A stretch of DNA of 64,000 nt from NCBI GenBank assembly GCA_035506675.1, contig DATJOX010000055.1, forward strand, positions 10,951 through 74,950, in the 5' to 3' direction. How positions within the stretch are numbered: the first letter of the stretch is position 1; each line of letters starts with the position of its first letter. This document shows, piece by piece, positions 1-64,000 of the stretch. Under the pieces are notes generated by a model. That model saw only the letters and a program-made list of their open reading frames with translations. It searched no databases and had not been told where the DNA came from. Both the position numbers and the translations under genes were made by a program. This DNA is from Methanomassiliicoccales archaeon (GTDB lineage Archaea; Thermoplasmatota; Thermoplasmata; Methanomassiliicoccales; UBA472).

Positions 1-241
1 TGCCCTCCTGCAGCCCGCCGCGCTCCTTCACCCGGAAGCGATAGCGGGTCACCGCGAACCCCATGAACACGAAGACGATGAGCGCGACGAGCCAGTTGAC
101 CGATCCGAAAAGGCCGATGATCGTGCCCACGCCGAACGATGCGATGCTGCCGCTGGCGGTGAGCAGCTTGAACCGGTACGAGAGCGCGGAGAGCGCGCCG
201 CACAGCACCAGCACGAGGAGAACCGTCTCCAGGAAAGACAT
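1..241 (-). CDS. DUF92/TMEM19-like integral membrane protein, N-terminal part (gene runs off the left edge)
   Basis: ATG at 241..239. The translation MSFLETVLLVLVLCGALSALSYRFKLLTASGSIASFGVGTIIGLFGSVNWLVALIVFVFMGFAVTRYRFRVKERGGLQEG is multi-TM and resembles the DUF92 N-terminus as I recall it. A TATTTAAA box lies 24 nt upstream. Confidence 0.5.
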   Translation of the reverse strand, partial: MSFLETVLLVLVLCGALSALSYRFKLLTASGSIASFGVGTIIGLFGSVNWLVALIVFVFMGFAVTRYRFRVKERGGLQEG

Positions 242-264
242 TCAGGGCGCATGAGGCGGGTGCG

Positions 265-272
265 TATTTAAA
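265..272 (-). promoter_or_regulatory. TATA box (TATTTAAA) for the leaderless DUF92 gene
   Basis: A/T-rich octamer in GC-rich DNA, 24 nt upstream of ATG 241. Confidence 0.5.
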
Positions 273-290
273 CATGCACTCGCGCGGACG

Positions 291-3200
291 TCACTTGTCG
301 CCTTTCGAGAGGTCCTTAGCGACCGCCTCGAGGTCCTCGACGCTCGCGTTGTCCAGCTCTGCCTGGCACTGGGGGCACTTGGCGCTATCGCTCGGGATCT
401 TGGCCCCGCAGGCCGGGCATTCCAGCTTCTCGGACTTCTTGCCCTGCAGCGGGAGTCTCAGGGCCGCGTTGGTCGCGAGCAGCGGAGCGGTGGTATCCTT
501 GATCCCGCGAACCCCTTCCAGGTCCCCGTCCCAAGCGACGAGATTGGCGCCATAGGTCTTTTCCATCTCCGCGATGACCTCTTTCATCTTGTCAGGCACC
601 TTGCCGGTGCGCTCGCCGTGCAGCACCACTGCCAGGAATACGTTCGCGCCCTTCTCCACCAGGATCTTCTTGTCCCCGAAGTCCAGGCGCTGGAGGTGCG
701 TGGCGCTTTCATCCTTGAACGAGTCTTTCACGAAGCTCTGGATGGCGACGAGCATGGAGGAGAGGATGTCGTCGTCCATTCCTGGTTTCAGCCTTCTAGT
801 CTGGTGCGCGATCAATCTGCCGTCCTCATAGATCACGAAGACCTCGTCGACGGCTATGCGCGATCCCCACATGTACAGCGATAGGACTAGCGCCGCGAGA
901 ACGACAGCCACGAACAGCAAGATGAGGGTCGAATCACCTGGCGCCACGACTGAGATTTCGTAGTGTCCGGTACTGTAGTTGTTCTGTTCATTGTCAGTCG
1001 CTACGATCCAATACGTGACAATTGCCGTGTGATTAAGACCAGGAATCTGGGCCGCGTAATTGTTAGGTGAGCCCTGTGGCGTCATTTGCACCACGTTTTC
1101 CGTTCCGTTGTTGACTAAGTAGTGCAGCGTGACAGAATCGATGCCGACCGGATCCGAGACCATGGCAGCAACGGTTACAGCCTGGCTAGTATTCACCGAG
1201 CTGATTGCGCCCTCGAGCACGACCTGCGGAGGCGTTTCGTCCTTGGCGACACTGATCCAACGGATGGTGGTGTTGGAAACCCCTTCATCATCCGTCACGG
1301 TGAGGGTTACCAGGAACTCCCCTTTGGTTGAGTAAATATGGCTGACATCTTTGCTCCAAGTGACATGTCCGTCGCCGAGATTCCATGTCCAGTTCACGAT
1401 GGGGGATGACGGGGTCGTCGACATGTCGTTGAAATACGTATATTGACCCTCAGTGCTGGATGTCTTCGTGAACGCCGCTGTAGGGCCCTTGTCGACGATG
1501 GTGATCCGTTGGCTGGTCGTATTCTTGGAACCATCGGAATCGGTGACCAGCAGTGTGACATTGTACTTGCCGCTATGAACGAAGACGTGCGTACAGTTCT
1601 CGACGGTCGACGTACTGCCATCGCCGAAGTCCCACTTCCACAAATGGAGAGGATCATATGATGTGCTCGTGTCATTGAACCAGACATGATACCCTTCGAA
1701 GCCCTGGCTCGGTTCGATAGAGAAACTAGCGATAGGGACGGAATTGACGATCTTCACCAGCATCGAAGTCGAATTCACGGAGCCATTGCCATCTGTCACA
1801 GTCAGAACTACTGTGTAATTGCCATCTTTTGCGTAAGTGTGATTCACTTGGCTTCCATGGGACGTTTCATTGTCTCCAAACACCCAATACCACGATGCAA
1901 GCCCGTGGTATGCCTTGGAATGATCGACGAAATGAACGTTCTTTCCTTCCGTCTGGTTCTCTGGCGAGTATGTGAAACTTACGTCTGGGAACGAATAGAG
2001 CACCGTTATGTTCATTCCGAAGGTGCTGGAGACGTTGTCGGAGTCAGTTACTGTGATGGTCACAAAATAGGGCGCCGTGCGGTTGTAAGCGAAGATATGG
2101 GTGACGTTGCTGAGTTTCGACGATGTGCCATCCCCAAAGTCCCAGTGTACCGAGATGATACCATCATAGTGGCTTGACGTGTCGTTGAAGACCACGCTCG
2201 TTCCCTCGATCGGCGAAACACTCGAGACGGTGAAGTTCGCTTTCGGGGGGACATCGATGACCGTTATGTTGCAGTAGGCCCTGCTGATGCTTCCATCGTT
2301 GTCCTCGACTGTAAGTTCGACGGTGTAATTTCCATGCACGACGTATCTGTGACTGGACAAATTGCCGGATCCCACGCCGCCGTCGCCAAAGCTCCAGGTC
2401 CAGCTCTTAATCGGATCGTAGATGACCTTGGAGTGGTCCGTGAAGTTGCAGATTTGCCCTTCGGATATCTGATAGGCCGAAGAGGTGAAGTTTGCCACGG
2501 GGACCGTGTCCATGACTTGTATCTTCTTTGAGATGTTGCCGCGTCCTCCATCACTGTCTGTGACGGTTAGATTGACAGTATAGTTGCCTTGATTACCGTA
2601 GACGTGGGGCAGCGGATTAGCGAGATTTGAGTAGTTACCGTCGCCGAAGCTCCAATTCCATAAGTTAATTGGGTGGGGGTAAGAATGTGATAGATCGGTG
2701 AAATTAACGGTGTCAACACCCTCTCTCGGCGAGGTTGGCGTGAAGTTGAAGTCAGCGACTGGGAACGTCTGAGTGATCACCATGCTCAAGTTGCTCCAGT
2801 CGCTCAGGCCCCCCCTGTCTGTGACCTTGAGCGAGACATTGTAGGGGCCATACTCCCAATAGGTGGCGTTGACTATCTCCCCAATCGGATGGTAGGTGCT
2901 ATTGAACCACCACTGGAACGTTAGCGAGCCCCGGTCTGAGAATGAATCGTTGCTGCCTTCGCCCGAGAACGTGATTTTCTGGCCTTCCGGCGCAGTGTAG
3001 GCGGATGCGGTGGCGTTCGCTTTAGGAGCAAGATTCTGCTGGAACCATAGACTTAGGGAATGAGAATCGGGCGCCGAGCAGACCACGTCGGTCCTGAGAT
3101 CCCCGTTCAGATCGCAAGCTGCAACATCGGCGCAGATGCCACCGGACGTCCAGTTTGGGCCTTCCTGGAACGTGGAAACTCCGTTCCTTAGGTACGTGTC

Positions 3201-5351
3201 CACTATTGGCGTGTTCGCATAGCCAACGACCAGATCCTCCTTGCCGTCGTCGTTGATGTCGCCCGCTCCGATGGCTGTGGCGGCCTCCTTGATGGTGAGG
3301 ACGGCTGCTGCGCTCACGTCGATAGTGAAGCCATAAGGCTGTTGGTCGTAGATCAGAATCCGGTTGGTAGAATCAAGGATTGCTAAGTCTTGGCCCGTAG
3401 GCCCTCCGAAGTCACCGGAGACCATCATCTTCATGCTTGAGCCGCTGTAAGTGAGATTGGCGCTTGGGTTCTTTGGGTAGTAATTGCCCGCAGTTCCTGG
3501 ATGGTTCCTCAAGAAGATCTCCACGGTTGATGTTGCTGAGTTGAGCACTGCCAGATCTGTCGCGTTCCTATCTTGGTCGAAGTCTCCCGGGACTATGTTG
3601 GCTGTACTTCCTACGCATGAGCTGCCGAACGTCTCTGATTGGGCAGGATTGAACATTGAGCTAGTGGCAGTGTTGTACAGCGCCAGGAGGCCGTGACCTG
3701 AGCCAATTACGAGGTCATCGCGGCCATTGTCTCTGATTGAGACGTTCGCAATGCAACTGGCATCTGTCAGTGGTATTGTGATATTGACGAACGGCTGAGT
3801 CCCCAAAGCGTACTGCTCATCCTTGTAGACATTCACGGTGTGTGAGGACGAGCATAGGATAGCCAGATCGTTCGAGGAGTCGCCATCGAAGTTGCCAAAA
3901 ACTAAATCCACTGGGCCGACCGAAGTCGATAGTAGTCGCCGCAGACCACTGGTCGGATCGCTTAGCAGCACCTCGTTCGATCCAGGGATAATCGAAGCGA
4001 TGATGTCGCTACCGTCTCCCATACGTCCTGAGGCGAGTTTGCCTGGGCTCAGGGCTGCTGTGAAAAGGTTCAGGTCAGCGTTGCTTGTGAATCTTGAATT
4101 GCAGGAAAAGGCCTCCAGCGTCGAATTCGATACGCCGTCACCAGCGGACAACACCAAAAGGTATTCCGTTCCTTGTGCAGACGGGTCGATTACGATCTTG
4201 AGTGGCTTCGCGTTGACGGGAACGGTGGCATTGGGTGTGAGGCTCCAGCTGGTGCTAGTCAACGCGAACGCGGCAGAAACATTTGAGCCGGACGCTGATG
4301 CCCAGACCGCGTCGTGTCTGCCATCATCTGTCACGTTCCCGAACGTGACATCTGAAACGCCTGATGCCGGGATTGGGGTCTGGGAAATTGAGCTGAAGAA
4401 TGTCCCGGTGTTCATGAAGACGTATATTTTCGAATTGATTGAGTTAGCGAAGATCAGGTCCGGTCTGCCATCGCCGTTCACATCACATAGTTCGACGTCA
4501 GCGGCGGACCCAGAGATTGACATCGTTTGTTGCGAATTCCAGTCTCCTCCGGCGCTATGAGTAAATACGCCTACGTTCGCTGCACCCTTCTCGGCGACGA
4601 CGATGTCGGTCAGGTTGTCACCGTCGATGTCTGCCGCCGCCATGCAACGGCTCTTCATGAAACCAGCGATAGGCAGGTATGAGTGATCGGAGTCATCGTT
4701 CATCGGTTGGCTCCATATGTCAATTTCATCGTCCGCCATCGTTGGGGAACCTTCACAAAGGACTGCGACTGAATTGAGTGTCTTGCTTGTGAAATGGCCT
4801 ATCGCGATCATCGATGGGTTCGGTCTGAAGAGGTTCAATATCTTCGCGTAGGACGGGTTGAAGGAATTGTTCTGGTAGAAGATGGCGATCTCAGGATTGT
4901 GCCCTGTGCTGTTGCAGCTGACTGCGATGTCATTGAGCCCGTCGTTGTTCAGATCGCCGATCGCCACCGATCTTAGGTCGATGACATCCGATCGGATAAT
5001 GCGTTCTGGGCGACCGGAGAACAATCCGTTCGATAGCTGATGATATATCTGGATGGCATTAGTCTGGCTGGAGATGACGACAGCCTCGGTCCTGCCATCG
5101 TTGTCGATGTCTCCAATGGCGAAGTCGCACGCCCCGCGGTCGACGAGGATGGCTTGTCCGTATTCGTTGAAGACCGTTCCATTCTTGAAGAGTTGGCTCG
5201 TGTCGTGCTGCAGAGGCGGGGTGGCCGCAAGCACTTGAGAGTCAAGTCGCGTGGCAGCTTGGACAACGCCGATCGGTGAGAGCATGCATAGAGCGACAAC
5301 TAGAACTGCAGCGAGCATGACCCCCTTGCTCAGTTGTCCCATGACCCCCAT
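291..5351 (-). CDS. Giant surface protein: signal peptide, FG-GAP/VCBS propeller repeats, 7 PKD domains, TM anchor, cytoplasmic Roadblock-like domain, C-terminal zinc ribbon
   Basis: The longest ORF is 291..5369. I moved the start to ATG 5351 because the TATA box (5382..5388) is only 13 nt from 5369. It has a signal/TM segment (GVMLAAVLVVALCMLSPIGVVQA) and about 12 DxDxDG repeats (IGDIDNDGRTE, IGDLNNDGLND, DIDGDNLTD, DVNGDGRPD, GDINDDGKED, CDLNGDLRTD). It has 7 PKD repeats (W.W.FGDG...VTD.DG) and many N-x-S/T sequons. A TM segment (LILLFVAVVLAALVLSLYMW) is followed by a 189-aa tail and a CPAC-x10-CPQC ribbon. Confidence 0.85.
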   Translation of the reverse strand: MGVMGQLSKGVMLAAVLVVALCMLSPIGVVQAATRLDSQVLAATPPLQHDTSQLFKNGTVFNEYGQAILVDRGACDFAIGDIDNDGRTEAVVISSQTNAIQIYHQLSNGLFSGRPERIIRSDVIDLRSVAIGDLNNDGLNDIAVSCNSTGHNPEIAIFYQNNSFNPSYAKILNLFRPNPSMIAIGHFTSKTLNSVAVLCEGSPTMADDEIDIWSQPMNDDSDHSYLPIAGFMKSRCMAAADIDGDNLTDIVVAEKGAANVGVFTHSAGGDWNSQQTMSISGSAADVELCDVNGDGRPDLIFANSINSKIYVFMNTGTFFSSISQTPIPASGVSDVTFGNVTDDGRHDAVWASASGSNVSAAFALTSTSWSLTPNATVPVNAKPLKIVIDPSAQGTEYLLVLSAGDGVSNSTLEAFSCNSRFTSNADLNLFTAALSPGKLASGRMGDGSDIIASIIPGSNEVLLSDPTSGLRRLLSTSVGPVDLVFGNFDGDSSNDLAILCSSSHTVNVYKDEQYALGTQPFVNITIPLTDASCIANVSIRDNGRDDLVIGSGHGLLALYNTATSSMFNPAQSETFGSSCVGSTANIVPGDFDQDRNATDLAVLNSATSTVEIFLRNHPGTAGNYYPKNPSANLTYSGSSMKMMVSGDFGGPTGQDLAILDSTNRILIYDQQPYGFTIDVSAAAVLTIKEAATAIGAGDINDDGKEDLVVGYANTPIVDTYLRNGVSTFQEGPNWTSGGICADVAACDLNGDLRTDVVCSAPDSHSLSLWFQQNLAPKANATASAYTAPEGQKITFSGEGSNDSFSDRGSLTFQWWFNSTYHPIGEIVNATYWEYGPYNVSLKVTDRGGLSDWSNLSMVITQTFPVADFNFTPTSPREGVDTVNFTDLSHSYPHPINLWNWSFGDGNYSNLANPLPHVYGNQGNYTVNLTVTDSDGGRGNISKKIQVMDTVPVANFTSSAYQISEGQICNFTDHSKVIYDPIKSWTWSFGDGGVGSGNLSSHRYVVHGNYTVELTVEDNDGSISRAYCNITVIDVPPKANFTVSSVSPIEGTSVVFNDTSSHYDGIISVHWDFGDGTSSKLSNVTHIFAYNRTAPYFVTITVTDSDNVSSTFGMNITVLYSFPDVSFTYSPENQTEGKNVHFVDHSKAYHGLASWYWVFGDNETSHGSQVNHTYAKDGNYTVVLTVTDGNGSVNSTSMLVKIVNSVPIASFSIEPSQGFEGYHVWFNDTSTSYDPLHLWKWDFGDGSTSTVENCTHVFVHSGKYNVTLLVTDSDGSKNTTSQRITIVDKGPTAAFTKTSSTEGQYTYFNDMSTTPSSPIVNWTWNLGDGHVTWSKDVSHIYSTKGEFLVTLTVTDDEGVSNTTIRWISVAKDETPPQVVLEGAISSVNTSQAVTVAAMVSDPVGIDSVTLHYLVNNGTENVVQMTPQGSPNNYAAQIPGLNHTAIVTYWIVATDNEQNNYSTGHYEISVVAPGDSTLILLFVAVVLAALVLSLYMWGSRIAVDEVFVIYEDGRLIAHQTRRLKPGMDDDILSSMLVAIQSFVKDSFKDESATHLQRLDFGDKKILVEKGANVFLAVVLHGERTGKVPDKMKEVIAEMEKTYGANLVAWDGDLEGVRGIKDTTAPLLATNAALRLPLQGKKSEKLECPACGAKIPSDSAKCPQCQAELDNASVEDLEAVAKDLSKGDK

Positions 5352-5381
5352 CCCAGTGAGGAAATGCATCTCCGCGCGAAC

Positions 5382-5388
5382 ATAAATA
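5382..5388 (-). promoter_or_regulatory. TATA box for the giant surface protein gene
   Basis: cataaatacc on the + strand (TATTTAT on the - strand), about 31 nt upstream of ATG 5351. Confidence 0.4.
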
Positions 5389-5532
5389 CCTGTTCACCTG
5401 GCAACGATTCTTGCTAATGTCGCGGTGTAAGTTCGCGCGCCTGTTCGCCCGTCATCGGTCAGAATCGCCAGTGAGTCTCAGATGTGAGTTTCAGAGGGCA
5501 TAATCAGGGATGAGATTCGGGGGTGAACGGGG

Positions 5533-5538
5533 ATATAT
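5533..5538 (+). promoter_or_regulatory. TATA box (ATATAT) for the wHTH gene
   Basis: 24 nt upstream of ATG 5562, and divergent from the giant gene. Confidence 0.45.
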
Positions 5539-5561
5539 GCTCGTCCGGAATCTGCTCAAAC

Positions 5562-5921
5562 ATGGCGTCGCGCATCGATGAGTTCCAGATCACCCGGATG
5601 GCCTTCGACGACGATGTCCGGCAGGTGCTCCAGGTCACCACCGGCACCCCGTTGCAGGTGAAGGAGATCTCGGAACTGGGTGGGATCAATCTCGAGAGGG
5701 CGTACCGGCTCGTCCGGCAGATGTGCGCGTGTGGTCTGTTGAGGAAGAGCGTTCCTCCGTCGGGGATCGCGGTCTATCAGTCGAACATCCGCACCATCAA
5801 TTTGAGCATCGAGCGCGATCGTCTCGGCATCATCGTGGAGTTTTTGGATGGCGAGAAGTGGCACACGGAGTTCGGCAACGCCAGCGCTCAACGCCCTATC
5901 GAAGCCTCGACCAAGGCATAG
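5562..5921 (+). CDS. Small winged-helix (ArsR/MarR-like) transcription regulator
   Basis: 119 aa. The segment LQVKEISELGGINLERAYRLVRQMCACGLL looks like an HTH recognition unit. I chose the internal ATG over GTG 5523 because of the TATA spacing. Confidence 0.55.
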   Translation: MASRIDEFQITRMAFDDDVRQVLQVTTGTPLQVKEISELGGINLERAYRLVRQMCACGLLRKSVPPSGIAVYQSNIRTINLSIERDRLGIIVEFLDGEKWHTEFGNASAQRPIEASTKA

Positions 5922-6166
5922 AAATCGAGCGCAAGGCTCCCGGCCTCTTCCTTCCCCGAGACCGGCTGCATCATGAGGCGTCCGTTGGGGTAGAGGGTAT
6001 ACTCCTTCGAACCCTTCATGGCGATCAGCATCACGCCCTGGTCCTCGGTCTCGAACCCTTTTTCTCTCAATAGCGCGGCGGCCTTGTCCAGGTCGTATCG
6101 CACGCTCTCCTGCGGCACCGCCGTCATGGATTTCGATTCGCAGAGGCGCAGGAGCTTGAACCTCAT
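5888..6166 (-). CDS. Hypothetical 92-aa protein (no family recognised)
   Basis: The ATG lies 1 nt after the stop of the upstream kinase gene (TGAgATG), suggesting co-translation. Its 3' end overlaps the convergent wHTH gene by 34 nt. Confidence 0.45.
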   Translation of the reverse strand: MRFKLLRLCESKSMTAVPQESVRYDLDKAAALLREKGFETEDQGVMLIAMKGSKEYTLYPNGRLMMQPVSGKEEAGSLALDFYALVEASIGR

Positions 6167-6167
6167 C

Positions 6168-6701
6168 TCACGACGACTCCTCGAGCAACGACCTTACGCT
6201 CTTCTTGAAATCGTCCAGTGAGCCTTCGTTCACGATCATGCGGTCGGCGATCGCGATCAGGTCGCCAAGCCCCCAGCTCAGCTCCCTTTGGTCCCGCCGA
6301 TCGAACTCGCTCCAGGTCGTGGGCGCGTCGGCCCTCCCTCTTCGGACCAGCCTGTCGTAGCGGGTGCGCGGTGCCGAGTGCACGGCCACCAGCTGAACGT
6401 TCTTTCCGAAAGCCTCCTGGAACACCCGGAGCTCGTCGGTCCCGCGGCTCCCGTCGATGATCGTCCTGTTCCCTCTGACTCTGGAGACGCACCGCTTCGC
6501 CCAAATGTCGAAGCCATGCTTCTTGCGCTCCTCGTTCGCGAAGCCTCCCACTCCCTTGTCGTCGTTGCTAACGCCGTTCCTCGCCGCCTCTTCGCGCACG
6601 ACGTCCCCCATCCGCACCACTTCGAAGCCCAGCTCCTTAGCGACCGCCACGAACTCCTCCTTCCCGGACCCGGGCATCCCGGTGACGACGATGACCTTCA
6701 G
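6168..6701 (-). CDS. UPF0200/dephospho-CoA-kinase-like P-loop nucleotide kinase
   Basis: The Walker A motif GMPGSGKE sits at the extreme N-terminus of the ATG-6677 ORF. The conserved beta-1 strand (KVIVVTG) is encoded upstream. The only plausible start is CTG 6701..6699, 7 nt after GGAGG. If only ATG is allowed, the start is 6677. Confidence 0.7.
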   Translation of the reverse strand: MKVIVVTGMPGSGKEEFVAVAKELGFEVVRMGDVVREEAARNGVSNDDKGVGGFANEERKKHGFDIWAKRCVSRVRGNRTIIDGSRGTDELRVFQEAFGKNVQLVAVHSAPRTRYDRLVRRGRADAPTTWSEFDRRDQRELSWGLGDLIAIADRMIVNEGSLDDFKKSVRSLLEESS

Positions 6702-6898
6702 GTGTAGTCCTCCGTTGCTTCCGCAGGCGACTCGAGCGCTCTGGGCTTCGTCGAATTCCTCTTGCGCCTAATAAACAGTGGCCCGGGGCGACTGAATCTA
6801 ACCATGTCGCCCTGGCTTGGTTTCTCTGATTTCTATTCTCCCTCAGGAATCACCAAAGACTTAAGATAGGAAACGCTTATCCGAACTCCCAGGCTGGG

Positions 6899-7312
6899 AT
6901 GCCCCCGGTTGGAGTGAATGGAATGCAGCAGACGAAGTCGGTGGAGGCGATTCTCGAGGAGATAATTCAGCAGGAGTCCCCCTCGGACCCGGCGGTGCAG
7001 AGCATCTCCATCGTGTCCAAGACCGGGCTGCTGATCGCTGGAAAGGCCGCATCCATCGCCAAGCCGGAGACCTTCTCGGCCATGGCCGCGATCATGTACT
7101 CGAGCGCGGAGGCGACCCGCACCGATGCGCTGAAGGACAAGCTGGAGTACATCGTCGGCGTGTTCCGGTCGACCAAGCTCATCATCGCTGAGGTTTCGTC
7201 ATCGTTGCTCATCATCGCCACGACGGACCGGGCGGCGGACAACGAGAAGGTCCTGGAGAGCATGAACAAGATCATCACCCGGACGAAGCAGGAGCTCGTC
7301 TGGCTGCGCTGA
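6899..7312 (+). CDS. Roadblock/LC7 (MglB-like) domain protein
   Basis: 137 aa. The pattern VQSISIVSKTGLLIAGKA...FSAMAAIMYSSAEA...IVGVFRSTKLIIAEVSSSLLIIATTD is typical of Roadblock/LC7. A TTAAGATA box lies about 31 nt upstream. Confidence 0.7.
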   Translation: MPPVGVNGMQQTKSVEAILEEIIQQESPSDPAVQSISIVSKTGLLIAGKAASIAKPETFSAMAAIMYSSAEATRTDALKDKLEYIVGVFRSTKLIIAEVSSSLLIIATTDRAADNEKVLESMNKIITRTKQELVWLR

Positions 7313-7503
7313 TCGTTTCGGGTCCTCTTTGTCGCAGAAAAGTCAATGAACCAGGCGATGCCAATCGCCCCTAGAAGGTGATTCGATCTACTCGGTTGAA
7401 GCGGCGGACAAGCGCAGGCATCGTATCAGCTTGATATACGTCGTCGCGAGCGCGATCGCTTTGCTGGCGATATTGCTGACGATAGTCTACGTGCGCTGAG
7501 CGC

Positions 7504-7962
7504 TCAGATGATGTGGTCCGCGGTGTCCTCGAGTATCCTGTCGCAGTAGATGCAGCGCAGGATCGGCGGGTCCCGGTTCTCCACGCTGAACTCCGGCACC
7601 ACTGGCTCGTTCAGGTTCGTGATGCAGCTGGGATTGCCACAGCGCACGATCCCCTTTACCGTGTCCGGCAGCATGACCTTGAACTTCTCGGCCACGTTGA
7701 AATCCCGAATGATGTTGATGGTCGCCTTCGGCGAAATGAGCGCGATCTTGTCGACCTCGTGCGGGTCGAGCTCGCGATCCTCCACCTTGACCACGTCCTT
7801 GAACCCGATCTTCTTCGAGGGCACGTGCATGAGAACGCTGACCGGGGACTGCACGTTCGTCCCGCCGACGCCGATGATGCGCAGCACCTTAAGCGCCATC
7901 CCCGGATTGATGTGATCGATGACCGTGCCGTTGCGGATCGGGGTGATCTTGAGGTCCCTCAT
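7504..7962 (-). CDS. pyrI: Aspartate carbamoyltransferase regulatory chain
   Basis: MRDLKITPIRNGTVIDHI N-terminus and a C-terminal Zn cluster (CGNPSCIT...RCIYCD). The start overlaps the pyrB stop by 4 nt. Confidence 0.9.
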   Translation of the reverse strand: MRDLKITPIRNGTVIDHINPGMALKVLRIIGVGGTNVQSPVSVLMHVPSKKIGFKDVVKVEDRELDPHEVDKIALISPKATINIIRDFNVAEKFKVMLPDTVKGIVRCGNPSCITNLNEPVVPEFSVENRDPPILRCIYCDRILEDTADHII

Positions 7963-8891
7963 CTCAGCTCGCCTCCGAGGACAAGGAGCAGGAGTGCCAT
8001 CCTGACCGGGACGCCGTTGAACGCCTGATCGAAGTACTTGGCGTGCGGAGTGTCGTCAACCTCGGGCGCGATCTCGTCGACTCGGGGCAGAGGGTGCATG
8101 ACGATGAGGTCCTTCTTGGCCTCGCGCAACAGAGCGTTATCGATGCGGTAACAGCCCGCGACCTTCTGGTACTCGGTCGGGTCCGGGAACCTTTCCTTCT
8201 GGATCCTGGTGACGTAGAGGACGTCGACCTCGCGGATCACTTCCTCGAGTTTCGACGTCAGCTTCGGCTTGCCGCCGAGCTTCTCGACCTGCTTGACCGT
8301 CTCGCGCGGCATCTGCAGGCTCGCCGGCGCGACGAACGTGACTTCGCCGCCGAACATCGTCAATGCTTCGGCCAGGGAGTGCACCGTCCGACCGTATTTC
8401 AGGTCCCCGACCAGGGCGACCTTCACGCCCTCGATCGTGCCCTTCGACCGGCGGATCGTGAACAGGTCGAGGAGGGTCTGGGTGGGATGCTGCCCGGCAC
8501 CGTCGCCGGCGTTGATCACGGGTTTGGATGAGAAGTGCGCGGCCAGTCTCGCGGCGCCCTCGTGCGGGTGCCTGAGGACGATGACATCGGAATAGGCCTC
8601 CACCATGCGGATTGTGTCCGCGAGCGTCTCGCCCTTCGCGATCGACATCATCGAGGGGTGCGACATCTCGAGCGTCTTGCCGCCCAGGCGCGCCATCGCG
8701 CTCTCGAACGACATCCTCGTGCGCGTCGAAGGCTCGAAGAACAGGTTGGAGAGGATCTTTCCCTCCATGGCCTTCGTGTGCTTCTCCCCTCGGGCGTAGG
8801 GGATCATCTTCTCCGCGAGGTCCATGACCTGCTCCGCGCGCTCAACCGTTAGGTCACGAATAGAAACGATGTCGGCGCCCTTGAAGTCCAT
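7959..8891 (-). CDS. pyrB: Aspartate carbamoyltransferase catalytic chain
   Basis: FFEPSTRTRMSFE and GQHPTQTLLD motifs; 310 aa. Confidence 0.95.
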   Translation of the reverse strand: MDFKGADIVSIRDLTVERAEQVMDLAEKMIPYARGEKHTKAMEGKILSNLFFEPSTRTRMSFESAMARLGGKTLEMSHPSMMSIAKGETLADTIRMVEAYSDVIVLRHPHEGAARLAAHFSSKPVINAGDGAGQHPTQTLLDLFTIRRSKGTIEGVKVALVGDLKYGRTVHSLAEALTMFGGEVTFVAPASLQMPRETVKQVEKLGGKPKLTSKLEEVIREVDVLYVTRIQKERFPDPTEYQKVAGCYRIDNALLREAKKDLIVMHPLPRVDEIAPEVDDTPHAKYFDQAFNGVPVRMALLLLVLGGELR

Positions 8892-8953
8892 GTGGTTCCC
8901 AGTCTTCCGAATACTCCATTTTCATATAAGTTAACTTCTACCGAGCCAGCCAG

Positions 8954-9334
8954 TCAGGTTCTCGTTTCGTCCGCGGACTCGAATTTGTTGAGGACTTCCT
9001 GCATCCTCGCGTACCAGTCGTTGACGCATTGTTCGAGCTTGGCGCGGAGCGCGCTGCGGTCTATGGGCTTGTACACGTGATAGTATCCGCCGCGCTCGAT
9101 GCGCCTCGTCTCGCGGTACACCATCCCGCAGGTCATGAGCTTCTGTAGCGCTCGGTAGACTGTGGAGCGGTCCTTCCCGATCTTGGCGGCTAGCTCGTCC
9201 GCCCGGACCGGTCCCGACTGGGTGAGCTGGTAGTAGACTTCGACCTCGAAGCTTCCAAGTGAGAACGCGCACTGCACCAGGTCGTGGCAGGTGTGCACTT
9301 CTCCGATCACTTTCTCGGGCAGCATGCAAAGCAC
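8954..9334 (-). CDS. TrmB/ArsR-type winged-helix transcription regulator
   Basis: EVEVYYQLTQSGPVRADELAAKIGKDRSTVYRALQKLMTCGMV is an HTH segment. The gene is divergent from the tusA-dsrE cluster. Confidence 0.6.
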   Translation of the reverse strand: MLCMLPEKVIGEVHTCHDLVQCAFSLGSFEVEVYYQLTQSGPVRADELAAKIGKDRSTVYRALQKLMTCGMVYRETRRIERGGYYHVYKPIDRSALRAKLEQCVNDWYARMQEVLNKFESADETRT

Positions 9335-9366
9335 CAGCGGACTCTCGTGGCACCGCTTCGAAAGCC

Positions 9367-9372
9367 TTATAT
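9367..9372 (-). promoter_or_regulatory. TATA box for the TrmB-like regulator
   Basis: ccTTATATcc, 33 nt upstream of GTG 9334. Confidence 0.4.
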
Positions 9373-9381
9373 CCTATCGAG

Positions 9382-9389
9382 TTTTTATA
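9382..9389 (+). promoter_or_regulatory. TATA box (TTTTTATA) for the tusA-dsrE operon
   Basis: 41 nt upstream of ATG 9430. An AAGGTGG Shine-Dalgarno-like motif sits at 9418..9424. Confidence 0.45.
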
Positions 9390-9429
9390 GTTGTCGCACA
9401 ACCGTGCAAAACCGTTCAAGGTGGCGGTC

Positions 9430-9660
9430 ATGAACAAGGATGAAAGTCTGGATTGCAAGGGCCTGATGTGCCCGATGCCGATAGTCAGGCTGGCCAAGAA
9501 GATGAAGGAGATGCAGGTCGGGAAGGTCCTCGAGCTGGTCGTAGACGATCCTGGCTCGAAGGAGGACGTCCCCGCCTGGTGCAGCCGCACCGGCAACGAG
9601 CTGGTGGAGATGAAGCAGGAAGGCAACGTCTTCTACTTCTACATCAAGAAGAAGGTGTAG
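9430..9660 (+). CDS. tusA: TusA/SirA-family sulfurtransferase
   Basis: LDCKGLMCPMPIV active-site motif. 76 aa from the internal ATG with SD; the longest ORF starts at TTG 9391. Confidence 0.8.
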   Translation: MNKDESLDCKGLMCPMPIVRLAKKMKEMQVGKVLELVVDDPGSKEDVPAWCSRTGNELVEMKQEGNVFYFYIKKKV

Positions 9661-9713
9661 AGGGGAAGGATTTCATATTGGATGGTCAAGTGAAGCTAGG
9701 GGAGTGAGGAAGT

Positions 9714-10124
9714 ATGGCGGACATGAAGAAGCTGGTCATAGTGGTCTCTGAGGGAACGTTCGACAAGGCGATGGAGTCGATGATGATCGCGAACACGGCG
9801 GCGAGCATGGGCATCGACGTGCACGTGTTCCACACGTTCTTCGGGCTGCCGCTGCTTAAGGCGAATGCGGACCCGAAGGCGCCCGGCATGATGAGATTGT
9901 TCACGGGCATGTTCAAGAACAAGATGAAGGCGGTCGGGGTGCCTGGATACTCGGAGCAGAAGAAGATGGCGATCGAGCAGGGCGTGCACATGTACGCATG
10001 CTCGACCTCGATGAGCGTCATGGGCGTAACGAAAGAGGATCTCACCCCGGGGACGGTCGTCCTGGGCGCGGCCGCGTTCCTGAACATCGCCGCGGACAGC
10101 GACATGCAGTTCTTCATCGGGTGA
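9714..10124 (+). CDS. DsrE2-type (DsrE/DsrF-like, COG2210) sulfur carrier
   Basis: KKLVIVVSEGTFDKAMESMMIANTAASMG...VHMYACSTSMSVMGV; 136 aa. Confidence 0.7.
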   Translation: MADMKKLVIVVSEGTFDKAMESMMIANTAASMGIDVHVFHTFFGLPLLKANADPKAPGMMRLFTGMFKNKMKAVGVPGYSEQKKMAIEQGVHMYACSTSMSVMGVTKEDLTPGTVVLGAAAFLNIAADSDMQFFIG

Positions 10125-10128
10125 GCGC

Positions 10129-10431
10129 GTGACCTCGGTCCTCTTCATCATGACGAAGTCGCCGCACGAATCGACCGGGCTGGAGCTCCTGCCCTCCCTC
10201 GCAGGGGAGAGCGAGCGGGGAGTGATGCTCTTCGAGGATGCAGTGTACTTTGCCGCCGACCAGAAGAGCGCGAAGCACCTGCTGGAGCACGTGCAGGAAG
10301 CGTTCGTCCTGAAGGACGATCTCGAGGCGCGCGGCTTCGGCGGATGCGCCACTGGCAAGTTCAAGGAGATCGACTACCACCAGGCGGTCGAGGTCATCAT
10401 GGAGAGGTACGACCGCACCATCACGGTCTGA
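10129..10431 (+). CDS. dsrH: DsrH/TusB-like protein
   Basis: 100 aa. LFEDAVYFA...VLKDDLEARGF...IDYHQAVEVI is collinear with TusB. GTG start 4 nt after the previous stop. Confidence 0.7.
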   Translation: MTSVLFIMTKSPHESTGLELLPSLAGESERGVMLFEDAVYFAADQKSAKHLLEHVQEAFVLKDDLEARGFGGCATGKFKEIDYHQAVEVIMERYDRTITV

Positions 10432-10440
10432 GGTGAGCGA

Positions 10441-10800
10441 ATGACAAAGACACTGTTGGTACACCTGCGCTCGGGCAGCATGATGAACATGGACTCGAAC
10501 TTGGCGGTGAAGTTGATGTCCGCTGCCTTGGACCAGGGCTACAACGTGCGCTTCTTCGGATACGGAGAAGGGATCACGGTCATCAAGGAAGGTCAGGACC
10601 CGAAGCGCTTCCCGAACGTGGGAAAGGAACTTATCCAGCTCGCGGAGCGCGGGGCGACGATAGTCGTATGCGAGACGTGCTGCGCGGCGCGGGGCATACA
10701 CCGCGGCGAGGAAGTGAAAGGCTCGAAGATCGGAAGCCTCACGAACGACTTCTCGAAGTTCGTGGCGGAAGCGGACCGCATCGTCACGCTGGCGAGGTGA
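10441..10800 (+). CDS. dsrE: DsrE/TusD-like protein with active-site Cys
   Basis: 119 aa. VVCETCCAARGI corresponds to the TusD/DsrE ICVAAALRRG cysteine loop. Confidence 0.75.
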   Translation: MTKTLLVHLRSGSMMNMDSNLAVKLMSAALDQGYNVRFFGYGEGITVIKEGQDPKRFPNVGKELIQLAERGATIVVCETCCAARGIHRGEEVKGSKIGSLTNDFSKFVAEADRIVTLAR

Positions 10801-10804
10801 AAGC

Positions 10805-11164
10805 ATGGCGGACAGCATCCTGATACTGGCTACGAAGGCTCCCTACGGCAACGAGGAGTTCTTCGCGGGCGCGAGGCTGTCGCTGGCGATGCTCGCTAGC
10901 GGATTGATCAGCAGGTCCACGGTGCTCATGGTCGGCGATGGCACATTGAACGCCGTCGCGACGCAGAAGCCCGAGGCGATCGCGATGCCATCGAATCCGG
11001 AAGCGATCAACGACCTGGCGGACTTCGAGGGCGAGGTGTACATGGTCGAGGAGGACCTGAAGGCTCGAGTCGGGGACGCTCCGGTGCTCGATGGCGTGAA
11101 GAAGATCTCGTGGGAGAGGGCCCAGGAGCTCATCCGCGACCATCAGCTGATCACCACCTTCTGA
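10805..11164 (+). CDS. dsrF: DsrF/TusC-like protein
   Basis: 119 aa. ILILATKAPYGNEEFFAGARLSLAM...YMVEEDLKARV...HQLITTF is collinear with TusC. Confidence 0.7.
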   Translation: MADSILILATKAPYGNEEFFAGARLSLAMLASGLISRSTVLMVGDGTLNAVATQKPEAIAMPSNPEAINDLADFEGEVYMVEEDLKARVGDAPVLDGVKKISWERAQELIRDHQLITTF

Positions 11165-11212
11165 ACGAAACGCGTGCCGGGAGCAATCCCGGCCATTCCT
11201 TTCCATCAAAGG

Positions 11213-11220
11213 TTATTAAG
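11213..11220 (+). promoter_or_regulatory. TATA box for arcS
   Basis: ggTTATTAAG, 22 nt before ATG 11242 (leaderless). Confidence 0.45.
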
Positions 11221-11241
11221 AGCGCGAGCGATTGAGCCCCG

Positions 11242-12963
11242 ATGATCGAGACGCTGGCGCGGTCCTCGCTCGGGCGCACAGCCGCCTTCACGGTCGGCGA
11301 CACGAAAGTGCTCATGCCGAGCATCGCGTTCGTGGCTTCTCGTCCACTGCCAGAGGGCGCCGACGTCATCAGCGACCCAAGCAAGGGACTTCAGCTGAGG
11401 CAGGTCGGTGGCACTCTGCTGCTCGATCTCGGGGAGCGCTACTGCGCACCTATGAAATTCGAACAACCCGAGCCTGACGATGACACTTGTGGCAGCGCTC
11501 TGGCTGAGCCGATAGGAGAGAAGTGTGCGATCGAGCCAGAGGTGAGCAATGCGGAGTTGCAGGTGCTCGAAGGCGCATTCGGGCTGCGGCGGGATGCGCG
11601 TGCTTTCGTTCGCGGAATTGCTGCGGTCAGAAAGCGCATCGGCCCAAAGCCATTGCTCTTCGCTCCTGGCGTCATGGACGTCTCCAATCTCGCGTTGCTC
11701 GTCTACTGCGGCATAGACGCTATGGACTCGTCGCTCATCGACTATCTCGCATCGCAAGGCCGGCTGTCGACCGCAGAAGGACAGATCAAGGCCGAGGATG
11801 CCGATTGGATCGTCTCGACCGGAAGCGTCGAGGATACCACGAAATCCAATAGAACCGCTGCGCTCCGAGAGCTCGGTCTCGTTCGGCACATGACCACGAT
11901 CGGTAGGCTCAGGGAACTGGTCGAGATCCGCTCGCAAGCGACGCCCTGGGGGGTCGCGGCGTTGCGCCTCCTTGATCTGGAAGAGCAGGCGCTGCAGGAG
12001 AAGTTCACGGCCGTCGTGGGGCCGAGGTTCTACGCGAACTCAAAGCAGTCGCTGTCGCGACCGGATGTCGTTCGATACCGGGAGCGGATCAAGCAGCGGT
12101 TCCGCCCCGCTCCGCACAAGAAGATCCTTCTGCTCATCCCGTGCTCAGCGAAGAAGCCCTACTTCACTTCGAAGAGCCATCGCGCGTTCCGTTCTGCTCT
12201 CACGAGCGTCCCGAACCACGAGGTCGTCCAGGAGCTGATCGTGACCTCGCCCCTAGGCGTCGTGCCGCGAGAACTGGAGCTGTTCTATCCTGCCGCTCAG
12301 TACGACATCCCGGTGACGGGTCACTGGGATAGGGAGGAGGTCGCGATGGTGCGCGAGCTCGTCTCTCACGTTGCCTCGCAGGGCTTCGAGCGCGTGGTCT
12401 CCCACATGGGCCCGGAAAGCGAACTGCTAGAGGGCGTCGACTTTATCCAGACGTCCGAAGGAAGGGCCACTTCGTCGGCGTCCATCCAGAGGCTCACAAG
12501 CGCTCTGACGGATCTCTGCTCGAACTATCAGAAGGTCGGCGGAGGCCGGGACAGAACGGAGAGCGTCGCTTCCGCCGCTAGGTTCCAGTTCGGGGAAGGA
12601 GGGGAGGCGCTGGTCGAAGGGTGCAGCGTATCCGGCCTCTATCCGATATCCAAGATATCCCATCAAGGGACTCAGCTGGGCATGATCTCGCAGGAACGAG
12701 GCATGATCTCACTCACCGTTGAGGGTGGGATGCGCCTCCTGAAGCAGCGCATGCACATCGTCGAGATGGAGGATTTCGAGCTGCGCGGCAATCTTTTCTG
12801 CAAAGGTGTCAAGGAAGCGGATCCAGGCCTTCGCGCGGGCGACGAGGCTCTGGTCGTGAGGAACGGGGAATTGCAAGCGGTGGGCGTGGCCGCGGTTTCG
12901 GGGCCCGAGATGACCGCCTACGATCGCGGCATCGCGGTCACCATCAGACATAAAAAGAAGTAG
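11242..12963 (+). CDS. arcS: Archaeosine synthase alpha subunit (TGT-like N-domain, DUF5591, C-terminal PUA)
   Basis: 573 aa. KKILLLIPCSAKKPYFTSKSHRAF (DUF5591-type) and a C-terminal PUA-like GDEALVVRNGELQAVGVAAVSGPEM. Confidence 0.75.
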   Translation: MIETLARSSLGRTAAFTVGDTKVLMPSIAFVASRPLPEGADVISDPSKGLQLRQVGGTLLLDLGERYCAPMKFEQPEPDDDTCGSALAEPIGEKCAIEPEVSNAELQVLEGAFGLRRDARAFVRGIAAVRKRIGPKPLLFAPGVMDVSNLALLVYCGIDAMDSSLIDYLASQGRLSTAEGQIKAEDADWIVSTGSVEDTTKSNRTAALRELGLVRHMTTIGRLRELVEIRSQATPWGVAALRLLDLEEQALQEKFTAVVGPRFYANSKQSLSRPDVVRYRERIKQRFRPAPHKKILLLIPCSAKKPYFTSKSHRAFRSALTSVPNHEVVQELIVTSPLGVVPRELELFYPAAQYDIPVTGHWDREEVAMVRELVSHVASQGFERVVSHMGPESELLEGVDFIQTSEGRATSSASIQRLTSALTDLCSNYQKVGGGRDRTESVASAARFQFGEGGEALVEGCSVSGLYPISKISHQGTQLGMISQERGMISLTVEGGMRLLKQRMHIVEMEDFELRGNLFCKGVKEADPGLRAGDEALVVRNGELQAVGVAAVSGPEMTAYDRGIAVTIRHKKK

Positions 12964-13024
12964 GCACTTTCGGCGTGTCCAGTACAGCGCTCTGCCGCAC
13001 TTTCGGATACCTCCCGCGCCTCGG

Positions 13025-13032
13025 TATTTAAA
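13025..13032 (+). promoter_or_regulatory. Orphan TATA box (TATTTAAA) with no annotated gene downstream
   Basis: Same octamer as other promoters in the window, 62 nt after the arcS stop. Confidence 0.4.
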
Positions 13033-13155
13033 CGAACCCTGCAATTGCTGAGGCAGTGATGTGTCATGGATGCGGATGTTGACGACTGCAGCTGGGAAGA
13101 AGTCTATCAGCTGTACCGAGTGAACATTCGGATACACGATGCACTACCATCCCAA

Positions 13156-13195
13156 GGTGAGCCGGGGAGTAGCCCCACTCCCCTCACCGACTTTT
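13156..13195 (+). terminator. Hairpin plus T-tract (candidate intrinsic terminator)
   Basis: GGTGA-gcc-GGGGAGT-agcccc-ACTCCCC-TCACC (12 paired positions) followed by gacTTTTccc. Confidence 0.4.
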
Positions 13196-13266
13196 CCCGA
13201 AAGCGTTGGTTCTGAGAGCGCGCCAAGGTCGGCGTGCAAGACTCTCGAAAAGAAGTGAAGCGAGAG

Positions 13267-13338
13267 TGCAGGTGCCGGGATTCGAACCCGGGTGTTTAGC
13301 TTGGAAGGCTAAAATCCTAACCGCTAGATTACACCTGC
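13267..13338 (-). tRNA. tRNA-Gly (anticodon UCC)
   Basis: GCAGGTGTAATCTAGCGGTTAGGATTTTAGCCTTCCAAGCTAAACACCCGGGTTCGAATCCCGGCACCTGCA folds into a full cloverleaf. The 7-bp acceptor stem is GCAGGTG/CACCTGC, the anticodon loop is CTTCCAA, and the T-loop is TTCGAAT. No CCA is encoded. Confidence 0.9.
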
Positions 13339-13363
13339 AAGCGGGCCTCCTAATCCGCGTTCT

Positions 13364-13371
13364 CTATAAAA
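13364..13371 (-). promoter_or_regulatory. TATA box for tRNA-Gly
   Basis: tcTATAAAAAc on the + strand (TTTTTATA on the - strand), 26 nt upstream of the tRNA 5' end. Confidence 0.5.
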
Positions 13372-13443
13372 ACTGTTTTGAGGCGCGAGTTCGCCAGTGC
13401 AAGGTCGACTGGGTCTTTCGCGTCTCCTAGGATCGAGATTTGG

Positions 13444-14199
13444 TCAAAGCGGCACGCGATACCATTCGCTCAACTGTCGAGCAACCGCTTCGAACGTGGC
13501 GGGAAGCATGAAAGTGTCAGCGTGCATTGCGCCGGCGATCCGCAACGCGTTCGGCATCGAGGGCCTCAATCGGTCGCATGCCTGGACTATCTCCTGAATG
13601 TCTCTCGACCCGTAGATGATCATGTGCCTCGAGCTGTCTTCGCCATTCCAGGTCGGGATCTGCTTCAGCAGCTCGAACACCGCGCGAGGGTCGTCGGTCC
13701 GCACGCGATGCCCTCTCAGCTTCCGGAGCATCTCCTCCGTTCTTTCGCCATTGGTCCCGTCCAATGGGGGCGAGATCCCGATCGCGAAGTCCGCGCCGCT
13801 GACCAAAGAAAGCCTTCCACCGAGAGAATGCCCGATCGATACGACCTTTCCGAATTTGCGGCCATTCTGGATTGCCGCTTCAACGTCATCCAGCACAGAC
13901 TCGTTGAACCGCAGGGGATGATCCCCATGCCCCCTAAGGTCTATGCAGTCAACGACGAGCCCTGCCTGCGCCACATGCCATGAGAGGCCAAGCAGCTCCT
14001 CTTTGGAGCCGCCATATCCATGCACAACGACCGCGGCACCCACTGGCTTCGATGGGCTTATCCTGATGCTCGGTACGCTGACTTTGCCATCGGCGATGAT
14101 GGTCTCTTCGATCTTCGCTTCTCTCACCGGCGGTCGATTCTTGTGGTGCACTTGGTTCTGTCGCTCCAACCACAGGCCAATTAGATGTTTCTCAGGCAT
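13444..14199 (-). CDS. Alpha/beta-fold hydrolase
   Basis: VVVHGYGGSKEE and the nucleophile elbow IGHSLGG; 251 aa. Confidence 0.75.
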   Translation of the reverse strand: MPEKHLIGLWLERQNQVHHKNRPPVREAKIEETIIADGKVSVPSIRISPSKPVGAAVVVHGYGGSKEELLGLSWHVAQAGLVVDCIDLRGHGDHPLRFNESVLDDVEAAIQNGRKFGKVVSIGHSLGGRLSLVSGADFAIGISPPLDGTNGERTEEMLRKLRGHRVRTDDPRAVFELLKQIPTWNGEDSSRHMIIYGSRDIQEIVQACDRLRPSMPNALRIAGAMHADTFMLPATFEAVARQLSEWYRVPL

Positions 14200-14409
14200 T
14201 CAGATTCGGGTTGTCCAGGTCGTCGTTCGGGTGGAGGTTGGAGATCCGTTCTTGGCAGCATTTCTCTGCGATGAGACGATGCGCTTGGACTCTCTGCTTC
14301 GCTGCAATCATTAATCTCCCAGCAGCGCATTGCGCCCCGAACAACGGGGGAGTAGGCAGCGCCGCAAAAGGATCCTTACAAGGGAAAGCTCAAGAACGCC
14401 TGGGATGCG

Positions 14410-16206
14410 GTGAACATGATCGGTCGGGGCAAGACCGTATTCATCGGCACCGCCGCCGGGGAGCCGCAGGCCTTGACGCGAGCGCTCGGTGCCAACGCCA
14501 GCGAGATGGGCGATAACGAGATCATCCAGGCTCTGTCTCTCTTCCTCTCGCCGAAGCGTGAGGACATGATGCGCTACAACTTCCGGTTCAACGCGCTGTT
14601 CGTCGGGCCCGAGGTGCGCACCCTGGTCAAGGAAGGCCGAGGAGAATACACCCCCGCGCATCTGTCCGAGATGGCTACACTCCTCGAGGAAGGAAAAATC
14701 CACGTCGATTGCGCATTCATCCAGGTGACTCCTCCGGACGAGAGCGGGAACTGCTCTCTCGGAGTGAGCGTCGACATCACGAAGAGCGCGGCCAAGGCAG
14801 CGGAAATGGTGATCGCGCAGGTCAACCCCAACATGCCGCGCACGTTCGGCGATTCGCTGATGAACGTCGACGACATCGATGCGTTCGTATTCGAGGAAGA
14901 GCCACTTCTGGAATGGAAGAGGGTGGACGAGGTCGGTCCCGACCTCGAGCAGATCGGTCACCACGTCGCCGCGCTCGTCGACGATGGCGCAACCATTCAG
15001 ATCGGCTACGGAGCGATCCCCGACTCGGTGCTCAAGTTCCTCGGCGAGAAGAAGGACCTGGGAGTGCATTCAGAGATGTTCTCGGACGGCCTCATCGATC
15101 TGGTCGAGGCTGGCGTCATAACCTGCGCCAAGAAGACCAAGCATCCAGGCAAGGTGGTGGCCTCGTTCGCGCTCGGCAGCAAGCGCCTCTATGACTTCGT
15201 CGACGGCAACGAGATGTTCGAGTTCTACCCCTCACTTTACACGAACAGCCCCTGCACCATCCAGGCGAACAAGAACATGTGCGCGATCAACTCCGCCCTC
15301 GCGGTCGACCTCACCGGCCAGGTGTGTGCCGACCAGCTCGAGCATGAGTTCTACTCGGGCATCGGAGGTCTCGCGGACTTCATGCGCGGAGCCTCGATGT
15401 CACGCGGCGGCAAGGCGATCATCGCCATGCCATCGACGGCGCAGAAGGGAACGGTCTCGAGGATAGTGCCGACCCTTCCCGAGGGGAGCGCGGTGACGGT
15501 GAACCGGTGCGACGTCCACTTCGTCGTCACGGAGAACGGCATCGCCGAGCTCCGCGGCAAGAGCATCGAGCAGAGAGCGTTGGAGCTCATCGAGGTCTCG
15601 GCACCGAAGTTCAGGGCGCAGCTGCTGGAAGAGGCGAAGCGACTCGGGTACGTGAAGCAGGAGCGTTCTGCAGCGCCGTTCATGGGTCGGCAATATCCAT
15701 CCGACAAATCGGTGATCATGAAGGTGAAGGGGCAGGCGGTGCGCATCCGGCCGCTGAAGCCGACGGACGAGGAGGTGATCAAGGAGCTGTTCTACTCGCT
15801 ATCCGAGGACAGCGTCTACGAGCGTTTCCTTTCCTACGAGAAGATCATGCCGGTGCAGATCCGCAACCTGCTCGGCGTCGACTACGACACCAGGATGGCG
15901 ATGATCGCGATCATCCGCGAGGAAACGCGTTCCGAAGCGATCGGCATGTCTTCCTACGACCTCGACCCCGTCACTGGATTGGCAGAGGTCTCGTTCGCGG
16001 TCCGGGACGACTGGCAGAACCTGGGGGTAGGCACGCAGCTTTTCCGCATGCTCGTCGACTACGCTCGCGAGATAGGCATCCGAGGGTTCACGGCCGAGAC
16101 GCTCTCCACGAACATCCGCATGATCGATATCTTCCACCGCTCCGGTCTCCGCGTGGAGACGAAGTTGGTCGAGGACATGATCATGATCAAGGCGTACTTC
16201 CAGTGA
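14410..16206 (+). CDS. Fusion protein: acetyl-CoA hydrolase/transferase-family domain plus C-terminal Pat-type GNAT acetyltransferase
   Basis: The N-terminal ~430 aa are collinear with 4-hydroxybutyrate/acetyl-CoA transferases (GKTVFIG..., EFYSGIGGLADF). The C-terminal ~155 aa (15739..16203) read VRIRPLKPTDEE...DYDTRMAMIAI...FAVRDDWQNLGVGTQLFRMLVDYAREIGIRGF, typical of the Pat/YfiQ GNAT domain. Confidence 0.8.
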   Translation: MNMIGRGKTVFIGTAAGEPQALTRALGANASEMGDNEIIQALSLFLSPKREDMMRYNFRFNALFVGPEVRTLVKEGRGEYTPAHLSEMATLLEEGKIHVDCAFIQVTPPDESGNCSLGVSVDITKSAAKAAEMVIAQVNPNMPRTFGDSLMNVDDIDAFVFEEEPLLEWKRVDEVGPDLEQIGHHVAALVDDGATIQIGYGAIPDSVLKFLGEKKDLGVHSEMFSDGLIDLVEAGVITCAKKTKHPGKVVASFALGSKRLYDFVDGNEMFEFYPSLYTNSPCTIQANKNMCAINSALAVDLTGQVCADQLEHEFYSGIGGLADFMRGASMSRGGKAIIAMPSTAQKGTVSRIVPTLPEGSAVTVNRCDVHFVVTENGIAELRGKSIEQRALELIEVSAPKFRAQLLEEAKRLGYVKQERSAAPFMGRQYPSDKSVIMKVKGQAVRIRPLKPTDEEVIKELFYSLSEDSVYERFLSYEKIMPVQIRNLLGVDYDTRMAMIAIIREETRSEAIGMSSYDLDPVTGLAEVSFAVRDDWQNLGVGTQLFRMLVDYAREIGIRGFTAETLSTNIRMIDIFHRSGLRVETKLVEDMIMIKAYFQ

Positions 16207-18192
16207 TCAAGCCTTCGGTAAGACGCGGTTCTCCGCCAGCTTCTCGACGACCGTCGGATCGGCGAGCGTGGTTGTGTCTCCGATGTTGTCCATGTCGCCC
16301 GAGGCGATCTTCCTCAGGATGCGGCGCATGATCTTGCCGCTGCGCGTCTTCGGCAGTCCGGATGCGAATTGGATTGCTTCCGGCGCGGCGATCGGTCCGA
16401 CCACTGCCCGAACGTGCTTCACGAGATCCTTCTTCAGGTCCTCGGACTCTTCCACTCCAGACTTGAGAGTCACGAATGCGTAGATCGCCTCGCCCTTGAT
16501 CTCGTGCGGCATCGGCACGACCGCGGCTTCCGCGACTTTCGGGTGCGAGACCAGCGCGCTCTCGACCTCCGCAGCGCCGATGCGGTGCCCGGAAACTTTG
16601 ATGACGTCGTCCACGCGTCCCATTATCCAGATATACCCGTCCTTGTCCCTGCGCGCCCCGTCGCCCGTGAAGTAGACTTCCGGCCAGCGCGACCAATATG
16701 TCTCCTTGAAACGCTCGTGCTGCCCGTAAACGGTGCGCATGATGCCAGGCCAGGGCTTCTTGATCACGAGGTAGCCGCCCTCGTTCGGGCCAGCCTCGCT
16801 CCCGTCCTCCTTGAAGATCGCCGGCTCGATGCCGAAGAACGGCAGCGTGGCAGAACCTGGCTTCGTAGTGATGGCGCCGGGAAGGGGCGTGATCAGGATG
16901 CCTCCTGTCTCCGTTTGCCACCAGGTGTCGACTATTGGGCATCTCTCCCGTCCCACGTTCTTGTGATACCACATCCAAGCCTCCGGGTTGATCGGCTCTC
17001 CGACGGTGCCCAAGAGGCGGAGGGACGAGAGGTCGTGCATCTCCGGCCACTTCTCGCCCTCGCGCATCAGAGACCGGATGGCGGTGGGGGCGGTGTAAAA
17101 TATGTTGATCTTGAACTTCTCGACGATGTGCCAGAACCGGTCTACCTGGGGGTAGGTCGGCACGCCTTCGAACATGAGCGTCGTCGCTCCGGCCGAGAGA
17201 GGTCCGTAGACGATGTAGGAGTGCCCGGTGATCCAGCCGATGTCAGCGGTGCACCAGTAGGTGTCCTCGTCGCGGTAGTCGAAGATGTAGCGGAAGGTGG
17301 TGGTCGCGAACACCATGTACCCGCCGGTGGTGTGCAGCACGCCCTTCGGCTTGCCGGTCGAGCCCGAGGTGTAGAGGATGAAGAGCGGGTCCTCCGCATC
17401 CATGTGCTCCGCTTCGCAGACCGCCGAGGCATCCTGCATCTCCTCGTGATACCAGAAGTCGCGGCCCGCGGTCATACTGACCTCTGAGCCGGCGCGCTTG
17501 ACGACGATGACCTTCTCCACGCTCGTACCCTTTTGCAGGGCCAGGTCGGCGTGGGTCTTCAGCGAAATGTGCTTCCCGCTGCGGAAGGAGCCGTCGGCGG
17601 TGACGAGCACCTTGCACTTGGAGTCGTTGATACGGTCGCGCAACGACTCGGAGCTGAAGCCGCCGAACACGATCGAGTGCACAGCGCCGATGCGGGCGCA
17701 GGCGAGCATCGCGACCGCGAGCTCAGGGATCATGGGCAGGTAGATCGAGACACGATCTCCCTTCTGCACCCCCATTTTCTTGAGCACGTTCGCGAACTTG
17801 CAGACCTCGCGATGGAGTTGCTGGAAGGTGAGCGTGCGCACGTCCTCTTCTGGCTCACCTTGCCAGATTATAGCAGCCTTGTTCTTGTGCGGGCCGGCGA
17901 GATGCCTGTCGAGGCAGTTGTAGCTCGCGTTGAGCTTCCCCCCCTCGAACCACTTGATGATGACCTTCTGCTTGTCCCATGAGAACCCGCTCTTCCAAGT
18001 CGAGAACCAGTGAATCTCTTGCTTGGCGATCCTTTCCCAAAACGCCACTGGATCGGCGATAGACTCCCGGTAGATCTCTTCGTACTCGTCCATGCTTCTG
18101 ACCCGAGCCTTGCTGCTGAAATCCTTCGAGGGCTCGAATCTCCGGTCCTCTTCCATTACCGATTCAATGGTCTTGCCATCGGTCATCTTCAT
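16207..18192 (-). CDS. acs: AMP-forming acetyl-CoA synthetase
   Basis: [21 protein letters not shown] and a C-terminal SGKIMRR motif. I chose ATG 18192 (MKMTDGK) as the start; the longest ORF reaches 18279. Confidence 0.9.
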
Positions 18193-18367
18193 TCCCCAGC
18201 CGACTGTCCGCCGCTCGTCCAGAGTGGTCTGGTCGACGCTCTCGACCGCGGACTTCAGGAAGGTATAACCGAGATTCATATAATCGTTGCGTGAAGGCCA
18301 TCCGACAAATGACGAATGGTGCCGAAATCCCTCGATTGACTGCGAAAAGCGAAGGGGTGAGGTTCGG

Positions 18368-18400
18368 AAGGAGGGGGTTGAGGTGGCAAGCCCCCTCCTT
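18368..18400 (-). terminator. GC-rich hairpin between the small acidic-protein gene and acs
   Basis: AAGGAGGGGG-13 nt loop-CCCCCTCCTT, a perfect 10-bp stem about 25 nt after the stop at 18424. There is no clear T-tract. Confidence 0.3.
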
Positions 18401-18423
18401 TCATAGGCAAATATGTTGGAGGA

Positions 18424-18645
18424 CTAGCTCTTGACGGAATAGTGTCCGTGGTCCTTGTGCTTGGTGAACTCCTTCTCGATGGACCTGAGTTCAGTGTAGA
18501 ACTCTTCTAGATCGTCGGCTGGCTCCCCATGGGCTTCCACTTCGTGTGCCAGTGCCTTGACCTCTCCCACTGTGTGCTTCTTCATCCAAGCTTCGACGTC
18601 GGGCTCGAATTCCAGCCCTTCGACGTAGACGTCCTCCAACTTCAT
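18424..18645 (-). CDS. Hypothetical acidic 73-aa protein
   Basis: MKLEDVYVEGLEFEPDVEAWMKKHTVGEVKALAHEVEAHGEPADDLEEFYTELRSIEKEFTKHKDHGHYSVKS. No family recognised. An alternative in-frame ATG lies at 18675. Confidence 0.4.
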   Translation of the reverse strand: MKLEDVYVEGLEFEPDVEAWMKKHTVGEVKALAHEVEAHGEPADDLEEFYTELRSIEKEFTKHKDHGHYSVKS

Positions 18646-18648
18646 CTG

Positions 18649-18692
18649 TGCATCCCATCCCGAAGACGTTTGCATCCCATCCCGAAAGTGTT
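18649..18692. repeat. Tandem 22-bp direct repeat (2 copies)
   Basis: tgcatcccatcccgaagacgtt / tgcatcccatcccgaaagtgtt, directly abutting ATG 18645 of the minus-strand gene. Confidence 0.8.
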
Positions 18693-18748
18693 TGCTTTGT
18701 GTCTTTGTCCGATGTTTGTCGGACGAAAACCAAGTATGCGTCATACAG

Positions 18749-18760
18749 TATATAATTATT
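18749..18760 (-). promoter_or_regulatory. Strong A/T block (TATATAATTATT), candidate TATA box for the small acidic-protein gene
   Basis: It is the only extended A/T run in the 18646..18887 intergenic region and lies about 105 nt upstream of ATG 18645. Confidence 0.4.
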
Positions 18761-18887
18761 TGGTCTCCGTCTTGAGTCAGCGTGTGGCCAGACCGATCCT
18801 CCAAAGCAAGCCAGTTCTGGGAAGCGCGTCAAAAGGTTTTTCTTGAGACCACGCCATTATCGCACAAAACCCAGGGGTGCACTAGGG

Positions 18888-21800
18888 ATGGGATTACTCG
18901 ATTCGATTACTGATAGGGAAACGAAGGCGCTGAAGAAGGCTCAAAAACTGATGGAGAGCACTGCGGGCGTCGTTCCCATGGAGAATCTGACCAAGGCCAG
19001 GGATCAACTGACTGAGGTCTCCGTAGATCCGAACCTCGGGCGCAAGCAAGAGTTCTCTGACGCTTACGTTCGCCTGAGCGACCTGTTCCTCCGAGGAGGC
19101 AACGCTGCAGATGCGTCCCTCGCGGCAGACAACGCGATGAGACTGGTGCCTGGAAGTGTTCCTGCTGTCATTGCACGCGCAAAAGCCTCTTCGGCCTCTG
19201 GCAAGGTGGAGGAAGCCATCAGAGCCATCGATTGGGCTCTGAACCAGAACCCGTCTGACAAGACACTCCTAGTTGAGCGCGGCTGGGTCTACGATCGTGC
19301 TGGCAACGATAGCGGCGCGGTCGACTCGTGGAAGAGGGCCGCGGAAGTGGACCCGCAAGATCTCTCCGTCCTCGACCTTCTTGCCAACAAGTCGCGCGAG
19401 AAAGAGTACTGGCTGAGGAAGAAGGGGGACGCCCAGATGGCGAAAGGTACGTACGCGGAAGCGGCGACGACCTTCGACGAAGCTCTCGCTGGCGACCCCA
19501 ACAATGTGGAGGTGCTCACTGAGAAAGGAAAGGCGCTCATGCTCGCTGGCAAGTATGACGAAGCGGGCGACGTCTACGAAACGGTGCTCCGCCTGGACTC
19601 ACGTAACTTCACAGCGCACCTGAACCGCGCAAGGGCCATGCGCCAGAAGCACGATGACCTGGCAGCGATCCAGCACTACAAGGAGGCGCTCCGCTCCAAC
19701 CCTACCGACAAATCAACATGGGTTGAGGTCGCGACGCTCCTCGAATCCTTGAGCCGGTTGGACGAGGCGCTCAAGGCCTTCGAACGCTCGCTCGAGCTGG
19801 ATCCGAAGTTCCTTCCAGGGCTGGAAGGCAAGTGTGGAGTTCTCAGGGCGCAGGAGCGCGACGAGGAGGTCGTCGTCTGCGCCAATGAGATCATCGCACT
19901 GAACAAAGACGACCTGCTCACGCACTCGATCATGATCGGCGCGCTCATGAAGCTTGGCCGATACCAGGAGGCGCTCGACGCCATCGAGGAATCGCTCAAG
20001 GTGGCGCCCAAGGACCGCGACCTATTGGAAAGGAAGCGCACGGCCCTAAAAGAACTGGGCAAGCACGAGGAAGTGATCAAGGTCGCGAACGAAACGGTCA
20101 CGCACCACGACGAGGACGCCGCGACCCTGTACGATCTCGGCATGGCGCTCGTTCTCACTGGAAAATACGAGGAGGCTTTGAAGCCCCTCGAGAAGTCCCT
20201 CAAGCTGCAACCGGACCGCGAGAGCGCGCTCGTCGCGATCAAGGAGTGCTACAAGCACGTCGGCAAGGACAAGGACGTCCTGGCGACCTGCGACCGCATA
20301 CTCGATCTCAATCCACGCAACAAGGACGCCCTCGAGGACAAGGCGATCGCCCTGGACCGCTTGGACAGGAAGGACGAGGCCATCGAGACCTATGAGAAGA
20401 TAATCGAGCTCGACCCGGAGGACGAAGAGATCCTCGCGGACCTGGCGGTCGCGTACTTCTCGAAGGAGAAGCACGAGGAAGCGCTCAGCCGCGCGCGAAT
20501 GGGGACCGAGCGGTTCCCCACCAACCCCCTGTTCTGGATGGTGAGCGGCGACGCGCTCTTCGCTTTGGGCAAGGCGGAGGAGGCGGCAGAGTCGTTCCAG
20601 AAGGCCGTGGAGCTCAAGCCCAACGATAAGCGCTTGCTGTACTCGAGGGGTCTGGCCCTGGAAGCGGCGCACCACTGCGAGGAGGCCGTCGCCTGCTACG
20701 ACGAGGCGCTCCAGATGGACTCCAACGACAAGAACCTCTGGATCTCGAAGGGGGTCGCGCTCGAATGGCTGCAGCGCTACCCCGAGGCCCTCAAGTCCTA
20801 CGATCTTGCGCTCTCCCTCGATCCCAACAACGCTTTCGCCCACGTGCGCCGCGGCCAAGTGCTGGCCAAGCTGGAGCGACACGATGAGGCGGTGGGCGCG
20901 TTCGACCGCGCGATCGATCTCGGCACAAAGGACGTCGAGGTGCTGGAGGCGAAGAAGGACTCTCTCAAGGTGCTCGGCAAGCACGACGATGTGATGAAGG
21001 TGGCCGCGCACATCACCAAGGTCGACCCGAAGAACACCAAGGCCTGGGTGGACCGCGGGCTCTCGGCGCAGAAGACGAACGATCTGGACGAGGCGGAGCG
21101 CTGCTTCGACCGGGCGCTCGAGATCGAACCCGAGAACCTGGACATCCTGGAGCGCAAGAAGTCCGTTGCGATCCAGAAGCAGGACTCGCAGAAGGTCGTG
21201 GACGTCTGCGCGAGGATCCTGCAGCTCGACCCTCGCAACAAGAACGCCCACGTGGACATGGCCCGCGCGCTTGAGGTGCTGGGCAAGCTGGAGGGGGCGG
21301 TGAGCGAGTACGACGCCGCCCTCGCGCTCGATGACCAGGACCGCACGCTCTACAATCGCAAGGGGCTCGCACTGATCTCACTTGAGCGCTACGGCGCCGC
21401 GGTGGAGGCGTTCGACGCGGCCTATCATTTGGATCCGGACGATCCACGAACACTCGACAACAAGGGCCGCGCGCTCCTTCTATTGCACTCATACCAGGAC
21501 GCCCTCGAGGTGTTCGACCAGTGTTCCAAGATCTCGCCCCAGACCGCGCAGTACCAAGCAGACCGCGGACGCGCCCTCGCCTCGCTTGAACGGTACGATG
21601 AGGCGGTGCAGGCGTTCGATTCCGCGCTCGCAATCGATCGGCGCGACGGACAGACCTGGAAGTACAAGGGCACGGCGCTGCTCAAGCTCGGGAAGTACGA
21701 GGAGTCGGTCGCTTGCTTCAACCGGGCGATCGACTACGGCGCGATAGATCAGTCGGTGTACAAGTCGAAGGCCCGGGCGCTCGAGGAGCTGGGCCGCCTG

Positions 21801-23189
21801 CCCGACTCGCTCGAGTGCTATCAGAAGGCGATGACATTCGACGACAAGGACCCCGGGCTGTGGGCAAGGATCGGCGGCGTGCAGGCCCGCCTGGGCGATG
21901 TCGAGAGCGCAGCGGGCTCGATAGACCGCTCGCTCCAGATCGACCCGCGCAACAAGAAGGGTTGGCTCGAGCGCGGGGCGCTCATGGAGAAGCTCGGCAA
22001 ATACGAAGAGGCGCTCAAATCCTACGATTCCGCGATCGGCATCGATCCCTCGGACCCGTTCGCCTGGAATGGGAAGGGGATGATACTGCTGCAGTTCGGG
22101 ACGGACGATCAGGCGGTGAGGGCGTTCGACCGCGCTCTGGAACTGAATCCATCGATGGAGTCTGCCGCCGAGGGAAAGCGCATCGTGCAGAGAAGGCTGC
22201 ACGAGCTGGAAGTCTCCGCTTGGGCGGTGAAGGTGCTGCAGGCCGAGCACCGCCGCGGCGGGGAGATGACCAAGGAGGACGCGTTCCGCGAGTGCGGCAT
22301 TCCATATTCAAGCCTTGATGAGGTCTTCGAGTACCTGGAGCAGCCGGAGCCAGTCGACGTGAACGCGTTGAGCGAAACGGAGTTCGCGGACTATGAGGAC
22401 CTGTCCCGGCGCGTGCTCCTGGCGGCCTATAGGAACCCCGGCGTGTCGCGGCACGGACTGCGCGTTTCCGACGTGCTGATGAATCTGCCGGACGAGGACG
22501 TGGCCACGGCAAAGAAGGTCTACTCGTACATCCAGCGCGTCAACGAACTGGAGTTCCGACCGGGCAAGCCCGATCCGGAGTCGGAGAAGCTGCTGCGCAA
22601 CGCGCTCTCCCTCCCGGAGGAGAAGCGCTCCGCCGTCGGGCTGATGGAGAACCTCGGCATCGGCATCTACCAGGCGCGCAAGCTCATCGGCATGATGCAG
22701 GGCTTCCGTGGCCCGGGAAGGAAGGCAGCCCCGGTGAAGGTCAAGGAGTTGCACGAAGAGGAGGAGCTGGTCGAGCTGGACCAAGGGCCGGCGGCGCCGA
22801 CCAAGGACCTGGTGGAACGCGCGACGGAGCACAAGCGCACCGAACCCAGGCCCGCTCGGAAACCGAATCCCTACGAGGCGCCGGAACTCTACGTGCGCAC
22901 CAAACAAGAGAAGCAGCCGGTGGAGAAGGATGAGAAGGAGGAAGCGCAGGAGCCCAAAGGCAGAAGGTGCCTCTTCCACGGCGGATTGGCGGTCATGAAA
23001 TGCCCCTCGTGCGGTTCAGTGCTCTGCAAGGAGTGCACGGCCTCGGGGGCGTGCCCGCGCTGCAAGACGAACCTGGGGACGGCCCCGGCGCGCAAGCAGA
23101 GGGCGGAAGTGCCAGAGGGCGAGGAAGAGGAATCGAAGGATTCGGCTGGGCCATCGGCGGAGCAGCCCCGGGACTGGAGCAGGCTCTAG
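18888..23189 (+). CDS. Giant TPR-repeat protein (about 30 TPR units) with a C-terminal cysteine-rich zinc module
   Basis: TPR units run from about aa 100 to 1080 (e.g. AxxxYxxALxxDPxN repeated). A helical region and a K/E-rich linker follow. The C-terminus is C-x2-H-x7-C-x2-C-x4-C-x2-C-x5-C-x2-C (22968..23063). I chose ATG 18888, 28 nt after a cATTATcg box; the longest ORF starts at TTG 18843. Confidence 0.85.
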   Translation: MGLLDSITDRETKALKKAQKLMESTAGVVPMENLTKARDQLTEVSVDPNLGRKQEFSDAYVRLSDLFLRGGNAADASLAADNAMRLVPGSVPAVIARAKASSASGKVEEAIRAIDWALNQNPSDKTLLVERGWVYDRAGNDSGAVDSWKRAAEVDPQDLSVLDLLANKSREKEYWLRKKGDAQMAKGTYAEAATTFDEALAGDPNNVEVLTEKGKALMLAGKYDEAGDVYETVLRLDSRNFTAHLNRARAMRQKHDDLAAIQHYKEALRSNPTDKSTWVEVATLLESLSRLDEALKAFERSLELDPKFLPGLEGKCGVLRAQERDEEVVVCANEIIALNKDDLLTHSIMIGALMKLGRYQEALDAIEESLKVAPKDRDLLERKRTALKELGKHEEVIKVANETVTHHDEDAATLYDLGMALVLTGKYEEALKPLEKSLKLQPDRESALVAIKECYKHVGKDKDVLATCDRILDLNPRNKDALEDKAIALDRLDRKDEAIETYEKIIELDPEDEEILADLAVAYFSKEKHEEALSRARMGTERFPTNPLFWMVSGDALFALGKAEEAAESFQKAVELKPNDKRLLYSRGLALEAAHHCEEAVACYDEALQMDSNDKNLWISKGVALEWLQRYPEALKSYDLALSLDPNNAFAHVRRGQVLAKLERHDEAVGAFDRAIDLGTKDVEVLEAKKDSLKVLGKHDDVMKVAAHITKVDPKNTKAWVDRGLSAQKTNDLDEAERCFDRALEIEPENLDILERKKSVAIQKQDSQKVVDVCARILQLDPRNKNAHVDMARALEVLGKLEGAVSEYDAALALDDQDRTLYNRKGLALISLERYGAAVEAFDAAYHLDPDDPRTLDNKGRALLLLHSYQDALEVFDQCSKISPQTAQYQADRGRALASLERYDEAVQAFDSALAIDRRDGQTWKYKGTALLKLGKYEESVACFNRAIDYGAIDQSVYKSKARALEELGRLPDSLECYQKAMTFDDKDPGLWARIGGVQARLGDVESAAGSIDRSLQIDPRNKKGWLERGALMEKLGKYEEALKSYDSAIGIDPSDPFAWNGKGMILLQFGTDDQAVRAFDRALELNPSMESAAEGKRIVQRRLHELEVSAWAVKVLQAEHRRGGEMTKEDAFRECGIPYSSLDEVFEYLEQPEPVDVNALSETEFADYEDLSRRVLLAAYRNPGVSRHGLRVSDVLMNLPDEDVATAKKVYSYIQRVNELEFRPGKPDPESEKLLRNALSLPEEKRSAVGLMENLGIGIYQARKLIGMMQGFRGPGRKAAPVKVKELHEEEELVELDQGPAAPTKDLVERATEHKRTEPRPARKPNPYEAPELYVRTKQEKQPVEKDEKEEAQEPKGRRCLFHGGLAVMKCPSCGSVLCKECTASGACPRCKTNLGTAPARKQRAEVPEGEEEESKDSAGPSAEQPRDWSRL

Positions 23190-24526
23190 TCCGCCCGCTC
23201 ATCCTCGGCGGCGTGCATCTCGCGGTCGGCGTCGATCTGGTCGAGCTTGGTGTACTCGCGCAGCAAGGAGGTGGCGTAGCACCCCTTGTCGAGCGCGAAC
23301 GAGAAAATGACGTCCGCTCCTTCAACTCTGGCCGAGAACGACTTCAGGTGCGCGACGATCTCCCTGTGGCTGCCCCGAGAGCTGCACTTCTGCAGAAGGG
23401 GCACGACGAAGTCCTCGGCTCTGATGCCCTCTTCGCCTCGGATTCGCGCTTCCAGCTCTCCGACCTCTCCCTGCACGATGACACTGTCCGAGCCGAAGAG
23501 CGTCCCTCCGACCGCCGCCCTGCCATTGCCCACCTGCATCGCCACGAGGTCGACGTTCAGTTTCGTGACCGGCACCGGCTTGTCGTGGTCCGGCAACCCG
23601 TCGCGATCGATTGGCAAGACGACGTCTCCGATCTGCGGCACGTTCAGCGGAATGCCGCGGCGGATGCGGGCGCAAAGCGCGCGGTTGAACAGGTACGATT
23701 GGTATGCGTGCACGAACATCATCTGCAGGTTCGGAGGCAGCACCCCTAACGCCCCAACGTAGTCGCCGGGATTCCTTGCCAGGTAGCCGACGATCATGCG
23801 CTCGAAGGTGAGCGCCTTGGGGTACATGTTGATCGCGCCGGCGTAGTCCCTCGTCTCGGTGACGTAGGCTCTCGCTTCTCTCGCCTCATCGCTCTCCTGC
23901 GCCACTGGATTACCGACGTACGCGAGACATGCCGCCTCGAAGTCACCTTTCACGATATGCTTGCCGACCACGTGGGTGATCGGACGGAGCGAGCCGAACC
24001 GCTGCACTCCGAAGAAGTTGGCGAAGCCACCGAGGGACGAGAGTTGGCCCGAGGTCTCGTGCAGGGACGCCTCCAATTCCTGGCTCTGCAGCTTGCAGTC
24101 ACGCACCTTGATCTCGAAAGAGTTGCCGATAAGGTCGCCGATGGTGACGTGCTTGCGCGAGCGGTAGGCGCCGGAGATGCTGATGTCCTTCAGAGCGATT
24201 GCGTTCACCGCCTCCAGCGGTGCCTCGAACGCCATGAGCTGGGAGGTCACGGCGCGCTTGTCCTTCGTGCCCGCGAACATTATCCTGTTCCGGGAAACGC
24301 CGAGAGAGTGCGCCATCATGCGCACTAAGCGGTTCGTCTCCCAGTTGCGTGTGGTGACGGTCGCGATAATGTATCGACCGTTCTCATCCTTCTCAGGGAA
24401 GCGCGAGATCTCCGTCACTGCGAAGTCCTCAGGTTCGCGCTTCAGCACTCCGCCTATTCCTTTGGAATCGGTGTAGAACAGCTCCAGGCCGACGACCCTC
24501 TCCGAGCCGAGGCTCTCGAGCGCCAT
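23186..24526 (-). CDS. truD: tRNA pseudouridine synthase TruD/Pus7
   Basis: REPEDFAVTEI and FAGTKDKRAVTSQ motifs; 446 aa. Confidence 0.85.
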   Translation of the reverse strand: MALESLGSERVVGLELFYTDSKGIGGVLKREPEDFAVTEISRFPEKDENGRYIIATVTTRNWETNRLVRMMAHSLGVSRNRIMFAGTKDKRAVTSQLMAFEAPLEAVNAIALKDISISGAYRSRKHVTIGDLIGNSFEIKVRDCKLQSQELEASLHETSGQLSSLGGFANFFGVQRFGSLRPITHVVGKHIVKGDFEAACLAYVGNPVAQESDEAREARAYVTETRDYAGAINMYPKALTFERMIVGYLARNPGDYVGALGVLPPNLQMMFVHAYQSYLFNRALCARIRRGIPLNVPQIGDVVLPIDRDGLPDHDKPVPVTKLNVDLVAMQVGNGRAAVGGTLFGSDSVIVQGEVGELEARIRGEEGIRAEDFVVPLLQKCSSRGSHREIVAHLKSFSARVEGADVIFSFALDKGCYATSLLREYTKLDQIDADREMHAAEDERAD

Positions 24527-24529
24527 ACC

Positions 24530-24805
24530 CTACTTCAGTTCCTTGGCCAGCTTGTCCCCGGCCTCTTTGAACTCGTTGGCGAGCGCCTTCGCCGCGCGCT
24601 TCAGGGCGGTCTGGGGCTTGCCGGCGTTCACGCGCACGAAAAGCGTCGGAACGTCTAGCTCGGGGTGCGCCGAAGTGTACTTCACCTCGGTCACCTGCTC
24701 GTCCGCGAGCAGCTCCTTGACGAGCGGCGAGATCAAGGTCATGTCCGCATCCTTGATCAGGATCTTGATTGAATCCTTGTCCTTCTCGATGAGCTGAATC
24801 TCCAT
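24530..24805 (-). CDS. rpoL: DNA-directed RNA polymerase subunit L (Rpo11)
   Basis: 91 aa. MEIQLIEKDKDSIKILIKDADMTLISPLVKELLADEQV...HPELDVPTLFVRV is collinear with archaeal RpoL. Confidence 0.7.
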   Translation of the reverse strand: MEIQLIEKDKDSIKILIKDADMTLISPLVKELLADEQVTEVKYTSAHPELDVPTLFVRVNAGKPQTALKRAAKALANEFKEAGDKLAKELK

Positions 24806-24847
24806 GTTCCTGCCGATGCCAAGTGCGTTATTAAAACTTTGGATTTT

Positions 24848-26611
24848 TCAAGACTCGACCTTCTTCAGCTGTTTGGAGTACATCTCTTCCATTTCCTGGG
24901 TGGTCGTCGCCTCCCTCGGGCCTTTGTCCTCGCGGATACGGCCGGTGAAACGCGGGAACCGTATCGCGAGCCCGGCATCCTTCCTGATCTTCGAGTAGGC
25001 GGCGGTGTGAATCGGGCTGATCGTGATCTCCGCGCCCAGCACCTCTAGCACCAGTCCTGGCTCGAACCAAAAGTCAGGCTCCATCTTCGAAACGACCTTG
25101 TTCGGCTTCTCGGCCCTGCGGTACTTCGCGAGCATCTCGGGTAGCTTCGCGAGCGTCGCGTCGTCGAACCCGCTTCCGAGCTTGCACACGGTCTCGAAGA
25201 CATCCTTCTCCGAGTTGTAGGTGGCCATGAGCAGAGCCCCATACAGCCCGCCACGCTTCCCTCTCCCAGCCAGGGCTCCGACCGCCACCAGATCGACAGT
25301 GTCCGTCATCTCCGAACGGTATTCCTTCTTGTACTTGATCCAGAGGTAGCCGCGCGAGCCGGCCTGGTAGACGGACTCCGCCCCGACCGATTTCGCCATC
25401 AGTCCCTCGCAGCCGTCCTGCAACGCCTGCGTGAAGAACTTCTCGATCTCCGTCGGCGAATCGAGCACCCGCATCTCTGAGAAGCGCACCTCGTCAGTAA
25501 GCCCGAAGACCTCCTCCAGCGACTTCCTTCGATCTGGATATGGAGAGTTTGTCAGGTCCTCGCCGTCGCGATACAGGCAGTCGAAGAGGAACACCTTCAC
25601 TGGGTAATCCTCGATCGCTTCCTTGAGGCCGTGCTTGCGTCCTCTGCGATGCGAGACTTCTTGGAATGGCAGCATCTCGCCGGTGTTGATGTCCACCGGC
25701 ACGCACTCCCCCTCGACGATCGCGCTCTTCGCCTTGAACGCCTTCTTGAGCGCAAGCGCTACGTCTGGAAATTGGTCCGTCAAGTTCTCTAGGCGGCGGG
25801 AATAGAGGTTTGCACTTCCGTCCTTCAAGTGCGCCTGCACGCGCACGCCGTCATACTTGTACTCGAAGGCCGCCTCTCCCCCGAGCTTTTCGAGGATCTC
25901 TTCGGGCGAGGGCAAGCGCTCAGCGAGCATCGCGCGCATCGGGCTGCCCACCTCGACCTTCATGTTGCGCACCGCCTCGATGCCTTGCGTGGCCAGTATT
26001 TCGGCCACTTTGCCGAGATCCGAGGACACGTTGAAGGCGCGTTCGATCGCGTCCCGGTCCGCTTTGGTCGCGAAGGCCTGCGCGAGCGCGTCCACCATCG
26101 TCATGCTGGCGACTCCGAGACGCATGCGTCCGGTGACGATGCGGCAAATGAACTTCGCCTCGCTCGGCTCGGCGTCGTTGAGCAGGTCCGCGAGCATCCC
26201 GATCTTCGTGTCCTGCGATCCAGAACCTTCCGACTCCGCGATCTTCTCGAGGTTTTTGTAGACTCGCTGCAGCGTCAGCGGCTCGTTGAACAGAGCCCTC
26301 TGCTTCCGGGTCTGAAAGATCTGCTGCGCGACGATGCCGAGATCGCCCTCCTTCTTCCAGACCTCCTCGACCTGCGCCTCGCTCTTGCCAGACGACGTGG
26401 CGATGGTCTTGATCGCCAATCTGTCCGACATCCCCAGCTTCCGCGGATCGTAGTCTGGATACAACATTCCCTGCGTGAGGTAGACGATCCTGCTGAGCTC
26501 CTTCGCGTCGGATGACTTCAACAACTGAGCGAGGATGTCCGTCATCTCCAACCGGCCGGACACCGCCTCAAGCCTGTCGTACACCTGGACAAGGTCCCGG
26601 AAGAGCATCAT
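24848..26611 (-). CDS. lig: ATP-dependent DNA ligase
   Basis: EYKYDGVRVQAH adenylation motif and a full ligase/OB layout. I chose ATG 26611, 22 nt after the TATA box; the longest ORF (26707) would overlap the helicase gene. Confidence 0.9.
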   Translation of the reverse strand: MMLFRDLVQVYDRLEAVSGRLEMTDILAQLLKSSDAKELSRIVYLTQGMLYPDYDPRKLGMSDRLAIKTIATSSGKSEAQVEEVWKKEGDLGIVAQQIFQTRKQRALFNEPLTLQRVYKNLEKIAESEGSGSQDTKIGMLADLLNDAEPSEAKFICRIVTGRMRLGVASMTMVDALAQAFATKADRDAIERAFNVSSDLGKVAEILATQGIEAVRNMKVEVGSPMRAMLAERLPSPEEILEKLGGEAAFEYKYDGVRVQAHLKDGSANLYSRRLENLTDQFPDVALALKKAFKAKSAIVEGECVPVDINTGEMLPFQEVSHRRGRKHGLKEAIEDYPVKVFLFDCLYRDGEDLTNSPYPDRRKSLEEVFGLTDEVRFSEMRVLDSPTEIEKFFTQALQDGCEGLMAKSVGAESVYQAGSRGYLWIKYKKEYRSEMTDTVDLVAVGALAGRGKRGGLYGALLMATYNSEKDVFETVCKLGSGFDDATLAKLPEMLAKYRRAEKPNKVVSKMEPDFWFEPGLVLEVLGAEITISPIHTAAYSKIRKDAGLAIRFPRFTGRIREDKGPREATTTQEMEEMYSKQLKKVES

Positions 26612-26632
26612 GCTGGAGAGGGCACCAGGCGC

Positions 26633-26640
26633 TAATAATA
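26633..26640 (-). promoter_or_regulatory. TATA box for lig
   Basis: gcTAATAATA on the + strand (TATTATTA on the - strand), in the 40-bp gap between the helicase stop and the lig start. Confidence 0.45.
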
Positions 26641-26651
26641 GCTCTGTGAAT

Positions 26652-28247
26652 TCAGAAATCGAATAGCTGCTTCTGTCCCGGCTTGCGCTCTGCCTCGCGG
26701 CCCTCACCCTCGTCCGCGAGACGCTGCTCCAGGTTCATCGTGCGCTGCAGTTTCGCGATGCCCTTCTTCATCGCGCGCTCCTTGTTCATGCTCGCGTATA
26801 GGTACGCTTCGTCCCTCGTGCCTCTGGTGACGAGCACGACCACCCTGCCCTCGCGCTTGCGCCCGGTGCGTCCGCGCCGCTGGATCGAGCGTATCTCCGA
26901 TGCGACGGGCTCGTAGAACAGCACCAGGTCGGTGGAGGCGACATCGAGGCCCTCCTCTCCTACGCTCGTCGCCACCAGTACGTTGAACTCGCCTTCACGG
27001 AATCGCTGCAGCACCCCCACCTGCTCCTTCTGCTTCAGGCCCTTCTCCCCGCTCCGATCCGCCTGCCCGACCAGCTTCACCACCTTCGCTCCGGGCACGT
27101 TCGACAGCTTCTGCACGACCATGTCGCACGTGTCGCGATAGTGAGTGAACACCATGATCCTCGATTCAGGTCGCTCCTGCACCATGCGCGAGACGACCGT
27201 CATGACCTGCGAGATCTTAGGATGCTCGACCTTCGTCGAATGAACCAGCGAGAATGCCTGGATCCACTCCGGCGCCTGCACCATCGTGCGCGAGGCCTTG
27301 CTGCCTTCCTTGGATTCTGCTTCCTCCTGCTGCTTCTCCATGAAGCTGCGCAGCGCTGTCATGCCTTGAGTCTCAGCCAGCTCGAGAGCGTGCCCGGCCT
27401 TCATCGCCATCGCCTGGACGCTCATCGCCTGGAAGAGGTTCTTGTGCCTCTCACCGCCGTGATGCCTCGCTTGCAGCGTGCGCCCGATCTCGAGCAGATA
27501 CTTGGTGTTCGGGGGTCGGTTACGGTCCATGACCCCCAAGTGGATGAGCTGCTTGATGTACGAGTCCTCGAGAGCCTTCAGCAGGAAGATGATCCGCTTG
27601 ATCTCCGCGGGCAGCTCGACCTCCACCCAGTCGATGTCCACTTCGTGCATGTACTTCGCGACGTCCGGGTCCGATTCGGAGCGGGCCTCGATGCTTTCGA
27701 TGCCGAGGTTCGAGCAGACCTCCTTGATCTTCTCCTTGTTCGAGCCAGGGGACGCGGTCATGCCGAGCACCAGGCCGCCGTACTGCTGGTACTCCTTGCC
27801 AATCGGAACGTAGGCGTAGTCGCCGACGGCGCGATGCGCCTCGTCGAATATGATAAGGCGAACGTTCTTCAGGCTGTAGTTCTCGGAGCGCAGGTCGTTG
27901 GCGATCACTTGCGGCGTGGAGCAGATGACGTCGTTCTCGAGGAACAGGACCGCTCGCTCGTCGGGTGGCACCTCGCCGGTCATGACCGCGACCTTCCTGC
28001 CCACCAGAAGCTCGCGCATGGAGTTGGCGTGCTGCTCCACGAGGGGCTTCGTCGGAGCCAGGAAGAGCGCCTTGCCGCCAAGTTCCGTCAGAATGCTCGC
28101 GATCACGCGGAGCGCAACGATAGTCTTCCCGAGGCCAGTGGGCAGGACCAGAAGAGTGGACCTGCGTGACGCCGACTCCGCCAGGGTTCGCTGGTAGTCC
28201 CTGTCCTCGACGCTCTCCTTCTTGATCAGGGGATGGTCGACGTACAC
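26652..28247 (-). CDS. hef: Hef/Mph1/FANCM-family (COG1111) superfamily-2 helicase, helicase module only, with a C-terminal PIP-box
   Basis: LPTGLGKT, FDEAH, TASPG and QRRGRTGR motifs with an insertion domain between the RecA lobes. It ends QKQLFDF-stop. No ERCC4 nuclease or HhH2 domain is present. Confidence 0.8.
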   Translation of the reverse strand: MYVDHPLIKKESVEDRDYQRTLAESASRRSTLLVLPTGLGKTIVALRVIASILTELGGKALFLAPTKPLVEQHANSMRELLVGRKVAVMTGEVPPDERAVLFLENDVICSTPQVIANDLRSENYSLKNVRLIIFDEAHRAVGDYAYVPIGKEYQQYGGLVLGMTASPGSNKEKIKEVCSNLGIESIEARSESDPDVAKYMHEVDIDWVEVELPAEIKRIIFLLKALEDSYIKQLIHLGVMDRNRPPNTKYLLEIGRTLQARHHGGERHKNLFQAMSVQAMAMKAGHALELAETQGMTALRSFMEKQQEEAESKEGSKASRTMVQAPEWIQAFSLVHSTKVEHPKISQVMTVVSRMVQERPESRIMVFTHYRDTCDMVVQKLSNVPGAKVVKLVGQADRSGEKGLKQKEQVGVLQRFREGEFNVLVATSVGEEGLDVASTDLVLFYEPVASEIRSIQRRGRTGRKREGRVVVLVTRGTRDEAYLYASMNKERAMKKGIAKLQRTMNLEQRLADEGEGREAERKPGQKQLFDF

Positions 28248-28300
28248 GTTTCCAGCGATTCAGATAGGATTAGAAAAGAGTTGTGGACGGGGCGCCGAAA

Positions 28301-28621
28301 TCAGTGGCACCCGCCGCCGCAGGTCGAGCAACCAGCTGCATTGGGGTTATTGACGATGAGCCCAGATCCGTACGGCGTCTCGATGAAATCGACGGTGCAC
28401 TCGTCCAGGAGCGTCTTGGTTTCGTCGTCGTAGAACAGGGAGAATCCTTCGGCCTTCTGCTCGACGTCGCCCTCCTTCTTGCCCTGCTGGAACGACATCC
28501 CGAACTGCGGTCCGGAGCAGCCCATTCCGGACAGGAAGACCCTGATACCGTAGCCCTGCTTGTTGTTCTTCTGTATCAGGTCCGTGATGTACTTTGATGC
28601 CTCTTGGGTGACAGTCACCAT
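28301..28621 (-). CDS. HesB/IscA-family iron-sulfur cluster insertion protein
   Basis: GIRVFLSGMGCSGPQFGMSF and a C-terminal NPNAAGCSTCGGGCH; 106 aa. Confidence 0.8.
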   Translation of the reverse strand: MVTVTQEASKYITDLIQKNNKQGYGIRVFLSGMGCSGPQFGMSFQQGKKEGDVEQKAEGFSLFYDDETKTLLDECTVDFIETPYGSGLIVNNPNAAGCSTCGGGCH

Positions 28622-28655
28622 GAGTTACTCACCGGCACTCAAAAACTTCATTCAG

Positions 28656-28663
28656 TATTTAAA
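28656..28663. promoter_or_regulatory. Near-palindromic TATA box (TATTTAAA) between the divergent iscA-like and GNAT genes
   Basis: 35 nt from ATG 28621 (- strand) and 29 nt before GTG 28692 (+ strand). Confidence 0.45.
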
Positions 28664-28769
28664 TCATTCCTAGCGAACCATCGCTCTGCTAGTGCTCAGC
28701 ACGCGCGTCCAGCCTCGACGTCTCGAAGCGTTTATGAGCGGGGGAGGGCAATCCGCGTCCGGCGCCCTC

Positions 28770-29231
28770 ATGCTGACATTCTGCCCCATGAATAGGGCGG
28801 ACATCCCGGCGGTGCTCCGGATGACGCGCGAGAACATGGCTCAGGTCATCCATTCTTCCTGGGGCGTGGACTACACGGACGAGACGCTCCTCGATGTCAT
28901 TCTCGACGACTGGACCCGGACGGAGGTCCTTCGGCACGACACGGAGATCGTGGGGTACTACGCGCTCGAGCAGCGCGGCGATTATGCTTTCATCGTGTCG
29001 ATCCAGGTGCGCCGCGAGTGCCAAGGGAAGGGGCTTGGAAAGGCGATGATGGAGAAGATCGAGACCGAGGCGCAGGAAGCCGGTCTCGACGGAGTCGAGC
29101 TTTGCGTCCAATCAACAAACAGGAACGCGAAGAACTTCTACGAGCATCTCGAGTACCGATTCATCTCGAGGCAGCGCAACAACCTGCTGCTGCGCAAGCA
29201 ATTCCCGGAGAGCGGCTGGGGAGTGGCCTAA
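28770..29231 (+). CDS. GNAT-family N-acetyltransferase
   Basis: IQVRRECQGKGLGKAMMEKIETEAQEAGL...NRNAKNFYEHLEY is an acetyl-CoA binding motif. The start is uncertain: GTG 28692 fits the TATA spacing, while ATG 28770 fits the usual GNAT N-terminus. Confidence 0.7.
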   Translation: MLTFCPMNRADIPAVLRMTRENMAQVIHSSWGVDYTDETLLDVILDDWTRTEVLRHDTEIVGYYALEQRGDYAFIVSIQVRRECQGKGLGKAMMEKIETEAQEAGLDGVELCVQSTNRNAKNFYEHLEYRFISRQRNNLLLRKQFPESGWGVA

Positions 29232-29324
29232 CGCTCTGCCCATCAGCAGCCGCCATCATTTGCCAGTGTTCGCGCACATGCAAAGCATTATTTCCGACCC
29301 TCTTGATAGCCCGAGGCTAGGACA

Positions 29325-31667
29325 ATGACCGAAAGGGTCGAGGTCGGGGCAGAGGCCCCTGCGAAGCCCGGAGAGGTCGAGGTTACCCTGCGTCGAGACT
29401 TGGGTCTCCTCGAGGTCCTGATGATCGGCATCGGGCCGAACATCGGCTCGACGATCTTCGTGCTCATCGGCATCGCCGTCGGCATCGCCGGTCCCGCGAT
29501 TCTTCTCGCGTTCATTCTCAACTTCTTCGTCACGCTTTTCACCGCCATGGCGTACGCGGAGCTGTCCAGCGCCTTTCCGGAAACGGGGGGCGGCTATCTC
29601 TGGATCCAGGAGGGGCTGCCGCCTCCGTTCGGCTTCCTCGGGGGCTGGATGTCCTGGGTCGGGCATTGCATCGCTTGCGCTGTCTATTCGATAGGGTTCG
29701 GGGTCGGCATTACCGCCCTCTTCAGCCAGTACGGCGTGGATTTCTTCGGGATTCCAGGCGACCTTGTGGGGAAGCTGTTCGCAGCGCTCATAGCGGGAGC
29801 GTTCATCTATCTGAACTATCGCGGAGTGAAAGGCGCCGGCCGCTCCGAGATCGTGGTCTCGGTCTTCCTCATTGGAATCATCATCATCTACACCATCTTC
29901 TGCTTCGGCTATATCTTCGGACATGGTCTCGCCTCCGACGCGATCACTCCTTTCTACACGTCAACTGGATTGCTCGGTGTGGCCACCTCGATGGGCTTCA
30001 CCTTCATGATATTCGAGGGATACGAGGTCGTTGCGCAGACGGGCGAGGAGGCGAAGAACCCAGAACGGACCGTCCCGCGCGCGATGTTCCTATGCATTGC
30101 CATCAGCTGCCTGCTCTTCGTCGTCATCGCAGCGGTCACCCTCGGCGTCCTAGGTGCTTCTGCGACCGCCGCGGGAGGCGCGAATGCCCTTGTGGACTCC
30201 TCCAATTTGGCTGTTCCGGTCGTCGGAGGCGCGTTGATATCCGTCGGCATAATCATCGGTTCGATCGCGGCCGTGAATTCGATAGTGTTCTCGGCCTCAA
30301 GGGTCTCCTTTGCCATGGGGCGCGACGGGAATCTGCCCCGGTCGTTCGGCAAGCTGCACCGAAAGAACCAGACCCCGCAGACCGCGCTTTTCGTCAGCGG
30401 CGCGATCATAATCTTCGCGGCGGTCGCCCTTCCGCTCAACCAGGTCGCCTCGGTCGCGGACATATGCATCCTTCTTCTATTCACTCTGGTGAACGTCGCC
30501 GCCATCACGCTCAGGAAGAAGAGGCCCGATGTGAAGCGTCACTTCATCACCCCCTTCTTCCCGGTGATCCCGCTGATCGGCATCGGCACGAAGATGTTCC
30601 TAGCGGTGACGCTCTTCGACTACGAGCCGTTCGCCTGGTATCTTGCGCTCGCGGTGATCTTTGCCGGCCTGCTCCTGCACTACTTCGCCACCGGCCGGCG
30701 GGAGATCGAGAGGGTGAAAGTGCCCGAGCGGGCGCCGCTGTCCAAGGAGCAACTGGCGAAGTACCGCGTGCTCATCCCGGTCGAGGACCCGAAGAACACG
30801 CCCCTCGTCGATATCGGCGCGATAGTCGCGTCGAGGGAGGGGGGAGAGCTGCTGCTCGTGTCGGTGGTTGAGGTGCCGAAGGCGGTGCCGCTGGATGCGA
30901 TCGACCGCAAGCTCGTCGAGGACCGCTCGAAGATGCTCGAGAAGCTTCAGCGCATCGGCGAGGCGAGGGGCGTCGCGACCCGCGCCGTGGTCGCGGTCTC
31001 GCACGAGGTCGTGACGGCTATCATCGACACGGCCGAGGAGGAGGCGGCGAACATGATCATGCTCGGCTGGAAGGGGCACACAGCGTCGCAGAAGCGCGTC
31101 CTCGGAAGGAAGATGGACGAGATCATTCACAGGACGCCCTGCGATCTGATCGTGGTGCGCGCGGAGGAAAGGATCCGCCCCGACAACATTCTCATCCTCT
31201 CCGGCGGCCTCTGGCATGTTTCCTCGGCGACCGAGGTCGCGGGCCTGATCGCCAAGGCGAACAACTCCCGCGTTACAATCCTCAACGCGATAATCAACGA
31301 CGCGCATCTGAACAAGGCGCGCGAGTACGCGAAGAGACTGACTGAGATCGTCTCCCGCCAAGGGGTCCCGGTCATCACGCGCGAGATCCGCCCGGAGACG
31401 ATCGTCGGCGGCGTGGTCGCGGAGAGCATGGAGTACGACCTGCTCGTGATGGGGGCGAGCGCGGCCCGGAGCTGGGAGCGGTTCGCCTTCGGCCCGATCC
31501 AGGACAAGATCGTCAAGAACTCGATGTGCCCGGTGCTCATCTACAAGAGGGCGGGCGGCAGAAGCTTAGGCGACACCGGTCAGAAGGAGCAAGAGGAGCG
31601 CGAGGAGCTCGAGGAAGAGAAGGATGAGCGCGACCTCGAGAAGACTAGCGCGACGCAAGGAAGATGA
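29325..31667 (+). CDS. APC-family amino-acid/polyamine permease fused to two universal stress protein (Usp) domains
   Basis: About 12 TM segments (GPNIGSTIFVLIG...), then two Usp-like repeats (YRVLIPVEDP... and ILILSGGLWHV...VLIYKR), then an acidic tail. Confidence 0.85.
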   Translation: MTERVEVGAEAPAKPGEVEVTLRRDLGLLEVLMIGIGPNIGSTIFVLIGIAVGIAGPAILLAFILNFFVTLFTAMAYAELSSAFPETGGGYLWIQEGLPPPFGFLGGWMSWVGHCIACAVYSIGFGVGITALFSQYGVDFFGIPGDLVGKLFAALIAGAFIYLNYRGVKGAGRSEIVVSVFLIGIIIIYTIFCFGYIFGHGLASDAITPFYTSTGLLGVATSMGFTFMIFEGYEVVAQTGEEAKNPERTVPRAMFLCIAISCLLFVVIAAVTLGVLGASATAAGGANALVDSSNLAVPVVGGALISVGIIIGSIAAVNSIVFSASRVSFAMGRDGNLPRSFGKLHRKNQTPQTALFVSGAIIIFAAVALPLNQVASVADICILLLFTLVNVAAITLRKKRPDVKRHFITPFFPVIPLIGIGTKMFLAVTLFDYEPFAWYLALAVIFAGLLLHYFATGRREIERVKVPERAPLSKEQLAKYRVLIPVEDPKNTPLVDIGAIVASREGGELLLVSVVEVPKAVPLDAIDRKLVEDRSKMLEKLQRIGEARGVATRAVVAVSHEVVTAIIDTAEEEAANMIMLGWKGHTASQKRVLGRKMDEIIHRTPCDLIVVRAEERIRPDNILILSGGLWHVSSATEVAGLIAKANNSRVTILNAIINDAHLNKAREYAKRLTEIVSRQGVPVITREIRPETIVGGVVAESMEYDLLVMGASAARSWERFAFGPIQDKIVKNSMCPVLIYKRAGGRSLGDTGQKEQEEREELEEEKDERDLEKTSATQGR

Positions 31668-32616
31668 GGTCGTTCAGGAAGCGATCGGTCTCTTCGACCG
31701 GAATGCGCGCGCCCGCACTGGTGGGGTGACCTCCTCCTTCCAGCCCATGGTCTTCCGTGAACTCTTCCGCGAAACGCCCGAGGTTTATGCCCTCGCTCGA
31801 CAAGCATCGAAGCGAGACCGAGGAATGCGCCTTGCGCTCGTTCACCATGACCGCGTAATCGCAACGGTGATCACGCGCCACTTCCACCAGCGCCCTGGTG
31901 CCGAACCCATAGAGCGAGCGGTTCTTGTCCTTGCAGTGCAGCACGCACGCCGGACCACGTATGCGCATGTGCGACTCGACCCTCGCCAGGGCCTTCGGCC
32001 AGCGCTGCTCGTTGACGACCTGCAGGTAACGTCTGCGGATGACGCCCACCTCCGACGGCCACAAGCCTTGCGAAAGGTGCAGCGCGGCCTGAGAACGGTA
32101 CGCGTCGTCATCGATGTCCAAACGCCAGGAGAAGTCGAGCGTCTTCGCCTCCTCCTCGATGCGCTTCTTCGTGTGGATCGCGATCTGCTCCTCGAGCAAA
32201 GGCGTGTCGCAGAACTCCACCAGGTCCGCTATGGCCACCAACCTCCTCAGCTTGCTCGGAAGGCTGAGGTGGTGATAAAGGACGGAGGCGGCGCTCATTC
32301 CCTCGCGTATGACGAGGTGCCCGTTGAGGTAAGGAGCCTCATGCGGCTGATGGTGATCAAACGCCACCACCTCGCTGCGCTCGCTCGCTGCGAGGATCAC
32401 CTGCTCCAGTTCCGGCACCATCGCCAGGTCCGCGAGGTAGATCTCGCTCGAGACCCGGTCCATGGCCATTATCCTGGCTCCGGCGTTGGGCGAGGTGACG
32501 AAGGTTACTCTCGAGCCGGGGAACGCCGACAAGAACATGGCAGCCGAGACGATTCCATCTACGTTCCCGCGGGTAATAAGGTGCTTTTCCCGGTGGTCCC
32601 TGGAGAAGCTGTCCAT
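31645..32616 (-). CDS. DHH/DHHA1-family phosphoesterase
   Basis: ITRGNVDGIVSAAM, VVAFDHHQPH and GGGHPTSAG motifs; 323 aa. Confidence 0.6.
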   Translation of the reverse strand: MDSFSRDHREKHLITRGNVDGIVSAAMFLSAFPGSRVTFVTSPNAGARIMAMDRVSSEIYLADLAMVPELEQVILAASERSEVVAFDHHQPHEAPYLNGHLVIREGMSAASVLYHHLSLPSKLRRLVAIADLVEFCDTPLLEEQIAIHTKKRIEEEAKTLDFSWRLDIDDDAYRSQAALHLSQGLWPSEVGVIRRRYLQVVNEQRWPKALARVESHMRIRGPACVLHCKDKNRSLYGFGTRALVEVARDHRCDYAVMVNERKAHSSVSLRCLSSEGINLGRFAEEFTEDHGLEGGGHPTSAGARIPVEETDRFLNDLIFLASR

Positions 32617-32646
32617 CCCTTCCGCCGGATGTATTCGCTACCTGGG

Positions 32647-32655
32647 TATTTTAAA
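32647..32655. promoter_or_regulatory. Shared TATA element (TATTTTAAA) for two divergent leaderless genes
   Basis: 31 nt from ATG 32616 (- strand) and 26 nt before ATG 32681 (+ strand). The intergenic region is only 64 bp. Confidence 0.5.
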
Positions 32656-32680
32656 CGTGTCCGAGCATTATCGAACTGGG

Positions 32681-33565
32681 ATGCGCTCGAAAGCAGAAGA
32701 TCTGCGAACGACCAGAGCGAGCTCGCGAACCGTTTGCTCCAGCTCTAGCTTCGGTCGCTGCTTCTTCGAGCGCTCAGAGTCACCTGTAGCATGCAATGAC
32801 TGGGACCCGCTATTTGGCAGGGAGGCGAGTTGGGTTCTCGAGGACGAGGCTGGGGATCGTTTCCCGCCCGTCCCGGGGGCGGTTTTCATGGACCCATGCC
32901 AAAAGGTGAGCGGGACTTTCAGGGCGACAGGCGAGCGCTACGGATTCAGCGACGTGAATGCGTCTTTCCATCCGTTCAAGGAGTTCAAGACGGTCTGGGA
33001 GCGGAGCGGGGCGCAGGTGGAGTTCAAGGTCACCGACTACCTGGAAGGTGCCGATCCGTCGGTGCTCGGGGATTTCGCCGAGTGCCTCTTCACCCGCATC
33101 AAGCAGCGGCGGCGCGAAGCGTATAGCGATCGACTTCGCGCCTGGCTGAGATCCGATGAGTTCGTGGGTCGAAACCGGCCGCTCTACCTCGAGCGCAGCC
33201 GCAATCTGACCCTGAGCCCGATCGGAGAAGCGTACGACCTCCTCTCCTTGGCCGATTCCCTGCGCACGAAGGGCCTGATCCATGACGGTCACGAGGCCTT
33301 CCTATCCTGGACCGACCGCCCAAATCGGTCGAGAATGGGGTACTGCAGCACTCTCATGCGGGTCGCGGCCATCTCCTCGGCTCTTGATGATGAGAAGGTC
33401 CCAGGGTTCGTGGCGGAATACGTGCTCTATCACGAGCTCCTGCACCTCGAGCTGGGGGCTAGGTCGTTGCGCTCCTACCACGATGCCGCCTTCAGAGTGG
33501 CCGAACGAAGGTACCCTCAATGGCGCGATGCCGAGCGCTGGCTGAAGCGCGTCGCGACCAGCTAG
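32681..33565 (+). CDS. YgjP/DUF45-family metal-dependent hydrolase (HExxH) with an unassigned N-terminal half
   Basis: RMGYCSTLMRVAAISSAL...YVLYHELLHLELG...YHDAAFRVAERRYPQW matches the DUF45 core pattern. The start was set by TATA spacing; the longest ORF (32462) overlaps the DHH gene. Confidence 0.55.
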   Translation: MRSKAEDLRTTRASSRTVCSSSSFGRCFFERSESPVACNDWDPLFGREASWVLEDEAGDRFPPVPGAVFMDPCQKVSGTFRATGERYGFSDVNASFHPFKEFKTVWERSGAQVEFKVTDYLEGADPSVLGDFAECLFTRIKQRRREAYSDRLRAWLRSDEFVGRNRPLYLERSRNLTLSPIGEAYDLLSLADSLRTKGLIHDGHEAFLSWTDRPNRSRMGYCSTLMRVAAISSALDDEKVPGFVAEYVLYHELLHLELGARSLRSYHDAAFRVAERRYPQWRDAERWLKRVATS

Positions 33566-33577
33566 GGTGTGCATGCA

Positions 33578-34615
33578 ATGGCAAGAGCGAGGATCTCATT
33601 CCCAATCGACACTCCTATGAGCCCCACCGCCAATGCTTCGAGCATGCCTGGGGCGAGGAGGTTCATTCGGGAGCTGAAGGAAGGAGAGGAGTTCGAGCTG
33701 CTGGTTTCGGTGAAGCAGAAGCGCCCTCCTCGTCAATACACCGGGGGCTACTTCTTCGAGCTCAGGGTCTCGGACCGGTCCGGAGAGAAGAACCTCAAAT
33801 TCTGGGGGCAGGGCCCGAAGGAGCAGATCGACCACCTGTACACGTCCTTCTGCCCAGGTGACGTGCTGCGCGTCAAGGGCTGCGTCTCCAAGTTCAAGGA
33901 CGTCCTCGAGCTCTCCGTGAGCGGGGACCGGGGAGGGACGCTCGAGAAGGTCCCCACCTCGGAGATCGTCATCGAGGAGTTCGTAGCAAGGAGCAAGCTC
34001 GATCCGGAAGAGCTCATGTCCAAGTTGAACCAGCACGTGAAAGCTGTGCACGACAAACACATTCGCGCCGTGCTCTCAGCCTTCTTCTCCGATGAGGACT
34101 TCGTGAACAAGTTCAAGGCCTCGCCGGCCTCGATGTGGTACCATTCCAACTGGATAGGCGGCTTGACCGAGCACACGCTGAAGGTCGTGGAGATGTGCGA
34201 GTTCCTCGCCAAGGAGTACCCGAGGCTCGATCACGATCTGCTCATCGCTGGAGCTCTCTTGCACGACGTCGGCAAAGTGCGCGAGTATGTTGTCAGCACG
34301 AACATCGACGTGACCGCCGATGGCATGCTGCGGGGGCACATCGTCATCGGAGCGGAGATGGTGGCGAGGGCCTGCGAGAAGGTGCCTGAGATGGAAGAGG
34401 GCCTGAAGCTCAAGCTCGTGCACATGGTGCTCGCGAGCCACGGGGAGGCGGAATTCGGTTCGCCGAAGAAGCCTCAATTCCCCGAAGCGCTGGCGTTGAA
34501 CTACGCCGACGATATCGACGCAAAGCTCGAGCAGTTTATGCGCATCAAAGAGGAAGCGAACACCGAGGACCCGTGGATCTGCACGAAGCGCTTCGGTCCA
34601 GTCTATCTACGCTGA
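33578..34615 (+). CDS. OB-fold plus HD-domain phosphohydrolase (YhaM-like 3'-5' exonuclease family)
   Basis: OB segment FELLVSVKQKRPP..GGYFFELRVSDRSGEKNLKFWG and HD segment HTLKVVEMC...ALLHDVGK...HGEAEFGSP. ATG 33578 lies 8 nt after AGGGTG. Alternative starts are 33569 and 33644. Confidence 0.7.
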   Translation: MARARISFPIDTPMSPTANASSMPGARRFIRELKEGEEFELLVSVKQKRPPRQYTGGYFFELRVSDRSGEKNLKFWGQGPKEQIDHLYTSFCPGDVLRVKGCVSKFKDVLELSVSGDRGGTLEKVPTSEIVIEEFVARSKLDPEELMSKLNQHVKAVHDKHIRAVLSAFFSDEDFVNKFKASPASMWYHSNWIGGLTEHTLKVVEMCEFLAKEYPRLDHDLLIAGALLHDVGKVREYVVSTNIDVTADGMLRGHIVIGAEMVARACEKVPEMEEGLKLKLVHMVLASHGEAEFGSPKKPQFPEALALNYADDIDAKLEQFMRIKEEANTEDPWICTKRFGPVYLR

Positions 34616-37126
34616 TCACTTCGGCTTCGGCGGGATGCGCAGCACCTTGGCGATCGAGCGACTCAGCTCTGACATCGTGTAAGGCTTCGTGACGATGCCG
34701 ACGAAGCCGTGCGCGCGGTAGTCAGCCATTACTGGGTCGTTCGAGTAGCCGGAGGAAACGATCGCCTTCACTTCAGGATCGAGCCATTGAAGGTGCTTCA
34801 CGGCATCCTTTCCGCCCATACCGTCGACGACCGTCAGGTCCATGATGATGACGTCGAACTTGCGCCCCTCTTTGAGCGACTCGCGATAGAGGGCGATCGC
34901 CTCCTCTCCGTTGAGCGCGGTGACTACTTCGTAGCCGAGGTGCGCGATCATGTCCCTGGCGATGTGCAGGACCGGCGTCTCGTCGTCCATCAGGAGCACG
35001 CGGCCCTTGCCCTGGAGAACGACCTCTTCACCGCCGTTGCCCACTTCTCCCTTCTTCTCCGACGCGGGAAGGAAGACGCTGAACCTCGTGCCCTGTCCCG
35101 CCGCCGATTCCATTTCGATCAGTCCGGAATGCTTCTTGACCACCGAGTATGCGATGGAGAGCCCAAGCCCCGAACCGTTCTTCTTCGTCGTGAAGTAGGG
35201 TTCGAAGATGCGTTCCTTGTTCTCGTCGGGGATGCCCTGGCCACGGTCGATCACATCGACGCGAACGTAACGCCCAGCGATCAGCGAGGGCTTCTCGTCC
35301 ACCCCCAGGATCTCGTTCTTCGCCATGACGACGATCTTGCCGCCTTCGGGCATCGCCTCTTTGGCGTTCACCAGGAGGTTCGAGAACACCTGTTCGATCT
35401 GGCCTTTGTCGATCTCTGCCCACCACAGATCCTTCGCTATCTCGACGCGATAGGAGCAGTTCGAACCGGAGAGCGCGAGGCGGACCGTTTCGCGGATAAG
35501 CTGGTCCAACGGCGCCACCGCCTTGACCGGCTCGCCGCCCTTGGAGAAAGTGAGAAGTTGAGAGGTGAGGCTCTTAGCCCGCATCGCCGCCTTCTCTGCC
35601 AGGTTGAGGCGTTCGTGCACCTGCGCCTCGTGGGGGTCCAGATCGGTCTTCGCCATGTAGATGTTGCCCAGGATCGTCGTCAGGATGTTGTTGAAGTCGT
35701 GTGCGATGCCGCCCGCTAGCTTGCCGGTCGCCTCGATCTTCTGGTAGCGGAACAGCTCCTGCTCCTGCTTCTTCCTCTGCGTGACGTCCTGCGCCACCAG
35801 CATGCCGGCGATGATCGTGCCGCCGCTGTCCTTCACGGGCACGATGACCGTGTCGTAGATGGACTCGTTGATCGTGAGCTCCAGCTGACGCGACGACCCA
35901 CGCAGCGCGTCACGGAACGAGGGCTCGATCGAGGAACAGACTTCGGGAGGATAGATCTCGAAGATCGTACGCCCGGTGTAGTTCTGCTGCAGCCCGAGGC
36001 GGTCGATGCCTTCGCCGTAGGCGAGAGTGACTCTGAGGTCGTGATCGAACACGACCACCGCGCCGTTCGGGAAGTTGCGCGCCAGCGTGCGGTACATCCC
36101 TTCGCTCTGGCGCAGCGCCTCGACGGTCGTCTGGTGTCCTCTTATCTCTAGGTGCAGCTTGCGGTTGAGGTCGGCGAGCTCGGCGGTACGCTTGGTCACC
36201 CGGTCCTCGAGGGATGCTTGCGTGTCGCGCAGCGCCTCCTCCGCGAGCTTGATCTGCGTGATCTCGTGCGCGACGATGAGGACGTGAGGTTGTCCACCAG
36301 TCAGATCGTCGACCCTCTGGATGTTCGTGCTGAACCAGCGCCTCTCGCCATCGAGGCTCACTGGGATGTCGAGGGTTGACATTCCCTCGGTTTCGATGGC
36401 CAACTTCACCTGGCGCTGGAATATCCTTGCCGAGTCCTCGGGGAAAACGTCCTCGATCAACTTGCCAACGAACTCGTCTGGCGTTCCCCCGAAGCGCTCC
36501 GCCGCTGCGGAGTTGAGGATCGAAAAGTGACCGTCATGGTCGAGCACCATTATCGGGTCGAGCGCGGTTTCGATGAGGGTACGATAGCGGATCTCGCTTT
36601 CTGCCAAAGCGCGCTCCGCCATCTTGCGGTCCGTGATGTCGGTGGTGACCGTGATGACCGAGACGACCTCCCCGCCCTGGAACATGGGGATCTTGCGCGT
36701 CTCGACGATCATCTCTCGGTCGTGAACGAGGTGCGTGTCCTGCGTGACCAGAGTGCGGCCGTTCGCAATGACCCAGTAGTACTCCTTGCGCGCCCGTTTG
36801 GGGGGCGTAGGGAAGACGTCGAACACGTAGCGACCGACGACCTCGCGGTGATCGAGCTCCCTTGCGAGCTTTCGGAAGGCCTTGTTGGCCATGAAGATGT
36901 AGAGGTGGGCGTCGACGACGTGGATGTACTCCGACATCGAGTCGATGATGTCTTTGTACAGCCAACGCGGCTCCGTCTCGCTCGAGGGAACTTGGCCCAT
37001 TAGTCCTATCGCAACCTGTTGAGCCAATTCCTCACCCTTCACGATCGCCCAATCGCTCTCACTGGAACGATTTGATTGTGTTTTATCCTCACTCAACTCG
37101 CTGGCCATCTTCCCTCGTTCAAACAT
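34616..37126 (-). CDS. Hybrid sensor histidine kinase (multiple PAS domains, HisKA, HATPase_c, C-terminal receiver)
   Basis: At least 4 PAS-like units, H-box GIAHDFNNILT, ATPase boxes (NLLVNAKEAM, DRGQGIP, GSGLGLS), and a receiver domain (VLLMDDE...DVIIMDLTV). The start is ATG 37126 or 37108. Confidence 0.85.
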   Translation of the reverse strand: MFERGKMASELSEDKTQSNRSSESDWAIVKGEELAQQVAIGLMGQVPSSETEPRWLYKDIIDSMSEYIHVVDAHLYIFMANKAFRKLARELDHREVVGRYVFDVFPTPPKRARKEYYWVIANGRTLVTQDTHLVHDREMIVETRKIPMFQGGEVVSVITVTTDITDRKMAERALAESEIRYRTLIETALDPIMVLDHDGHFSILNSAAAERFGGTPDEFVGKLIEDVFPEDSARIFQRQVKLAIETEGMSTLDIPVSLDGERRWFSTNIQRVDDLTGGQPHVLIVAHEITQIKLAEEALRDTQASLEDRVTKRTAELADLNRKLHLEIRGHQTTVEALRQSEGMYRTLARNFPNGAVVVFDHDLRVTLAYGEGIDRLGLQQNYTGRTIFEIYPPEVCSSIEPSFRDALRGSSRQLELTINESIYDTVIVPVKDSGGTIIAGMLVAQDVTQRKKQEQELFRYQKIEATGKLAGGIAHDFNNILTTILGNIYMAKTDLDPHEAQVHERLNLAEKAAMRAKSLTSQLLTFSKGGEPVKAVAPLDQLIRETVRLALSGSNCSYRVEIAKDLWWAEIDKGQIEQVFSNLLVNAKEAMPEGGKIVVMAKNEILGVDEKPSLIAGRYVRVDVIDRGQGIPDENKERIFEPYFTTKKNGSGLGLSIAYSVVKKHSGLIEMESAAGQGTRFSVFLPASEKKGEVGNGGEEVVLQGKGRVLLMDDETPVLHIARDMIAHLGYEVVTALNGEEAIALYRESLKEGRKFDVIIMDLTVVDGMGGKDAVKHLQWLDPEVKAIVSSGYSNDPVMADYRAHGFVGIVTKPYTMSELSRSIAKVLRIPPKPK

Positions 37127-37363
37127 AAGTGTCCCCCGGCCGCAACAGATTGGTTCACGGACGGGCTGAGCCCTGATCTCCCCACACTGACCCTGGCCGG
37201 GGTAGGTGTCGTGCACCGGGGTTGTCCTCCAGTCATTACGCGACGTCACGTCGCCGTTCCTGCAGGGACCCATTGTACGGCACACTGTGCGCCCCCAGGC
37301 GAATGAGGGAATCACGGATCATCCCTGCGCTTCCTGAGAGCGCTCTTCTCAGCGCCGCGGAGG

Positions 37364-37375
37364 TATTAATTATTT
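37364..37375 (+). promoter_or_regulatory. TATA box (TATTAATTATTT) for the THEP1-DUF72-acd-ptaN gene string
   Basis: 27 nt before ATG 37402. Confidence 0.5.
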
Positions 37376-37401
37376 GCGCGGCGAGATTCCTTGTGCTGGA
37401 G

Positions 37402-37932
37402 ATGGGCGATAAGAGCATCCTGGTGACGGGAAGGCCAGGCGTGGGCAAGACCACCTTGGTGCGCAACGTGGCGCGGCAGACTACGGGCGCGGGCGGGTTC
37501 TACACCGAGGAAGTGAGGGAAGACGGCGTCAGAGCAGGCTTCGACATCGTCACTCTGGATGGGCAAAGAGAGGTTCTCTCCTCGGTTCACAGGAGGCTCG
37601 GTCCGAGGGTCGGCCAGTACATCGTCTCGATCGAGGGCGTCGATGGCATGGCGGTGCCAGCAGTGGAGAAGGCGATAGCGGACGGCAGACTGGTCGTCAT
37701 CGACGAGATCGGCAAGATGGAGCTCTATTCAGACAAGTTCAAGGAAGTCACGATCCGTGCTCTCAATTCAGATGTGCCGGTCCTTGCCACCATAATGTCC
37801 CGTCCAGAGGCATTCTGCGACGCGATCAAGCTTCGTGATGACGTCGAGCTCGTCGTGGTGACTTTGGAGAACCGGAACGAACTGGCAGACCGATTGCTCT
37901 CCACCCTGCGAACCTTATTATCGAATCGCTGA
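37402..37932 (+). CDS. THEP1-type nucleoside triphosphatase (COG1618)
   Basis: ILVTGRPGVGKTTLV Walker A and VVIDEIGKME Walker B; 176 aa. Confidence 0.8.
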   Translation: MGDKSILVTGRPGVGKTTLVRNVARQTTGAGGFYTEEVREDGVRAGFDIVTLDGQREVLSSVHRRLGPRVGQYIVSIEGVDGMAVPAVEKAIADGRLVVIDEIGKMELYSDKFKEVTIRALNSDVPVLATIMSRPEAFCDAIKLRDDVELVVVTLENRNELADRLLSTLRTLLSNR

Positions 37933-37946
37933 CAATTGAAACGCGC

Positions 37947-38825
37947 ATGACCGTGATCGTCGGCTGCTCCGGCTGGTCGTTCGATGACTGGGTCGGACGT
38001 TTCTACCCGATCGAGCTGGCGAAGAAGAAGGGGGAGTGGTTCTCCTACTACTCGCGGTACTTCCGCACCGTTGAGATCAACAGCACCTTCTACCGCCCAC
38101 CGAACGAGTTCATGGTCAAGGCCTGGGCGAACAAGGCGAAAGACATCGAGTTCGAGTATTCCGTGAAAATGTCGCAGCTAGTAACGCACGAGGCATTGGT
38201 CAAGGGGGAGACCCAGAAGGCGGTGGAGATGGCGAAGTCATTCGAGAAGGTGTGCGTCGATCCGCTCGCGGACGCGGGCAAGATGGGGTGCACCTTGCTG
38301 CAGCTCTCACCCTACGTTCAGAACGAAGGCAAGGCGCTCGACAATCTCAGAGCGGTTCTCGACGCGCTCGAGGGCAAACACGACTACGCGGTGGAGTTCC
38401 GACACCGCTCCTGGCTGGACGAGAGCAAGCACGAGCTCGCACCTGACGTGATCGAAATGCTCAAAGAGAGGAACGTGGCGAACGTGATCGTGGACGGGCC
38501 GGGGCTGCCGATCACGCGCACCGACACCGCCGATCACGGCTATTTCCGTCTACACGGTCGCAACTACGACATCTGGTATCGAGACGAGAAAGAGGACGAC
38601 CTCCGTCTCAACCGGTACGATTACCTCTACACCAAGGAACAACTGGAGAAGTGGGTACCACGGATCAAGGAGACCGAGAGAAAGGCGAAGGTCAGAGTGT
38701 ACTTCAACAACCACGCGTACTCGAAGTCCGCGAAGAACGCCATGGACCTCATGGACCTCCTCGGGGTGGAGCACAAGCCCAAGGACATCAAGATCACGTC
38801 GCAATACAAGCTGGACACGGGATAA
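37947..38825 (+). CDS. DUF72 (UPF0759) family protein
   Basis: GCSGWSFDDWVGRFYP...YFRTVEINSTFYRPP is the characteristic DUF72 N-terminus. Confidence 0.8.
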   Translation: MTVIVGCSGWSFDDWVGRFYPIELAKKKGEWFSYYSRYFRTVEINSTFYRPPNEFMVKAWANKAKDIEFEYSVKMSQLVTHEALVKGETQKAVEMAKSFEKVCVDPLADAGKMGCTLLQLSPYVQNEGKALDNLRAVLDALEGKHDYAVEFRHRSWLDESKHELAPDVIEMLKERNVANVIVDGPGLPITRTDTADHGYFRLHGRNYDIWYRDEKEDDLRLNRYDYLYTKEQLEKWVPRIKETERKAKVRVYFNNHAYSKSAKNAMDLMDLLGVEHKPKDIKITSQYKLDTG

Positions 38826-38875
38826 AGGCAGCCAAGCTATTTCTAGTCACCATCACAATCGCAGCCTTGGGAAGG

Positions 38876-40978
38876 ATGAAGGAGCTTTTTGAGCCGTCAT
38901 CGATCGCCGTGATCGGCGCTGCCAGGGAGGAGATGAAGGTCGGGCACATCGTGCTCAAGAACCTTCTGGATTCAGGCTTCAAAGGCAGGCTCTTCCCCGT
39001 GAATCCGAAAGCGGACGAGATCCTCGGACTCAAGTGCTACCCTCGCGTCACGGATGTTCCTGAGACGGTGGAGCTGGCGGTAATCGTGGTCCCGAACACC
39101 TTTGTTCCAAAGGTGATGGACGAGTGCGGGCAGAAGGGAGTGAAGGCGGCCATCGTAATCACCGCGGGCTTCAAAGAAACCGGCAAGGTTGGGGCGGAGC
39201 TGGAGCACAAGTTGGGCGAGGTCGCGCGCCAACATGGCATCCGCGTTCTCGGTCCGAACTGCCTTGGCATCATCAACACCCAGGCGAGGATGAACGCCAC
39301 CTTCACGAACAACTATCCGCGCGTGGGCTCGATCGCCATAAGCTCTCAGTCAGGAGCGATCTGCTCTACGGTCCTTGACTGGGCTGCGGACATCAAGGTC
39401 GGCTTCTCGAAGTTCGTCAGCGTCGGGAACAAGGTAGACGTGGACGAAGCGGACCTTCTCAGGTTCTTGCGCGACGACCCGGCCACGAAGGTCATCGGGA
39501 TGTACATCGAGGGGACAGACCGAGGGCGAGAGTTCATGAACGAGGCGTTCGCCACCTCGGTCGTCAAGCCCATCATCGCGCTCAAGTCTGGCCGGACCAG
39601 CACGGGGGCCAAGGCGGCATCCTCGCACACGGGCGCCCTCTCGGGCAGCGACAAGGTCTATGGCGCCGCCATGGAGCAGTCGGGCATCGTGCGCGCGAAG
39701 AACATCGAGGAGCTGTTCGACCTGCTGCTGGTGTTCGCCACGATGCCCCTTCCACCAGAGGGCGGGGGCGTGGCCATCGTCACCAATGCTGGAGGACTTG
39801 GAGTGCTCGCCGCCGATGCCTGCGGCGACTACGGCATCCCGATGGCCTCGTTCAGCGCCGAGACCGTCGCGAAGCTGAAATCATATCTGCCAGAGGAAGC
39901 GAATTTCTACAACCCCGTGGACGTGATCGGGGACGCGCGTACCGACCGTTACGAGTTCGCGATGCGCACGGTGATGGAGGATAAGAACGTCAGTTCGATG
40001 CTGGTGATGCTCGCGCCGACCGACCTGGTGGACATACCGTCGGTCGCGAAGCTGGTCGCTTCCTTCGCCGGCAAGACGAAGATCCCACTGGCAGCGGCGT
40101 TCGTCGGCGGGCAGGACGTATCCGAGGGAATAGTGATAATGCGCGAGGCCGGGATCCCCTGCTACGAGTCGCCTGATCGTGGGATACGCGCGCTCGCGGC
40201 GGCCTCGGAATACTCTATCCTCAGAGGGATCAAGAGCAAGAGGACGTACGCCCAGGTCAGCGGCGACAAGGACCGAGTGCGCGAGGTGCTGAGCAAGGTG
40301 CGCGGAGAGGGGCGGCTCGCGCTCTCTGAGGAGGAGGGCAAGGAGATCCTGAAGGCTTACGGTGTGCCGGTGCCGAACGAGGGTATCGCCACGGACGCGG
40401 AGGAGGCGGTCGTCCTGGCGGAGCAGATCGGCTTCCCGGTGGTGATGAAGATCGAGTCCCCCGACATCCTGCACAAGACCGACGTCGGTGGCGTGGTGGT
40501 GGGAGTGAAAGGCGCGGACGAGGTGCGCTCGCAGTTCGCGCTCATCATGGCGCGGGTGAGGACGCGGCTGCCAGAGGCGAAGCTTGAGGGGGTTTCCATT
40601 CAGAAGATGCTAAGCGGGAGGGAGGTCATAGTGGGCATGGTCCGGGACGAGCAGTTCGGGCCGGTGATCACGTTCGGCCTCGGCGGCATCTTCGTCGAGA
40701 TCATGAAGGACGTCGCGCAAAGGGTCACGCCCATCGCCAACGAGGAGATGGACGAGATGGTGCGCTCGATCCGGGCGTATCCGATCCTCGCGGGGGCGAG
40801 GGGAAGAAGGCCGGCGGACATGGCGGCGCTGAAGAACGTGATCGCGCGCGTCGCGCAAGCAGCCGAGGACTTCCCCGAGATACTTGAACTGGAGATCAAC
40901 CCCGTCATCCTGATGGATGAGGGGGAGGGATGCGGCGCGGTGGACGCGCTCGTGACGTTGCGGAGGGAGAAACCATGA
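38876..40978 (+). CDS. acd: ADP-forming acetyl-CoA synthetase (fused alpha-beta, NDP-forming acyl-CoA synthetase)
   Basis: CoA-binding start (SIAVIGAAREEMKVGH), a phosphohistidine segment (SSHTGALSG) and a C-terminal ATP-grasp domain. I chose ATG 38876; the longest ORF (38651) would overlap DUF72. Confidence 0.85.
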   Translation: MKELFEPSSIAVIGAAREEMKVGHIVLKNLLDSGFKGRLFPVNPKADEILGLKCYPRVTDVPETVELAVIVVPNTFVPKVMDECGQKGVKAAIVITAGFKETGKVGAELEHKLGEVARQHGIRVLGPNCLGIINTQARMNATFTNNYPRVGSIAISSQSGAICSTVLDWAADIKVGFSKFVSVGNKVDVDEADLLRFLRDDPATKVIGMYIEGTDRGREFMNEAFATSVVKPIIALKSGRTSTGAKAASSHTGALSGSDKVYGAAMEQSGIVRAKNIEELFDLLLVFATMPLPPEGGGVAIVTNAGGLGVLAADACGDYGIPMASFSAETVAKLKSYLPEEANFYNPVDVIGDARTDRYEFAMRTVMEDKNVSSMLVMLAPTDLVDIPSVAKLVASFAGKTKIPLAAAFVGGQDVSEGIVIMREAGIPCYESPDRGIRALAAASEYSILRGIKSKRTYAQVSGDKDRVREVLSKVRGEGRLALSEEEGKEILKAYGVPVPNEGIATDAEEAVVLAEQIGFPVVMKIESPDILHKTDVGGVVVGVKGADEVRSQFALIMARVRTRLPEAKLEGVSIQKMLSGREVIVGMVRDEQFGPVITFGLGGIFVEIMKDVAQRVTPIANEEMDEMVRSIRAYPILAGARGRRPADMAALKNVIARVAQAAEDFPEILELEINPVILMDEGEGCGAVDALVTLRREKP

Positions 40979-41970
40979 AAAGCATTTTCCTGGGCTCGGT
41001 GGTTGAACGTGCTGGCAAGAGCATGATCACCCTGGGGGTGGCGCTCAACAGCGGTCCGAAGGTCGGTTATTTCAAGCCTTTCGTGGAGACGCTAATCGGC
41101 GGCAGGGAGACGCTCGTCGACCAGGACGCCTACCTTATGCGTAAGGCTCTGAGGCTGAAGTACAAGGAGGAGGAGCTCTGCCCGTTCGTATACGACGTTC
41201 TCAAGCCGGTCACCAAGGAGGCGATCGTGGATGCGTTCCATCACGTCAGTGGGGACAAGGAGAGAATGGTCGTCGAGGGGACGAGGGACATCGTCACCGG
41301 GTCGCTGCACGGGGTCTCTGCTTCCTTCATCGCCGCGGCGGTGGGCGCGAAGGTCGTGCTGATCTCGACCAGCTCGCCGTCCGCTCTGGACAAGACCGCG
41401 ATGCTCTTCCGACACATGAAGATGCAGCAGCTGCCGTACCACGGGGTCGTGCTGAACATGTGCGACGATCCCGACGTGAAAGCGCTGCTCGAGAAGAAGG
41501 GCATTCCAGTTCTGGGCATGATCCCGGAAGTGCCCGAACTCGGATACTACACGGTCAAGGACATTGCTGAAGTGCTGTCTGCCGACGTGGTCGTGGAGAA
41601 CGGCATGGAGAACATCGTGAAGAACGTGCTCATCGGGGCGATGACGCCCGAGGGTGCGCTCAGGTACATGAGACGCATGCCGCGGAAGGCTGTGATCACC
41701 GGCGGTGATCGTGCGGACCTGCAGCTTGCCGCGCTCTCGACCGACACAGCTTGCCTGATTCTCACCGGCGGACTGTATCCAGCAAAGGTGGTCGTTTCGA
41801 AGGCCTACGAAGAAGGAGTGCCCATCCTGCTCACGCGCTACAACACGCTCGAGACGGCGGAGATGATCGATCATCTGATAGCACGCATCGATCCAGACGA
41901 CAATGAGAAGGTCGAGAAGATCAAGAGGGTCGTCGCCGAGAACGTCGACGTGAAAGCTCTCTGGAGTTGA
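40975..41970 (+). CDS. Stand-alone phosphotransacetylase N-terminal-like protein (BioD-like fold plus DRTGG domain), no PTA catalytic domain
   Basis: MKSIFLGSVVERAGKSMITLGV and a DRTGG region (VITGGDRADLQLAALSTDTACLILTGG). The ATG overlaps the acd stop (ATGA). Confidence 0.75.
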   Translation: MKSIFLGSVVERAGKSMITLGVALNSGPKVGYFKPFVETLIGGRETLVDQDAYLMRKALRLKYKEEELCPFVYDVLKPVTKEAIVDAFHHVSGDKERMVVEGTRDIVTGSLHGVSASFIAAAVGAKVVLISTSSPSALDKTAMLFRHMKMQQLPYHGVVLNMCDDPDVKALLEKKGIPVLGMIPEVPELGYYTVKDIAEVLSADVVVENGMENIVKNVLIGAMTPEGALRYMRRMPRKAVITGGDRADLQLAALSTDTACLILTGGLYPAKVVVSKAYEEGVPILLTRYNTLETAEMIDHLIARIDPDDNEKVEKIKRVVAENVDVKALWS

Positions 41971-41973
41971 TCG

Positions 41974-44394
41974 CTAGCCCGCTTCGATTTCGCTCGTGCC
42001 GTCATCCCGCTCGCGCACGAGGATTGCGCCCGAGATCAGATCCTTCACGTCCTCGACATGCGTGATCAGAATGATCTGGTTGAAGCGCTTGGACAGTTGA
42101 TTGAACGCCTGCACGATGTTGCGCTTGCGCACCTGGTCCTGAGAACCGAAGATCTCGTCGAGGATCAAGAATCCCAAGGCGCTGCCCGATCGCTCCGCGA
42201 TCATGCGCGAGATCGCCAGCCTCAGGCAAAGGTTCGCTAGGTCCGCCTCTCCACCGGAGAATCGCTCCAACGGGTACTTCTTCCCTCCATCGAGGACCTC
42301 GATCTCGTACTCGTCGGTTAGCTCGATGCCCGCGTACTTCGAGTCGGTCAACTCCTGGAACAGCTCGGAGCTGATCTCCGAGAGCGCGGGCGTGATGCGA
42401 GAAATGACCTCAAGGCGGAACGCTTTCATCGCGTCGCTGAGCGCGCCTTGCTCTTCGAGTCTGCGGGTCGCATCCGCGGCCCGCTCTTCCGCCTGAACCG
42501 CGTCCTGCAATTGGACGCGGGTTCCCGATGCCTGCGATTCGAGCGACGACATTTCTGACTGTTTGGAACTCAGCTCGCGGTTCTTCGCCAATAGAGAGTC
42601 GGTCGCCCGATCAGCTTCTTCTTGCGCCCGTTCAAGATCACCCACGAGGTAGGGAGACGAATCGATCGCCGTCTGCGCCGCGCGCACCGCCTCTTCCATT
42701 CGCGCTCGTTCTTCTTTCGCCTTCACAAGCGACGCTTCGACCTCCGGTCTCCTGAGCAGCTGGCCTCTGAGGAGCTGGAATCTCTCGACGTCCCCCTTGA
42801 TCGCCGTCAGCCTCTGCCTGGTCGTCGCGTATTCGGATTCATCGAATTCATCGGCTCCGATCTCGCCCATCTTCTGCTTGAGGTTCGCCTCTTCAGAATT
42901 CAAGCGCGAGATCCTGGACGCCCACTCCCCAAGCTGCGATCGGAGCGAAACCTCGTTCTCCCTCTCCCCCAGGAACTTGAGTCTTCTCTCCTCCAGCACC
43001 TTCACCTTCTGCCCCAGCGACGCCAAGCGAACCCTAGTTTCCTTCCACGCTTCCTCAAGCTGCTCCCTCTCCCCTCTCTTCTGTTTCAGTTCCCCGTTCA
43101 GTTTCTTGAGAAGTGTCTCGTGCTGTTCGCCCATTCTGCGTTCGCAGGTCGGACAGCAGCTGTCTGGACCAAGCTTCTCGATCTCCTTCGTTTTGTCGCT
43201 CATGTCATCGAACTCTTTGCGAAGGCGCTTGGCATCGTTCTCTTGTCCTCTCGCCTCTCCCCCCGCGGCGCGCTGCTGATCCCGCGCTTCGGCCAGTGAT
43301 GCCTCGACGGTCGCGAGCCGAGACGAGGGATCCTTGAGTGCCGCGAGAGCTTCGTTGGTCGAAACACGGCTCGCTTCCAGACCCCTGAGTTCCGAGCCGA
43401 TGCTCGCGAGCCGTTCCGAAATCGAGGCGAGCTCATCGTGACGTCTCCTCGCATCGTCGAGTCGGTCGCGTTGGCGCACCAGGTGCTCGTGCTCCTCGCA
43501 AGTCTTCTCAAGAGCCGCCGCACCCCTGCGCTTTGATTCGAGCTCGTCCAGTTGCCTTTCGAGATCGGTAACGTGACGAACCTGAGACGACAAGTCGCTC
43601 TTGCATCGATTGAGCACGTCGTTCGCCCTCTGATGAGCATCGCGCGCCGCGGCGGCCTCGCTGCGCCGGGTTTTCGCCTCGGTCAACTCACCTTCGAGGC
43701 CCTCGACACTGCCCTTGAGCTCATTGATTCGCTCTCCGATCTCGCTCTGCTTGGCTTCGATTGTGGCCAGGAACTGTTCGAGCGATCCTCTGCGCGCGCG
43801 TCCGTCTGGCAGCATAAGCGTCGACTGGAGTGCTTTCAGCTCGCTCTCAATGAGCCGGGCATCGCGATCGATCTCCACCACGACGTCGTCCAAGACGTCG
43901 ATCCCCAGCATCCGTCTTATCAGCCTCCTGCGCTCCTCGGCACGAAGCGAGCTGAGCGCGTTCAACTCCTTCTGCTTCGCGAAGACGGACACGAAGAACG
44001 CGCGGTGGTCCATTCCTAGGCGCTCAACGACCATATCGGTCACCGCACTGTCCCCCTTGGCCAGCAGCTTGCCTCCGACGGTCAGCGTCGCGTCCAGAAC
44101 GTTCCTCGCCCCTCTCATCGTGCGGCAGAGACGGTATTCCTCGCCCTCCATCTCGAATTCGAGCGTGACCGAGCAATCCTCGTTCGGGTACGCGGCGACC
44201 GACTTCACGCTCTCCTTGCCGGCGCGGACGATGCTGCTCTCGTTGCCGTATAACGACCAAGCGATCGCCTCGACGAGCGAGGATTTCCCCGAGCCGTTCC
44301 TGCCCACGATCCCCAGTATGCCGTCCGGAAGTTCGACCCGCGCCTCTCGGAACTTGCGGTAGTTGCGCAGCTCGAGGTACCTCAGTCTGATGAT
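41974..44394 (-). CDS. rad50: Rad50 DNA double-strand break repair ATPase
   Basis: Walker A GRNGSGKSS, long coiled coils, zinc hook CPTC (43144..43155), signature FSGGE and Walker B LILDEIF. The first canonical start (GTG 44307) would delete the conserved N-terminal strand. Coding appears to begin at ATC-ATC (44394..44389) or CTG (44385). Confidence 0.85.
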   Translation of the reverse strand: MIRLRYLELRNYRKFREARVELPDGILGIVGRNGSGKSSLVEAIAWSLYGNESSIVRAGKESVKSVAAYPNEDCSVTLEFEMEGEEYRLCRTMRGARNVLDATLTVGGKLLAKGDSAVTDMVVERLGMDHRAFFVSVFAKQKELNALSSLRAEERRRLIRRMLGIDVLDDVVVEIDRDARLIESELKALQSTLMLPDGRARRGSLEQFLATIEAKQSEIGERINELKGSVEGLEGELTEAKTRRSEAAAARDAHQRANDVLNRCKSDLSSQVRHVTDLERQLDELESKRRGAAALEKTCEEHEHLVRQRDRLDDARRRHDELASISERLASIGSELRGLEASRVSTNEALAALKDPSSRLATVEASLAEARDQQRAAGGEARGQENDAKRLRKEFDDMSDKTKEIEKLGPDSCCPTCERRMGEQHETLLKKLNGELKQKRGEREQLEEAWKETRVRLASLGQKVKVLEERRLKFLGERENEVSLRSQLGEWASRISRLNSEEANLKQKMGEIGADEFDESEYATTRQRLTAIKGDVERFQLLRGQLLRRPEVEASLVKAKEERARMEEAVRAAQTAIDSSPYLVGDLERAQEEADRATDSLLAKNRELSSKQSEMSSLESQASGTRVQLQDAVQAEERAADATRRLEEQGALSDAMKAFRLEVISRITPALSEISSELFQELTDSKYAGIELTDEYEIEVLDGGKKYPLERFSGGEADLANLCLRLAISRMIAERSGSALGFLILDEIFGSQDQVRKRNIVQAFNQLSKRFNQIILITHVEDVKDLISGAILVRERDDGTSEIEAG

Positions 44395-45500
44395 TCCAGC
44401 CCCCTCTGCAGGTACCTTAGGCCCGAGGCTCTCAACTTTCCCTTGTCCATCCTCTCGACCGGGTAGTGTTCGAGGAAGGATACGAACTCCTTCTCAAGAG
44501 AATCGATGTGGGTCGTCGCCCTCTGCCCGGCCGAAGCTTCCTGAGCCACCTCGAATCTCGCGTCGAAATGCATCGCGTCCGCGGTCGCGGAGCGAAGCCA
44601 GACGTGATCGATGGCGCGATACACCGCAGAGGGGACATCATCGACTCTGAGGCGCACGATCTTTCCCCCGAGCTCGGTGCCTTCGATTAGATCGCGCATC
44701 GCCGCCTTCAGTTCCTCCGCGCTCATCCGCCTCGCGTCGATTGGGGCGAGGTCGATCATCGCCCGTGTGGGGATCGGGACGAACTGCTTCTTGCGCTTTT
44801 CCAGGTCGACGATCACGAAGCCTTTCTCGTCGCCCGCCTCCGCGAAAGACAGCCGCTCCATTGAGCCGGAATAGGTGGCATTGCGCGTGACGTTCACATG
44901 CCCGTGGTAGTGACCGAGGGCAATGTAGTCCAGGCTCTCGTTGAGCGTGGACACCGGAACGACCTGCTCGTTGAACTCGCCCATTCGGAAATCCTGGATG
45001 CTCGCGACGCCCACGTGCAGCATCCCGACGTTCACCTTGCCAGGCCGAGGCTTCATCTCCGCCATCGCATTCTGTAGCGCCTCGCCTTCGCAATGCGGAA
45101 CGGCGTGCACGGCCAGATCGCCCAGCTCGATCTGCTCGTATTCGCCCTTGTAGACTGGATGAACGTCTTTCAAGTGCTCGAAGACCTTGAAGACAGAACC
45201 CGTTTCGCGGAGCTTGGGAGTGGAATGGTTTCCCGCGATGACCACCGTTGGAACTCCCGCCTCCGAGATCCTCGCGAACTGATCCAGAGCGAACGAGAGC
45301 GCTCTGTTAGATGGCCGCACCGAGTCGAACACATCGCCCGAGTGCAGGACGACGTCCACCTTTGCTTCGAGTATCGCATCGACCGCGCGCTCGAACGCTT
45401 GATAGAAGTCGACCTCCCTCTGGTTCAGTCCGGACTCCTCGTCCAATCGGCCGTAGGCAGAGAAGCCGAGGTGGGTGTCCGAGACGTGCGCTATTCTCAT
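44382..45500 (-). CDS. mre11: Mre11 nuclease
   Basis: HVSDTHLG, HSGDVFD and IAGNHSTP phosphoesterase motifs. I chose ATG 45500, 29 nt after the TATA box; the longest ORF starts at 45554. Confidence 0.85.
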   Translation of the reverse strand: MRIAHVSDTHLGFSAYGRLDEESGLNQREVDFYQAFERAVDAILEAKVDVVLHSGDVFDSVRPSNRALSFALDQFARISEAGVPTVVIAGNHSTPKLRETGSVFKVFEHLKDVHPVYKGEYEQIELGDLAVHAVPHCEGEALQNAMAEMKPRPGKVNVGMLHVGVASIQDFRMGEFNEQVVPVSTLNESLDYIALGHYHGHVNVTRNATYSGSMERLSFAEAGDEKGFVIVDLEKRKKQFVPIPTRAMIDLAPIDARRMSAEELKAAMRDLIEGTELGGKIVRLRVDDVPSAVYRAIDHVWLRSATADAMHFDARFEVAQEASAGQRATTHIDSLEKEFVSFLEHYPVERMDKGKLRASGLRYLQRGLESSD

Positions 45501-45528
45501 CAGAACTCGCTCAGCCAACGCCTTGCTG

Positions 45529-45535
45529 AATAAAG
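45529..45535 (-). promoter_or_regulatory. TATA box for mre11-rad50
   Basis: gAATAAAGg on the + strand (CTTTATT on the - strand), 29 nt upstream of ATG 45500. Confidence 0.4.
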
Positions 45536-45565
45536 GGGTTTTGTGTAACTGCACCGAAAGTGCGC

Positions 45566-47347
45566 CTACCGCCCTTTGCCCGCTTCTTCGTTCGTTTCGA
45601 GGATGTTCGTCGTCAAAGCCTGCTGCATCTTGGCGTAGGTGGAATGGAAGAAATCCCAGAGCAGGTACCCGAAGACCACTCCAATGATGATGAAGATCAG
45701 CGCCAGTCCAGGGCGGAGGTCGACGAAGACCGCGGCGAAGGGCAGGACCGCCAGCAGGAGGATCAGGATGACGAATAGGCGTATCAATTTCCTTAGCACG
45801 CGGTACGCGAAGGAATCCATCATCACCTGGTGGCCGTGAGTGTCGAGGATGCTCGCGGCCATGACCCGGACCACGTTCCTCAGCTTGGTTCCCATGCTCG
45901 CGACCACCGGTAGCGATAAGGCAATGGTGACCACTAGGGCGAGTACCGACGATCCTACCCCAAGCGTTTGCGCGATCGGATCGAGGACTATTCCGAATCC
46001 CTTGAGCACGAGAGCGAGGAAGACGATGATCACGACGATGACGATGTCGATGAATATCCAGAAGAACTCACGGCGAAGCTGCCAGCGCCACTCGGCCGAG
46101 GCACGCAGCCGTCCGCGCACCTCCGCGCGCACCGCCTCGATGGCACCCATCGTGCTCAGGAAGCGTTTCGGCGCTCTCTTCGCCAGGCCATCGAACGCCC
46201 GACCGCCGTTCTTCGCGGAGATTGGTAGAAGCACCATGGTGATCAGCGCCGCCCCCACGACCGCGGAGTAGAACGCGTCGGTGACCGCGCCCGCCGCCAC
46301 CCCCTGTTTCGCGATCACGAACGAGAACTCGCCCATCGCAACCACGCTCGCGCCCAATAGGAACAATGTCCTCGCGGGCAGGTTCGCGATGTAGCCAGCG
46401 AACGTTACGGAGAACGTCTTCGCAGCAATGAACACGAGCGCGATGATGATCGCTGGAATAATGTTCAAGATGACGAGATTCGGCTGGATGAGCATTCCGA
46501 TGGAGACGAAGAAGACCGCCAGGAACATCTCCTTGATCGGCCTGACCTTCTCCTCGATCCGGCAACAAGAGTCCGCGTGGCCGAGGATCACTCCCATCAC
46601 GAACGCTCCAATCGCGACCGATAGGCCGATCGCCGCGGCCACAAGGGCCATGCTGAACCCGAGGCCAAGCGCGACGAGCATCAGCGTTTCGCTGCTGTAC
46701 CCTCTGGCCACCCGGTCCACCAGCCGCGGGATGAGCGCCACGCCGAGGACCAGCGAGAAAGCGACGAAGAGCGCGATCACGATGAGGATGTCGATCGCGT
46801 CCGATAGCTGAGGGACCTGGCCCGACAGCAGCGGAGAGGTCAGGGTCAAGAGCACGACCGCGGCGATGTCCTCGACGATGAGGATGCCGATCATCGGCTG
46901 CGCGAAGTCGTCCTTGAGCTTGCCCATCCCGCCCAGTACGCTGAGGATGACTGCGGTGGAGCTGATGGACATGATCGCGCCCAAGAACACCGACTCGACG
47001 AACGGGTAGCCGAGCGCGCTGCCGAGCGAATAGCCGATGGTGAGGGTGATGAGCACCTCGATCGTGCCCGCCAGCATCGCGAAGCCGCCGATCCTGCGAA
47101 GCTTGGTGAAATTGAACTCCAGACCGATGGAGAACATCAGCAGAACGATGCCCAGGTCAGCGAGGAAATTGACGATGTTCATGTCGATTTGGAACACCGA
47201 GCCGAGGCCGCGCGGGCCGAGCACCATACCCGCGGCCAGATAACCGATGACCGCCGGGAAACGCAGCTTCGTGAAGACGACCGACGAGATGCCCGCGATG
47301 ATCATTATCATCGCCATTCCTAGGAGCATCTGAGTGGTGTTGTCCAT
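45566..47347 (-). CDS. Cation:proton antiporter (CPA2/Kef-type Na+/H+ exchanger family) with extra C-terminal TM segments
   Basis: FPAVIGYLAAGMVLGP start, about 13 TM segments, 593 aa. Confidence 0.8.
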   Translation of the reverse strand: MDNTTQMLLGMAMIMIIAGISSVVFTKLRFPAVIGYLAAGMVLGPRGLGSVFQIDMNIVNFLADLGIVLLMFSIGLEFNFTKLRRIGGFAMLAGTIEVLITLTIGYSLGSALGYPFVESVFLGAIMSISSTAVILSVLGGMGKLKDDFAQPMIGILIVEDIAAVVLLTLTSPLLSGQVPQLSDAIDILIVIALFVAFSLVLGVALIPRLVDRVARGYSSETLMLVALGLGFSMALVAAAIGLSVAIGAFVMGVILGHADSCCRIEEKVRPIKEMFLAVFFVSIGMLIQPNLVILNIIPAIIIALVFIAAKTFSVTFAGYIANLPARTLFLLGASVVAMGEFSFVIAKQGVAAGAVTDAFYSAVVGAALITMVLLPISAKNGGRAFDGLAKRAPKRFLSTMGAIEAVRAEVRGRLRASAEWRWQLRREFFWIFIDIVIVVIIVFLALVLKGFGIVLDPIAQTLGVGSSVLALVVTIALSLPVVASMGTKLRNVVRVMAASILDTHGHQVMMDSFAYRVLRKLIRLFVILILLLAVLPFAAVFVDLRPGLALIFIIIGVVFGYLLWDFFHSTYAKMQQALTTNILETNEEAGKGR

Positions 47348-47376
47348 CGCCTTCGCTCCGATATCGTCTTCGATTC

Positions 47377-48927
47377 TTAGAAGAACTTCCTGTCGGCGCT
47401 CGCCTTGGTCGGGGTTCGGCCCGCCACTTCCTTCGCGCTCGCGTCCTCAGCTTTAACGTAGTCCTCGTACAGATGCACCTTCACCGGCACCGCGAAGGGG
47501 GTGAACGGAGAGGCGATGAGCGCTTCCCCGGGCATCAGCATCTGGACCTCGTTGTCGAGCATCGAGATGTCCTGCTTGGCCGAGTTCCTGAGTATGTCGC
47601 GGTCACGCTTGTCCGCCAGCCCCAGAATGAAGAGGGTGTTGAACTGGGAGATGATCTCCTCGTTAATGAGCTTGGGTTGCTGGGAGACCGCACACAGACC
47701 GACCTTGAACTTGCGCCCCTCGCGCGCGATCTGCGAGAACACCGTACCCTTTGACTGAGAGAGCACGCGCTGCGCCTCCTCCATGGCTATGAGGAGCGGG
47801 GGAAGCGACTCGAAGCGCTCGCGGTCCGTGTAGAGCGCCTTGTTGTGCTCGAAGATCGCTCTCGCCAGGACGGTCGAAATGAGAAGCTCCTCCGCCTCGA
47901 ACATATTGCTCGTGTCCACCAAGACGACCTTCCCCGCTTCGAGGCTGGAGATCACCTGGTTCGTGATCGAGAAACGCTGGTCCGTGGTGATGAGATCGAA
48001 CCTGAAGATGCTCTCGAGACGCCGCCTTATCACGTTCACCGTGCCCTCGTGGAACTTGCCTCCCAGCTCTTCCACCACCACGCTCGTCTCCTTCGTATTG
48101 AGATCCGTGAGCCAGGTGCGACCGTAGCGCCACTGCGCCGCCTGCAGGCATTCGAGCTGTGCGCCCGTGAACTCGTAGAGGTTCGCGAGGTCGTCGATCT
48201 CTATCTCGAGCGACGAGATCTTCAGAGGGTTGTACGGCCCGTCGAGCTTCCTCGACGAGAACACCTCCAGGCCATCCTTGTACGGCGAGTGCTTCAGCCC
48301 CTTCTTCGCCGACTCGCCACCATCGTAGTACTCGCCGTGCGGATCGAGCACCAGGAACCCGTAGCGTCGCAGCTTCATGCAGGAAGCGGCGAGATCCTTC
48401 ATGAGGTTGCTCTTGCCCATGCCAGTCGTGGCGAAGATGCCGACGTGGTAAGGCATCGCCTTCCCCGCGAAGCCCACCGGGAGGTCGATCACCCTGTCGC
48501 CAGAACGAAGGCGCCCCACCTCGATGTCGCCGAGGTGCGCCCCGAGGAAATCGTAGTCGGAACGTTCCGGCCTTCGCACCTTCGAGAAGTGTGAGGGGAT
48601 CGACTTCGCCTTGCGGAACTCCTTCCCTGAGAGATAGCCGAGCGGAGTGCAGACGCCGATCTTGTAAAGGCGGTCCGCGAACACCGCGGTATCGGTCCGC
48701 TCTTCGTCCTCGTCCTTGCGCAGCATCAGCCCGGCCTCGCGCTGCATCCAGTCGGGAGTCTCGGCGTCCGCGCCGTGCTCCACGTCCATCACCCGGATGA
48801 GGTAGCGGATCTCGGAGCTCTCCTCCTCCACGATCAGCATCTCGCCCACCTGGACGTTCTCGTTGCCCATGGCTCGGAAGCGAATCTCCATCACCGAATT
48901 GCCGTACACCCTGCCGATGTGAGGCAT
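47377..48927 (-). CDS. herA: HerA-type hexameric ATPase/helicase (HAS barrel plus DUF87 ATPase)
   Basis: VGIFATTGMGKSN Walker A, LVLDPHGEY, LLIAMEEAQ and IAREGRKFKVGLCAVSQQP. I chose ATG 48927, with a TTTATA box 36 nt upstream. Confidence 0.75.
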   Translation of the reverse strand: MPHIGRVYGNSVMEIRFRAMGNENVQVGEMLIVEEESSEIRYLIRVMDVEHGADAETPDWMQREAGLMLRKDEDEERTDTAVFADRLYKIGVCTPLGYLSGKEFRKAKSIPSHFSKVRRPERSDYDFLGAHLGDIEVGRLRSGDRVIDLPVGFAGKAMPYHVGIFATTGMGKSNLMKDLAASCMKLRRYGFLVLDPHGEYYDGGESAKKGLKHSPYKDGLEVFSSRKLDGPYNPLKISSLEIEIDDLANLYEFTGAQLECLQAAQWRYGRTWLTDLNTKETSVVVEELGGKFHEGTVNVIRRRLESIFRFDLITTDQRFSITNQVISSLEAGKVVLVDTSNMFEAEELLISTVLARAIFEHNKALYTDRERFESLPPLLIAMEEAQRVLSQSKGTVFSQIAREGRKFKVGLCAVSQQPKLINEEIISQFNTLFILGLADKRDRDILRNSAKQDISMLDNEVQMLMPGEALIASPFTPFAVPVKVHLYEDYVKAEDASAKEVAGRTPTKASADRKFF

Positions 48928-49045
48928 CCCGACACCCTTGCCCTGGCTATCCGTTGCGCGCCTATAAACGATTCTAGCGAGCGTCGAAGCCGATGTGGCA
49001 TACATCAGAAGGTATATGTTGTGGCGGCGCGAGAAACAACTGGCG

Positions 49046-49555
49046 ATGACGAGCCTGACCTCCAGGATTCAGGGCCTGACTCCTCTCTTGGTCGTGCTCT
49101 TCATCGGTCTGACCCTTGCCACTGGCGGCGAGAATGAGGGAGGCGGATTCGGAGGGACGGCCGTTGCGCTCACTGGCCGAATCGCGTTCCACGCTTCGTT
49201 CGGCATCATAGCTTTCGTCCTGGTCCTTGGCCACATTGTTCTGAATCGCCGCTCGGCGGTCTTCAAGACCAAACGCCTCTTCTCCATATCGGCCAAGGGC
49301 AACGATTTGTCACAGAGGCTGAACGCGTTGGTACCGCTCCTCTTGCTGCCCTCTCTTGGGCTAACTATCCTCACGGGGCTGATGGACAGCGGTCTCATCC
49401 AGGCGGGGAGGGTCGTCGGGGAGGGCGAAGGCGGCTTGCACGCCGTCTTCATTGGCCTCACGATCCTGCTCGGGCTCGTTCACATGGCGCTGAACAGCAA
49501 GATGCTGATGTTCCAGCTCACCCGCGCCTTCTCGCTCGGCGGGAAGAGAGGATGA
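49046..49555 (+). CDS. Four-TM membrane protein with conserved histidines (DUF4405/cytochrome-b-like appearance)
   Basis: ATG 49046 lies 29 nt after gTATATg. There are four hydrophobic helices with His in FHASF, LGHIVLN, LHAVF and LVHMALN. Confidence 0.5.
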   Translation: MTSLTSRIQGLTPLLVVLFIGLTLATGGENEGGGFGGTAVALTGRIAFHASFGIIAFVLVLGHIVLNRRSAVFKTKRLFSISAKGNDLSQRLNALVPLLLLPSLGLTILTGLMDSGLIQAGRVVGEGEGGLHAVFIGLTILLGLVHMALNSKMLMFQLTRAFSLGGKRG

Positions 49556-49623
49556 TTCGGGAACTAATCACTTGAACGACCGAAAGCGCCAAGCTTATCT
49601 CGTCCTGAGGTAATGGCTGCTGG

Positions 49624-50553
49624 ATGAGTCCAGACCTGCTGCGGTTGAGCGCTAGTGAAGGCCGCACCAGGCCACGGGCGAAGGTGGTCGGGATCGGAGG
49701 GGCGGGCTGCAACGTGGTCTCCGATTCGCCCCTTCCTGGGATCGCCGTTTGCCGGGAAGGAGAGCGACCGCCGCTGGCAAAGGGATCGTCGCCTTGTCAC
49801 CTTACCACAGATCACGTCAAGCTCTTCAAGACCACCGCGCCACAGATGCTCGGGACGATCGCGGGGAACCTGCGCGACGGCATCTTCTCGGCGATAGGCG
49901 AAGGGGACATGATCTTCTTGTTCGCCGGTCTCGGAGGCGAGACAGGCAGCCACGTCACGCCTGCGCTGGCGAACATTTGCAGGCGGCACTACAAGCTCGT
50001 GGTCGCCTCGGCCGCACTGCCGTTCTCGGTCGAGGGCAGCGAGCGCCACTATCTGGCATCGCAGTCCATGGAGAAGCTCCTCGAGCACTCGGACCTCGTT
50101 CTCACCTACGCCAACGATAGCCTGCTGAAGATCGTGCCGAATCTGCCGCTGAGGAAGGCCTTCGCAGCCATGGACGTGATCATGATGGCGCCGGTGATCG
50201 ACCTGATATCGGTGCTCACCACCGAGGACCTCACGCAGCTGCGTGCGGACTTCTCGGGGTCAAAGCGGGTGCGCGCTGGCATCGGCATCGCCGGGGGCAT
50301 GGATCGAGAGCCGCGGGCGGTGGAGGAAGCGTTCAGCTCGCCTTGGTTCGACATCAATCTGGATCAAGTGCGTTGCGCGTTGGTGATCGTGACATCTTCC
50401 GACCCCGATCCTAAATCGGAGGAGTCGATCGCGAGGAACGTTTCGTTCCGGCTTCCGAACGCGCGGGTTCGATATGGCAGCAGGAAGGACCCTGAGATGG
50501 GAGAGAAGGTCAGGGTCATGGTGCTGGTAGGAATCGGGGTCCCTCGCCCCTGA
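49624..50553 (+). CDS. Divergent, compact FtsZ/tubulin-superfamily protein with degenerate GTP-binding loops
   Basis: VVGIGGAGCN (G-box), FAGLGGETGSH in place of GGGTGSG, PFSVEGSER...ANDSLL, AFAAMDVIMMAPVIDLISVL (T7/H8 region), and a C-terminal domain (GIGIAGG...ALVIVTSS...VMVLVGIG). 309 aa with no C-terminal tail. Confidence 0.65.
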   Translation: MSPDLLRLSASEGRTRPRAKVVGIGGAGCNVVSDSPLPGIAVCREGERPPLAKGSSPCHLTTDHVKLFKTTAPQMLGTIAGNLRDGIFSAIGEGDMIFLFAGLGGETGSHVTPALANICRRHYKLVVASAALPFSVEGSERHYLASQSMEKLLEHSDLVLTYANDSLLKIVPNLPLRKAFAAMDVIMMAPVIDLISVLTTEDLTQLRADFSGSKRVRAGIGIAGGMDREPRAVEEAFSSPWFDINLDQVRCALVIVTSSDPDPKSEESIARNVSFRLPNARVRYGSRKDPEMGEKVRVMVLVGIGVPRP

Positions 50554-50554
50554 G

Positions 50555-51346
50555 TCACTCCTTGGCGATCTCCGGAGGGGCGTGCGCGAACTTCCCCAGC
50601 GCTTCCGCCTCCATGAAATGCAATTTGCCAGGGAGCACTAGAGCGTGCAGTGGCGGCCCCATGTCGACCTGGGCCATTTCCTTGGCAGGTCCAGCGAGGA
50701 GCCTTTCCGAAGAGGAGCCCACGCGCGCCGCCATGCAGACGAGCGTGTCGTCGCGCATCAGCCCTCCGCCGATCCGTTTCTCCGCATCCAGAAGCCAGCG
50801 AACGCCCTCGGCCGCGGACATGTAGCGCCCCTCGCTCTCTCTGATGTCCAGGAGGATGAGGGAATGCAGTCCTCGGCGGTTGTTCTCGAGGATGTTCTCG
50901 TAGGGGCTTGAGGGCAGGAAGTTCTTCTCCGCGAAGGGCAGAGTGATCGTCCTTCCGAACTTGTATGGCTGTAGACCGAGCGCGGAGGCGCAGGCGGTGA
51001 AGATGGAGACTCCGTGCACGAGCCTGGTCGCGATACCGAGCTCGATCGCGTGCAGGCGCAGGTCCACGTGCGTCGTCGCCGCCATCGTGTCCCCGGCGGT
51101 CACGAATGCGACCCTCTTCGATCTCGCCTCCTCCACGACCTCCTCCCCCTCCTCGACCTCGGCGCGCTCGAGCATCTTGATTCTCTTGCCGATCAGGGCC
51201 TCGAGGGCCTTCACATCCGAATCGATGAGCTTGGAGGTGTAGAACTCGCCGAAGACAAGATCGCACGATTTCAACTCTTCCAGCGCGCGCAGGCTCATAT
51301 CCTGGACCGTGCCAAGCCCTAAACCGACAAATACCAATTCGCCCAT
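50555..51346 (-). CDS. dph5: Diphthine synthase
   Basis: LVFVGLGLG...LEELKSCDLVFGEFYTS and the tetrapyrrole-methylase fold pattern; 263 aa. Confidence 0.85.
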   Translation of the reverse strand: MGELVFVGLGLGTVQDMSLRALEELKSCDLVFGEFYTSKLIDSDVKALEALIGKRIKMLERAEVEEGEEVVEEARSKRVAFVTAGDTMAATTHVDLRLHAIELGIATRLVHGVSIFTACASALGLQPYKFGRTITLPFAEKNFLPSSPYENILENNRRGLHSLILLDIRESEGRYMSAAEGVRWLLDAEKRIGGGLMRDDTLVCMAARVGSSSERLLAGPAKEMAQVDMGPPLHALVLPGKLHFMEAEALGKFAHAPPEIAKE

Positions 51347-51355
51347 GCAATCACC

Positions 51356-52375
51356 GTGCGGTCCCTCTGCCTGAAGGTGCCGAAGTCGAAAGGGGAATCG
51401 GTGCGTAAAATACTTTTAGAGCGGGGCCTGCTGGACGTTTCCTTGCGCGTTCGGCGCGATGGGGACGACGTTCTCTTCCCCGTGATGTCGGAGGCGGCCA
51501 CGGAGACGGGCTTCCCGCTCTGCGACGATGAGTTCGAGGAAAGGCGAGCGGCGGAGACGGACTACTCTCTCCTCGCGGAAGTTCCAGAAGAGTTGAGGGA
51601 TTCGCTCCCGACCTCCTTCGACGTCATTGGGGATGTCGCGATAATCAAACTTCCAGACGAGCTCTTGCCGTTCTCGCAGAAGGTGGGAGAGGCTCTGATG
51701 AGAACGTTCCCGAGGCTGCGCACCGTCGCGCTCGACAGGGGCGTCAAGGGCGAACTGCGGGTGCGAGAGCTCGAGGTGATCGCCGGCGATGCGAACCTGG
51801 AGACGAGCCACACCGAGTATGGGGTGCATCTCCTCGTCGACCCTTCCAAGGTCTACTTCAACCCCAGGCTGTCGAACGAACGCATGCGCGTCGCTTCACT
51901 GGTGCGTCGAGGGGAGGTCGTCCTCGACATGTTCTCAGGCGTTGGGCCGTTCGCGATCATGATCGCGAAGCGCGCGAAACCCAAGGTCGTCTACGCGATA
52001 GACCTGAACCCCGACGCTGTCACGTATCTCCGCCGCAACATCGAAGCGAACAAGGCGGACAAGGTCGTGGCGTTCGAGGGCAACGCGCGCGAGGTCATCT
52101 TCGACCTGCCGAACCTAGATCGCATCGTGATGAACCTTCCTCACTCTGCGATAGACTTCTTTGCGGACGCGCTCACGAAGCTGAACTTCGGCGGCACGAT
52201 ACATTTGTATCACATCTGCGACCGCGACGACATCGAGCAGATAGTCGAGAAGCTCGTGATCAGCGCCCGGGGCATGGGGGTGGACATCGAGGTGACGCGT
52301 CAGGAGGAGCTCAAGACGTACTCGCCCTCGATGAGCGTGTTCGCGCTAGACCTTGTCCTTCACAAGTGGAGCTAA
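51356..52375 (+). CDS. trm5: tRNA (guanine37-N1)-methyltransferase Trm5 (Met-10+ family)
   Basis: LKVPKSKGESVRKILLERGLLD N-terminus and the SAM motif VLDMFSGVGPFAI, followed by NLPHSA. Confidence 0.8.
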   Translation: MRSLCLKVPKSKGESVRKILLERGLLDVSLRVRRDGDDVLFPVMSEAATETGFPLCDDEFEERRAAETDYSLLAEVPEELRDSLPTSFDVIGDVAIIKLPDELLPFSQKVGEALMRTFPRLRTVALDRGVKGELRVRELEVIAGDANLETSHTEYGVHLLVDPSKVYFNPRLSNERMRVASLVRRGEVVLDMFSGVGPFAIMIAKRAKPKVVYAIDLNPDAVTYLRRNIEANKADKVVAFEGNAREVIFDLPNLDRIVMNLPHSAIDFFADALTKLNFGGTIHLYHICDRDDIEQIVEKLVISARGMGVDIEVTRQEELKTYSPSMSVFALDLVLHKWS

Positions 52376-52843
52376 GGTTATGCCCTTCTGGCCTTGGTAG
52401 TTGCCTGAGCGCTTCTCATAGGTCATCTCGACCTTCGAGTGCATGGTCTCGAAGCACATCTGCACCATGCGCGAACCGATCGGCAGCTCGATCTCCTTCG
52501 ACGACGCGTTGAAGCCCATGAACGTGAGCGTGCCGTGGAATCCGGCATCGATCTTCCCCAGCCCCATCAGGATCCCCTTTCTGATCCAAGAGGTCCTCGT
52601 CCAGAGCTGGGCCGCGAGGTCGTCCGGGAGCTCGACGAACTCGATCGTGCCGACGTAGAACATCGCCTTCGAAGGGATCCTCGCCACGCCCTCCTTGAAG
52701 ACCGCGCCCTGGTCTGGCAGCGAGACCTCCGCCACCCTCAGGTCGTACCCGTTCGGCGTGAGCGATTCTGGTACGAAGTCGCGTATCCCCAGACTGCCCT
52801 CCTTCAGGCGCGCGAGGATCTCGTGGTCGGCGAGAATGCACAT
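52346..52843 (-). CDS. dcd: dCTP deaminase/dUTPase-family protein
   Basis: ILADHEILARLKEGSLGI...PNGYDLRV...IDAGFHGTLT; 165 aa. Confidence 0.8.
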   Translation of the reverse strand: MCILADHEILARLKEGSLGIRDFVPESLTPNGYDLRVAEVSLPDQGAVFKEGVARIPSKAMFYVGTIEFVELPDDLAAQLWTRTSWIRKGILMGLGKIDAGFHGTLTFMGFNASSKEIELPIGSRMVQMCFETMHSKVEMTYEKRSGNYQGQKGITLAPLVKDKV

Positions 52844-52882
52844 GCCCGGGCAACCGCGCTGTCAGCTAAAGAAGGTGCGGTC

Positions 52883-55462
52883 TCATCCCTTGTACATTAT
52901 CCACTTCCGGACCTCATGCCAGAAAGTTCCGATGAACGCAAGCCCGATCGCGAGTATCGCATCGTTTCCGCTGATGTACGTCGTGCGTAGCGGGCCGTGC
53001 AGGAACGGAAGCGCGATCGCCGCTGCGGCGAACAGCAGCGCTCCTGCCCCCCAAATCAACATGGTGGGATTGGTGACGATGCCGAGCTTCAGCAGCGGTT
53101 CCCTGTCCGTGCGCATGTTCAGCGCGAGGAAGAAGTGCCCCACCAGCCAGGTGAGGATCGCAACCGTCTGCGAGCGGGCCAGGTCGCTCGAGGCATACCA
53201 GGTGAGCAGGTACGCGGCCGTCACCGCCGCCGTCAGCCCCGCGCTCGCGACGAAGATGCTCGTGGCCGTTCCACGGTCGAGGAACGCGCGCTTCGGATCA
53301 CGCGGGGGCGTGTTCATGATGTCCGCTTCCGGTCGCTCGGCGACGAAAGCCGCCGAGGCGCCCAGGTCCATGAACAACTCGAGCATGATGATCTGGATCG
53401 GCGCGAAGGGGAGGGGGGCTCTTGCGAGAAGCGCGATAAGGAACGAGGCGATGATCGCGACCTTGCAGGCGAGGTAGTACTTCACCCCCTTGCTCAGATT
53501 CGCGAACAGCCTCCTGCCCTCGGCGATCGCCTTCGCGATCGTACCGAAGTCGTCGTCAGCAAGGACGATGTCCGCCGTTTCTCTGGCAACGTCGCTCCCG
53601 GTAGCGCCCATCGCGACGCCGATGTCCGCCGCGGCGAGCGCCGGCGCATCGTTCACGCCGTCACCCGTCACCGCCACCCTCTCGCCGTCCGCGTGCAGTG
53701 CCTCGACTATGCGCAGCTTCTGCTCCGGGTCGATGCGCGCGAACACCCGCCTGCTCTTGACCGCTTCCTGAAGCTGCCCATCCGTGAGTCCCGCGAGTTC
53801 TTTGTCGGTCATCGTGGAAGCCTCGTGATCGAGCCCGAGCAGCGCGGCGATCTTGACCGCCGTCTGCGGATGATCGCCGGTCACCATGATCGTCCGCACC
53901 CCAGCGCGCTCAATGGTGGCGATCGCCTCCTTCGCACCCTCGCGCGGCGGATCGAGGAACGCGATGATGCCGACGAGCGTGAGCTCCGACTCCGCCTCGT
54001 CCCTTTGGTTCGGGACCGTTGACAAGCGCTTCTCTGCGAAGGCGATCAATCGGTACCCCTCGGCCGCCAGCTTCGTCGCTACCGAGTTCCACTCGGCGCG
54101 GTCCTCCTGGGTCAGCGGCCGATAACCGTTCTCATCGCGCACCGCCGAGCTTCTTGCCAGCACCGATTCAGGAGCGCCCTTGACCGCCGCGAAAATGGAG
54201 TCGTCGTGGCGATGCACGGTGCTCATCAGCTTCTTCCGCCCATCGAAAGCGAATTCGGAAACGAGGGGATTGGATCTTCGGAGCGCATCAGGGTCGATCC
54301 CTTTGGCGCGAGCGGCATCGAGAAGTGCGACCTCGGCCGGCTCCCCGACCGCGCCTATGTCCGCGACAACGGCGTCGCTGCACAGCACTCCGATCCTCAG
54401 CATCTCTTCCGTCATGACCTCCGGCTTCGCTGATGCCAGGGTCATCCTGTTCTCCGTCAGCGTACCGGTCTTGTCCGTGGCGACGACCGTCACGGTGCCG
54501 AGCGTCTCCACCGCCTTCAGCTTCTTCACGATCGCGCGCTGCTTCGAGAGGCGGTACCCTCCCAGGGCCAGGACCATCGTGATGATGATCGGCAGCTCCT
54601 CGGGGATGGTGGCGAAGGCGAGCGAGAGCGCGGTGAGCAGCATCGTTTGCGGCGGCTGCCCGTTGATGAGATAGGCCAGGGTCGGGAGCGCGATGCTGAA
54701 TCCGAGCGCCACGAAAACCATCCATTTCGTGAGGTCGCGCATCGCAAGCTGCAGTGGCGTGCGTGGTGGTTTGACGCCTTTGGCGAGGGCGGCGATCTTC
54801 CCGAGCTCGGTGTTCGAACCGGTCTCGACTACGCAAGCCAGGCCCTTGCCCTGGGTCACGAGGCAGCCCGTGAACACCATGTTCTTGCGTTCTGCCAGGG
54901 GCGTGTTCTGCTCGAGCGCATCAGAGGCCTCCTTCACCACCGGAGCGGACTCGCCTGTAAGTAGCGATTCGTCGACCGTCAGGCCGAACGATTCAAGGAC
55001 GCGTGCGTCCGCCGGGACCCTTCTTCCCGCTTCGAGAACGATGATGTCGCCTGGCACGAGTTCCTCAGAATCCACGTCACGGAACCTGCCAGCGCGGCGG
55101 GCGAGCACGGTCGCGCGCGCTAGGGTGCGCAGCGAGCGGATGGTGCTTCCCGCCTTGAGGTCGTTGTACGTCTCGACGAAAACGAGCGCGGCGATCACCA
55201 GGAAGATGGTGATGGCATCGGTGAGCTCCCCGGACAACGAATAGAGAACGCCCACCACCAGGAGCAGCACGATCATCGGCTCGGTCAGCTCCTCGAGCAT
55301 CTCGCCGAAGAACGACTTGCCCTTGTCCTCCTTGAGCACGTTCCGGCCCTTGGACGCGAGGCGCTTTGCCGCCTCCTCCTCAGTCAGGCCTTCCGCGCGC
55401 GAAGATCCAAGACCTGCTAGCAGCTTGTCAGTCGCGAGCGCATGCCACGGCTCGTTCGTCAT
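52883..55462 (-). CDS. P2-type cation-transporting P-type ATPase
   Basis: Cation_ATPase_N-like start, TM4 motif IPEELP, DKTGTLT and TGDGVNDAPAL. No CPx motif or metal-binding domain. Confidence 0.9.
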   Translation of the reverse strand: MTNEPWHALATDKLLAGLGSSRAEGLTEEEAAKRLASKGRNVLKEDKGKSFFGEMLEELTEPMIVLLLVVGVLYSLSGELTDAITIFLVIAALVFVETYNDLKAGSTIRSLRTLARATVLARRAGRFRDVDSEELVPGDIIVLEAGRRVPADARVLESFGLTVDESLLTGESAPVVKEASDALEQNTPLAERKNMVFTGCLVTQGKGLACVVETGSNTELGKIAALAKGVKPPRTPLQLAMRDLTKWMVFVALGFSIALPTLAYLINGQPPQTMLLTALSLAFATIPEELPIIITMVLALGGYRLSKQRAIVKKLKAVETLGTVTVVATDKTGTLTENRMTLASAKPEVMTEEMLRIGVLCSDAVVADIGAVGEPAEVALLDAARAKGIDPDALRRSNPLVSEFAFDGRKKLMSTVHRHDDSIFAAVKGAPESVLARSSAVRDENGYRPLTQEDRAEWNSVATKLAAEGYRLIAFAEKRLSTVPNQRDEAESELTLVGIIAFLDPPREGAKEAIATIERAGVRTIMVTGDHPQTAVKIAALLGLDHEASTMTDKELAGLTDGQLQEAVKSRRVFARIDPEQKLRIVEALHADGERVAVTGDGVNDAPALAAADIGVAMGATGSDVARETADIVLADDDFGTIAKAIAEGRRLFANLSKGVKYYLACKVAIIASFLIALLARAPLPFAPIQIIMLELFMDLGASAAFVAERPEADIMNTPPRDPKRAFLDRGTATSIFVASAGLTAAVTAAYLLTWYASSDLARSQTVAILTWLVGHFFLALNMRTDREPLLKLGIVTNPTMLIWGAGALLFAAAAIALPFLHGPLRTTYISGNDAILAIGLAFIGTFWHEVRKWIMYKG

Positions 55463-55530
55463 TGTGGTCCCTCATCGAGGTACGGTGCGCTCTGGTCTTG
55501 TAGCTAATGCTTTGCTCTAGCTCGTGTGCA

Positions 55531-55899
55531 TCACTGAACGATGACAACCCCGTGGATGAACGTGTGGATCGTGCAGTGCACGTGATACGTGCCAGCCACG
55601 GAGAACGTGTGCGAGAAATGCGATCCCGTGGAGATCGTTCCGCTATCGAACGCCACCGGGGCTCCTGGGTCGGTGGTCACGGTGTGGTCGACCGGATCGT
55701 TGTTCGTCCAGGTCACGGTGGTGCCGACGCTCGCGGTGATGTTCGCAGGAACGTACGCGAAGCCGCTTATGCTGATGCTCGTGCCTCCTGTTCCGCCTCC
55801 TCCGCCTCCTCCCAGACAACCGGTGAAAGTGAGGATCGCGAATGAGAACATCAGTGCTATGGCGGGCGCGATAAGCTTCCCTCTGTTTATCAGAGGCAT
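55531..55899 (-). CDS. Lipobox-anchored cupredoxin (plastocyanin/amicyanin-like) with an atypical ligand loop
   Basis: Signal sequence plus LTFTGC lipobox, a Gly-rich linker, VDHTV, and YHVHCTIHTFIHG. ATG 55899 lies 24 nt after an ATATAT box. Confidence 0.65.
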   Translation of the reverse strand: MPLINRGKLIAPAIALMFSFAILTFTGCLGGGGGGGTGGTSISISGFAYVPANITASVGTTVTWTNNDPVDHTVTTDPGAPVAFDSGTISTGSHFSHTFSVAGTYHVHCTIHTFIHGVVIVQ

Positions 55900-55922
55900 G
55901 ATGTTCGCCTTTCGAGCCACCA

Positions 55923-55928
55923 ATATAT
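55923..55928 (-). promoter_or_regulatory. TATA box (ATATAT) for the cupredoxin gene
   Basis: 24 nt upstream of ATG 55899. Confidence 0.45.
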
Positions 55929-56017
55929 GGGCGTTTCCGAAGCGTTCATTTTGCGCTGCTGGCGATCAGTCGTCTAGCCCAGCAAGTCCTTATACCCCGC
56001 GGGACGGTCCTGGGAAC

Positions 56018-56668
56018 GTGGCGCGCAAGGGAACGAAGTCGAATGATAGGAGTAATGTGAGCGCCGAGGCTTCGGTCCGACGGGCGCTCCAGGCCCTCCA
56101 AAAAGCGTACGCGGAGCGTGACCCTTCGAAGATCGACGTCCTGGTGAAGGAGGTCTTCTCCGCGGACGACGATGTGACGGTGCTAAGCACCGCCGGGACC
56201 CTTCCTGGCAAGGATGATTGGCCCATCACGAGCGAGGGGGCGAAACAGCTCTTGCTCCGTGATTGGCGGAGCTGGGGTGACGTGCTCTGGGACGTGAAGG
56301 GCGCGCGCATAACGGTCGCTGGCGACGTCGCATGGCTTGACGCGAATGCATTCGTTGAGAAGTACCTTGACCATGACGAAGCGATGAGCAATCATTTGCG
56401 CTACGTGCGCAGCATCCTCGAGAGCGGCATGAACGACAGGGACAAGGTGGCCGAGATTGGGCGGGGGGCGTCCAACGTTCTCGTCGAGCTCAGCAAGGGG
56501 GAGCGGTTCGTCTGGCCTCTCCGGTTCACGGCGGTTCTGCAGTTTGCAGATGGAAAGTGGCGCTTCCGTCAGATGCACTTCTCGTTCCCGACGACGCGCT
56601 TTCCCGACGAGCGCCTCACGGATGTGGAAGGGCTGCCCTCGAGACCAAGGGGCGGAAGGAAGCGCTAG
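56018..56668 (+). CDS. NTF2/SnoaL-like fold protein (DUF4440-like), function unknown
   Basis: VRRALQALQKAYAERDPSKIDVL...GDVAWLDANAFVEK...FTAVLQFADGKWRFRQMHFS resembles SnoaL-like proteins. GTG 56018 lies 24 nt after cTTATAcc. An alternative start is GTG 56057. Confidence 0.4.
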   Translation: MARKGTKSNDRSNVSAEASVRRALQALQKAYAERDPSKIDVLVKEVFSADDDVTVLSTAGTLPGKDDWPITSEGAKQLLLRDWRSWGDVLWDVKGARITVAGDVAWLDANAFVEKYLDHDEAMSNHLRYVRSILESGMNDRDKVAEIGRGASNVLVELSKGERFVWPLRFTAVLQFADGKWRFRQMHFSFPTTRFPDERLTDVEGLPSRPRGGRKR

Positions 56669-57153
56669 CGCTTCATCGCGCGCTCGATATTCTCTCGTCG
56701 CTTCATCAGCCACCAGACGACGACCGCGCCGACCGCGATCGCGCCGAGGACCGGTATCCAGAGATAGCTTGTGGCGTAGAGCACGATCGTGCCAATGTCG
56801 TTGTCTTGAAGCGCGCTGACGGTCACGCTCGACTCGTCGCCGTCGAATCCTGTCTTGTTTAGCCGAAGAGTGTAGGTCCCAGCGGTCGCGTTCAACGTGA
56901 AGAGGCCGTCCGGCCCGGTCGTCGTTTGCGCTATTGTAGTACCGCCGCTGAGAAGGGTGACAGTGACTCCAGGCAGCGACTTGTTGTTGATGTCCACCAC
57001 CGCTCCCGAAACGGTTCCGCTCGCAGGCGGGTCGGCGCTGGAGACCGAGGATGCGATGGACAGAGCGGTAGCGAGAATGACGATCGTCAGGAGCAGCGTC
57101 GTCCCGATCGTCGTGCAGGTTCGTCTTTGTCGTGAGCCGATCAATTGCTTCAC
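56665..57153 (-). CDS. Secreted, C-terminally TM-anchored protein with a carboxypeptidase-regulatory-like (Ig-like) domain
   Basis: N-terminal signal, then SGAVVDINNKSLPGVTVTLLSGGTTIAQTTTGPDGLFTL..GTYTLRLNKTGF, then a C-terminal TM segment (IPVLGAIAVGAVVVWWL). Confidence 0.5.
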   Translation of the reverse strand: MKQLIGSRQRRTCTTIGTTLLLTIVILATALSIASSVSSADPPASGTVSGAVVDINNKSLPGVTVTLLSGGTTIAQTTTGPDGLFTLNATAGTYTLRLNKTGFDGDESSVTVSALQDNDIGTIVLYATSYLWIPVLGAIAVGAVVVWWLMKRRENIERAMKR

Positions 57154-57184
57154 CCTTGCGCGTCTCCTGAATCGCGTTCACGGC

Positions 57185-59368
57185 TTAGAATCTACCCGAC
57201 TTCCGTAGCGCGATCGCGCATTGTCCGGTCGAGATGCATCCGTCACCGTTCGGGAGTTCGTTGTGCACCAGCAGTCTCATCCCGCGGTCCCGAGCCATCC
57301 GCTCGGCAATCGATGTGATGACGTGGTTGTACGAGACGCCCCCAGTGATGCCGATCACCTTCTGCCCGTGCTCTTTCGCTCTGTCCGCCGCGATGTCTAC
57401 CAGGCCTCGGGTGATTGCGGCGATCAGGGAACGAGCCCTGTCATCATTGTTCGCCTTCGAATCGAGCATCTGTCCGTACATCGGGACGGTCATAATGACC
57501 CGGCCGTCTCTGACCACATCGATCGGAACGTTCTCCCTGCCCCTTTCGAGAGCTCTTTCAAGTTTCATCGCCGGCTCCCCGTCATAGGTGCGATACGAGC
57601 ACACGCCCAGTTCACAGGCGACGGCGTCGAGCACCCGACCGAAGCTAGTGGTCCTTCCGCTCGAGCGAGTCATTTTCCTGAGGATGATGGCCTCCTCTTC
57701 GTTGAAGTACCGGTCAGGGAGTCCGAGGGCCTCGCGGAATGCAAAGCTCAATCGGCGCACGTCGTAGACGGCCTTCTCGCCGCCCAGGAGAGGTACCTCC
57801 TGCAGGTGGCCGATGCGTTCGAAGGATTCGAGGGTGGCGTCCAGTATCTCCCCGCCCCACGCTACACCATCCTCCCCGTAGCCGGTGCCGTCTATCGCGA
57901 TCGTAACCAATGAATCCCTCTCATGCTCGGCCATCAACGCCCCTGCATGCGCCCAATGATGCTGCACTTCGACCGTCTCCGCATCGTATCTGTCGGCCAA
58001 GGCGCGCGCCACTCTTCTGGTCGTGTAGGCGGGATGGAGATCGAGGCCGACCACGTCGATCTCTTCCACTCCCAGCAGACGCATATGGTAGTCGAGGGCC
58101 TTTTCCAGGAACTCGATCGCCCCATACGAGGTTCCGTCGCCGATGTACTGGGTCTGATGGATTCGCGAGCCGAAGGCGATCGCACCGGTGATGTTCTCCT
58201 GCGCTCCTACGGCGAGGGCTGCGCCTTTGGACTGGAAGGTGATGCTCGACGGAACGCTGCCCCTGGACTTGCGGATGAAGAACGTCTTTTTGCCGTACGA
58301 CCGCACGACGGAGTCGTCGCAGCGATTGATGATCTCCCGGTCGTGCATCAGATAGCACTCCGCCCCCAGGCCCAGGGCGCTCTCGTCGTCGAGCACCATC
58401 GGCTCGCCGGGAATGTTCGCGGAGGTCATCACGAGCGCGTCCTCCTTGAGGTTGTGGAAGAGAAGGTGTTGCATCTCGGTATAGGGAAGGAAGAGGCCGA
58501 CGTTGCCCAGGCCTGGAGAGATGAGCTCGGTGACGTCGTTCCGCACCTTTGGTACCAGGACGACTGGGCGGTGGCCGGAGGTGAGGAGTTGCTCCTCGAA
58601 CCGACTCGGCACGCAGTATCGCTTCGCCGCCTCGATGTCTCGCACCATCACTGCGAAAGGCTTCTCCTTCCTGCGATACCAATCACGCAGATGCGCCAGG
58701 GTCCCGAGCGTGCAGCAGATGTGCATGCCGCCCCAACTCTTCGCCACCCCGATCGCTCCCTCTTCAAGGAGCCTTGCGAACTCGGGTATCGGGTCCTTAT
58801 CCGTCCTCGATCCTTCTCTATCCAGCAGGTAGTAGCTCGGCCCGCAGTTGGGGCAGCAGATCGTCTGATGATGGAACCGGCGGTCGCCTGGTTCCTCGTA
58901 TTCGCGACGGCAGTCGGCGCACATCGGGAACGAGCGCAGAGAGGTCTTCTTACGATCGTATGGCAGGTCCTCGATGACGGTGAACCTAGCGCCGCAATTG
59001 GTGCAATTGGTGAATGGATAGAGGTGCCGTCGATCGCGCTCGTCGAGCATCTCCTTACGGCACTCTTCGCATTGCGCCACGTCGGTAGGTATGGAGACGC
59101 CCCTCTCGCCGCTCGAGCTGTGGACGATGCGGAACCCCTTGGCGAGCTCGTTGCTGCCATGACCGATCTCCACGGAATCGAGGCGCGCCAGACGAGGAAG
59201 TTGTGCCCGGAGTCTCGCGACGAACTCCTCCGCATCGCGGTCGACCTCGATGACCACGTTCGAGCCGTTGTTCTGCACGTAGCCATTCAGGTGCATCGAG
59301 GTGGCGATGCGGTAGACGGTGGGCCGAAAGCCTACTCCCTGAACGGTCCCATGGATGGTGATCTTCAT
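57185..59368 (-). CDS. hypF: [NiFe]-hydrogenase maturation carbamoyltransferase HypF
   Basis: Acylphosphatase start (KITIHGTVQGVGFRP), two CxxC...CxxC zinc fingers, and YrdC-like and Kae1-like domains; 727 aa. Confidence 0.9.
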   Translation of the reverse strand: MKITIHGTVQGVGFRPTVYRIATSMHLNGYVQNNGSNVVIEVDRDAEEFVARLRAQLPRLARLDSVEIGHGSNELAKGFRIVHSSSGERGVSIPTDVAQCEECRKEMLDERDRRHLYPFTNCTNCGARFTVIEDLPYDRKKTSLRSFPMCADCRREYEEPGDRRFHHQTICCPNCGPSYYLLDREGSRTDKDPIPEFARLLEEGAIGVAKSWGGMHICCTLGTLAHLRDWYRRKEKPFAVMVRDIEAAKRYCVPSRFEEQLLTSGHRPVVLVPKVRNDVTELISPGLGNVGLFLPYTEMQHLLFHNLKEDALVMTSANIPGEPMVLDDESALGLGAECYLMHDREIINRCDDSVVRSYGKKTFFIRKSRGSVPSSITFQSKGAALAVGAQENITGAIAFGSRIHQTQYIGDGTSYGAIEFLEKALDYHMRLLGVEEIDVVGLDLHPAYTTRRVARALADRYDAETVEVQHHWAHAGALMAEHERDSLVTIAIDGTGYGEDGVAWGGEILDATLESFERIGHLQEVPLLGGEKAVYDVRRLSFAFREALGLPDRYFNEEEAIILRKMTRSSGRTTSFGRVLDAVACELGVCSYRTYDGEPAMKLERALERGRENVPIDVVRDGRVIMTVPMYGQMLDSKANNDDRARSLIAAITRGLVDIAADRAKEHGQKVIGITGGVSYNHVITSIAERMARDRGMRLLVHNELPNGDGCISTGQCAIALRKSGRF

Positions 59369-59396
59369 TTGAGCGGGGAATCAAACCCGGCGAGCC

Positions 59397-59404
59397 TATT
59401 AATG
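59397..59404 (-). promoter_or_regulatory. TATA box for hypF
   Basis: ccTATTAATGac, 29 nt upstream of ATG 59368. Confidence 0.45.
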
Positions 59405-59443
59405 ACTTTGGAACATGGAACGGTGGGCGCCCAGTATCTGCGC

Positions 59444-60526
59444 CTAGTCGATCCCATCGGTCTTGAGCCGAGCGACTATCTCCGACACCAGGCCGTCCTC
59501 GAAGAAGCGGATGTAGACGAAAGAGGCCATGATCGAGAAGATCGTGAGAAGCACCACGTACACCGCGAACATCAGCGCGATCCTTTCGAGCCCGACGTTG
59601 CTCGCCGCCCACCACACGATCCAGAACAGGCCGCCGAGGGCCAGCAGCAATTGCAGGGCGCGGGTCTTGCCTCCTCTGTAGACGTAGTAGTCGGAACCGG
59701 GCCCGGGCACCTTGGCACCGATCGCTTCCAGTGTTAGCAGGGGAAGGGTGAGAAGGGGCATCAGGCCTACGGGTATCGATACGAGCGCGTAGGTCTCGGC
59801 GAACGGCACGATCGCGAGCAGGGTCGGGTTGAGGCTGACATACATTCCGATCACCGAGCCTATCGCCACCTGCCATGCCACTGCGTTCAGGATGCGCACT
59901 CCTGATTGGCGCACCTCCATGGGTTCGACATCGAGCCTGATGGTCGACGGGCTCAGCACCCTCGGGAAGCTCAGCAGCCATGCCGCCGTCCTCCTCGCCC
60001 AGGGATCGCCCTTGCCGAAGGTCTGCTTCTTCAGCTCAACGACGAGGGCGGGGATGCCGTTTCGTTCCACCTGGACGACCATCCAGGTACCGCCAGCGAG
60101 CGCGGCCACGAAGAACCACGTTAGCCCCATCAACAGAGCCCACACCATCAAGAAGAGGAACGTTCCACCTTCCCCAGAGTAGACGTTCATCAGCCGCTCG
60201 ACGGATCGGAGCTCGAATCCTGCCAAGTTCAGCGGGACCCCGGTCGCAATATAGATGATGGTGAGAGACGCCGCCAGCACCGCAGCAACGATCACCGACC
60301 ACTTGAGCAGGGGGCGGTACCAGGTCTTGAAATTGTCCTTCCCTCGCCAGAGCACAATCGCGCCGTGGACCGCCAGGAAGGCGAGGGCGATGTTGAAGGA
60401 GGTGGAGAGCGCCCCAACCAATCCTCTCCTTAGGGTGAATGGTAGGGTGATGATTATCGTGAACACCGCAAGGACCACGATTATCCTGAAGTAGAGCCCG
60501 AGGTCCGCCCTTGTCCGTTCGCTCAT
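59444..60526 (-). CDS. Polytopic membrane protein (about 9 TM), no family recognised
   Basis: 360-aa ORF with regularly spaced hydrophobic helices. A gATTATcc box lies about 30 nt upstream. Confidence 0.55.
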   Translation of the reverse strand: MSERTRADLGLYFRIIVVLAVFTIIITLPFTLRRGLVGALSTSFNIALAFLAVHGAIVLWRGKDNFKTWYRPLLKWSVIVAAVLAASLTIIYIATGVPLNLAGFELRSVERLMNVYSGEGGTFLFLMVWALLMGLTWFFVAALAGGTWMVVQVERNGIPALVVELKKQTFGKGDPWARRTAAWLLSFPRVLSPSTIRLDVEPMEVRQSGVRILNAVAWQVAIGSVIGMYVSLNPTLLAIVPFAETYALVSIPVGLMPLLTLPLLTLEAIGAKVPGPGSDYYVYRGGKTRALQLLLALGGLFWIVWWAASNVGLERIALMFAVYVVLLTIFSIMASFVYIRFFEDGLVSEIVARLKTDGID

Positions 60527-60669
60527 CGTTTCGGTTCATGCGAGCGCACTTCGTGGATAATCAGCTTTGCCGCTGCTGAGGCAAGCGAAAGAATCGACTC
60601 CTGGTCGATGCCAAAACGCTCCGCGCAAACAATATATCGAGCAATCAGATACCAGCCTCGGGATTCTAG

Positions 60670-61053
60670 ATGAGCGATGTTCCAGAGGGCTTGCGCTACA
60701 CGAAGGACCACGAGTGGGTCAAGGTGGAGGGCGACATCGCCCAGATAGGCATCACCGATCATGCCCAGGAAGAACTCACGGACATCGTGTTCGTCGAGCT
60801 TCCGAAGAAGGGCAAGAAGGTCAAGAAGGGCGACGTTCTCGGAGTGGTGGAGAGCGTCAAGACCGTCTCGGACATCTACAGCCCGGTGAGCGGCGAGGTC
60901 GTGGGCGTGAACTCGCCCCTGGACGACGCCCCGGGAGCGATCAACCAAGAACCGTACGGCAAAGGTTGGTTCGCGAAGGTGAAGATTTCCGACGCCACCG
61001 AGCTCGGTCAGCTGATGGACGCATCAGCGTACAAGAAGGCAATCGAAGAGTGA
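60670..61053 (+). CDS. gcvH: Glycine cleavage system H protein (lipoyl carrier)
   Basis: YTKDHEWVKVEGD and the lipoyl-lysine motif VVESVKTVSDIYSPVSG; 127 aa. Confidence 0.85.
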   Translation: MSDVPEGLRYTKDHEWVKVEGDIAQIGITDHAQEELTDIVFVELPKKGKKVKKGDVLGVVESVKTVSDIYSPVSGEVVGVNSPLDDAPGAINQEPYGKGWFAKVKISDATELGQLMDASAYKKAIEE

Positions 61054-61054
61054 C

Positions 61055-61270
61055 CTAGGCCTTTGCGAACTCCTGGCGGATGCGGTCGGCGAGCAGCTCC
61101 TTGTCCTCAGCCATCATTTTCTTGATCTGCTTCCAGGCGGACTCGCAGCTCTTGTACTTCACCCCGGCGACGCGGTGGACAGCCTCATCGACTTTTCTTC
61201 TGTTCTCCTTGTTCACATCGATCCCTGCCAGGTTCAGTACCTCGTCGAGATGCCTCAGGTAGCAGCTCAT
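61055..61270 (-). CDS. Hypothetical 71-aa helical protein
   Basis: MSCYLRHLDEVLNLAGIDVNKENRRKVDEAVHRVAGVKYKSCESAWKQIKKMM... No family recognised. A cGATATCa box lies about 35 nt upstream. Confidence 0.4.
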   Translation of the reverse strand: MSCYLRHLDEVLNLAGIDVNKENRRKVDEAVHRVAGVKYKSCESAWKQIKKMMAEDKELLADRIRQEFAKA

Positions 61271-61367
61271 TCCCTCATCCCATCGGATCGACGCTTCTGG
61301 TACGATATCATTGTTGCCCCGCTGCTTGCGACAAAGTTAAGTCGGAGAAGCCTCGTAGTTCACGACG

Positions 61368-61841
61368 GTGAATCGAATGTCAAAGATGCTCGAGGTCGGG
61401 GACAAGGCGCCCTTGTTCGTTTTGCCAGATCAAGACGGCAGGAATTTCGACATGGCCGCTCACGTCGGTCAGCAGGCGATCGTGCTCTATTTCTTCCCCA
61501 AATCGTTCACCAGCGGGTGCACGATGGAGGCGCATGAGTTCCGCGACATGCACGAGCAGTTCCAGAAGGAAGGCGCGGAGGTGGTGGGGGTGAGCGGGGA
61601 CAACGTTGCGACGCAGAAGCGGTTCAAGGTCGAGCACGAGCTCCCGTTCACGCTGCTTGCAGACGTGGACAACAAGGTACGCGACATGTATGGCGCGTGG
61701 GGAATCGCGCACACGCCGGGCAGGGTTACGTTCGTGATCGACAAAGAGGGGATGATCCGCTTCGTCCTCTCATCCAACGTCCAGCCGAAGAAGCACGTAC
61801 ATGAGGGCCTGCGTATCCTGAAGGAGATCAGCGCGAAGTAA
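61368..61841 (+). CDS. bcp: Peroxiredoxin Bcp (thiol peroxidase)
   Basis: VGDKAPLFVLPDQDG...LYFFPKSFTSGCTMEAHEF. GTG 61368 lies about 30 nt after AAGTTAAG. An alternative start is ATG 61377. Confidence 0.8.
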   Translation: MNRMSKMLEVGDKAPLFVLPDQDGRNFDMAAHVGQQAIVLYFFPKSFTSGCTMEAHEFRDMHEQFQKEGAEVVGVSGDNVATQKRFKVEHELPFTLLADVDNKVRDMYGAWGIAHTPGRVTFVIDKEGMIRFVLSSNVQPKKHVHEGLRILKEISAK

Positions 61842-61849
61842 GATTGCGC

Positions 61850-62635
61850 TCACGCGCCGGCATTCTTCAGCGTCTCGCCGCAGTCGCACTTGCGCCTCTG
61901 TACCGGGATCTTCGGGATGGCTGCGTTCAGGAGGTCCTTGATCTTTCCTAGGTTCTCATCCATCGTCTTCAGGATCATCGGCACGTCCACCGGATGCGGA
62001 GCCCAGACGTCGTAGTCGGTGATCATTGCGAGCGAGAGGTAGCAGATCTCCATCTCGCGCGCGAGCTGCGCCTCCGGGCAAAGGGTCATGCCGATCACGT
62101 CCGCGAAGGCGCGGAACATGCGCGACTCCGCTCTCGTCGAGAATCGAGGCCCTTCGATGCAGACGTAGGTGCCTTCCTTGTGATGCGGGATCTTGAGGCG
62201 CTTGGCCTCGTTGATGAACAGCTTCCTCATTTCGGGGCAGAACGGGTCCGGCGCGGAGATGTGCATCGTTTTCGCTCCGTCGAAGAAGGTGTAGTCGCGC
62301 TTCTTCGTCATGTCGATGAACTGATCGAGGATGGCGATCTGGCCGGGTTCGAACTCCTCCTGCAGCGAGCCGACCGCGCAGGGAGAGATGATCCTCTCCA
62401 CGCCCAGATGCTTCATCGCCCAGATGTTCGCGCGATAATTGACCATGTGGGGTGGGAAGATGTGTCCCTCGCCGTGCCTGGAGAGAAACGCCACGTCCAT
62501 GCCTTTCAGCTCGCCCAGCAGAACGTCGCCCGACGGCGCCCCGTAGGGCGTCGAGAGCCGCACCGACTCCCTGATCTCGAACATTTCCGGGTCGTAGACG
62601 CCCGTGCCACCGATGATGCCAATCCGCGCCTTCAT
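61850..62635 (-). CDS. mtnP: S-methyl-5'-thioadenosine phosphorylase
   Basis: IGIIGGTGVY...FLSRHGEGH...NYRANIWAMKHLGVERIISPCAVGSL. I chose ATG 62635, 32 nt after the TATA box; the longest ORF starts at 62770. Confidence 0.85.
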   Translation of the reverse strand: MKARIGIIGGTGVYDPEMFEIRESVRLSTPYGAPSGDVLLGELKGMDVAFLSRHGEGHIFPPHMVNYRANIWAMKHLGVERIISPCAVGSLQEEFEPGQIAILDQFIDMTKKRDYTFFDGAKTMHISAPDPFCPEMRKLFINEAKRLKIPHHKEGTYVCIEGPRFSTRAESRMFRAFADVIGMTLCPEAQLAREMEICYLSLAMITDYDVWAPHPVDVPMILKTMDENLGKIKDLLNAAIPKIPVQRRKCDCGETLKNAGA

Positions 62636-62666
62636 GATCGTCGTGTGCGAATCCCCCTGCCCTATG

Positions 62667-62672
62667 TTAAAA
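62667..62672 (-). promoter_or_regulatory. TATA box for mtnP
   Basis: tgTTAAAAtg on the + strand, 32 nt upstream of ATG 62635. Confidence 0.4.
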
Positions 62673-62743
62673 TGCTCGCCGTCCCCGGCCGCTTCCTGAT
62701 CGCACAAAGATTCCGAGTGAGGCGAAGGAATACCGGCACTAGC

Positions 62744-62751
62744 TTTAATAA
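62744..62751 (+). promoter_or_regulatory. TATA box (TTTAATAA) for the flavin-reductase-like gene pair
   Basis: 27 nt before ATG 62778. Confidence 0.45.
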
Positions 62752-62777
62752 CGTGGGCGGATGCCTCCACTCAGGCC

Positions 62778-63311
62778 ATGGAAGAGAAGTCGGAGGTCAA
62801 CCCCATATGGGCATGCCGAGGTTTCCCGGCGTTCCCTGTCGTTCTCGTGGGAGTCGGCAATGCCAAGGAGCGCTCCGACTGCAACGTCATGACGGTCGTG
62901 CTCGTGCACATGTTCTCATTTGATCCACCCGTGATAGGCATCGGGGTGTCGCCTTGCCGCTACACATACGACCTCCTGCACAAGTACGACGACTTCACCG
63001 TGAACATCCCTGGCAAGGAACTCGTCGAGGAGGTCCTCTTCTGCGGCCAGAAGTGTGGGCGGGAGACGAACAAGTTCGAGGAGTGCGGATTCACCGTCAC
63101 GCCTGGAAAGGCAGTGAACGCGCCGATAATCGAGGAGTGCCTAGTGAACCTGGAGTGCAGGAAGCGGCAGGTCATCGACGCGGGCGACCACATATGGTTC
63201 TTGGGCGAGGTGGTCCGTGGGGAGTCGGTCCCGGGTGATCTGCGCGAGCGCGCGGTCCTCTACTGGGGCGGCGAGTTCAGGGTCATCGGTAATTGCATTA
63301 GGAAGCGGTAG
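62778..63311 (+). CDS. Flavin reductase-like (FMN-binding split-barrel) protein, paralog 1
   Basis: PVVLVGVG...NVMTVVLVHMFSFDPPVIGIGV...DFTVNIPG...ECGFTVTPGKAVNAPIIEEC.VNLEC pattern. Confidence 0.65.
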   Translation: MEEKSEVNPIWACRGFPAFPVVLVGVGNAKERSDCNVMTVVLVHMFSFDPPVIGIGVSPCRYTYDLLHKYDDFTVNIPGKELVEEVLFCGQKCGRETNKFEECGFTVTPGKAVNAPIIEECLVNLECRKRQVIDAGDHIWFLGEVVRGESVPGDLRERAVLYWGGEFRVIGNCIRKR

Positions 63312-63389
63312 CACATCGTTTCGCTCTTTCTTAGGCAGCGCCAGGAACCTATTTCTACGCCCACCACGCATGTTCGCAACGGTGGATCA

Positions 63390-63971
63390 ATGGTCAAGGA
63401 ACCAGACAAGATAGACCTCGATACGTTCGATACCGTCTCGCACCTGCCCCCAGCGCCTGTCCTGCTCGTCGCTGCGGGCGACAAGGAGGAGAACTGGAAC
63501 GTGACCACGATAGGCATGTTCAACGTGTTCTCGCTGTTCCCCGTTGTCGTCGGCATCGGCGTGAAGACGTCGCGCAACATCTATCGCTTGATAGCCGACT
63601 CGCCCGACTTCACGATCAACGTGCCCACTGACGACATGGTGGAAGCGGTCGACCTGTGCGGCACGGAGACGGGCGCAAGGAAGAACAAGTTCAAGGAGGC
63701 GGGCCTGACCCCCGTGAAGGGAAGAAGGACCGTCTCGCCGATCATCAAGGAGTGCGCGATGAACATCGAGTGCAAGAAGTTGACCGGGCAGACGAAGAAG
63801 TCCGTGGGCGCCATCAACATGGGCGAGATCGACGTGGGCGACCACACTTGGTTCCTCGGACAGATCGTGCACACCGACGTGCTGGTCAATTACGACCGCA
63901 ACAAGGCGCTGCTGTTCTGGGACGGGGAGTATCGCACCGCGCCCAACATCGTGAAGGGCAAGTCCGCATGA
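63390..63971 (+). CDS. Flavin reductase-like (FMN-binding split-barrel) protein, paralog 2
   Basis: Collinear with paralog 1 (PVLLVAAGD..NVTTIGMFNVFSLFPVVVGIGV..DFTINVP..EAGLTPVKGRRTVSPIIKECAMNIEC). Confidence 0.65.
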   Translation: MVKEPDKIDLDTFDTVSHLPPAPVLLVAAGDKEENWNVTTIGMFNVFSLFPVVVGIGVKTSRNIYRLIADSPDFTINVPTDDMVEAVDLCGTETGARKNKFKEAGLTPVKGRRTVSPIIKECAMNIECKKLTGQTKKSVGAINMGEIDVGDHTWFLGQIVHTDVLVNYDRNKALLFWDGEYRTAPNIVKGKSA

Positions 63972-64000
63972 GGTTCGAACCGCTGCTCCTCGAGGAATGG
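63968..64000 (+). CDS. Start of an unidentified gene (runs off the right edge)
   Basis: The ATG overlaps the preceding stop (ATGA). Only MRFEPLLLEEW is visible. Confidence 0.25.
   Translation, partial: MRFEPLLLEEW

Follow-up and report, generated by a model that had tools for sequence, protein, structure and literature searches.

A CoA-transferase–GNAT fusion gene convergent with acs in a Methanomassiliicoccales archaeon: a widespread, uncharacterised two-module family and putative regulator of acyl-CoA-activating enzymes

The gene that meets acs end to end in the window (the whole 64-kb stretch of DNA analysed here, taken from a contig of a Methanomassiliicoccales MAG) encodes a CoA-transferase-family module followed by a GNAT domain of the type found in the protein lysine acetyltransferase Pat (Table 1). 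Judged by its sequence, it is a member of a widespread, uncharacterised two-module family, and the gene context supports a lysine acetyltransferase controlling acetate- or acyl-CoA-activating enzymes. We lean, with moderate confidence, towards a family of two-module lysine acetyltransferases that would control the enzymes forming or splitting acyl-CoA, with the CoA-transferase module as an acyl-CoA-binding partner.

Table 1. Positions in the window of the fusion gene, its upstream region, its predicted functional sites and the convergent acs gene
Feature	Positions	Strand	Basis or remarks
GCAATCATTAAT element	14304..14315	+	About 40 nt before the ancestral start codon; conserved in the window and L001–L005
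In-frame TAG aligned with the ATG of relatives	14353..14355	+	Translation, homologue N-termini, DNA alignment with L001–L005 and L010
18 codons after the TAG (AAPQKDPYKGKLKNAWDA)	within 14353..14409	+	Homologous to the family N-terminal tail; no start codon among them
CoA-transferase–GNAT fusion CDS	14410..16206	+	598 aa from GTG 14410; ORF listing, Pfam
CoA-transferase module, residues 1–409	14410..15636	+	4-hydroxybutyrate / butyryl-CoA:acetate type; PF02550 + PF13336
Glu222 codon, in GVHSEMF	15073..15075	+	Predicted nucleophile; aligns with residue 238 of C. aminobutyricum AbfT (3gk7)
SGIGGLADF loop, residues 316–324	15355..15381	+	Oxyanion/CoA loop of the family
Linker, residues 410–444	15637..15741	+	Conserved YP-x-(E/D) stretch before the GNAT; alignment
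Pat-type GNAT lysine acetyltransferase domain, residues 445–598	15742..16203	+	Pfam, PDB sequence searches, NCBIfam
Glu526 codon, in LAEVSF	15985..15987	+	Equivalent of PatZ catalytic E809; phmmer alignment to 9it0
Q536-N-L-G-V-G541, GNAT motif A	16015..16032	+	Acetyl-CoA pyrophosphate loop
acs, AMP-forming acetyl-CoA synthetase	16207..18279	-	690 aa; convergent with the fusion gene; Pfam, NCBIfam
PKTRSGK (PX4GK) motif of Acs, residues 643–649	16333..16353	-	Lys codon 16333..16335 = K649, ORF numbering

Results

The C-terminal module is a Pat-type GNAT domain

The Pfam models Acetyltransf_1 and Acetyltransf_3 matched residues 445–580 (1.7e-8 and 1e-7), and the only NCBIfam model to match the GNAT part was 'acetyltransferase Pat'. 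A word-index search with the isolated GNAT domain gave five proteins, and was replaced by an exhaustive phmmer search and by a search of the PDB with a profile built from 19 GNAT domains of the family. Over the full domain, this profile matched PatZ (3.9e-39), SlPatA (1.5e-32), Ms/MtPat (about 1e-23) and SsPat (6e-15), while the best small-molecule GNAT was matched at 1.5e-9 and over a partial stretch. The first-pass annotation had assigned the domain to the Pat type from motifs that were all found in the ORF translation (IRPLKPTDEE, DYDTRMAMIA and VRDDWQNLGVG). The PDB profile search bears this assignment out: protein lysine acetyltransferases were matched full-length and far ahead of the small-molecule GNATs. 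Type II Pat proteins were among the nearest relatives of the GNAT outside the family (P0231).

The catalytic glutamate of PatZ, E809 (PMC12184503), has its equivalent in E526, which also corresponds to the position of E123 in SlPatA; across 67 fusions this residue is Glu in 63 and Asp in four. GNAT motif A, defined as Q/R-x-x-G-x-G/A (PMC8556138), begins at residue 536, and in the same 67 proteins Q, H or R at that position and G at 539 are conserved. The region of the Pat gating motif is also conserved in the fusion GNAT. Pfam found no regulatory domain of type I or II Pat in the fusion (no match to CoA_binding, Succ_CoA_lig or ATP-grasp_5), and no type III effector domain (cNMP-binding, ACT and NADP-Rossmann all absent).

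The N-terminal module retains the catalytic residues of a CoA-transferase

In Pfam, AcetylCoA_hydro (PF02550) matched residues 2–163 (1.2e-23) and AcetylCoA_hyd_C (PF13336) residues 256–409 (4.4e-61). The predicted structure gave Foldseek TM scores of 0.86–0.90 against the 4-HB CoA-transferases 3gk7, 2oas and 3eh7, with a pLDDT below 50 for linker residues 420–425. The closest solved relative of the module was T. thermophilus TtCoAT (9vag, 3.6e-116). With TIGR03948, the butyryl-CoA:acetate CoA-transferase equivalog, the module scored 239.4 bits, below the cut-off of 674.8 and so too low to assign its substrate specificity. A CoA-transferase-family domain thus precedes the GNAT, as first described, but it is not quite complete: its N-terminus is short, the PF02550 match begins at profile position 23, and the first helix of the family-I CoA-transferase fold is partly missing along with the N-terminal residues.

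The predicted nucleophile, E222, aligns with Glu238 of AbfT, which we take to be the catalytic nucleophile of that enzyme. Glu occupies this position in 57 of the 67 fusions, and Q or D in two clades; L063 is one of the members with Q. In the oxyanion loop, S316, G317, G319, G320, D323 and F324 are invariant in the family alignment. The initial proposal was that a CoA-transferase-like module replaces the acyl-CoA-synthetase-like sensor of Pat. The position ahead of the GNAT agrees with this; the intact catalytic residues, unlike those of Pat's dead domain, do not, so the exchange of one sensor for another is supported in part, and the module may be a working enzyme. Since these residues are intact here, the protein would probably be bifunctional, a true CoA-transferase as well as an acetyltransferase. 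The two clades without the nucleophile keep the GNAT motifs, which makes a non-catalytic role of the module possible.

The intact residues and the kinship with TtCoAT also favour another explanation, namely that the protein is a metabolic short-chain-acid:acetyl-CoA enzyme that regulates itself, its GNAT acetylating its own N-terminal tail or a partner subunit. Neighbouring synthetases would then be pathway partners, with the transferase supplying acetyl-CoA to an ADP-forming acyl-CoA synthetase (ACD) for ATP formation, and an operon of CoA-transferase and ACD would make metabolic sense. TtCoAT has a documented acetylation circuit, in which a GNAT that is a protein of its own modifies Lys5/Lys6 and a Zn-deacetylase removes the acetyl groups (10.1101/2025.10.31.685773), and the family N-tail Y-x-x-K-h-x-T aligns with its residues Y3-R4-K5-K6-L7-T8. 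However, Lys5 of TtCoAT is conserved in Thermus only and its acetylation alone left the activity unchanged (10.1101/2025.10.31.685773); in the window, moreover, the Lys-rich stretch falls before the first codon at which translation could start. Further, self-regulation leaves the recurrent adjacency to acs, in various orientations, unexplained, and clades with a dead nucleophile that keep the GNAT make little sense if the GNAT tunes transferase catalysis only. We consider this explanation unlikely, though it deserves some weight.

The fusion gene converges on acs

The stop codons of the fusion gene and acs abut with zero spacer, forming the TGATCA at 16204..16209 that had been noted at the outset. 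The acs product contains the Pfam domains ACAS_N, AMP-binding and AMP-binding_C and passes the NCBIfam acetate–CoA ligase equivalog TIGR02188 (1039.9 bits against a cut-off of 724.95). As the model aligns from residue 38 onwards, translation probably begins at Met30 or Met32. The lysine of the PX4GK motif, presumably the acetylation site established in work on Pat and Acs, had been reported as retained, and its codon was indeed found (ctt, read on the reverse complement). The motif is present in every complete neighbouring ACS gene of the related loci. Within the 64-kb window, tblastn detected no HDAC homologue, and no deacetylase domain was present among the ORFs of at least 200 aa. The window also contains a gene for an ADP-forming acyl-CoA synthetase, at 38651..40978.

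The fusion family is widespread and often adjoins acyl-CoA synthetase genes

CoA-transferase–GNAT fusions were found at 39–73% identity across numerous phyla of both archaea and bacteria, under generic names throughout. The architecture is therefore widespread, an outcome that the first-pass annotation had named among those counting against its proposal, yet the family has no characterised member. Literature searches found no paper describing such a fusion and no named family, and the type I–V classification of acetyltransferases does not cover it. Gene neighbourhoods were compared around 67 full-length fusions, one being that of the window and the other 66 coming from retrieved loci; the diverse locus set came from an alignment-based metagenome scan. 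A single-sequence contig scan had returned five close relatives, which share the whole synteny and so do not constitute independent evidence.

ACD genes lay within three genes of the fusion at 18 of the 67 loci, in operonic arrangements, mostly on the same strand with gaps of -45 to +60 bp. AMP-forming ACS genes were found within the same distance at 15 loci, in several orientations, and HDAC-type deacetylase genes directly downstream at nine, L031 and L069 among them. The commonest partner across the family is thus an ADP-forming acyl-CoA synthetase, not Acs. When the set was dereplicated at 60% identity, an ACD or ACS neighbour was present in 14 of 27 clusters. Some loci combine several partners: ACD-ACD-fusion-HDAC plus MFS and ACS (L028), fusion-RR/HDAC followed by a convergent ACS (L031), and ACS-MFS-fusion-ACD (L039). 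No acyl-CoA synthetase neighbour was seen at L009, L011 or L090, the last a complete Methanomassiliicoccales genome.

As for acs itself, it adjoins the fusion convergently in L001–L005 and L010 (71–73% identity, gaps of 1–4 bp) and in L006 (55% identity, gap of 241 bp), while in L091 (56% identity) it precedes the fusion in the same orientation, 50 bp away. It also adjoins the fusion in several bacterial loci. This recurrence in relatives of 55–73% identity, in two orientations, and in bacteria argues against a chance association with acs.

The SHTGS/ALAG phospho-histidine motif is intact in all 20 neighbouring ACDs inspected, which indicates that they are real enzymes and excludes a reading of the adjacent ACD as the sensor part of a 'split' Pat. 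One of them (L007) matched a characterised 4-hydroxybutyrate-CoA ligase at 1e-186. The ACD neighbours are without PX4GK and, to our knowledge, ACDs are not among the substrates of Pat enzymes. A separate GNAT gene was looked for beside unfused CoA-transferases, and none was found.

The deacetylase family PF00850 takes in polyamine deacetylases too, with HDAC10 among the matches, so the HDAC-type neighbours are no proof of protein deacetylation. They would also suit a pathway in which the CoA-transferase forms a specific acyl-CoA out of acetyl-CoA and an organic acid for the GNAT, which N-acylates an amine metabolite (an amino acid, a polyamine or similar), and the HDAC-family proteins act as acyl-polyamine or amide hydrolases. 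Many GNATs act on small molecules, and some family members carry JGI labels of the RimJ/RimL or YncA-like kind. Such a pathway is nevertheless highly improbable: the top solved full-domain matches are all protein lysine acetyltransferases, with small-molecule GNATs at least 20 orders of magnitude below them and matched in motifs A/B only. The conserved gating-motif region and the neighbours, which are those of classical Pat systems (Acs with PX4GK), also speak against it.

The translation start differs from that of relatives

A chance ORF is excluded, since the same two-domain protein was present in the best 120 database matches, at 47–100% identity. In the protein database search, the fusion protein matched P0001, from a Methanomassiliicoccales archaeon, at 100%; NCBI annotates it as a protein of 596 aa starting at ATG 14416 (HTY47606.1). 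Homologues, with P0003 and P0018 as examples of full-length orthologues, are about 616–620 aa long, against 598 aa here, and about 18–20 of their N-terminal residues fall upstream of the first start codon available in this gene. Where the relatives have their ATG, this gene has a TAG, and no in-frame start follows before 14410. With the ancestral start codon and some 20 N-terminal residues lost, activity is less certain here than in the relatives.

Read through pyrrolysine, the TAG might have been part of a longer protein; this was ruled out because there is no in-frame ATG, GTG or TTG between the preceding stop and the TAG. It is further disfavoured by the conserved promoter-like element located in that stretch, GCAATCATTAAT, a candidate archaeal TATA/BRE promoter.

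The lost ATG and the truncated first helix, the latter reflected in the late start of the Pfam match, could also mark a decaying copy, the protein being inactive or poorly expressed. Yet the reading frame of 598 codons is otherwise intact, with 70–73% identity to the relatives and every catalytic motif present, and the tight arrangement with acs is retained. A second MAG contains a 99.3%-identical protein likewise annotated as 596 aa, which indicates that the short form persists. Decay seems very unlikely.

Discussion

A close parallel is PatZ (YfiQ), the type I enzyme of Salmonella and E. coli (9it0, 9isq). Its GNAT is homologous to that of the fusion over the full length and shares the catalytic Glu, the P-loop and the gating-motif region; it too follows a large CoA-thioester-binding N-terminal domain, and it is linked in genomic and functional terms to an Acs with the PX4GK lysine. 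In PatZ, however, the N-terminal domain is NDP-forming acyl-CoA-synthetase-like and has lost its catalytic His, with L245 in its place (PMC12184503), whereas the fusion has a family-I CoA-transferase that keeps its nucleophile. PatZ is also longer, at about 886 aa against about 600 aa, and the host here is archaeal. Streptomyces lividans PatA, a type II enzyme (GNAT-ACD; 4nxy, and 4u5y with Acs) that acetylates Acs, has a closely related GNAT, but in PatA the GNAT comes first, and it is joined to an ACD-like domain instead of a CoA-transferase.

Type III Pats (the cAMP-GNAT enzymes MtPat/MsPat, and the ACT-GNAT and NADP-GNAT forms) have the layout of the fusion, an N-terminal metabolite-binding domain and then a Pat-type GNAT, in line with the GNAT similarity and the NCBIfam Pat match. 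Their effector-binding domain is small, whereas the fusion has a CoA-thioester enzyme fold of roughly 410 aa, and the type III regulatory domains described do not include a CoA-transferase (PMC8556138, PMC12184503).

In Thermus, a CoA-transferase (TtCoAT, TT_C1083), a GNAT (KAT TT_C1711) and a Zn-dependent deacetylase (KDAC TT_C0104) are likewise linked, which gives a precedent for the reading preferred here, but as three separate proteins, with the transferase as the acetylation substrate and regulation via an alanine-dehydrogenase-like partner; the fusion has its GNAT in cis, and its conserved neighbours are acyl-CoA synthetases. The acsA/acuABC genes of Bacillus subtilis also set an acetyltransferase gene against acs, and the HDAC-type deacetylase of that cluster recalls the related fusion loci. 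AcuA is, however, a stand-alone GNAT of another subfamily, AcuB regulates in trans, and the arrangement is divergent, not convergent as here.

In the lysine acetyltransferase reading that we prefer, we infer which proteins are acetylated, which way the regulation runs and how the two domains are coupled, as follows. With acetyl-CoA as donor, the GNAT would acetylate the enzymes by which acyl-CoA thioesters are formed or split. Its substrate in this archaeon would be the Acs encoded next to it, modified at the PKTRSGK lysine, and acetate activation would thereby be switched off at times of abundant acyl-CoA. In many bacteria it would act on the ACD of the same operon, on Acs or on both, and the acetyl mark would be removed by the Zn-dependent HDAC-type deacetylase encoded nearby. 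The CoA-transferase module would fill the place of Pat's dead ACD-like domain, bind acyl-CoA and make GNAT activity respond to the thioester pool.

A bolder version, which we regard as distinctly unlikely, would make the family a new class of lysine acyltransferase, with a catalytically live CoA-transferase as the sensor and with Acs and ACDs switched by thioester 'charge'. The enzyme would cycle between free and glutamyl-CoA or acyl-enzyme forms as acyl-CoA rises or falls relative to free short-chain acids, and its state would gate the GNAT, or feed it acetyl-, propionyl- or butyryl-CoA locally. It would then be this 'charge' that counts, not the acetyl-CoA concentration alone. On this view, the operons with an ACD gene next to the CoA-transferase–GNAT gene could also resemble the ancestral arrangement that gave rise to the ACD-GNAT Pat enzymes.

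Reversible acetylation of Acs is the model case of metabolic control through lysine acetylation, and the regulated acetyltransferases known to us all fall within a short list of domain types. The CoA-transferase–GNAT family would add to that list a CoA-thioester enzyme fold as the partner of the acetyltransferase. It is spread over many uncultivated anaerobic bacteria and the Methanomassiliicoccales. The latter, methylotrophic methanogens, are reported to require acetate for their carbon, so Acs would be their carbon entry point. The gene context makes ADP-forming acyl-CoA synthetases candidate acetylation targets too, and our literature searches found no report of their control by acetylation. 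Finally, the clades with live and with dead nucleophiles are natural experiments in which sensing could be told apart from catalysis.

A CoA-transferase-GNAT fusion gene abutting acs

[quoted passage not shown] Reading of the sequence showed the two stop codons to be contiguous (TGATCA, 16204..16209). The acs product carried ACAS_N, AMP-binding and AMP-binding_C domains (Pfam), exceeded the cut-off of the NCBIfam acetate--CoA ligase equivalog (1039.9 bits; cut-off 724.95), and its acetylation motif was unbroken (Lys codon 16333..16335). The ORF, Pfam and NCBIfam data therefore bear out the ORFs, domains, abutting stops and Acs lysine motif described in the first-pass annotation. The acs ORF extends some 30-37 codons 5′ of where Acs models start; the true start is probably the Met at residue 30 or 32 (MKMTDGK...). 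A protein identical to the fusion, HTY47606.1, from a Methanomassiliicoccales archaeon MAG, bears the sole label 'GNAT family N-acetyltransferase'.

The CoA-transferase domain, initially considered complete, is present but lacks its N-terminal end: homologues have 616-620 aa and start about 20 residues earlier (e.g. MGPSSLEPYKERVRTAEEAV...), and these residues precede the first start codon of the fusion. The window codons for this tail are still legible (AAPQKDPYKGKLKNAWDA), with a TAG (14353..14355) aligning with the relatives' ATG; window translation and DNA alignment revealed no in-frame ATG, GTG or TTG between this TAG and position 14410. The remainder of the ORF is intact. Since a second MAG contains a 99.3%-identical protein annotated as 596 aa, the shortened N-terminus seems to be genuine and not an artefact of assembly. 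A GCAAT(G/C)ATTAAT element, a candidate archaeal BRE/TATA promoter, was shared by the window and L001-L005, five of the six relatives aligned, and because of this conservation transcription probably still begins at the ancestral site.

Features of the window, and gene orders at three loci containing fusion relatives (ACD, ADP-forming acyl-CoA synthetase; ACS, AMP-forming synthetase; HDAC, PF00850 Zn-dependent deacetylase family)
Feature	Location	Strand	Description
Small ORFs	9714..11164	+	four in succession: 136, 100, 119, 119 aa
GCAAT(G/C)ATTAAT element	14304..14315		~40 nt upstream of ancestral start
Relic of family N-terminal tail	14353..14409		TAG, then 18 codons of tail; no start codon
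Fusion CDS	14410..16206	+	ORF, 598 codons, GTG start
AcetylCoA_hydro	fusion residues 2-163		Pfam
AcetylCoA_hyd_C	fusion residues 256-409		Pfam, E = 4.4e-61
GNAT models	fusion residues 445-580		Pfam
acs	16207..18279	-	ORF, 690 codons, convergent with fusion gene
TPR-repeat protein	18843..23189	+	1448 aa, Cys-rich C-terminal tail
Permease-Usp	29325..31667	+	amino-acid permease joined to two C-terminal universal-stress-protein (Usp) domains
ACD	38651..41970	+	with downstream overlapping gene
Locus L028			ACD-ACD-fusion-HDAC, plus MFS transporter and ACS
Locus L031			fusion-RR/HDAC, then convergent ACS
Locus L039			ACS-MFS-fusion-ACD

The fusion is widespread

The first-pass annotation took this architecture for a new type of Acs regulator; its distribution shows that it is no rarity. 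The same fusion was found in all 120 best database matches (47-73% identity, the 100% self-match aside). The C-terminal CoA-transferase domain was present in every one, and a precomputed match to the CoA-transferase N-domain was missing in a single case. Their hosts were Methanomassiliicoccales, other Thermoplasmata, WOR-3, Calditrichota, Planctomycetota, Anaerolineales, Deferrisomatales, Limnocylindrales and other groups. A metagenome scan for the family gave at least 600 matches, and an exhaustive phmmer search of 1.84 billion representatives, with the GNAT domain as query, found 2026 below 1e-10; the best 150 of these included many full-length fusions of 600-660 aa and fragments thereof, small GNAT-only proteins (some perhaps fragments) and type II GNAT-ACD proteins. 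Another of these 150, P0181 (960 aa), has a 4Fe-4S ferredoxin domain preceding the CoA-transferase-GNAT, which hints at a redox input in some lineages.

Database annotations give family members generic names throughout, and no NCBIfam model reached its own cut-off on the fusion protein, which therefore has no curated name for substrate specificity or family. A literature search found no paper describing a CoA-transferase-GNAT fusion; in the current type I-V classification of acetyltransferases, the regulatory domains are limited to the ACD-like, cAMP, ACT and NADP+ kinds (PMC8556138; PMC12184503). The family is thus widespread, unnamed and uncharacterised.

The GNAT module is Pat-type

Compared with solved structures, the fusion GNAT alone matched E. 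coli PatZ (7.9e-16), the S. lividans PatA GNAT (1.8e-13), mycobacterial cAMP-regulated Pats (~1e-9) and Sulfolobus Pat (1e-6). Searching with a profile built from 19 GNAT domains of the family (alignment A2) gave full-domain matches to PatZ (3.9e-39), SlPatA (1.5e-32), Ms/MtPat (~1e-23) and SsPat (6e-15), while the best small-molecule GNAT reached 1.5e-9, across the acetyl-CoA motifs only. This clear separation upholds the Pat-type assignment over a grouping with small-molecule acetyltransferases. The catalytic glutamate of PatZ, E809 (PMC12184503), has its aligned counterpart in fusion residue E526 (numbered from the GTG); the P-loop is Q536-x-x-G-x-G541, and the region of the PatZ gating motif is matched in the alignment by ELFYSLSEDSVYERFLSY. 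These positions were conserved over 67 family members.

Gene neighbourhoods

The gene neighbourhoods are the main new evidence. In relatives at 71-73% identity, acs is convergent with 1-4 bp between stops, but these share wider synteny and therefore count as one observation. Among more distant archaeal loci, acs converges on the fusion at a distance of 241 bp in L006 (55% identity) and lies directly upstream on the same strand in L091 (56%; 50 bp gap); none was found near the fusion in L090 (a complete genome) or L011. Flanking ORFs were clustered for the window and 66 further loci that carry a full-length fusion, 67 in all. An ACD of ~700 aa (Pfam) occurred in 18, in most cases co-directional with the fusion and separated from it by -45 to +60 bp, an ACS was present in 15, and HDAC-type deacetylases in nine, mostly directly downstream and some joined to a response-regulator receiver. 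Once the set had been dereplicated at 60% identity, an ACD or ACS was still no more than three genes away in 14 of 27 clusters. Unfused CoA-transferase relatives from the same scan had neighbours differing from those of the fusions, and no GNAT adjoined them.

Every complete neighbouring ACS contained PX4GK. All neighbouring ACDs kept the SHTGS/ALAG phospho-histidine motif, and that of L007 matched a characterised 4-hydroxybutyrate-CoA ligase (1e-186); these ACDs are therefore working enzymes, and a reading of them as dead domains of the Pat kind was rejected.

The nearest kin of the HDAC neighbours were bacterial HDAC-like proteins and HDAC6. The receiver-joined HDAC directly downstream of the L031 fusion (2275..3804) has a putative counterpart of similar length, in the same ORF cluster, in L038 (7784..9283); such an arrangement would put the eraser under two-component control. 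In two bacterial loci, L039 (3235..4632) and L028 (9040..10347), MFS transporter genes lie between or beside ACS and fusion genes, which fits a cluster that also serves carboxylate uptake.

With little more than even confidence, we read the fusion as a Pat-type lysine acetyltransferase with a CoA-transferase partner domain, which would act on acyl-CoA-forming enzymes. In the window its target would be the abutting Acs, at the PX4GK lysine (K649); elsewhere, targets would be ADP-forming synthetases and Acs, with HDAC-type enzymes as erasers. For acetylation specialists, the interest lies in the link to ADP-forming synthetases and in a natural contrast between live and dead CoA-transferase nucleophiles.

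The CoA-transferase module: enzyme or sensor

The closest solved relative of the N-terminal part was T. thermophilus TtCoAT (9vag; 3.6e-116, ~50% identity); other 4-hydroxybutyrate CoA-transferases were also similar, and an AlphaFold2 model of the fusion (pLDDT 77.7) superposed on such enzymes with TM 0.86-0.90. The catalytic nucleophile of C. aminobutyricum AbfT, residue 238, corresponds in the alignment to E222 of the fusion (within GVHSEMF), and the SGIGGxxDF loop was invariant in alignment A1. Nucleophile and oxyanion loop were intact in 57 of the 67 fusions, the window protein included. These residues and the identity to an active enzyme argue for a live CoA-transferase, in contrast to Pat, whose ACD-like partner domain is dead, lacking the catalytic histidine (L245 in PatZ; PMC12184503).

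Two clades depart from this pattern. In one (L062, L063, L064, L067, L068, L089) the nucleophile is changed from E to Q and GG to GD; in the other (L056, L066, L072, L074) it is changed from E to D and the loop is altered. Both, natural 'dead-sensor' variants, keep the GNAT catalytic positions (Glu, Asp in two members, and the motif-A loop), so the role of the N-module outlasts the loss of catalysis; most simply, this role would be ligand binding or GNAT scaffolding. This makes the proposed sensor function plausible at the level of the family; for the window protein it is a hypothesis.

TtCoAT, an active short-chain-acid:acetyl-CoA CoA-transferase, is acetylated on Lys5 (and Lys6) by a stand-alone GNAT, and a Zn-dependent deacetylase strips the mark (10.1101/2025.10.31.685773). 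By analogy, the fused GNAT might modify its own CoA-transferase, given that the N-module's nearest relative of solved structure is the target of such a circuit and that the family's N-terminal Y-x-x-K-h-x-T aligns with its acetylated tail. However, in the window the aligned tail falls outside the fusion ORF, Lys5 is conserved in Thermus only (10.1101/2025.10.31.685773), and the clades with a dead nucleophile still retain the GNAT.

Other genes in the window

The window ACD, a 775-aa ORF that shares 43% identity with the ACD of L007, has an SHTGALSG motif and lies above the cut-off of TIGR02717 (acetate--CoA ligase alpha model); the overlapping gene codes for an AAA_26 + DRTGG protein resembling the N-terminal regulatory part of phosphotransacetylases. 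The close relatives L004, L005 and L010 also keep the TPR-repeat protein downstream of acs; identity to the window protein is 56% in the first two. The first of the four small ORFs is of the DsrE/DsrF family and the other three are putative DsrE/F/H-type partners; they adjoin an ArcS-like DUF5591/PUA/TGT protein (11242..12963).

Follow-up and report, generated by a model that had tools for sequence, protein, structure and literature searches.

A long TPR protein of the Thermoplasmatota with a predicted RING/B-box-like zinc module and a near-invariant C-terminal peptide

Results and Discussion

An uncharacterised protein family specific to Thermoplasmatota is represented in the analysed 64-kb stretch of DNA (the window) by a stop-free open reading frame of 1,433 aa, whose product comprises in succession approximately 30 TPR units, a helical region, a charged disordered linker, an eight-ligand Cys/His module, an acidic spacer and a C-terminal peptide (Table 1). 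The interpretation of the Cys/His module as a RING/B-box-like, predicted binuclear treble clef is supported; in addition, two features that were missed by the initial annotation of this DNA are described here, i.e. the near-invariant C-terminal peptide (family consensus D-[LFW]-[SNT]-R-L-COOH) and a conserved small gene in head-to-head orientation to the TPR gene. Orthologs with ORFs of 1,420-1,550 codons were present in 58 GTDB species representatives, all of them Thermoplasmatota. The ATG at 18888 is supported as start by the N-terminus MG[LF]LDS[LI]TDRE, which the orthologs keep; G2, D5 and E11 of this motif were at least 90% conserved among the 44 full-length orthologs. No hydrophobic signal-peptide or membrane-spanning segment was seen when the translation was inspected by eye, from which we infer a cytoplasmic location.

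Table 1. Positions of the TPR/zinc-module gene, its protein segments and the adjoining divergent gene in the window.
Feature	Position	Strand	Evidence
Small head-to-head gene, 73 aa, MKLEDVYVEGLEFEPDVEAWMKKHT...	18424..18645 (coding 18427..18645)	-	conserved upstream of the TPR gene
Divergent intergenic region, 243 nt, common to both genes	18646..18887		sequence reading, GC
TPR / helical / zinc-module protein gene, 1,433 aa	18888..23189	+	translation, ortholog alignment
Conserved N-terminal motif MG[LF]LDS[LI]TDRExKAxKKA	18888..18947	+	aligned ortholog N-termini
TPR array, residues 71-1090, ~30 units	19098..22157	+	Pfam TPR matches, 34-aa framing
C-terminal third of TPR array, residues 683-1090, candidate peptide-binding groove	20934..22157	+	conserved helix-A residues
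Helical region, residues 1091-1275, 10 helices, conserved	22158..22712	+	AlphaFold pLDDT >90
Lys-, Glu- and Pro-rich disordered linker, residues 1276-1355	22713..22952	+	pLDDT <50, composition
Eight-ligand zinc module, RING/B-box-like	22968..23063	+	spacing, conservation, Pfam, AlphaFold, Foldseek
Acidic disordered spacer, residues 1396-1427	23073..23168	+	pLDDT <50; D+E 0.24
Extreme C-terminal peptide D-W-S-R-L-COOH	23172..23186	+	ortholog alignment

TPR array and helical region

The repeats are genuine TPRs according to both profile score and register: Pfam TPR_1 and TPR_2 reached 380 and 383 bits on the protein (cut-offs approximately 27), the E values of the Pfam TPR families on the array ranging from 1e-118 to 1e-120. 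In a 34-aa framing, 27 units (residues 173-1090) followed one another with zero indels and the TPR consensus residues were found at unit positions 4, 8, 11, 20, 24, 27 and 32; together with approximately three degenerate units ahead, this agrees with the "about 30 consecutive TPR units" of the initial annotation, and the helical region and Lys/Glu-rich linker that it had placed behind the repeats were likewise recovered. Within the C-terminal third of the array, eleven helix-A residues (K689, K694, K757, N823, K825, N858, R895, K925, K933, R994, K1063) were conserved in at least 90% of the 44 tail-bearing orthologs, whereas the same positions were variable in tail-less clades; this contrast is confounded by phylogeny and perhaps by slips of register in the aligned repeats, and can only be called suggestive. 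Correspondingly, these basic and polar residues are no more than suggestive of a peptide-binding groove.

The helical region was well conserved (mean column identity of 0.68 in the 44 orthologs); the value for the subsequent linker, composed of K+R 0.20, D+E 0.25 and P 0.12, was low (0.41). Comparison of the helical region with PDB and Pfam yielded no significant match, all similarities having E values of at least 0.06. Among these non-significant similarities, the first helical module showed a faint likeness to winged-helix Z-alpha and sigma-70 region 3, and Foldseek returned faint likenesses of the region to sigma factors, DtxR/MntR and RuvA; residues 1257-1264 (nt 22656..22679) form a GIGxxxAR motif, which we take to resemble a helix-hairpin-helix. 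This faint helix-turn-helix/helix-hairpin-helix likeness could point to nucleic-acid binding instead of a scaffold: The protein would then be a regulator whose helical region and basic zinc module (flanked by the basic residues of GRR and CPRCK) bind DNA or RNA, while the TPRs sense a ligand or peptide. The genes for TruD, RpoL, DNA ligase and a helicase, which adjoin the TPR gene in Methanomassiliicoccales, would be in line with such a function; however, these information-processing genes are in convergent synteny, which is lost in the other Thermoplasmata, and 30 TPRs combined with a conserved free C-terminal peptide are atypical of known regulators. Considering also the lack of significance of the structural similarities, a regulator of this kind appears rather unlikely. 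Apart from the small gene, the neighbours differ between lineages and are convergently transcribed housekeeping or metabolic genes; they therefore give no functional hint.

Zinc module

The eight ligands C1361, H1364, C1372, C1375, C1380, C1383, C1389 and C1392 follow the spacing C-x2-H-x7-C-x2-C-x4-C-x2-C-x5-C-x2-C in the translation; position and spacing were exact in the initial annotation. This pattern occurred a single time in the six-frame translation of the window, seven of the 19 cysteines of the protein lie within the 32 residues of the module, and a conserved GRR motif precedes it. All eight ligand positions were kept in the homologs, with the apparently frameshifted P0014 as sole exception, and also in the 44 full-length orthologs; the only type of substitution was Cys to His, the second pair being H-x-C in some lineages. 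A lack of cysteine conservation in orthologs, which the initial annotation had named as an argument against its own reading, is thus not observed across Thermoplasmatota.

In a Pfam search with 60 diverse family copies (E ≤ 0.01), zf-B_box was the family matched by most copies (36/60), followed by an ANCHR-like B-box (28/60) and the RING model zf-C3HC4_3 (16/60); Prok-RING_4 and Prok-RING_1 matched weakly in a few copies. At E ≤ 4e-5, our estimate of roughly the gathering score of zf-B_box in Pfam, 12 of the 60 copies still matched this family. The window copy aligned to positions 2-30 of the 42 positions of zf-B_box (PF00643) with 20.1-20.2 bits (E 7e-4) and, at 20.1 bits, did not reach the curated gathering threshold of 24.1 bits.

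AlphaFold predicted a knuckle, a beta-hairpin and a helix (E18-22, E29-31, H32-37; core pLDDT 88-89), the helix beginning at ligand 5/6 with ligand 6 in its first turn. This predicted arrangement corresponds to the treble-clef core found in cross-brace domains of the RING type; one zinc would be held by ligands 1, 2, 5 and 6 and the second by ligands 3, 4, 7 and 8. The top 50 PDB matches of Foldseek were almost all RING, B-box, ZZ, MYND, HIT, FYVE, p44 and ASC-1 domains; the best ones (RING, B-box, ZZ) superimposed with an rmsd of 2.0-2.5 Å over approximately 40 columns, e.g. the SIAH1 RING with a TM of 0.53 and an rmsd of 2.0 Å over 42 columns, all at non-significant E values of at least 0.16. 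Such E values are usual for domains of 40 residues.

The spacing is that of the type 2 B-box (PF00643; TRIM5 B-box2, PDB 2YRG/5K3Q), C-x2-H-x7-C-x2-[C/D]-x4-C-x2-C-x5-[C/H]-x2-[C/H]. The first six ligands were placed in register by hhalign; they are of the same types, C-H-C-C-C-C, in the type 2 B-box and the archaeal module (PMC4506424), and the predicted core of hairpin and helix is also common to both, whereas the last two ligands are His in the type 2 B-box and Cys in the archaeal module. The structural reading of the initial annotation is therefore supported by B-box spacing, Pfam matches, predicted fold and Foldseek matches as far as the predicted cross-brace is concerned, but its assignment to type 1 is not, since type 2 fits the module better. 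In contrast to TRIM proteins, the archaeal module has no neighbouring RING or coiled coil and hence is not a tripartite motif; it is located at the far end of a TPR solenoid.

The eight ligands might alternatively be organised as two zinc ribbons or knuckles that follow each other independently (pairs 1+2 and 3+4), i.e. an ordinary double ribbon, as the initial annotation had considered. DZR, Zn_ribbon_1 and Zn_ribbon_3 indeed matched weakly in 1-3 of the 60 copies, and one homolog bears the name 'Zn finger protein (UPF0148 family)' in its source. However, spacers of seven and five residues fall well short of those in two-knuckle ribbons, the predicted helix starting from ligand 5/6 is of treble-clef style, the Pfam matches are chiefly to B-box and RING models, a Foldseek list made up nearly entirely of cross-brace domains contains few zinc ribbons, and the ligand spacing equals that of TRIM5 B-box2. 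Taken together, a double ribbon seems improbable.

In the RING consensus (C3HC4 or C3H2C3), pairs 1 and 2 are separated by a loop of at least nine residues and ligands 4 and 5 by two to three residues; a Pro after ligand 7 and a basic residue after ligand 8 are features of E2-binding RINGs, and the combination of TPRs with a RING-like domain is the layout of CHIP/STUB1. A CHIP-like E3 ligase, its TPRs recruiting substrates or chaperones and its RING-like module the charged carrier of a SAMP-type modifier, would accord with this layout, with the zf-C3HC4_3 matches, with the RING E3 domains that head the Foldseek list, and with the Pro of C-P-x-C (at least 90% conserved) and the basic residue that often follows ligand 8. 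Nevertheless, such a ligase is highly improbable, and an E3 role in general unlikely: The loops of seven and four residues are B-box-like and not RING-like, the central helix is short and without the conserved aromatic residue, zero RING models matched the 60 copies at E ≤ 4e-5, no E1, E2 or ubiquitin-like gene adjoined the TPR gene in the neighbourhood of any lineage, and we know of no report of E2/E3 cascades in Thermoplasmatota.

C-terminal peptide and divergent small gene

In the 44 full-length orthologs, the Asp, Arg and Leu of the terminal peptide were conserved in 43, 42 and 43 sequences, respectively. Among 1,611 ORFs of at least 80 aa from all fetched loci, only the TPR/zinc gene ended in this way, and its ORF was the sole one in the window. 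The unit of zinc module, linker and tail was also found by itself, in stand-alone proteins and as a C-terminal piece with a coding sequence of its own. The tails of related clades read -DDEPRL or -GWRD[ST]L; in consequence, position -2 of the tail is not fixed.

The product of the small gene is acidic and probably helical, with invariant W20, H24 and G40. In 40 of the 41 loci with at least 600 nt of upstream DNA, the small gene lay on the opposite strand just ahead of the TPR gene, the start codons of both genes being 208-327 nt apart; upstream of TPR variants without tail or without zinc module it was not found. Its 154 homologs were all from Thermoplasmata and all named 'hypothetical', and no relative was found in Pfam and PDB. 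The intergenic region has a GC content of 0.53 compared with approximately 0.61 in its surroundings and contains an AT-rich box (TATATAATTATTT, 18749..18761), which may serve one or both genes as TATA element.

Comparison with known systems

Peptides at the extreme C-terminus of proteins are ligands of TPR grooves, namely EEVD (Hop, CHIP), SKL (PEX5) and the IR tail (APC3). In CHIP/STUB1 (TPR and U-box E3) and in the APC/C (TPR lobe and RING subunit), the TPRs clamp EEVD-COOH and IR-COOH, respectively. The archaeal protein likewise combines TPRs with a predicted RING fold, joining both and a free C-terminal peptide in one chain; it differs from CHIP/STUB1 in the number of TPRs (30 versus three), in having peptide and TPRs on a single protein, and in having no known E2 or ubiquitin partner. 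The PTS1 variant SRL and the class I PDZ pattern [ST]-x-L-COOH (CFTR, for example, ends in -DTRL-COOH) are both fitted by an archaeal tail of the form -[ST]-R-L-COOH; in contrast, the related archaeal clades have the deviating ends mentioned above, and archaea, to our knowledge, are without peroxisomes.

In the HOPS/CORVET, GATOR2, alpha-COP and IFT172 complexes, the RING-like domain mainly joins subunits. These alpha-solenoids (HOPS/CORVET Vps11/18; GATOR2; alpha-COP, PMC4678705; IFT172, bioRxiv 10.1101/2024.11.05.620812) have the same design of a long scaffold with a small C-terminal RING-like or zinc module, but the archaeal protein is without beta-propeller, membrane-coat context and detectable sequence relationship to them, so that the comparison is an analogy only.

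The initial annotation had called such zinc modules best known from eukaryotic TRIM/E3-type proteins; they are, however, not exclusive to eukaryotes, as a description of B-box and RING-like domains from prokaryotes dates from 2011 (Burroughs, Iyer and Aravind 2011, Mol Biosyst 7:2261, as cited in PMC4506424 and PMC11354881). The domains concerned (Pfam Prok-RING_1 to Prok-RING_4) are RING-like two-zinc domains, as is predicted for the archaeal module, and, like it, occur in prokaryotes without an obvious ubiquitin system nearby. In PMC4506424, prokaryotic B-boxes are linked to membrane-protein folding, stability and proteolysis, whereas the archaeal TPR protein is apparently (by eye) without membrane segment and has no protease neighbour.

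Proposed function

An assembly or targeting hub, the role inferred in the initial annotation, can be specified as follows. The TPR array would serve as binding platform and the zinc module as a protein-contact or self-association domain, similar to B-boxes and structural RINGs, while the terminal peptide would dock via its carboxylate into a basic TPR groove. This groove may belong to the peptide's own chain, resulting in autoinhibition, or to the TPRs of another copy, resulting in head-to-tail assembly; alternatively, another protein might act as partner and receptor. A partner or regulator may be encoded by the small head-to-head gene. The TPR/zinc-module protein would accordingly be a cytoplasmic assembly or docking scaffold specific to Thermoplasmatota, with the zinc module as its contact domain and the tail as its docking peptide, the most likely of the roles considered, to which we give an even chance.

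Architecture of the TPR protein

The reading frame of the TPR gene is free of internal stops and encodes 1,433 residues (see table); its ATG is supported as the true start, because the N-termini of the orthologs share the motif MG[LF]LDS[LI]TDRE. The repeat array was recognized by the Pfam models TPR_2 (383 bits) and TPR_1 (380 bits). In a 34-residue framing it comprises 27 units in exact register with no insertion or deletion, preceded by approximately three degenerate units, so that the "about 30 consecutive TPR units" of the initial annotation proved correct. The 27-unit register extends over 918 residues, although the units are well diverged from each other.

Positions of the features discussed (residues refer to the TPR protein; positions refer to the window unless a homologous locus is named)
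Feature	Nucleotides (strand)	Residues	Remarks
TPR gene	18888..23189 (+)		1,433 aa
TPR units in register	19404..22157 (+)	173-1090	27 units
Helical region		1091-1275	ten helices, pLDDT >90
G-I-G-I-Y-Q-A-R motif	22656..22679 (+)	1257-1264	G1259, A1263, R1264 at least 90% conserved
Linker		1276-1355	disordered; Lys-, Glu-, Pro-rich
Zinc module	22968..23063	C1361-C1392	C-x2-H-x7-C-x2-C-x4-C-x2-C-x5-C-x2-C
C-terminal tail	23172..23186 (+)		D-W-S-R-L-COOH
Small gene	18424..18645 (-)		coding 18427..18645; 73 aa, acidic
tRNA-Gly(TCC)	13266..13338 (-)		sole RNA gene in window (ARAGORN and Rfam)
Acetyl-CoA hydrolase/transferase domains fused to C-terminal GNAT acetyltransferase	14410..16206 (+)		
Acetyl-CoA synthetase (Acs)	16207..18279 (-)		
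ATP-dependent DNA ligase	24848..26707 (-)		listed ORF with GTG start
Helicase DEAD-box/ResIII	26652..28247 (-)		overlaps ligase ORF by 56 nt (26652..26707)
Zinc-ribbon gene at a distant Thermoplasmata locus (L038)	7252..7755 (+)		~165 aa
Genes 3' of the variant P0074 (locus L063)	7503..10437 (+)		

Neither PDB nor Pfam yielded anything exceeding noise in profile searches with the helical region, and the model of the whole 329-residue C-terminus gave no significant Foldseek match in the PDB, weak HTH-like ones only. The GIGxxxAR motif of this region resembles, at the level of sequence, a helix-hairpin-helix signature. Both this motif and the HTH-like similarities, all of them sub-significant, would suit a nucleic-acid-binding regulator; however, nothing else suggests such a function, and it is regarded as unlikely.

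Sequence relationships of the zinc module

Re-reading of the translation reproduced the position and the eight-ligand spacing of the module as initially annotated. The pattern occurs a single time in the six-frame translation of the 64-kb window, and the 32 residues of the module hold seven of the 19 cysteines of the whole TPR protein. All eight ligand positions are kept in the first 18 homologs except one, which is apparently frameshifted, and across 44 aligned full-length orthologs each ligand as well as the preceding GRR shows a conservation of 90% or more; the proposed ligands are thus retained among the orthologs. In other lineages the second ligand pair is H-x-C, replacing C-x2-C; such a Cys-to-His exchange among the ligands speaks for metal binding.

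The window copy itself stayed below the Pfam thresholds, with 20.1-20.2 bits for zf-B_box (cut-off 24.1) and 17 bits each for the ANCHR-like B-box and zf-C2HC5. Among 60 diverse copies of the family, zf-B_box was matched by 36 at E<=0.01 and by 12 at E<=4e-5 (our estimate of the approximate Pfam gathering score for this model), the ANCHR-like B-box model by 28 and the RING model by 16; any zinc-ribbon model was matched by just one to three copies. Position by position, the spacing is that of human TRIM5 B-box2 (PDB 2YRG: C-x2-H-x7-C-x2-D-x4-C-x2-C-x5-H-x2-H), whose final two ligands are His, in contrast to the final two Cys of the TPR-protein module; hhalign aligned the first six ligands of both in register, the match being weak (E 0.01). 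The proposal of a B-box/RING-style module is accordingly upheld by the Pfam matches of the family and by the spacing, but the type 1 consensus invoked for it was not: because the spacing is identical to that of TRIM5 B-box2, B-box type 2 fits better. Search of a word-indexed database with a 53-residue module profile returned four proteins, the query being too short for the index.

Predicted fold of the zinc module

The module was modelled with AlphaFold on the basis of a 60-sequence alignment; the model has a core pLDDT of 88-89 and displays a beta-hairpin (strands at model residues 18-22 and 29-31) immediately followed by a helix (32-37). Ligand sites 1 and 2 are positioned before the hairpin, 3 and 4 in its turn, 5 at the end of the second strand, 6 in the first helical turn, and 7 and 8 after the helix; this agrees with the treble-clef layout that PMC4506424 describes for RING-like cross-brace domains. 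Foldseek comparison of the model with the PDB gave no significant E-value (best 0.16). Such non-significant values are common for domains of 40 residues. Nearly all of the top 50 hits were cross-brace domains, among them the RING domain of SIAH1 (TM 0.53, rmsd 2.0 Å, 42 columns), further RINGs of PML, Bre1, IDOL, cIAP2, XIAP and Listerin, the p62 ZZ domain, TFIIH p44, PML B-box1, TRIM5 B-box2, HIT, MYND and FYVE fingers, and ASC-1. The sequence profile search of the PDB was likewise led by RINGs, MAT1 followed by RNF4. The interpretation of the eight ligands as two sequential zinc ribbons is disfavoured by the Foldseek hits, by the hairpin-plus-helix layout and by the scarcity of zinc-ribbon matches in the family; it is the least supported reading of the module and improbable. 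An interleaved cross-brace, with its putative pairing of ligands, has good support yet falls short of proof; at the level of prediction, the module class is established.

C-terminal tail and independent module proteins

The window protein ends in a short free peptide that is absent from the initial annotation. Its consensus is D-[LFW]-[SNT]-R-L: the 44 full-length orthologs have D at position -4 (43 of them), L, F or W at -3, S, N or T at -2, R at -1 (42 of them) and L as the last residue (43 of them). The specificity of this ending is established: of the 1,611 ORFs with 80 or more residues in all retrieved loci, the TPR gene alone terminates in the motif. Judged by its sequence, the tail is formally compatible with a PTS1-like SRL ending and with a class I PDZ ligand. 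Three other readings were rejected on pattern alone: a PIP-box (Q-x-x-[LIM]-x-x-[FY][FY] is lacking), an HbYX motif (the penultimate Tyr is missing) and a MIM (the L-x-x-R-L spacing is unsuitable).

Many of the seemingly stand-alone small homologs proved to be artefacts, i.e. fragments at contig ends (locus L058) or the product of a split gene (P0118, a separate ORF with module and tail at the TPR locus of L061). Only some are convincingly independent: P0135, P0141, P0149 and P0156 possess the zinc module, a long charged linker and the tail, with consistent short N-termini ahead of the module, and the 266-residue P0152 combines an N-terminal module and a long charged linker with the ending -KKRDFDSL. 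The gene of the latter is located directly behind those of a V4R/DUF835 protein and a 175-residue Ras/Arf-like small GTPase on the same strand. Since module and tail occur together in stand-alone proteins and in the separate ORF of L061, they behave as a unit.

Distribution and variant forms

The nearest homologs, with identities of up to 98%, are encoded in metagenome-assembled genomes (MAGs) of Methanomassiliicoccales. A profile of the non-TPR C-terminus retrieved 178 cluster representatives among 1.84 billion proteins, and a scan of the GTDB species representatives with the single motif RRCLFHG[GN][LIV] located the TPR gene in 58 species, one locus each, all Thermoplasmatota (Methanomassiliicoccales, Thermoplasmata, and MAGs labelled "Methanobacteriota" or "Euryarchaeota archaeon"). 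Their open frames have 1,420-1,550 codons, the order of parts being unchanged; architecture and conservation are thus established.

One variant clade of approximately 1,230 residues, from MAGs labelled Thermoplasmataceae or Candidatus Thermoplasmatota, ends directly after the helical region, and another has kept the zinc module with a different C-terminus; clades without the module terminate in -DDEPRL or -GWRD[ST]L. P0074 in locus L063 is such a module-free variant ending in -DDEPRL; behind its gene, on the same strand, come an unknown 181-residue gene and three double-zinc-ribbon genes, one of them fused to Band_7.

The divergent small gene and the genomic neighbourhood

A small gene is oriented head-to-head with the TPR gene, the two start codons lying 243 nt apart with an AT-rich box between them. 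Homologs in the same position and orientation were found at 40 of the 41 loci whose sequence extends 600 nt or more upstream, Methanomassiliicoccales and distant Thermoplasmata alike, which establishes a conserved gene pair; unlike the small gene, the downstream neighbours of the TPR gene differ completely between these groups. Upstream of three variant forms without tail or module, a small sample, the small gene was absent. Its product has no relative in Pfam or PDB. There are 154 homologs, nearly all unnamed or "hypothetical"; the 120 listed have lengths of approximately 60-130 residues (mostly 72-80) and no Pfam domain; in the few cases that name a source organism, it belongs to Thermoplasmata or Candidatus Thermoplasmatota. 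The small protein may be a partner or regulator of the TPR protein.

Gene neighbourhood was rejected as a further functional clue: the block of TruD, RpoL, ligase and helicase genes is convergent to the TPR gene and limited to Methanomassiliicoccales-like genomes, and convergent flavodoxin, Kbl and Tdh genes take its place in other Thermoplasmata. Operon partnership with the TPR gene is unlikely for either block. For the ligase, whose ORF overlaps that of the helicase, the GTG start as listed probably lies too far upstream. At 21 distant Thermoplasmata loci (L016-L060), the DNA downstream of the TPR gene carries, on the same strand and a median of ~800 nt away, a gene for a ~165-residue protein whose N-terminal part is a zinc ribbon (MTRVC.RC...FCP.CH). 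On the other side, the GNAT fusion gene of the window abuts the convergent Acs gene without intergenic gap, an arrangement reminiscent of Pat-type acetylation control of Acs; in Methanomassiliicoccaceae loci, Acs remains adjacent to the small gene.

Proposed role of the TPR protein

TPR grooves commonly hold extreme C-terminal peptides by a clamp of helix-A Lys, Asn and Arg residues, known cases being the EEVD tails bound by Hop and CHIP, the SKL ending by PEX5 and the IR tail by APC3. In the tail-bearing clade, the helix-A residues K689, K694, K757, N823, K825, N858, R895, K925, K933, R994 and K1063, which lie in the last third of the array, are invariant. Clades without the tail have hydrophobic or acidic residues at these positions, a comparison confounded by phylogeny and possible slips of the repeat register; structural TPR residues, e.g. 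W1026, are better conserved across clades than those of the candidate groove. With the same two confounders, the pattern would fit docking of the tail in the TPR groove, which might occur within one chain, between copies, or from the stand-alone module-plus-tail proteins.

B-boxes and many RINGs at the end of helical-repeat scaffolds serve as self-association or junction domains; for this reason we infer, with about even confidence, that the most likely role of the TPR protein is that of an assembly or docking scaffold. An extended form of this proposal, which we consider a long shot, would combine the TPR solenoid, the RING/B-box-like module, the D-phi-S-R-L-COOH tail and the small partner in a self-assembling or client-recruiting machine of the Thermoplasmatota that acts via tail-in-groove and zinc-module contacts, an archaeal counterpart of eukaryotic TPR/alpha-solenoid plus RING assemblies (CHIP, APC/C, HOPS, GATOR2) that might even act in a ligase-like manner on ubiquitin-like SAMPs, modifiers without a known E3. 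A CHIP-like E3 ligase is very improbable: CHIP likewise pairs TPRs with a RING-fold domain and a C-P-x-C motif is conserved in the module, but the loop lengths are not RING-like, RING models remained unmatched at the stricter E<=4e-5, and no E1, E2 or modifier gene is present in any conserved neighbourhood.

Significance

A survey of TRIM proteins from 2008 detected no B-boxes in prokaryotes (PMC2533329). Descriptions of B-box and RING-like domains from prokaryotes existed by 2011 (Burroughs et al., as cited in PMC4506424 and PMC11354881), and PMC4506424 states that they were tied to membrane-protein folding and proteolysis. The kind of module is hence already known; new is the B-box-2 spacing with all ligands but one Cys, below the curated threshold in the window genome. 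The architecture, which occurs across Thermoplasmatota, is uncharacterised, and the family may be listed in Burroughs et al. 2011; wherever the source name of a family copy was seen, it was "tetratricopeptide repeat protein" or "hypothetical protein". The C-terminal peptide and the small partner gene are newly noticed features of the family.

Domains of the RING/B-box fold play a central part in eukaryotic ubiquitin signalling as well as in TRIM and further RING-containing assemblies; to our knowledge, their prokaryotic roles are nearly unexplored experimentally. The TPR family provides a well-defined archaeal case with a fixed architecture in 58 species representatives; its zinc module, its free C-terminal peptide and its small conserved neighbour are three testable handles. 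The fold class will not surprise specialists; the family is conserved, clean and open to direct experiments. Should the protein be no more than a passive scaffold, what is gained is a useful re-annotation; if docking of the tail in the groove or self-assembly holds true, the family would offer a simple prokaryotic model of how a TPR scaffold and a RING-like module cooperate.
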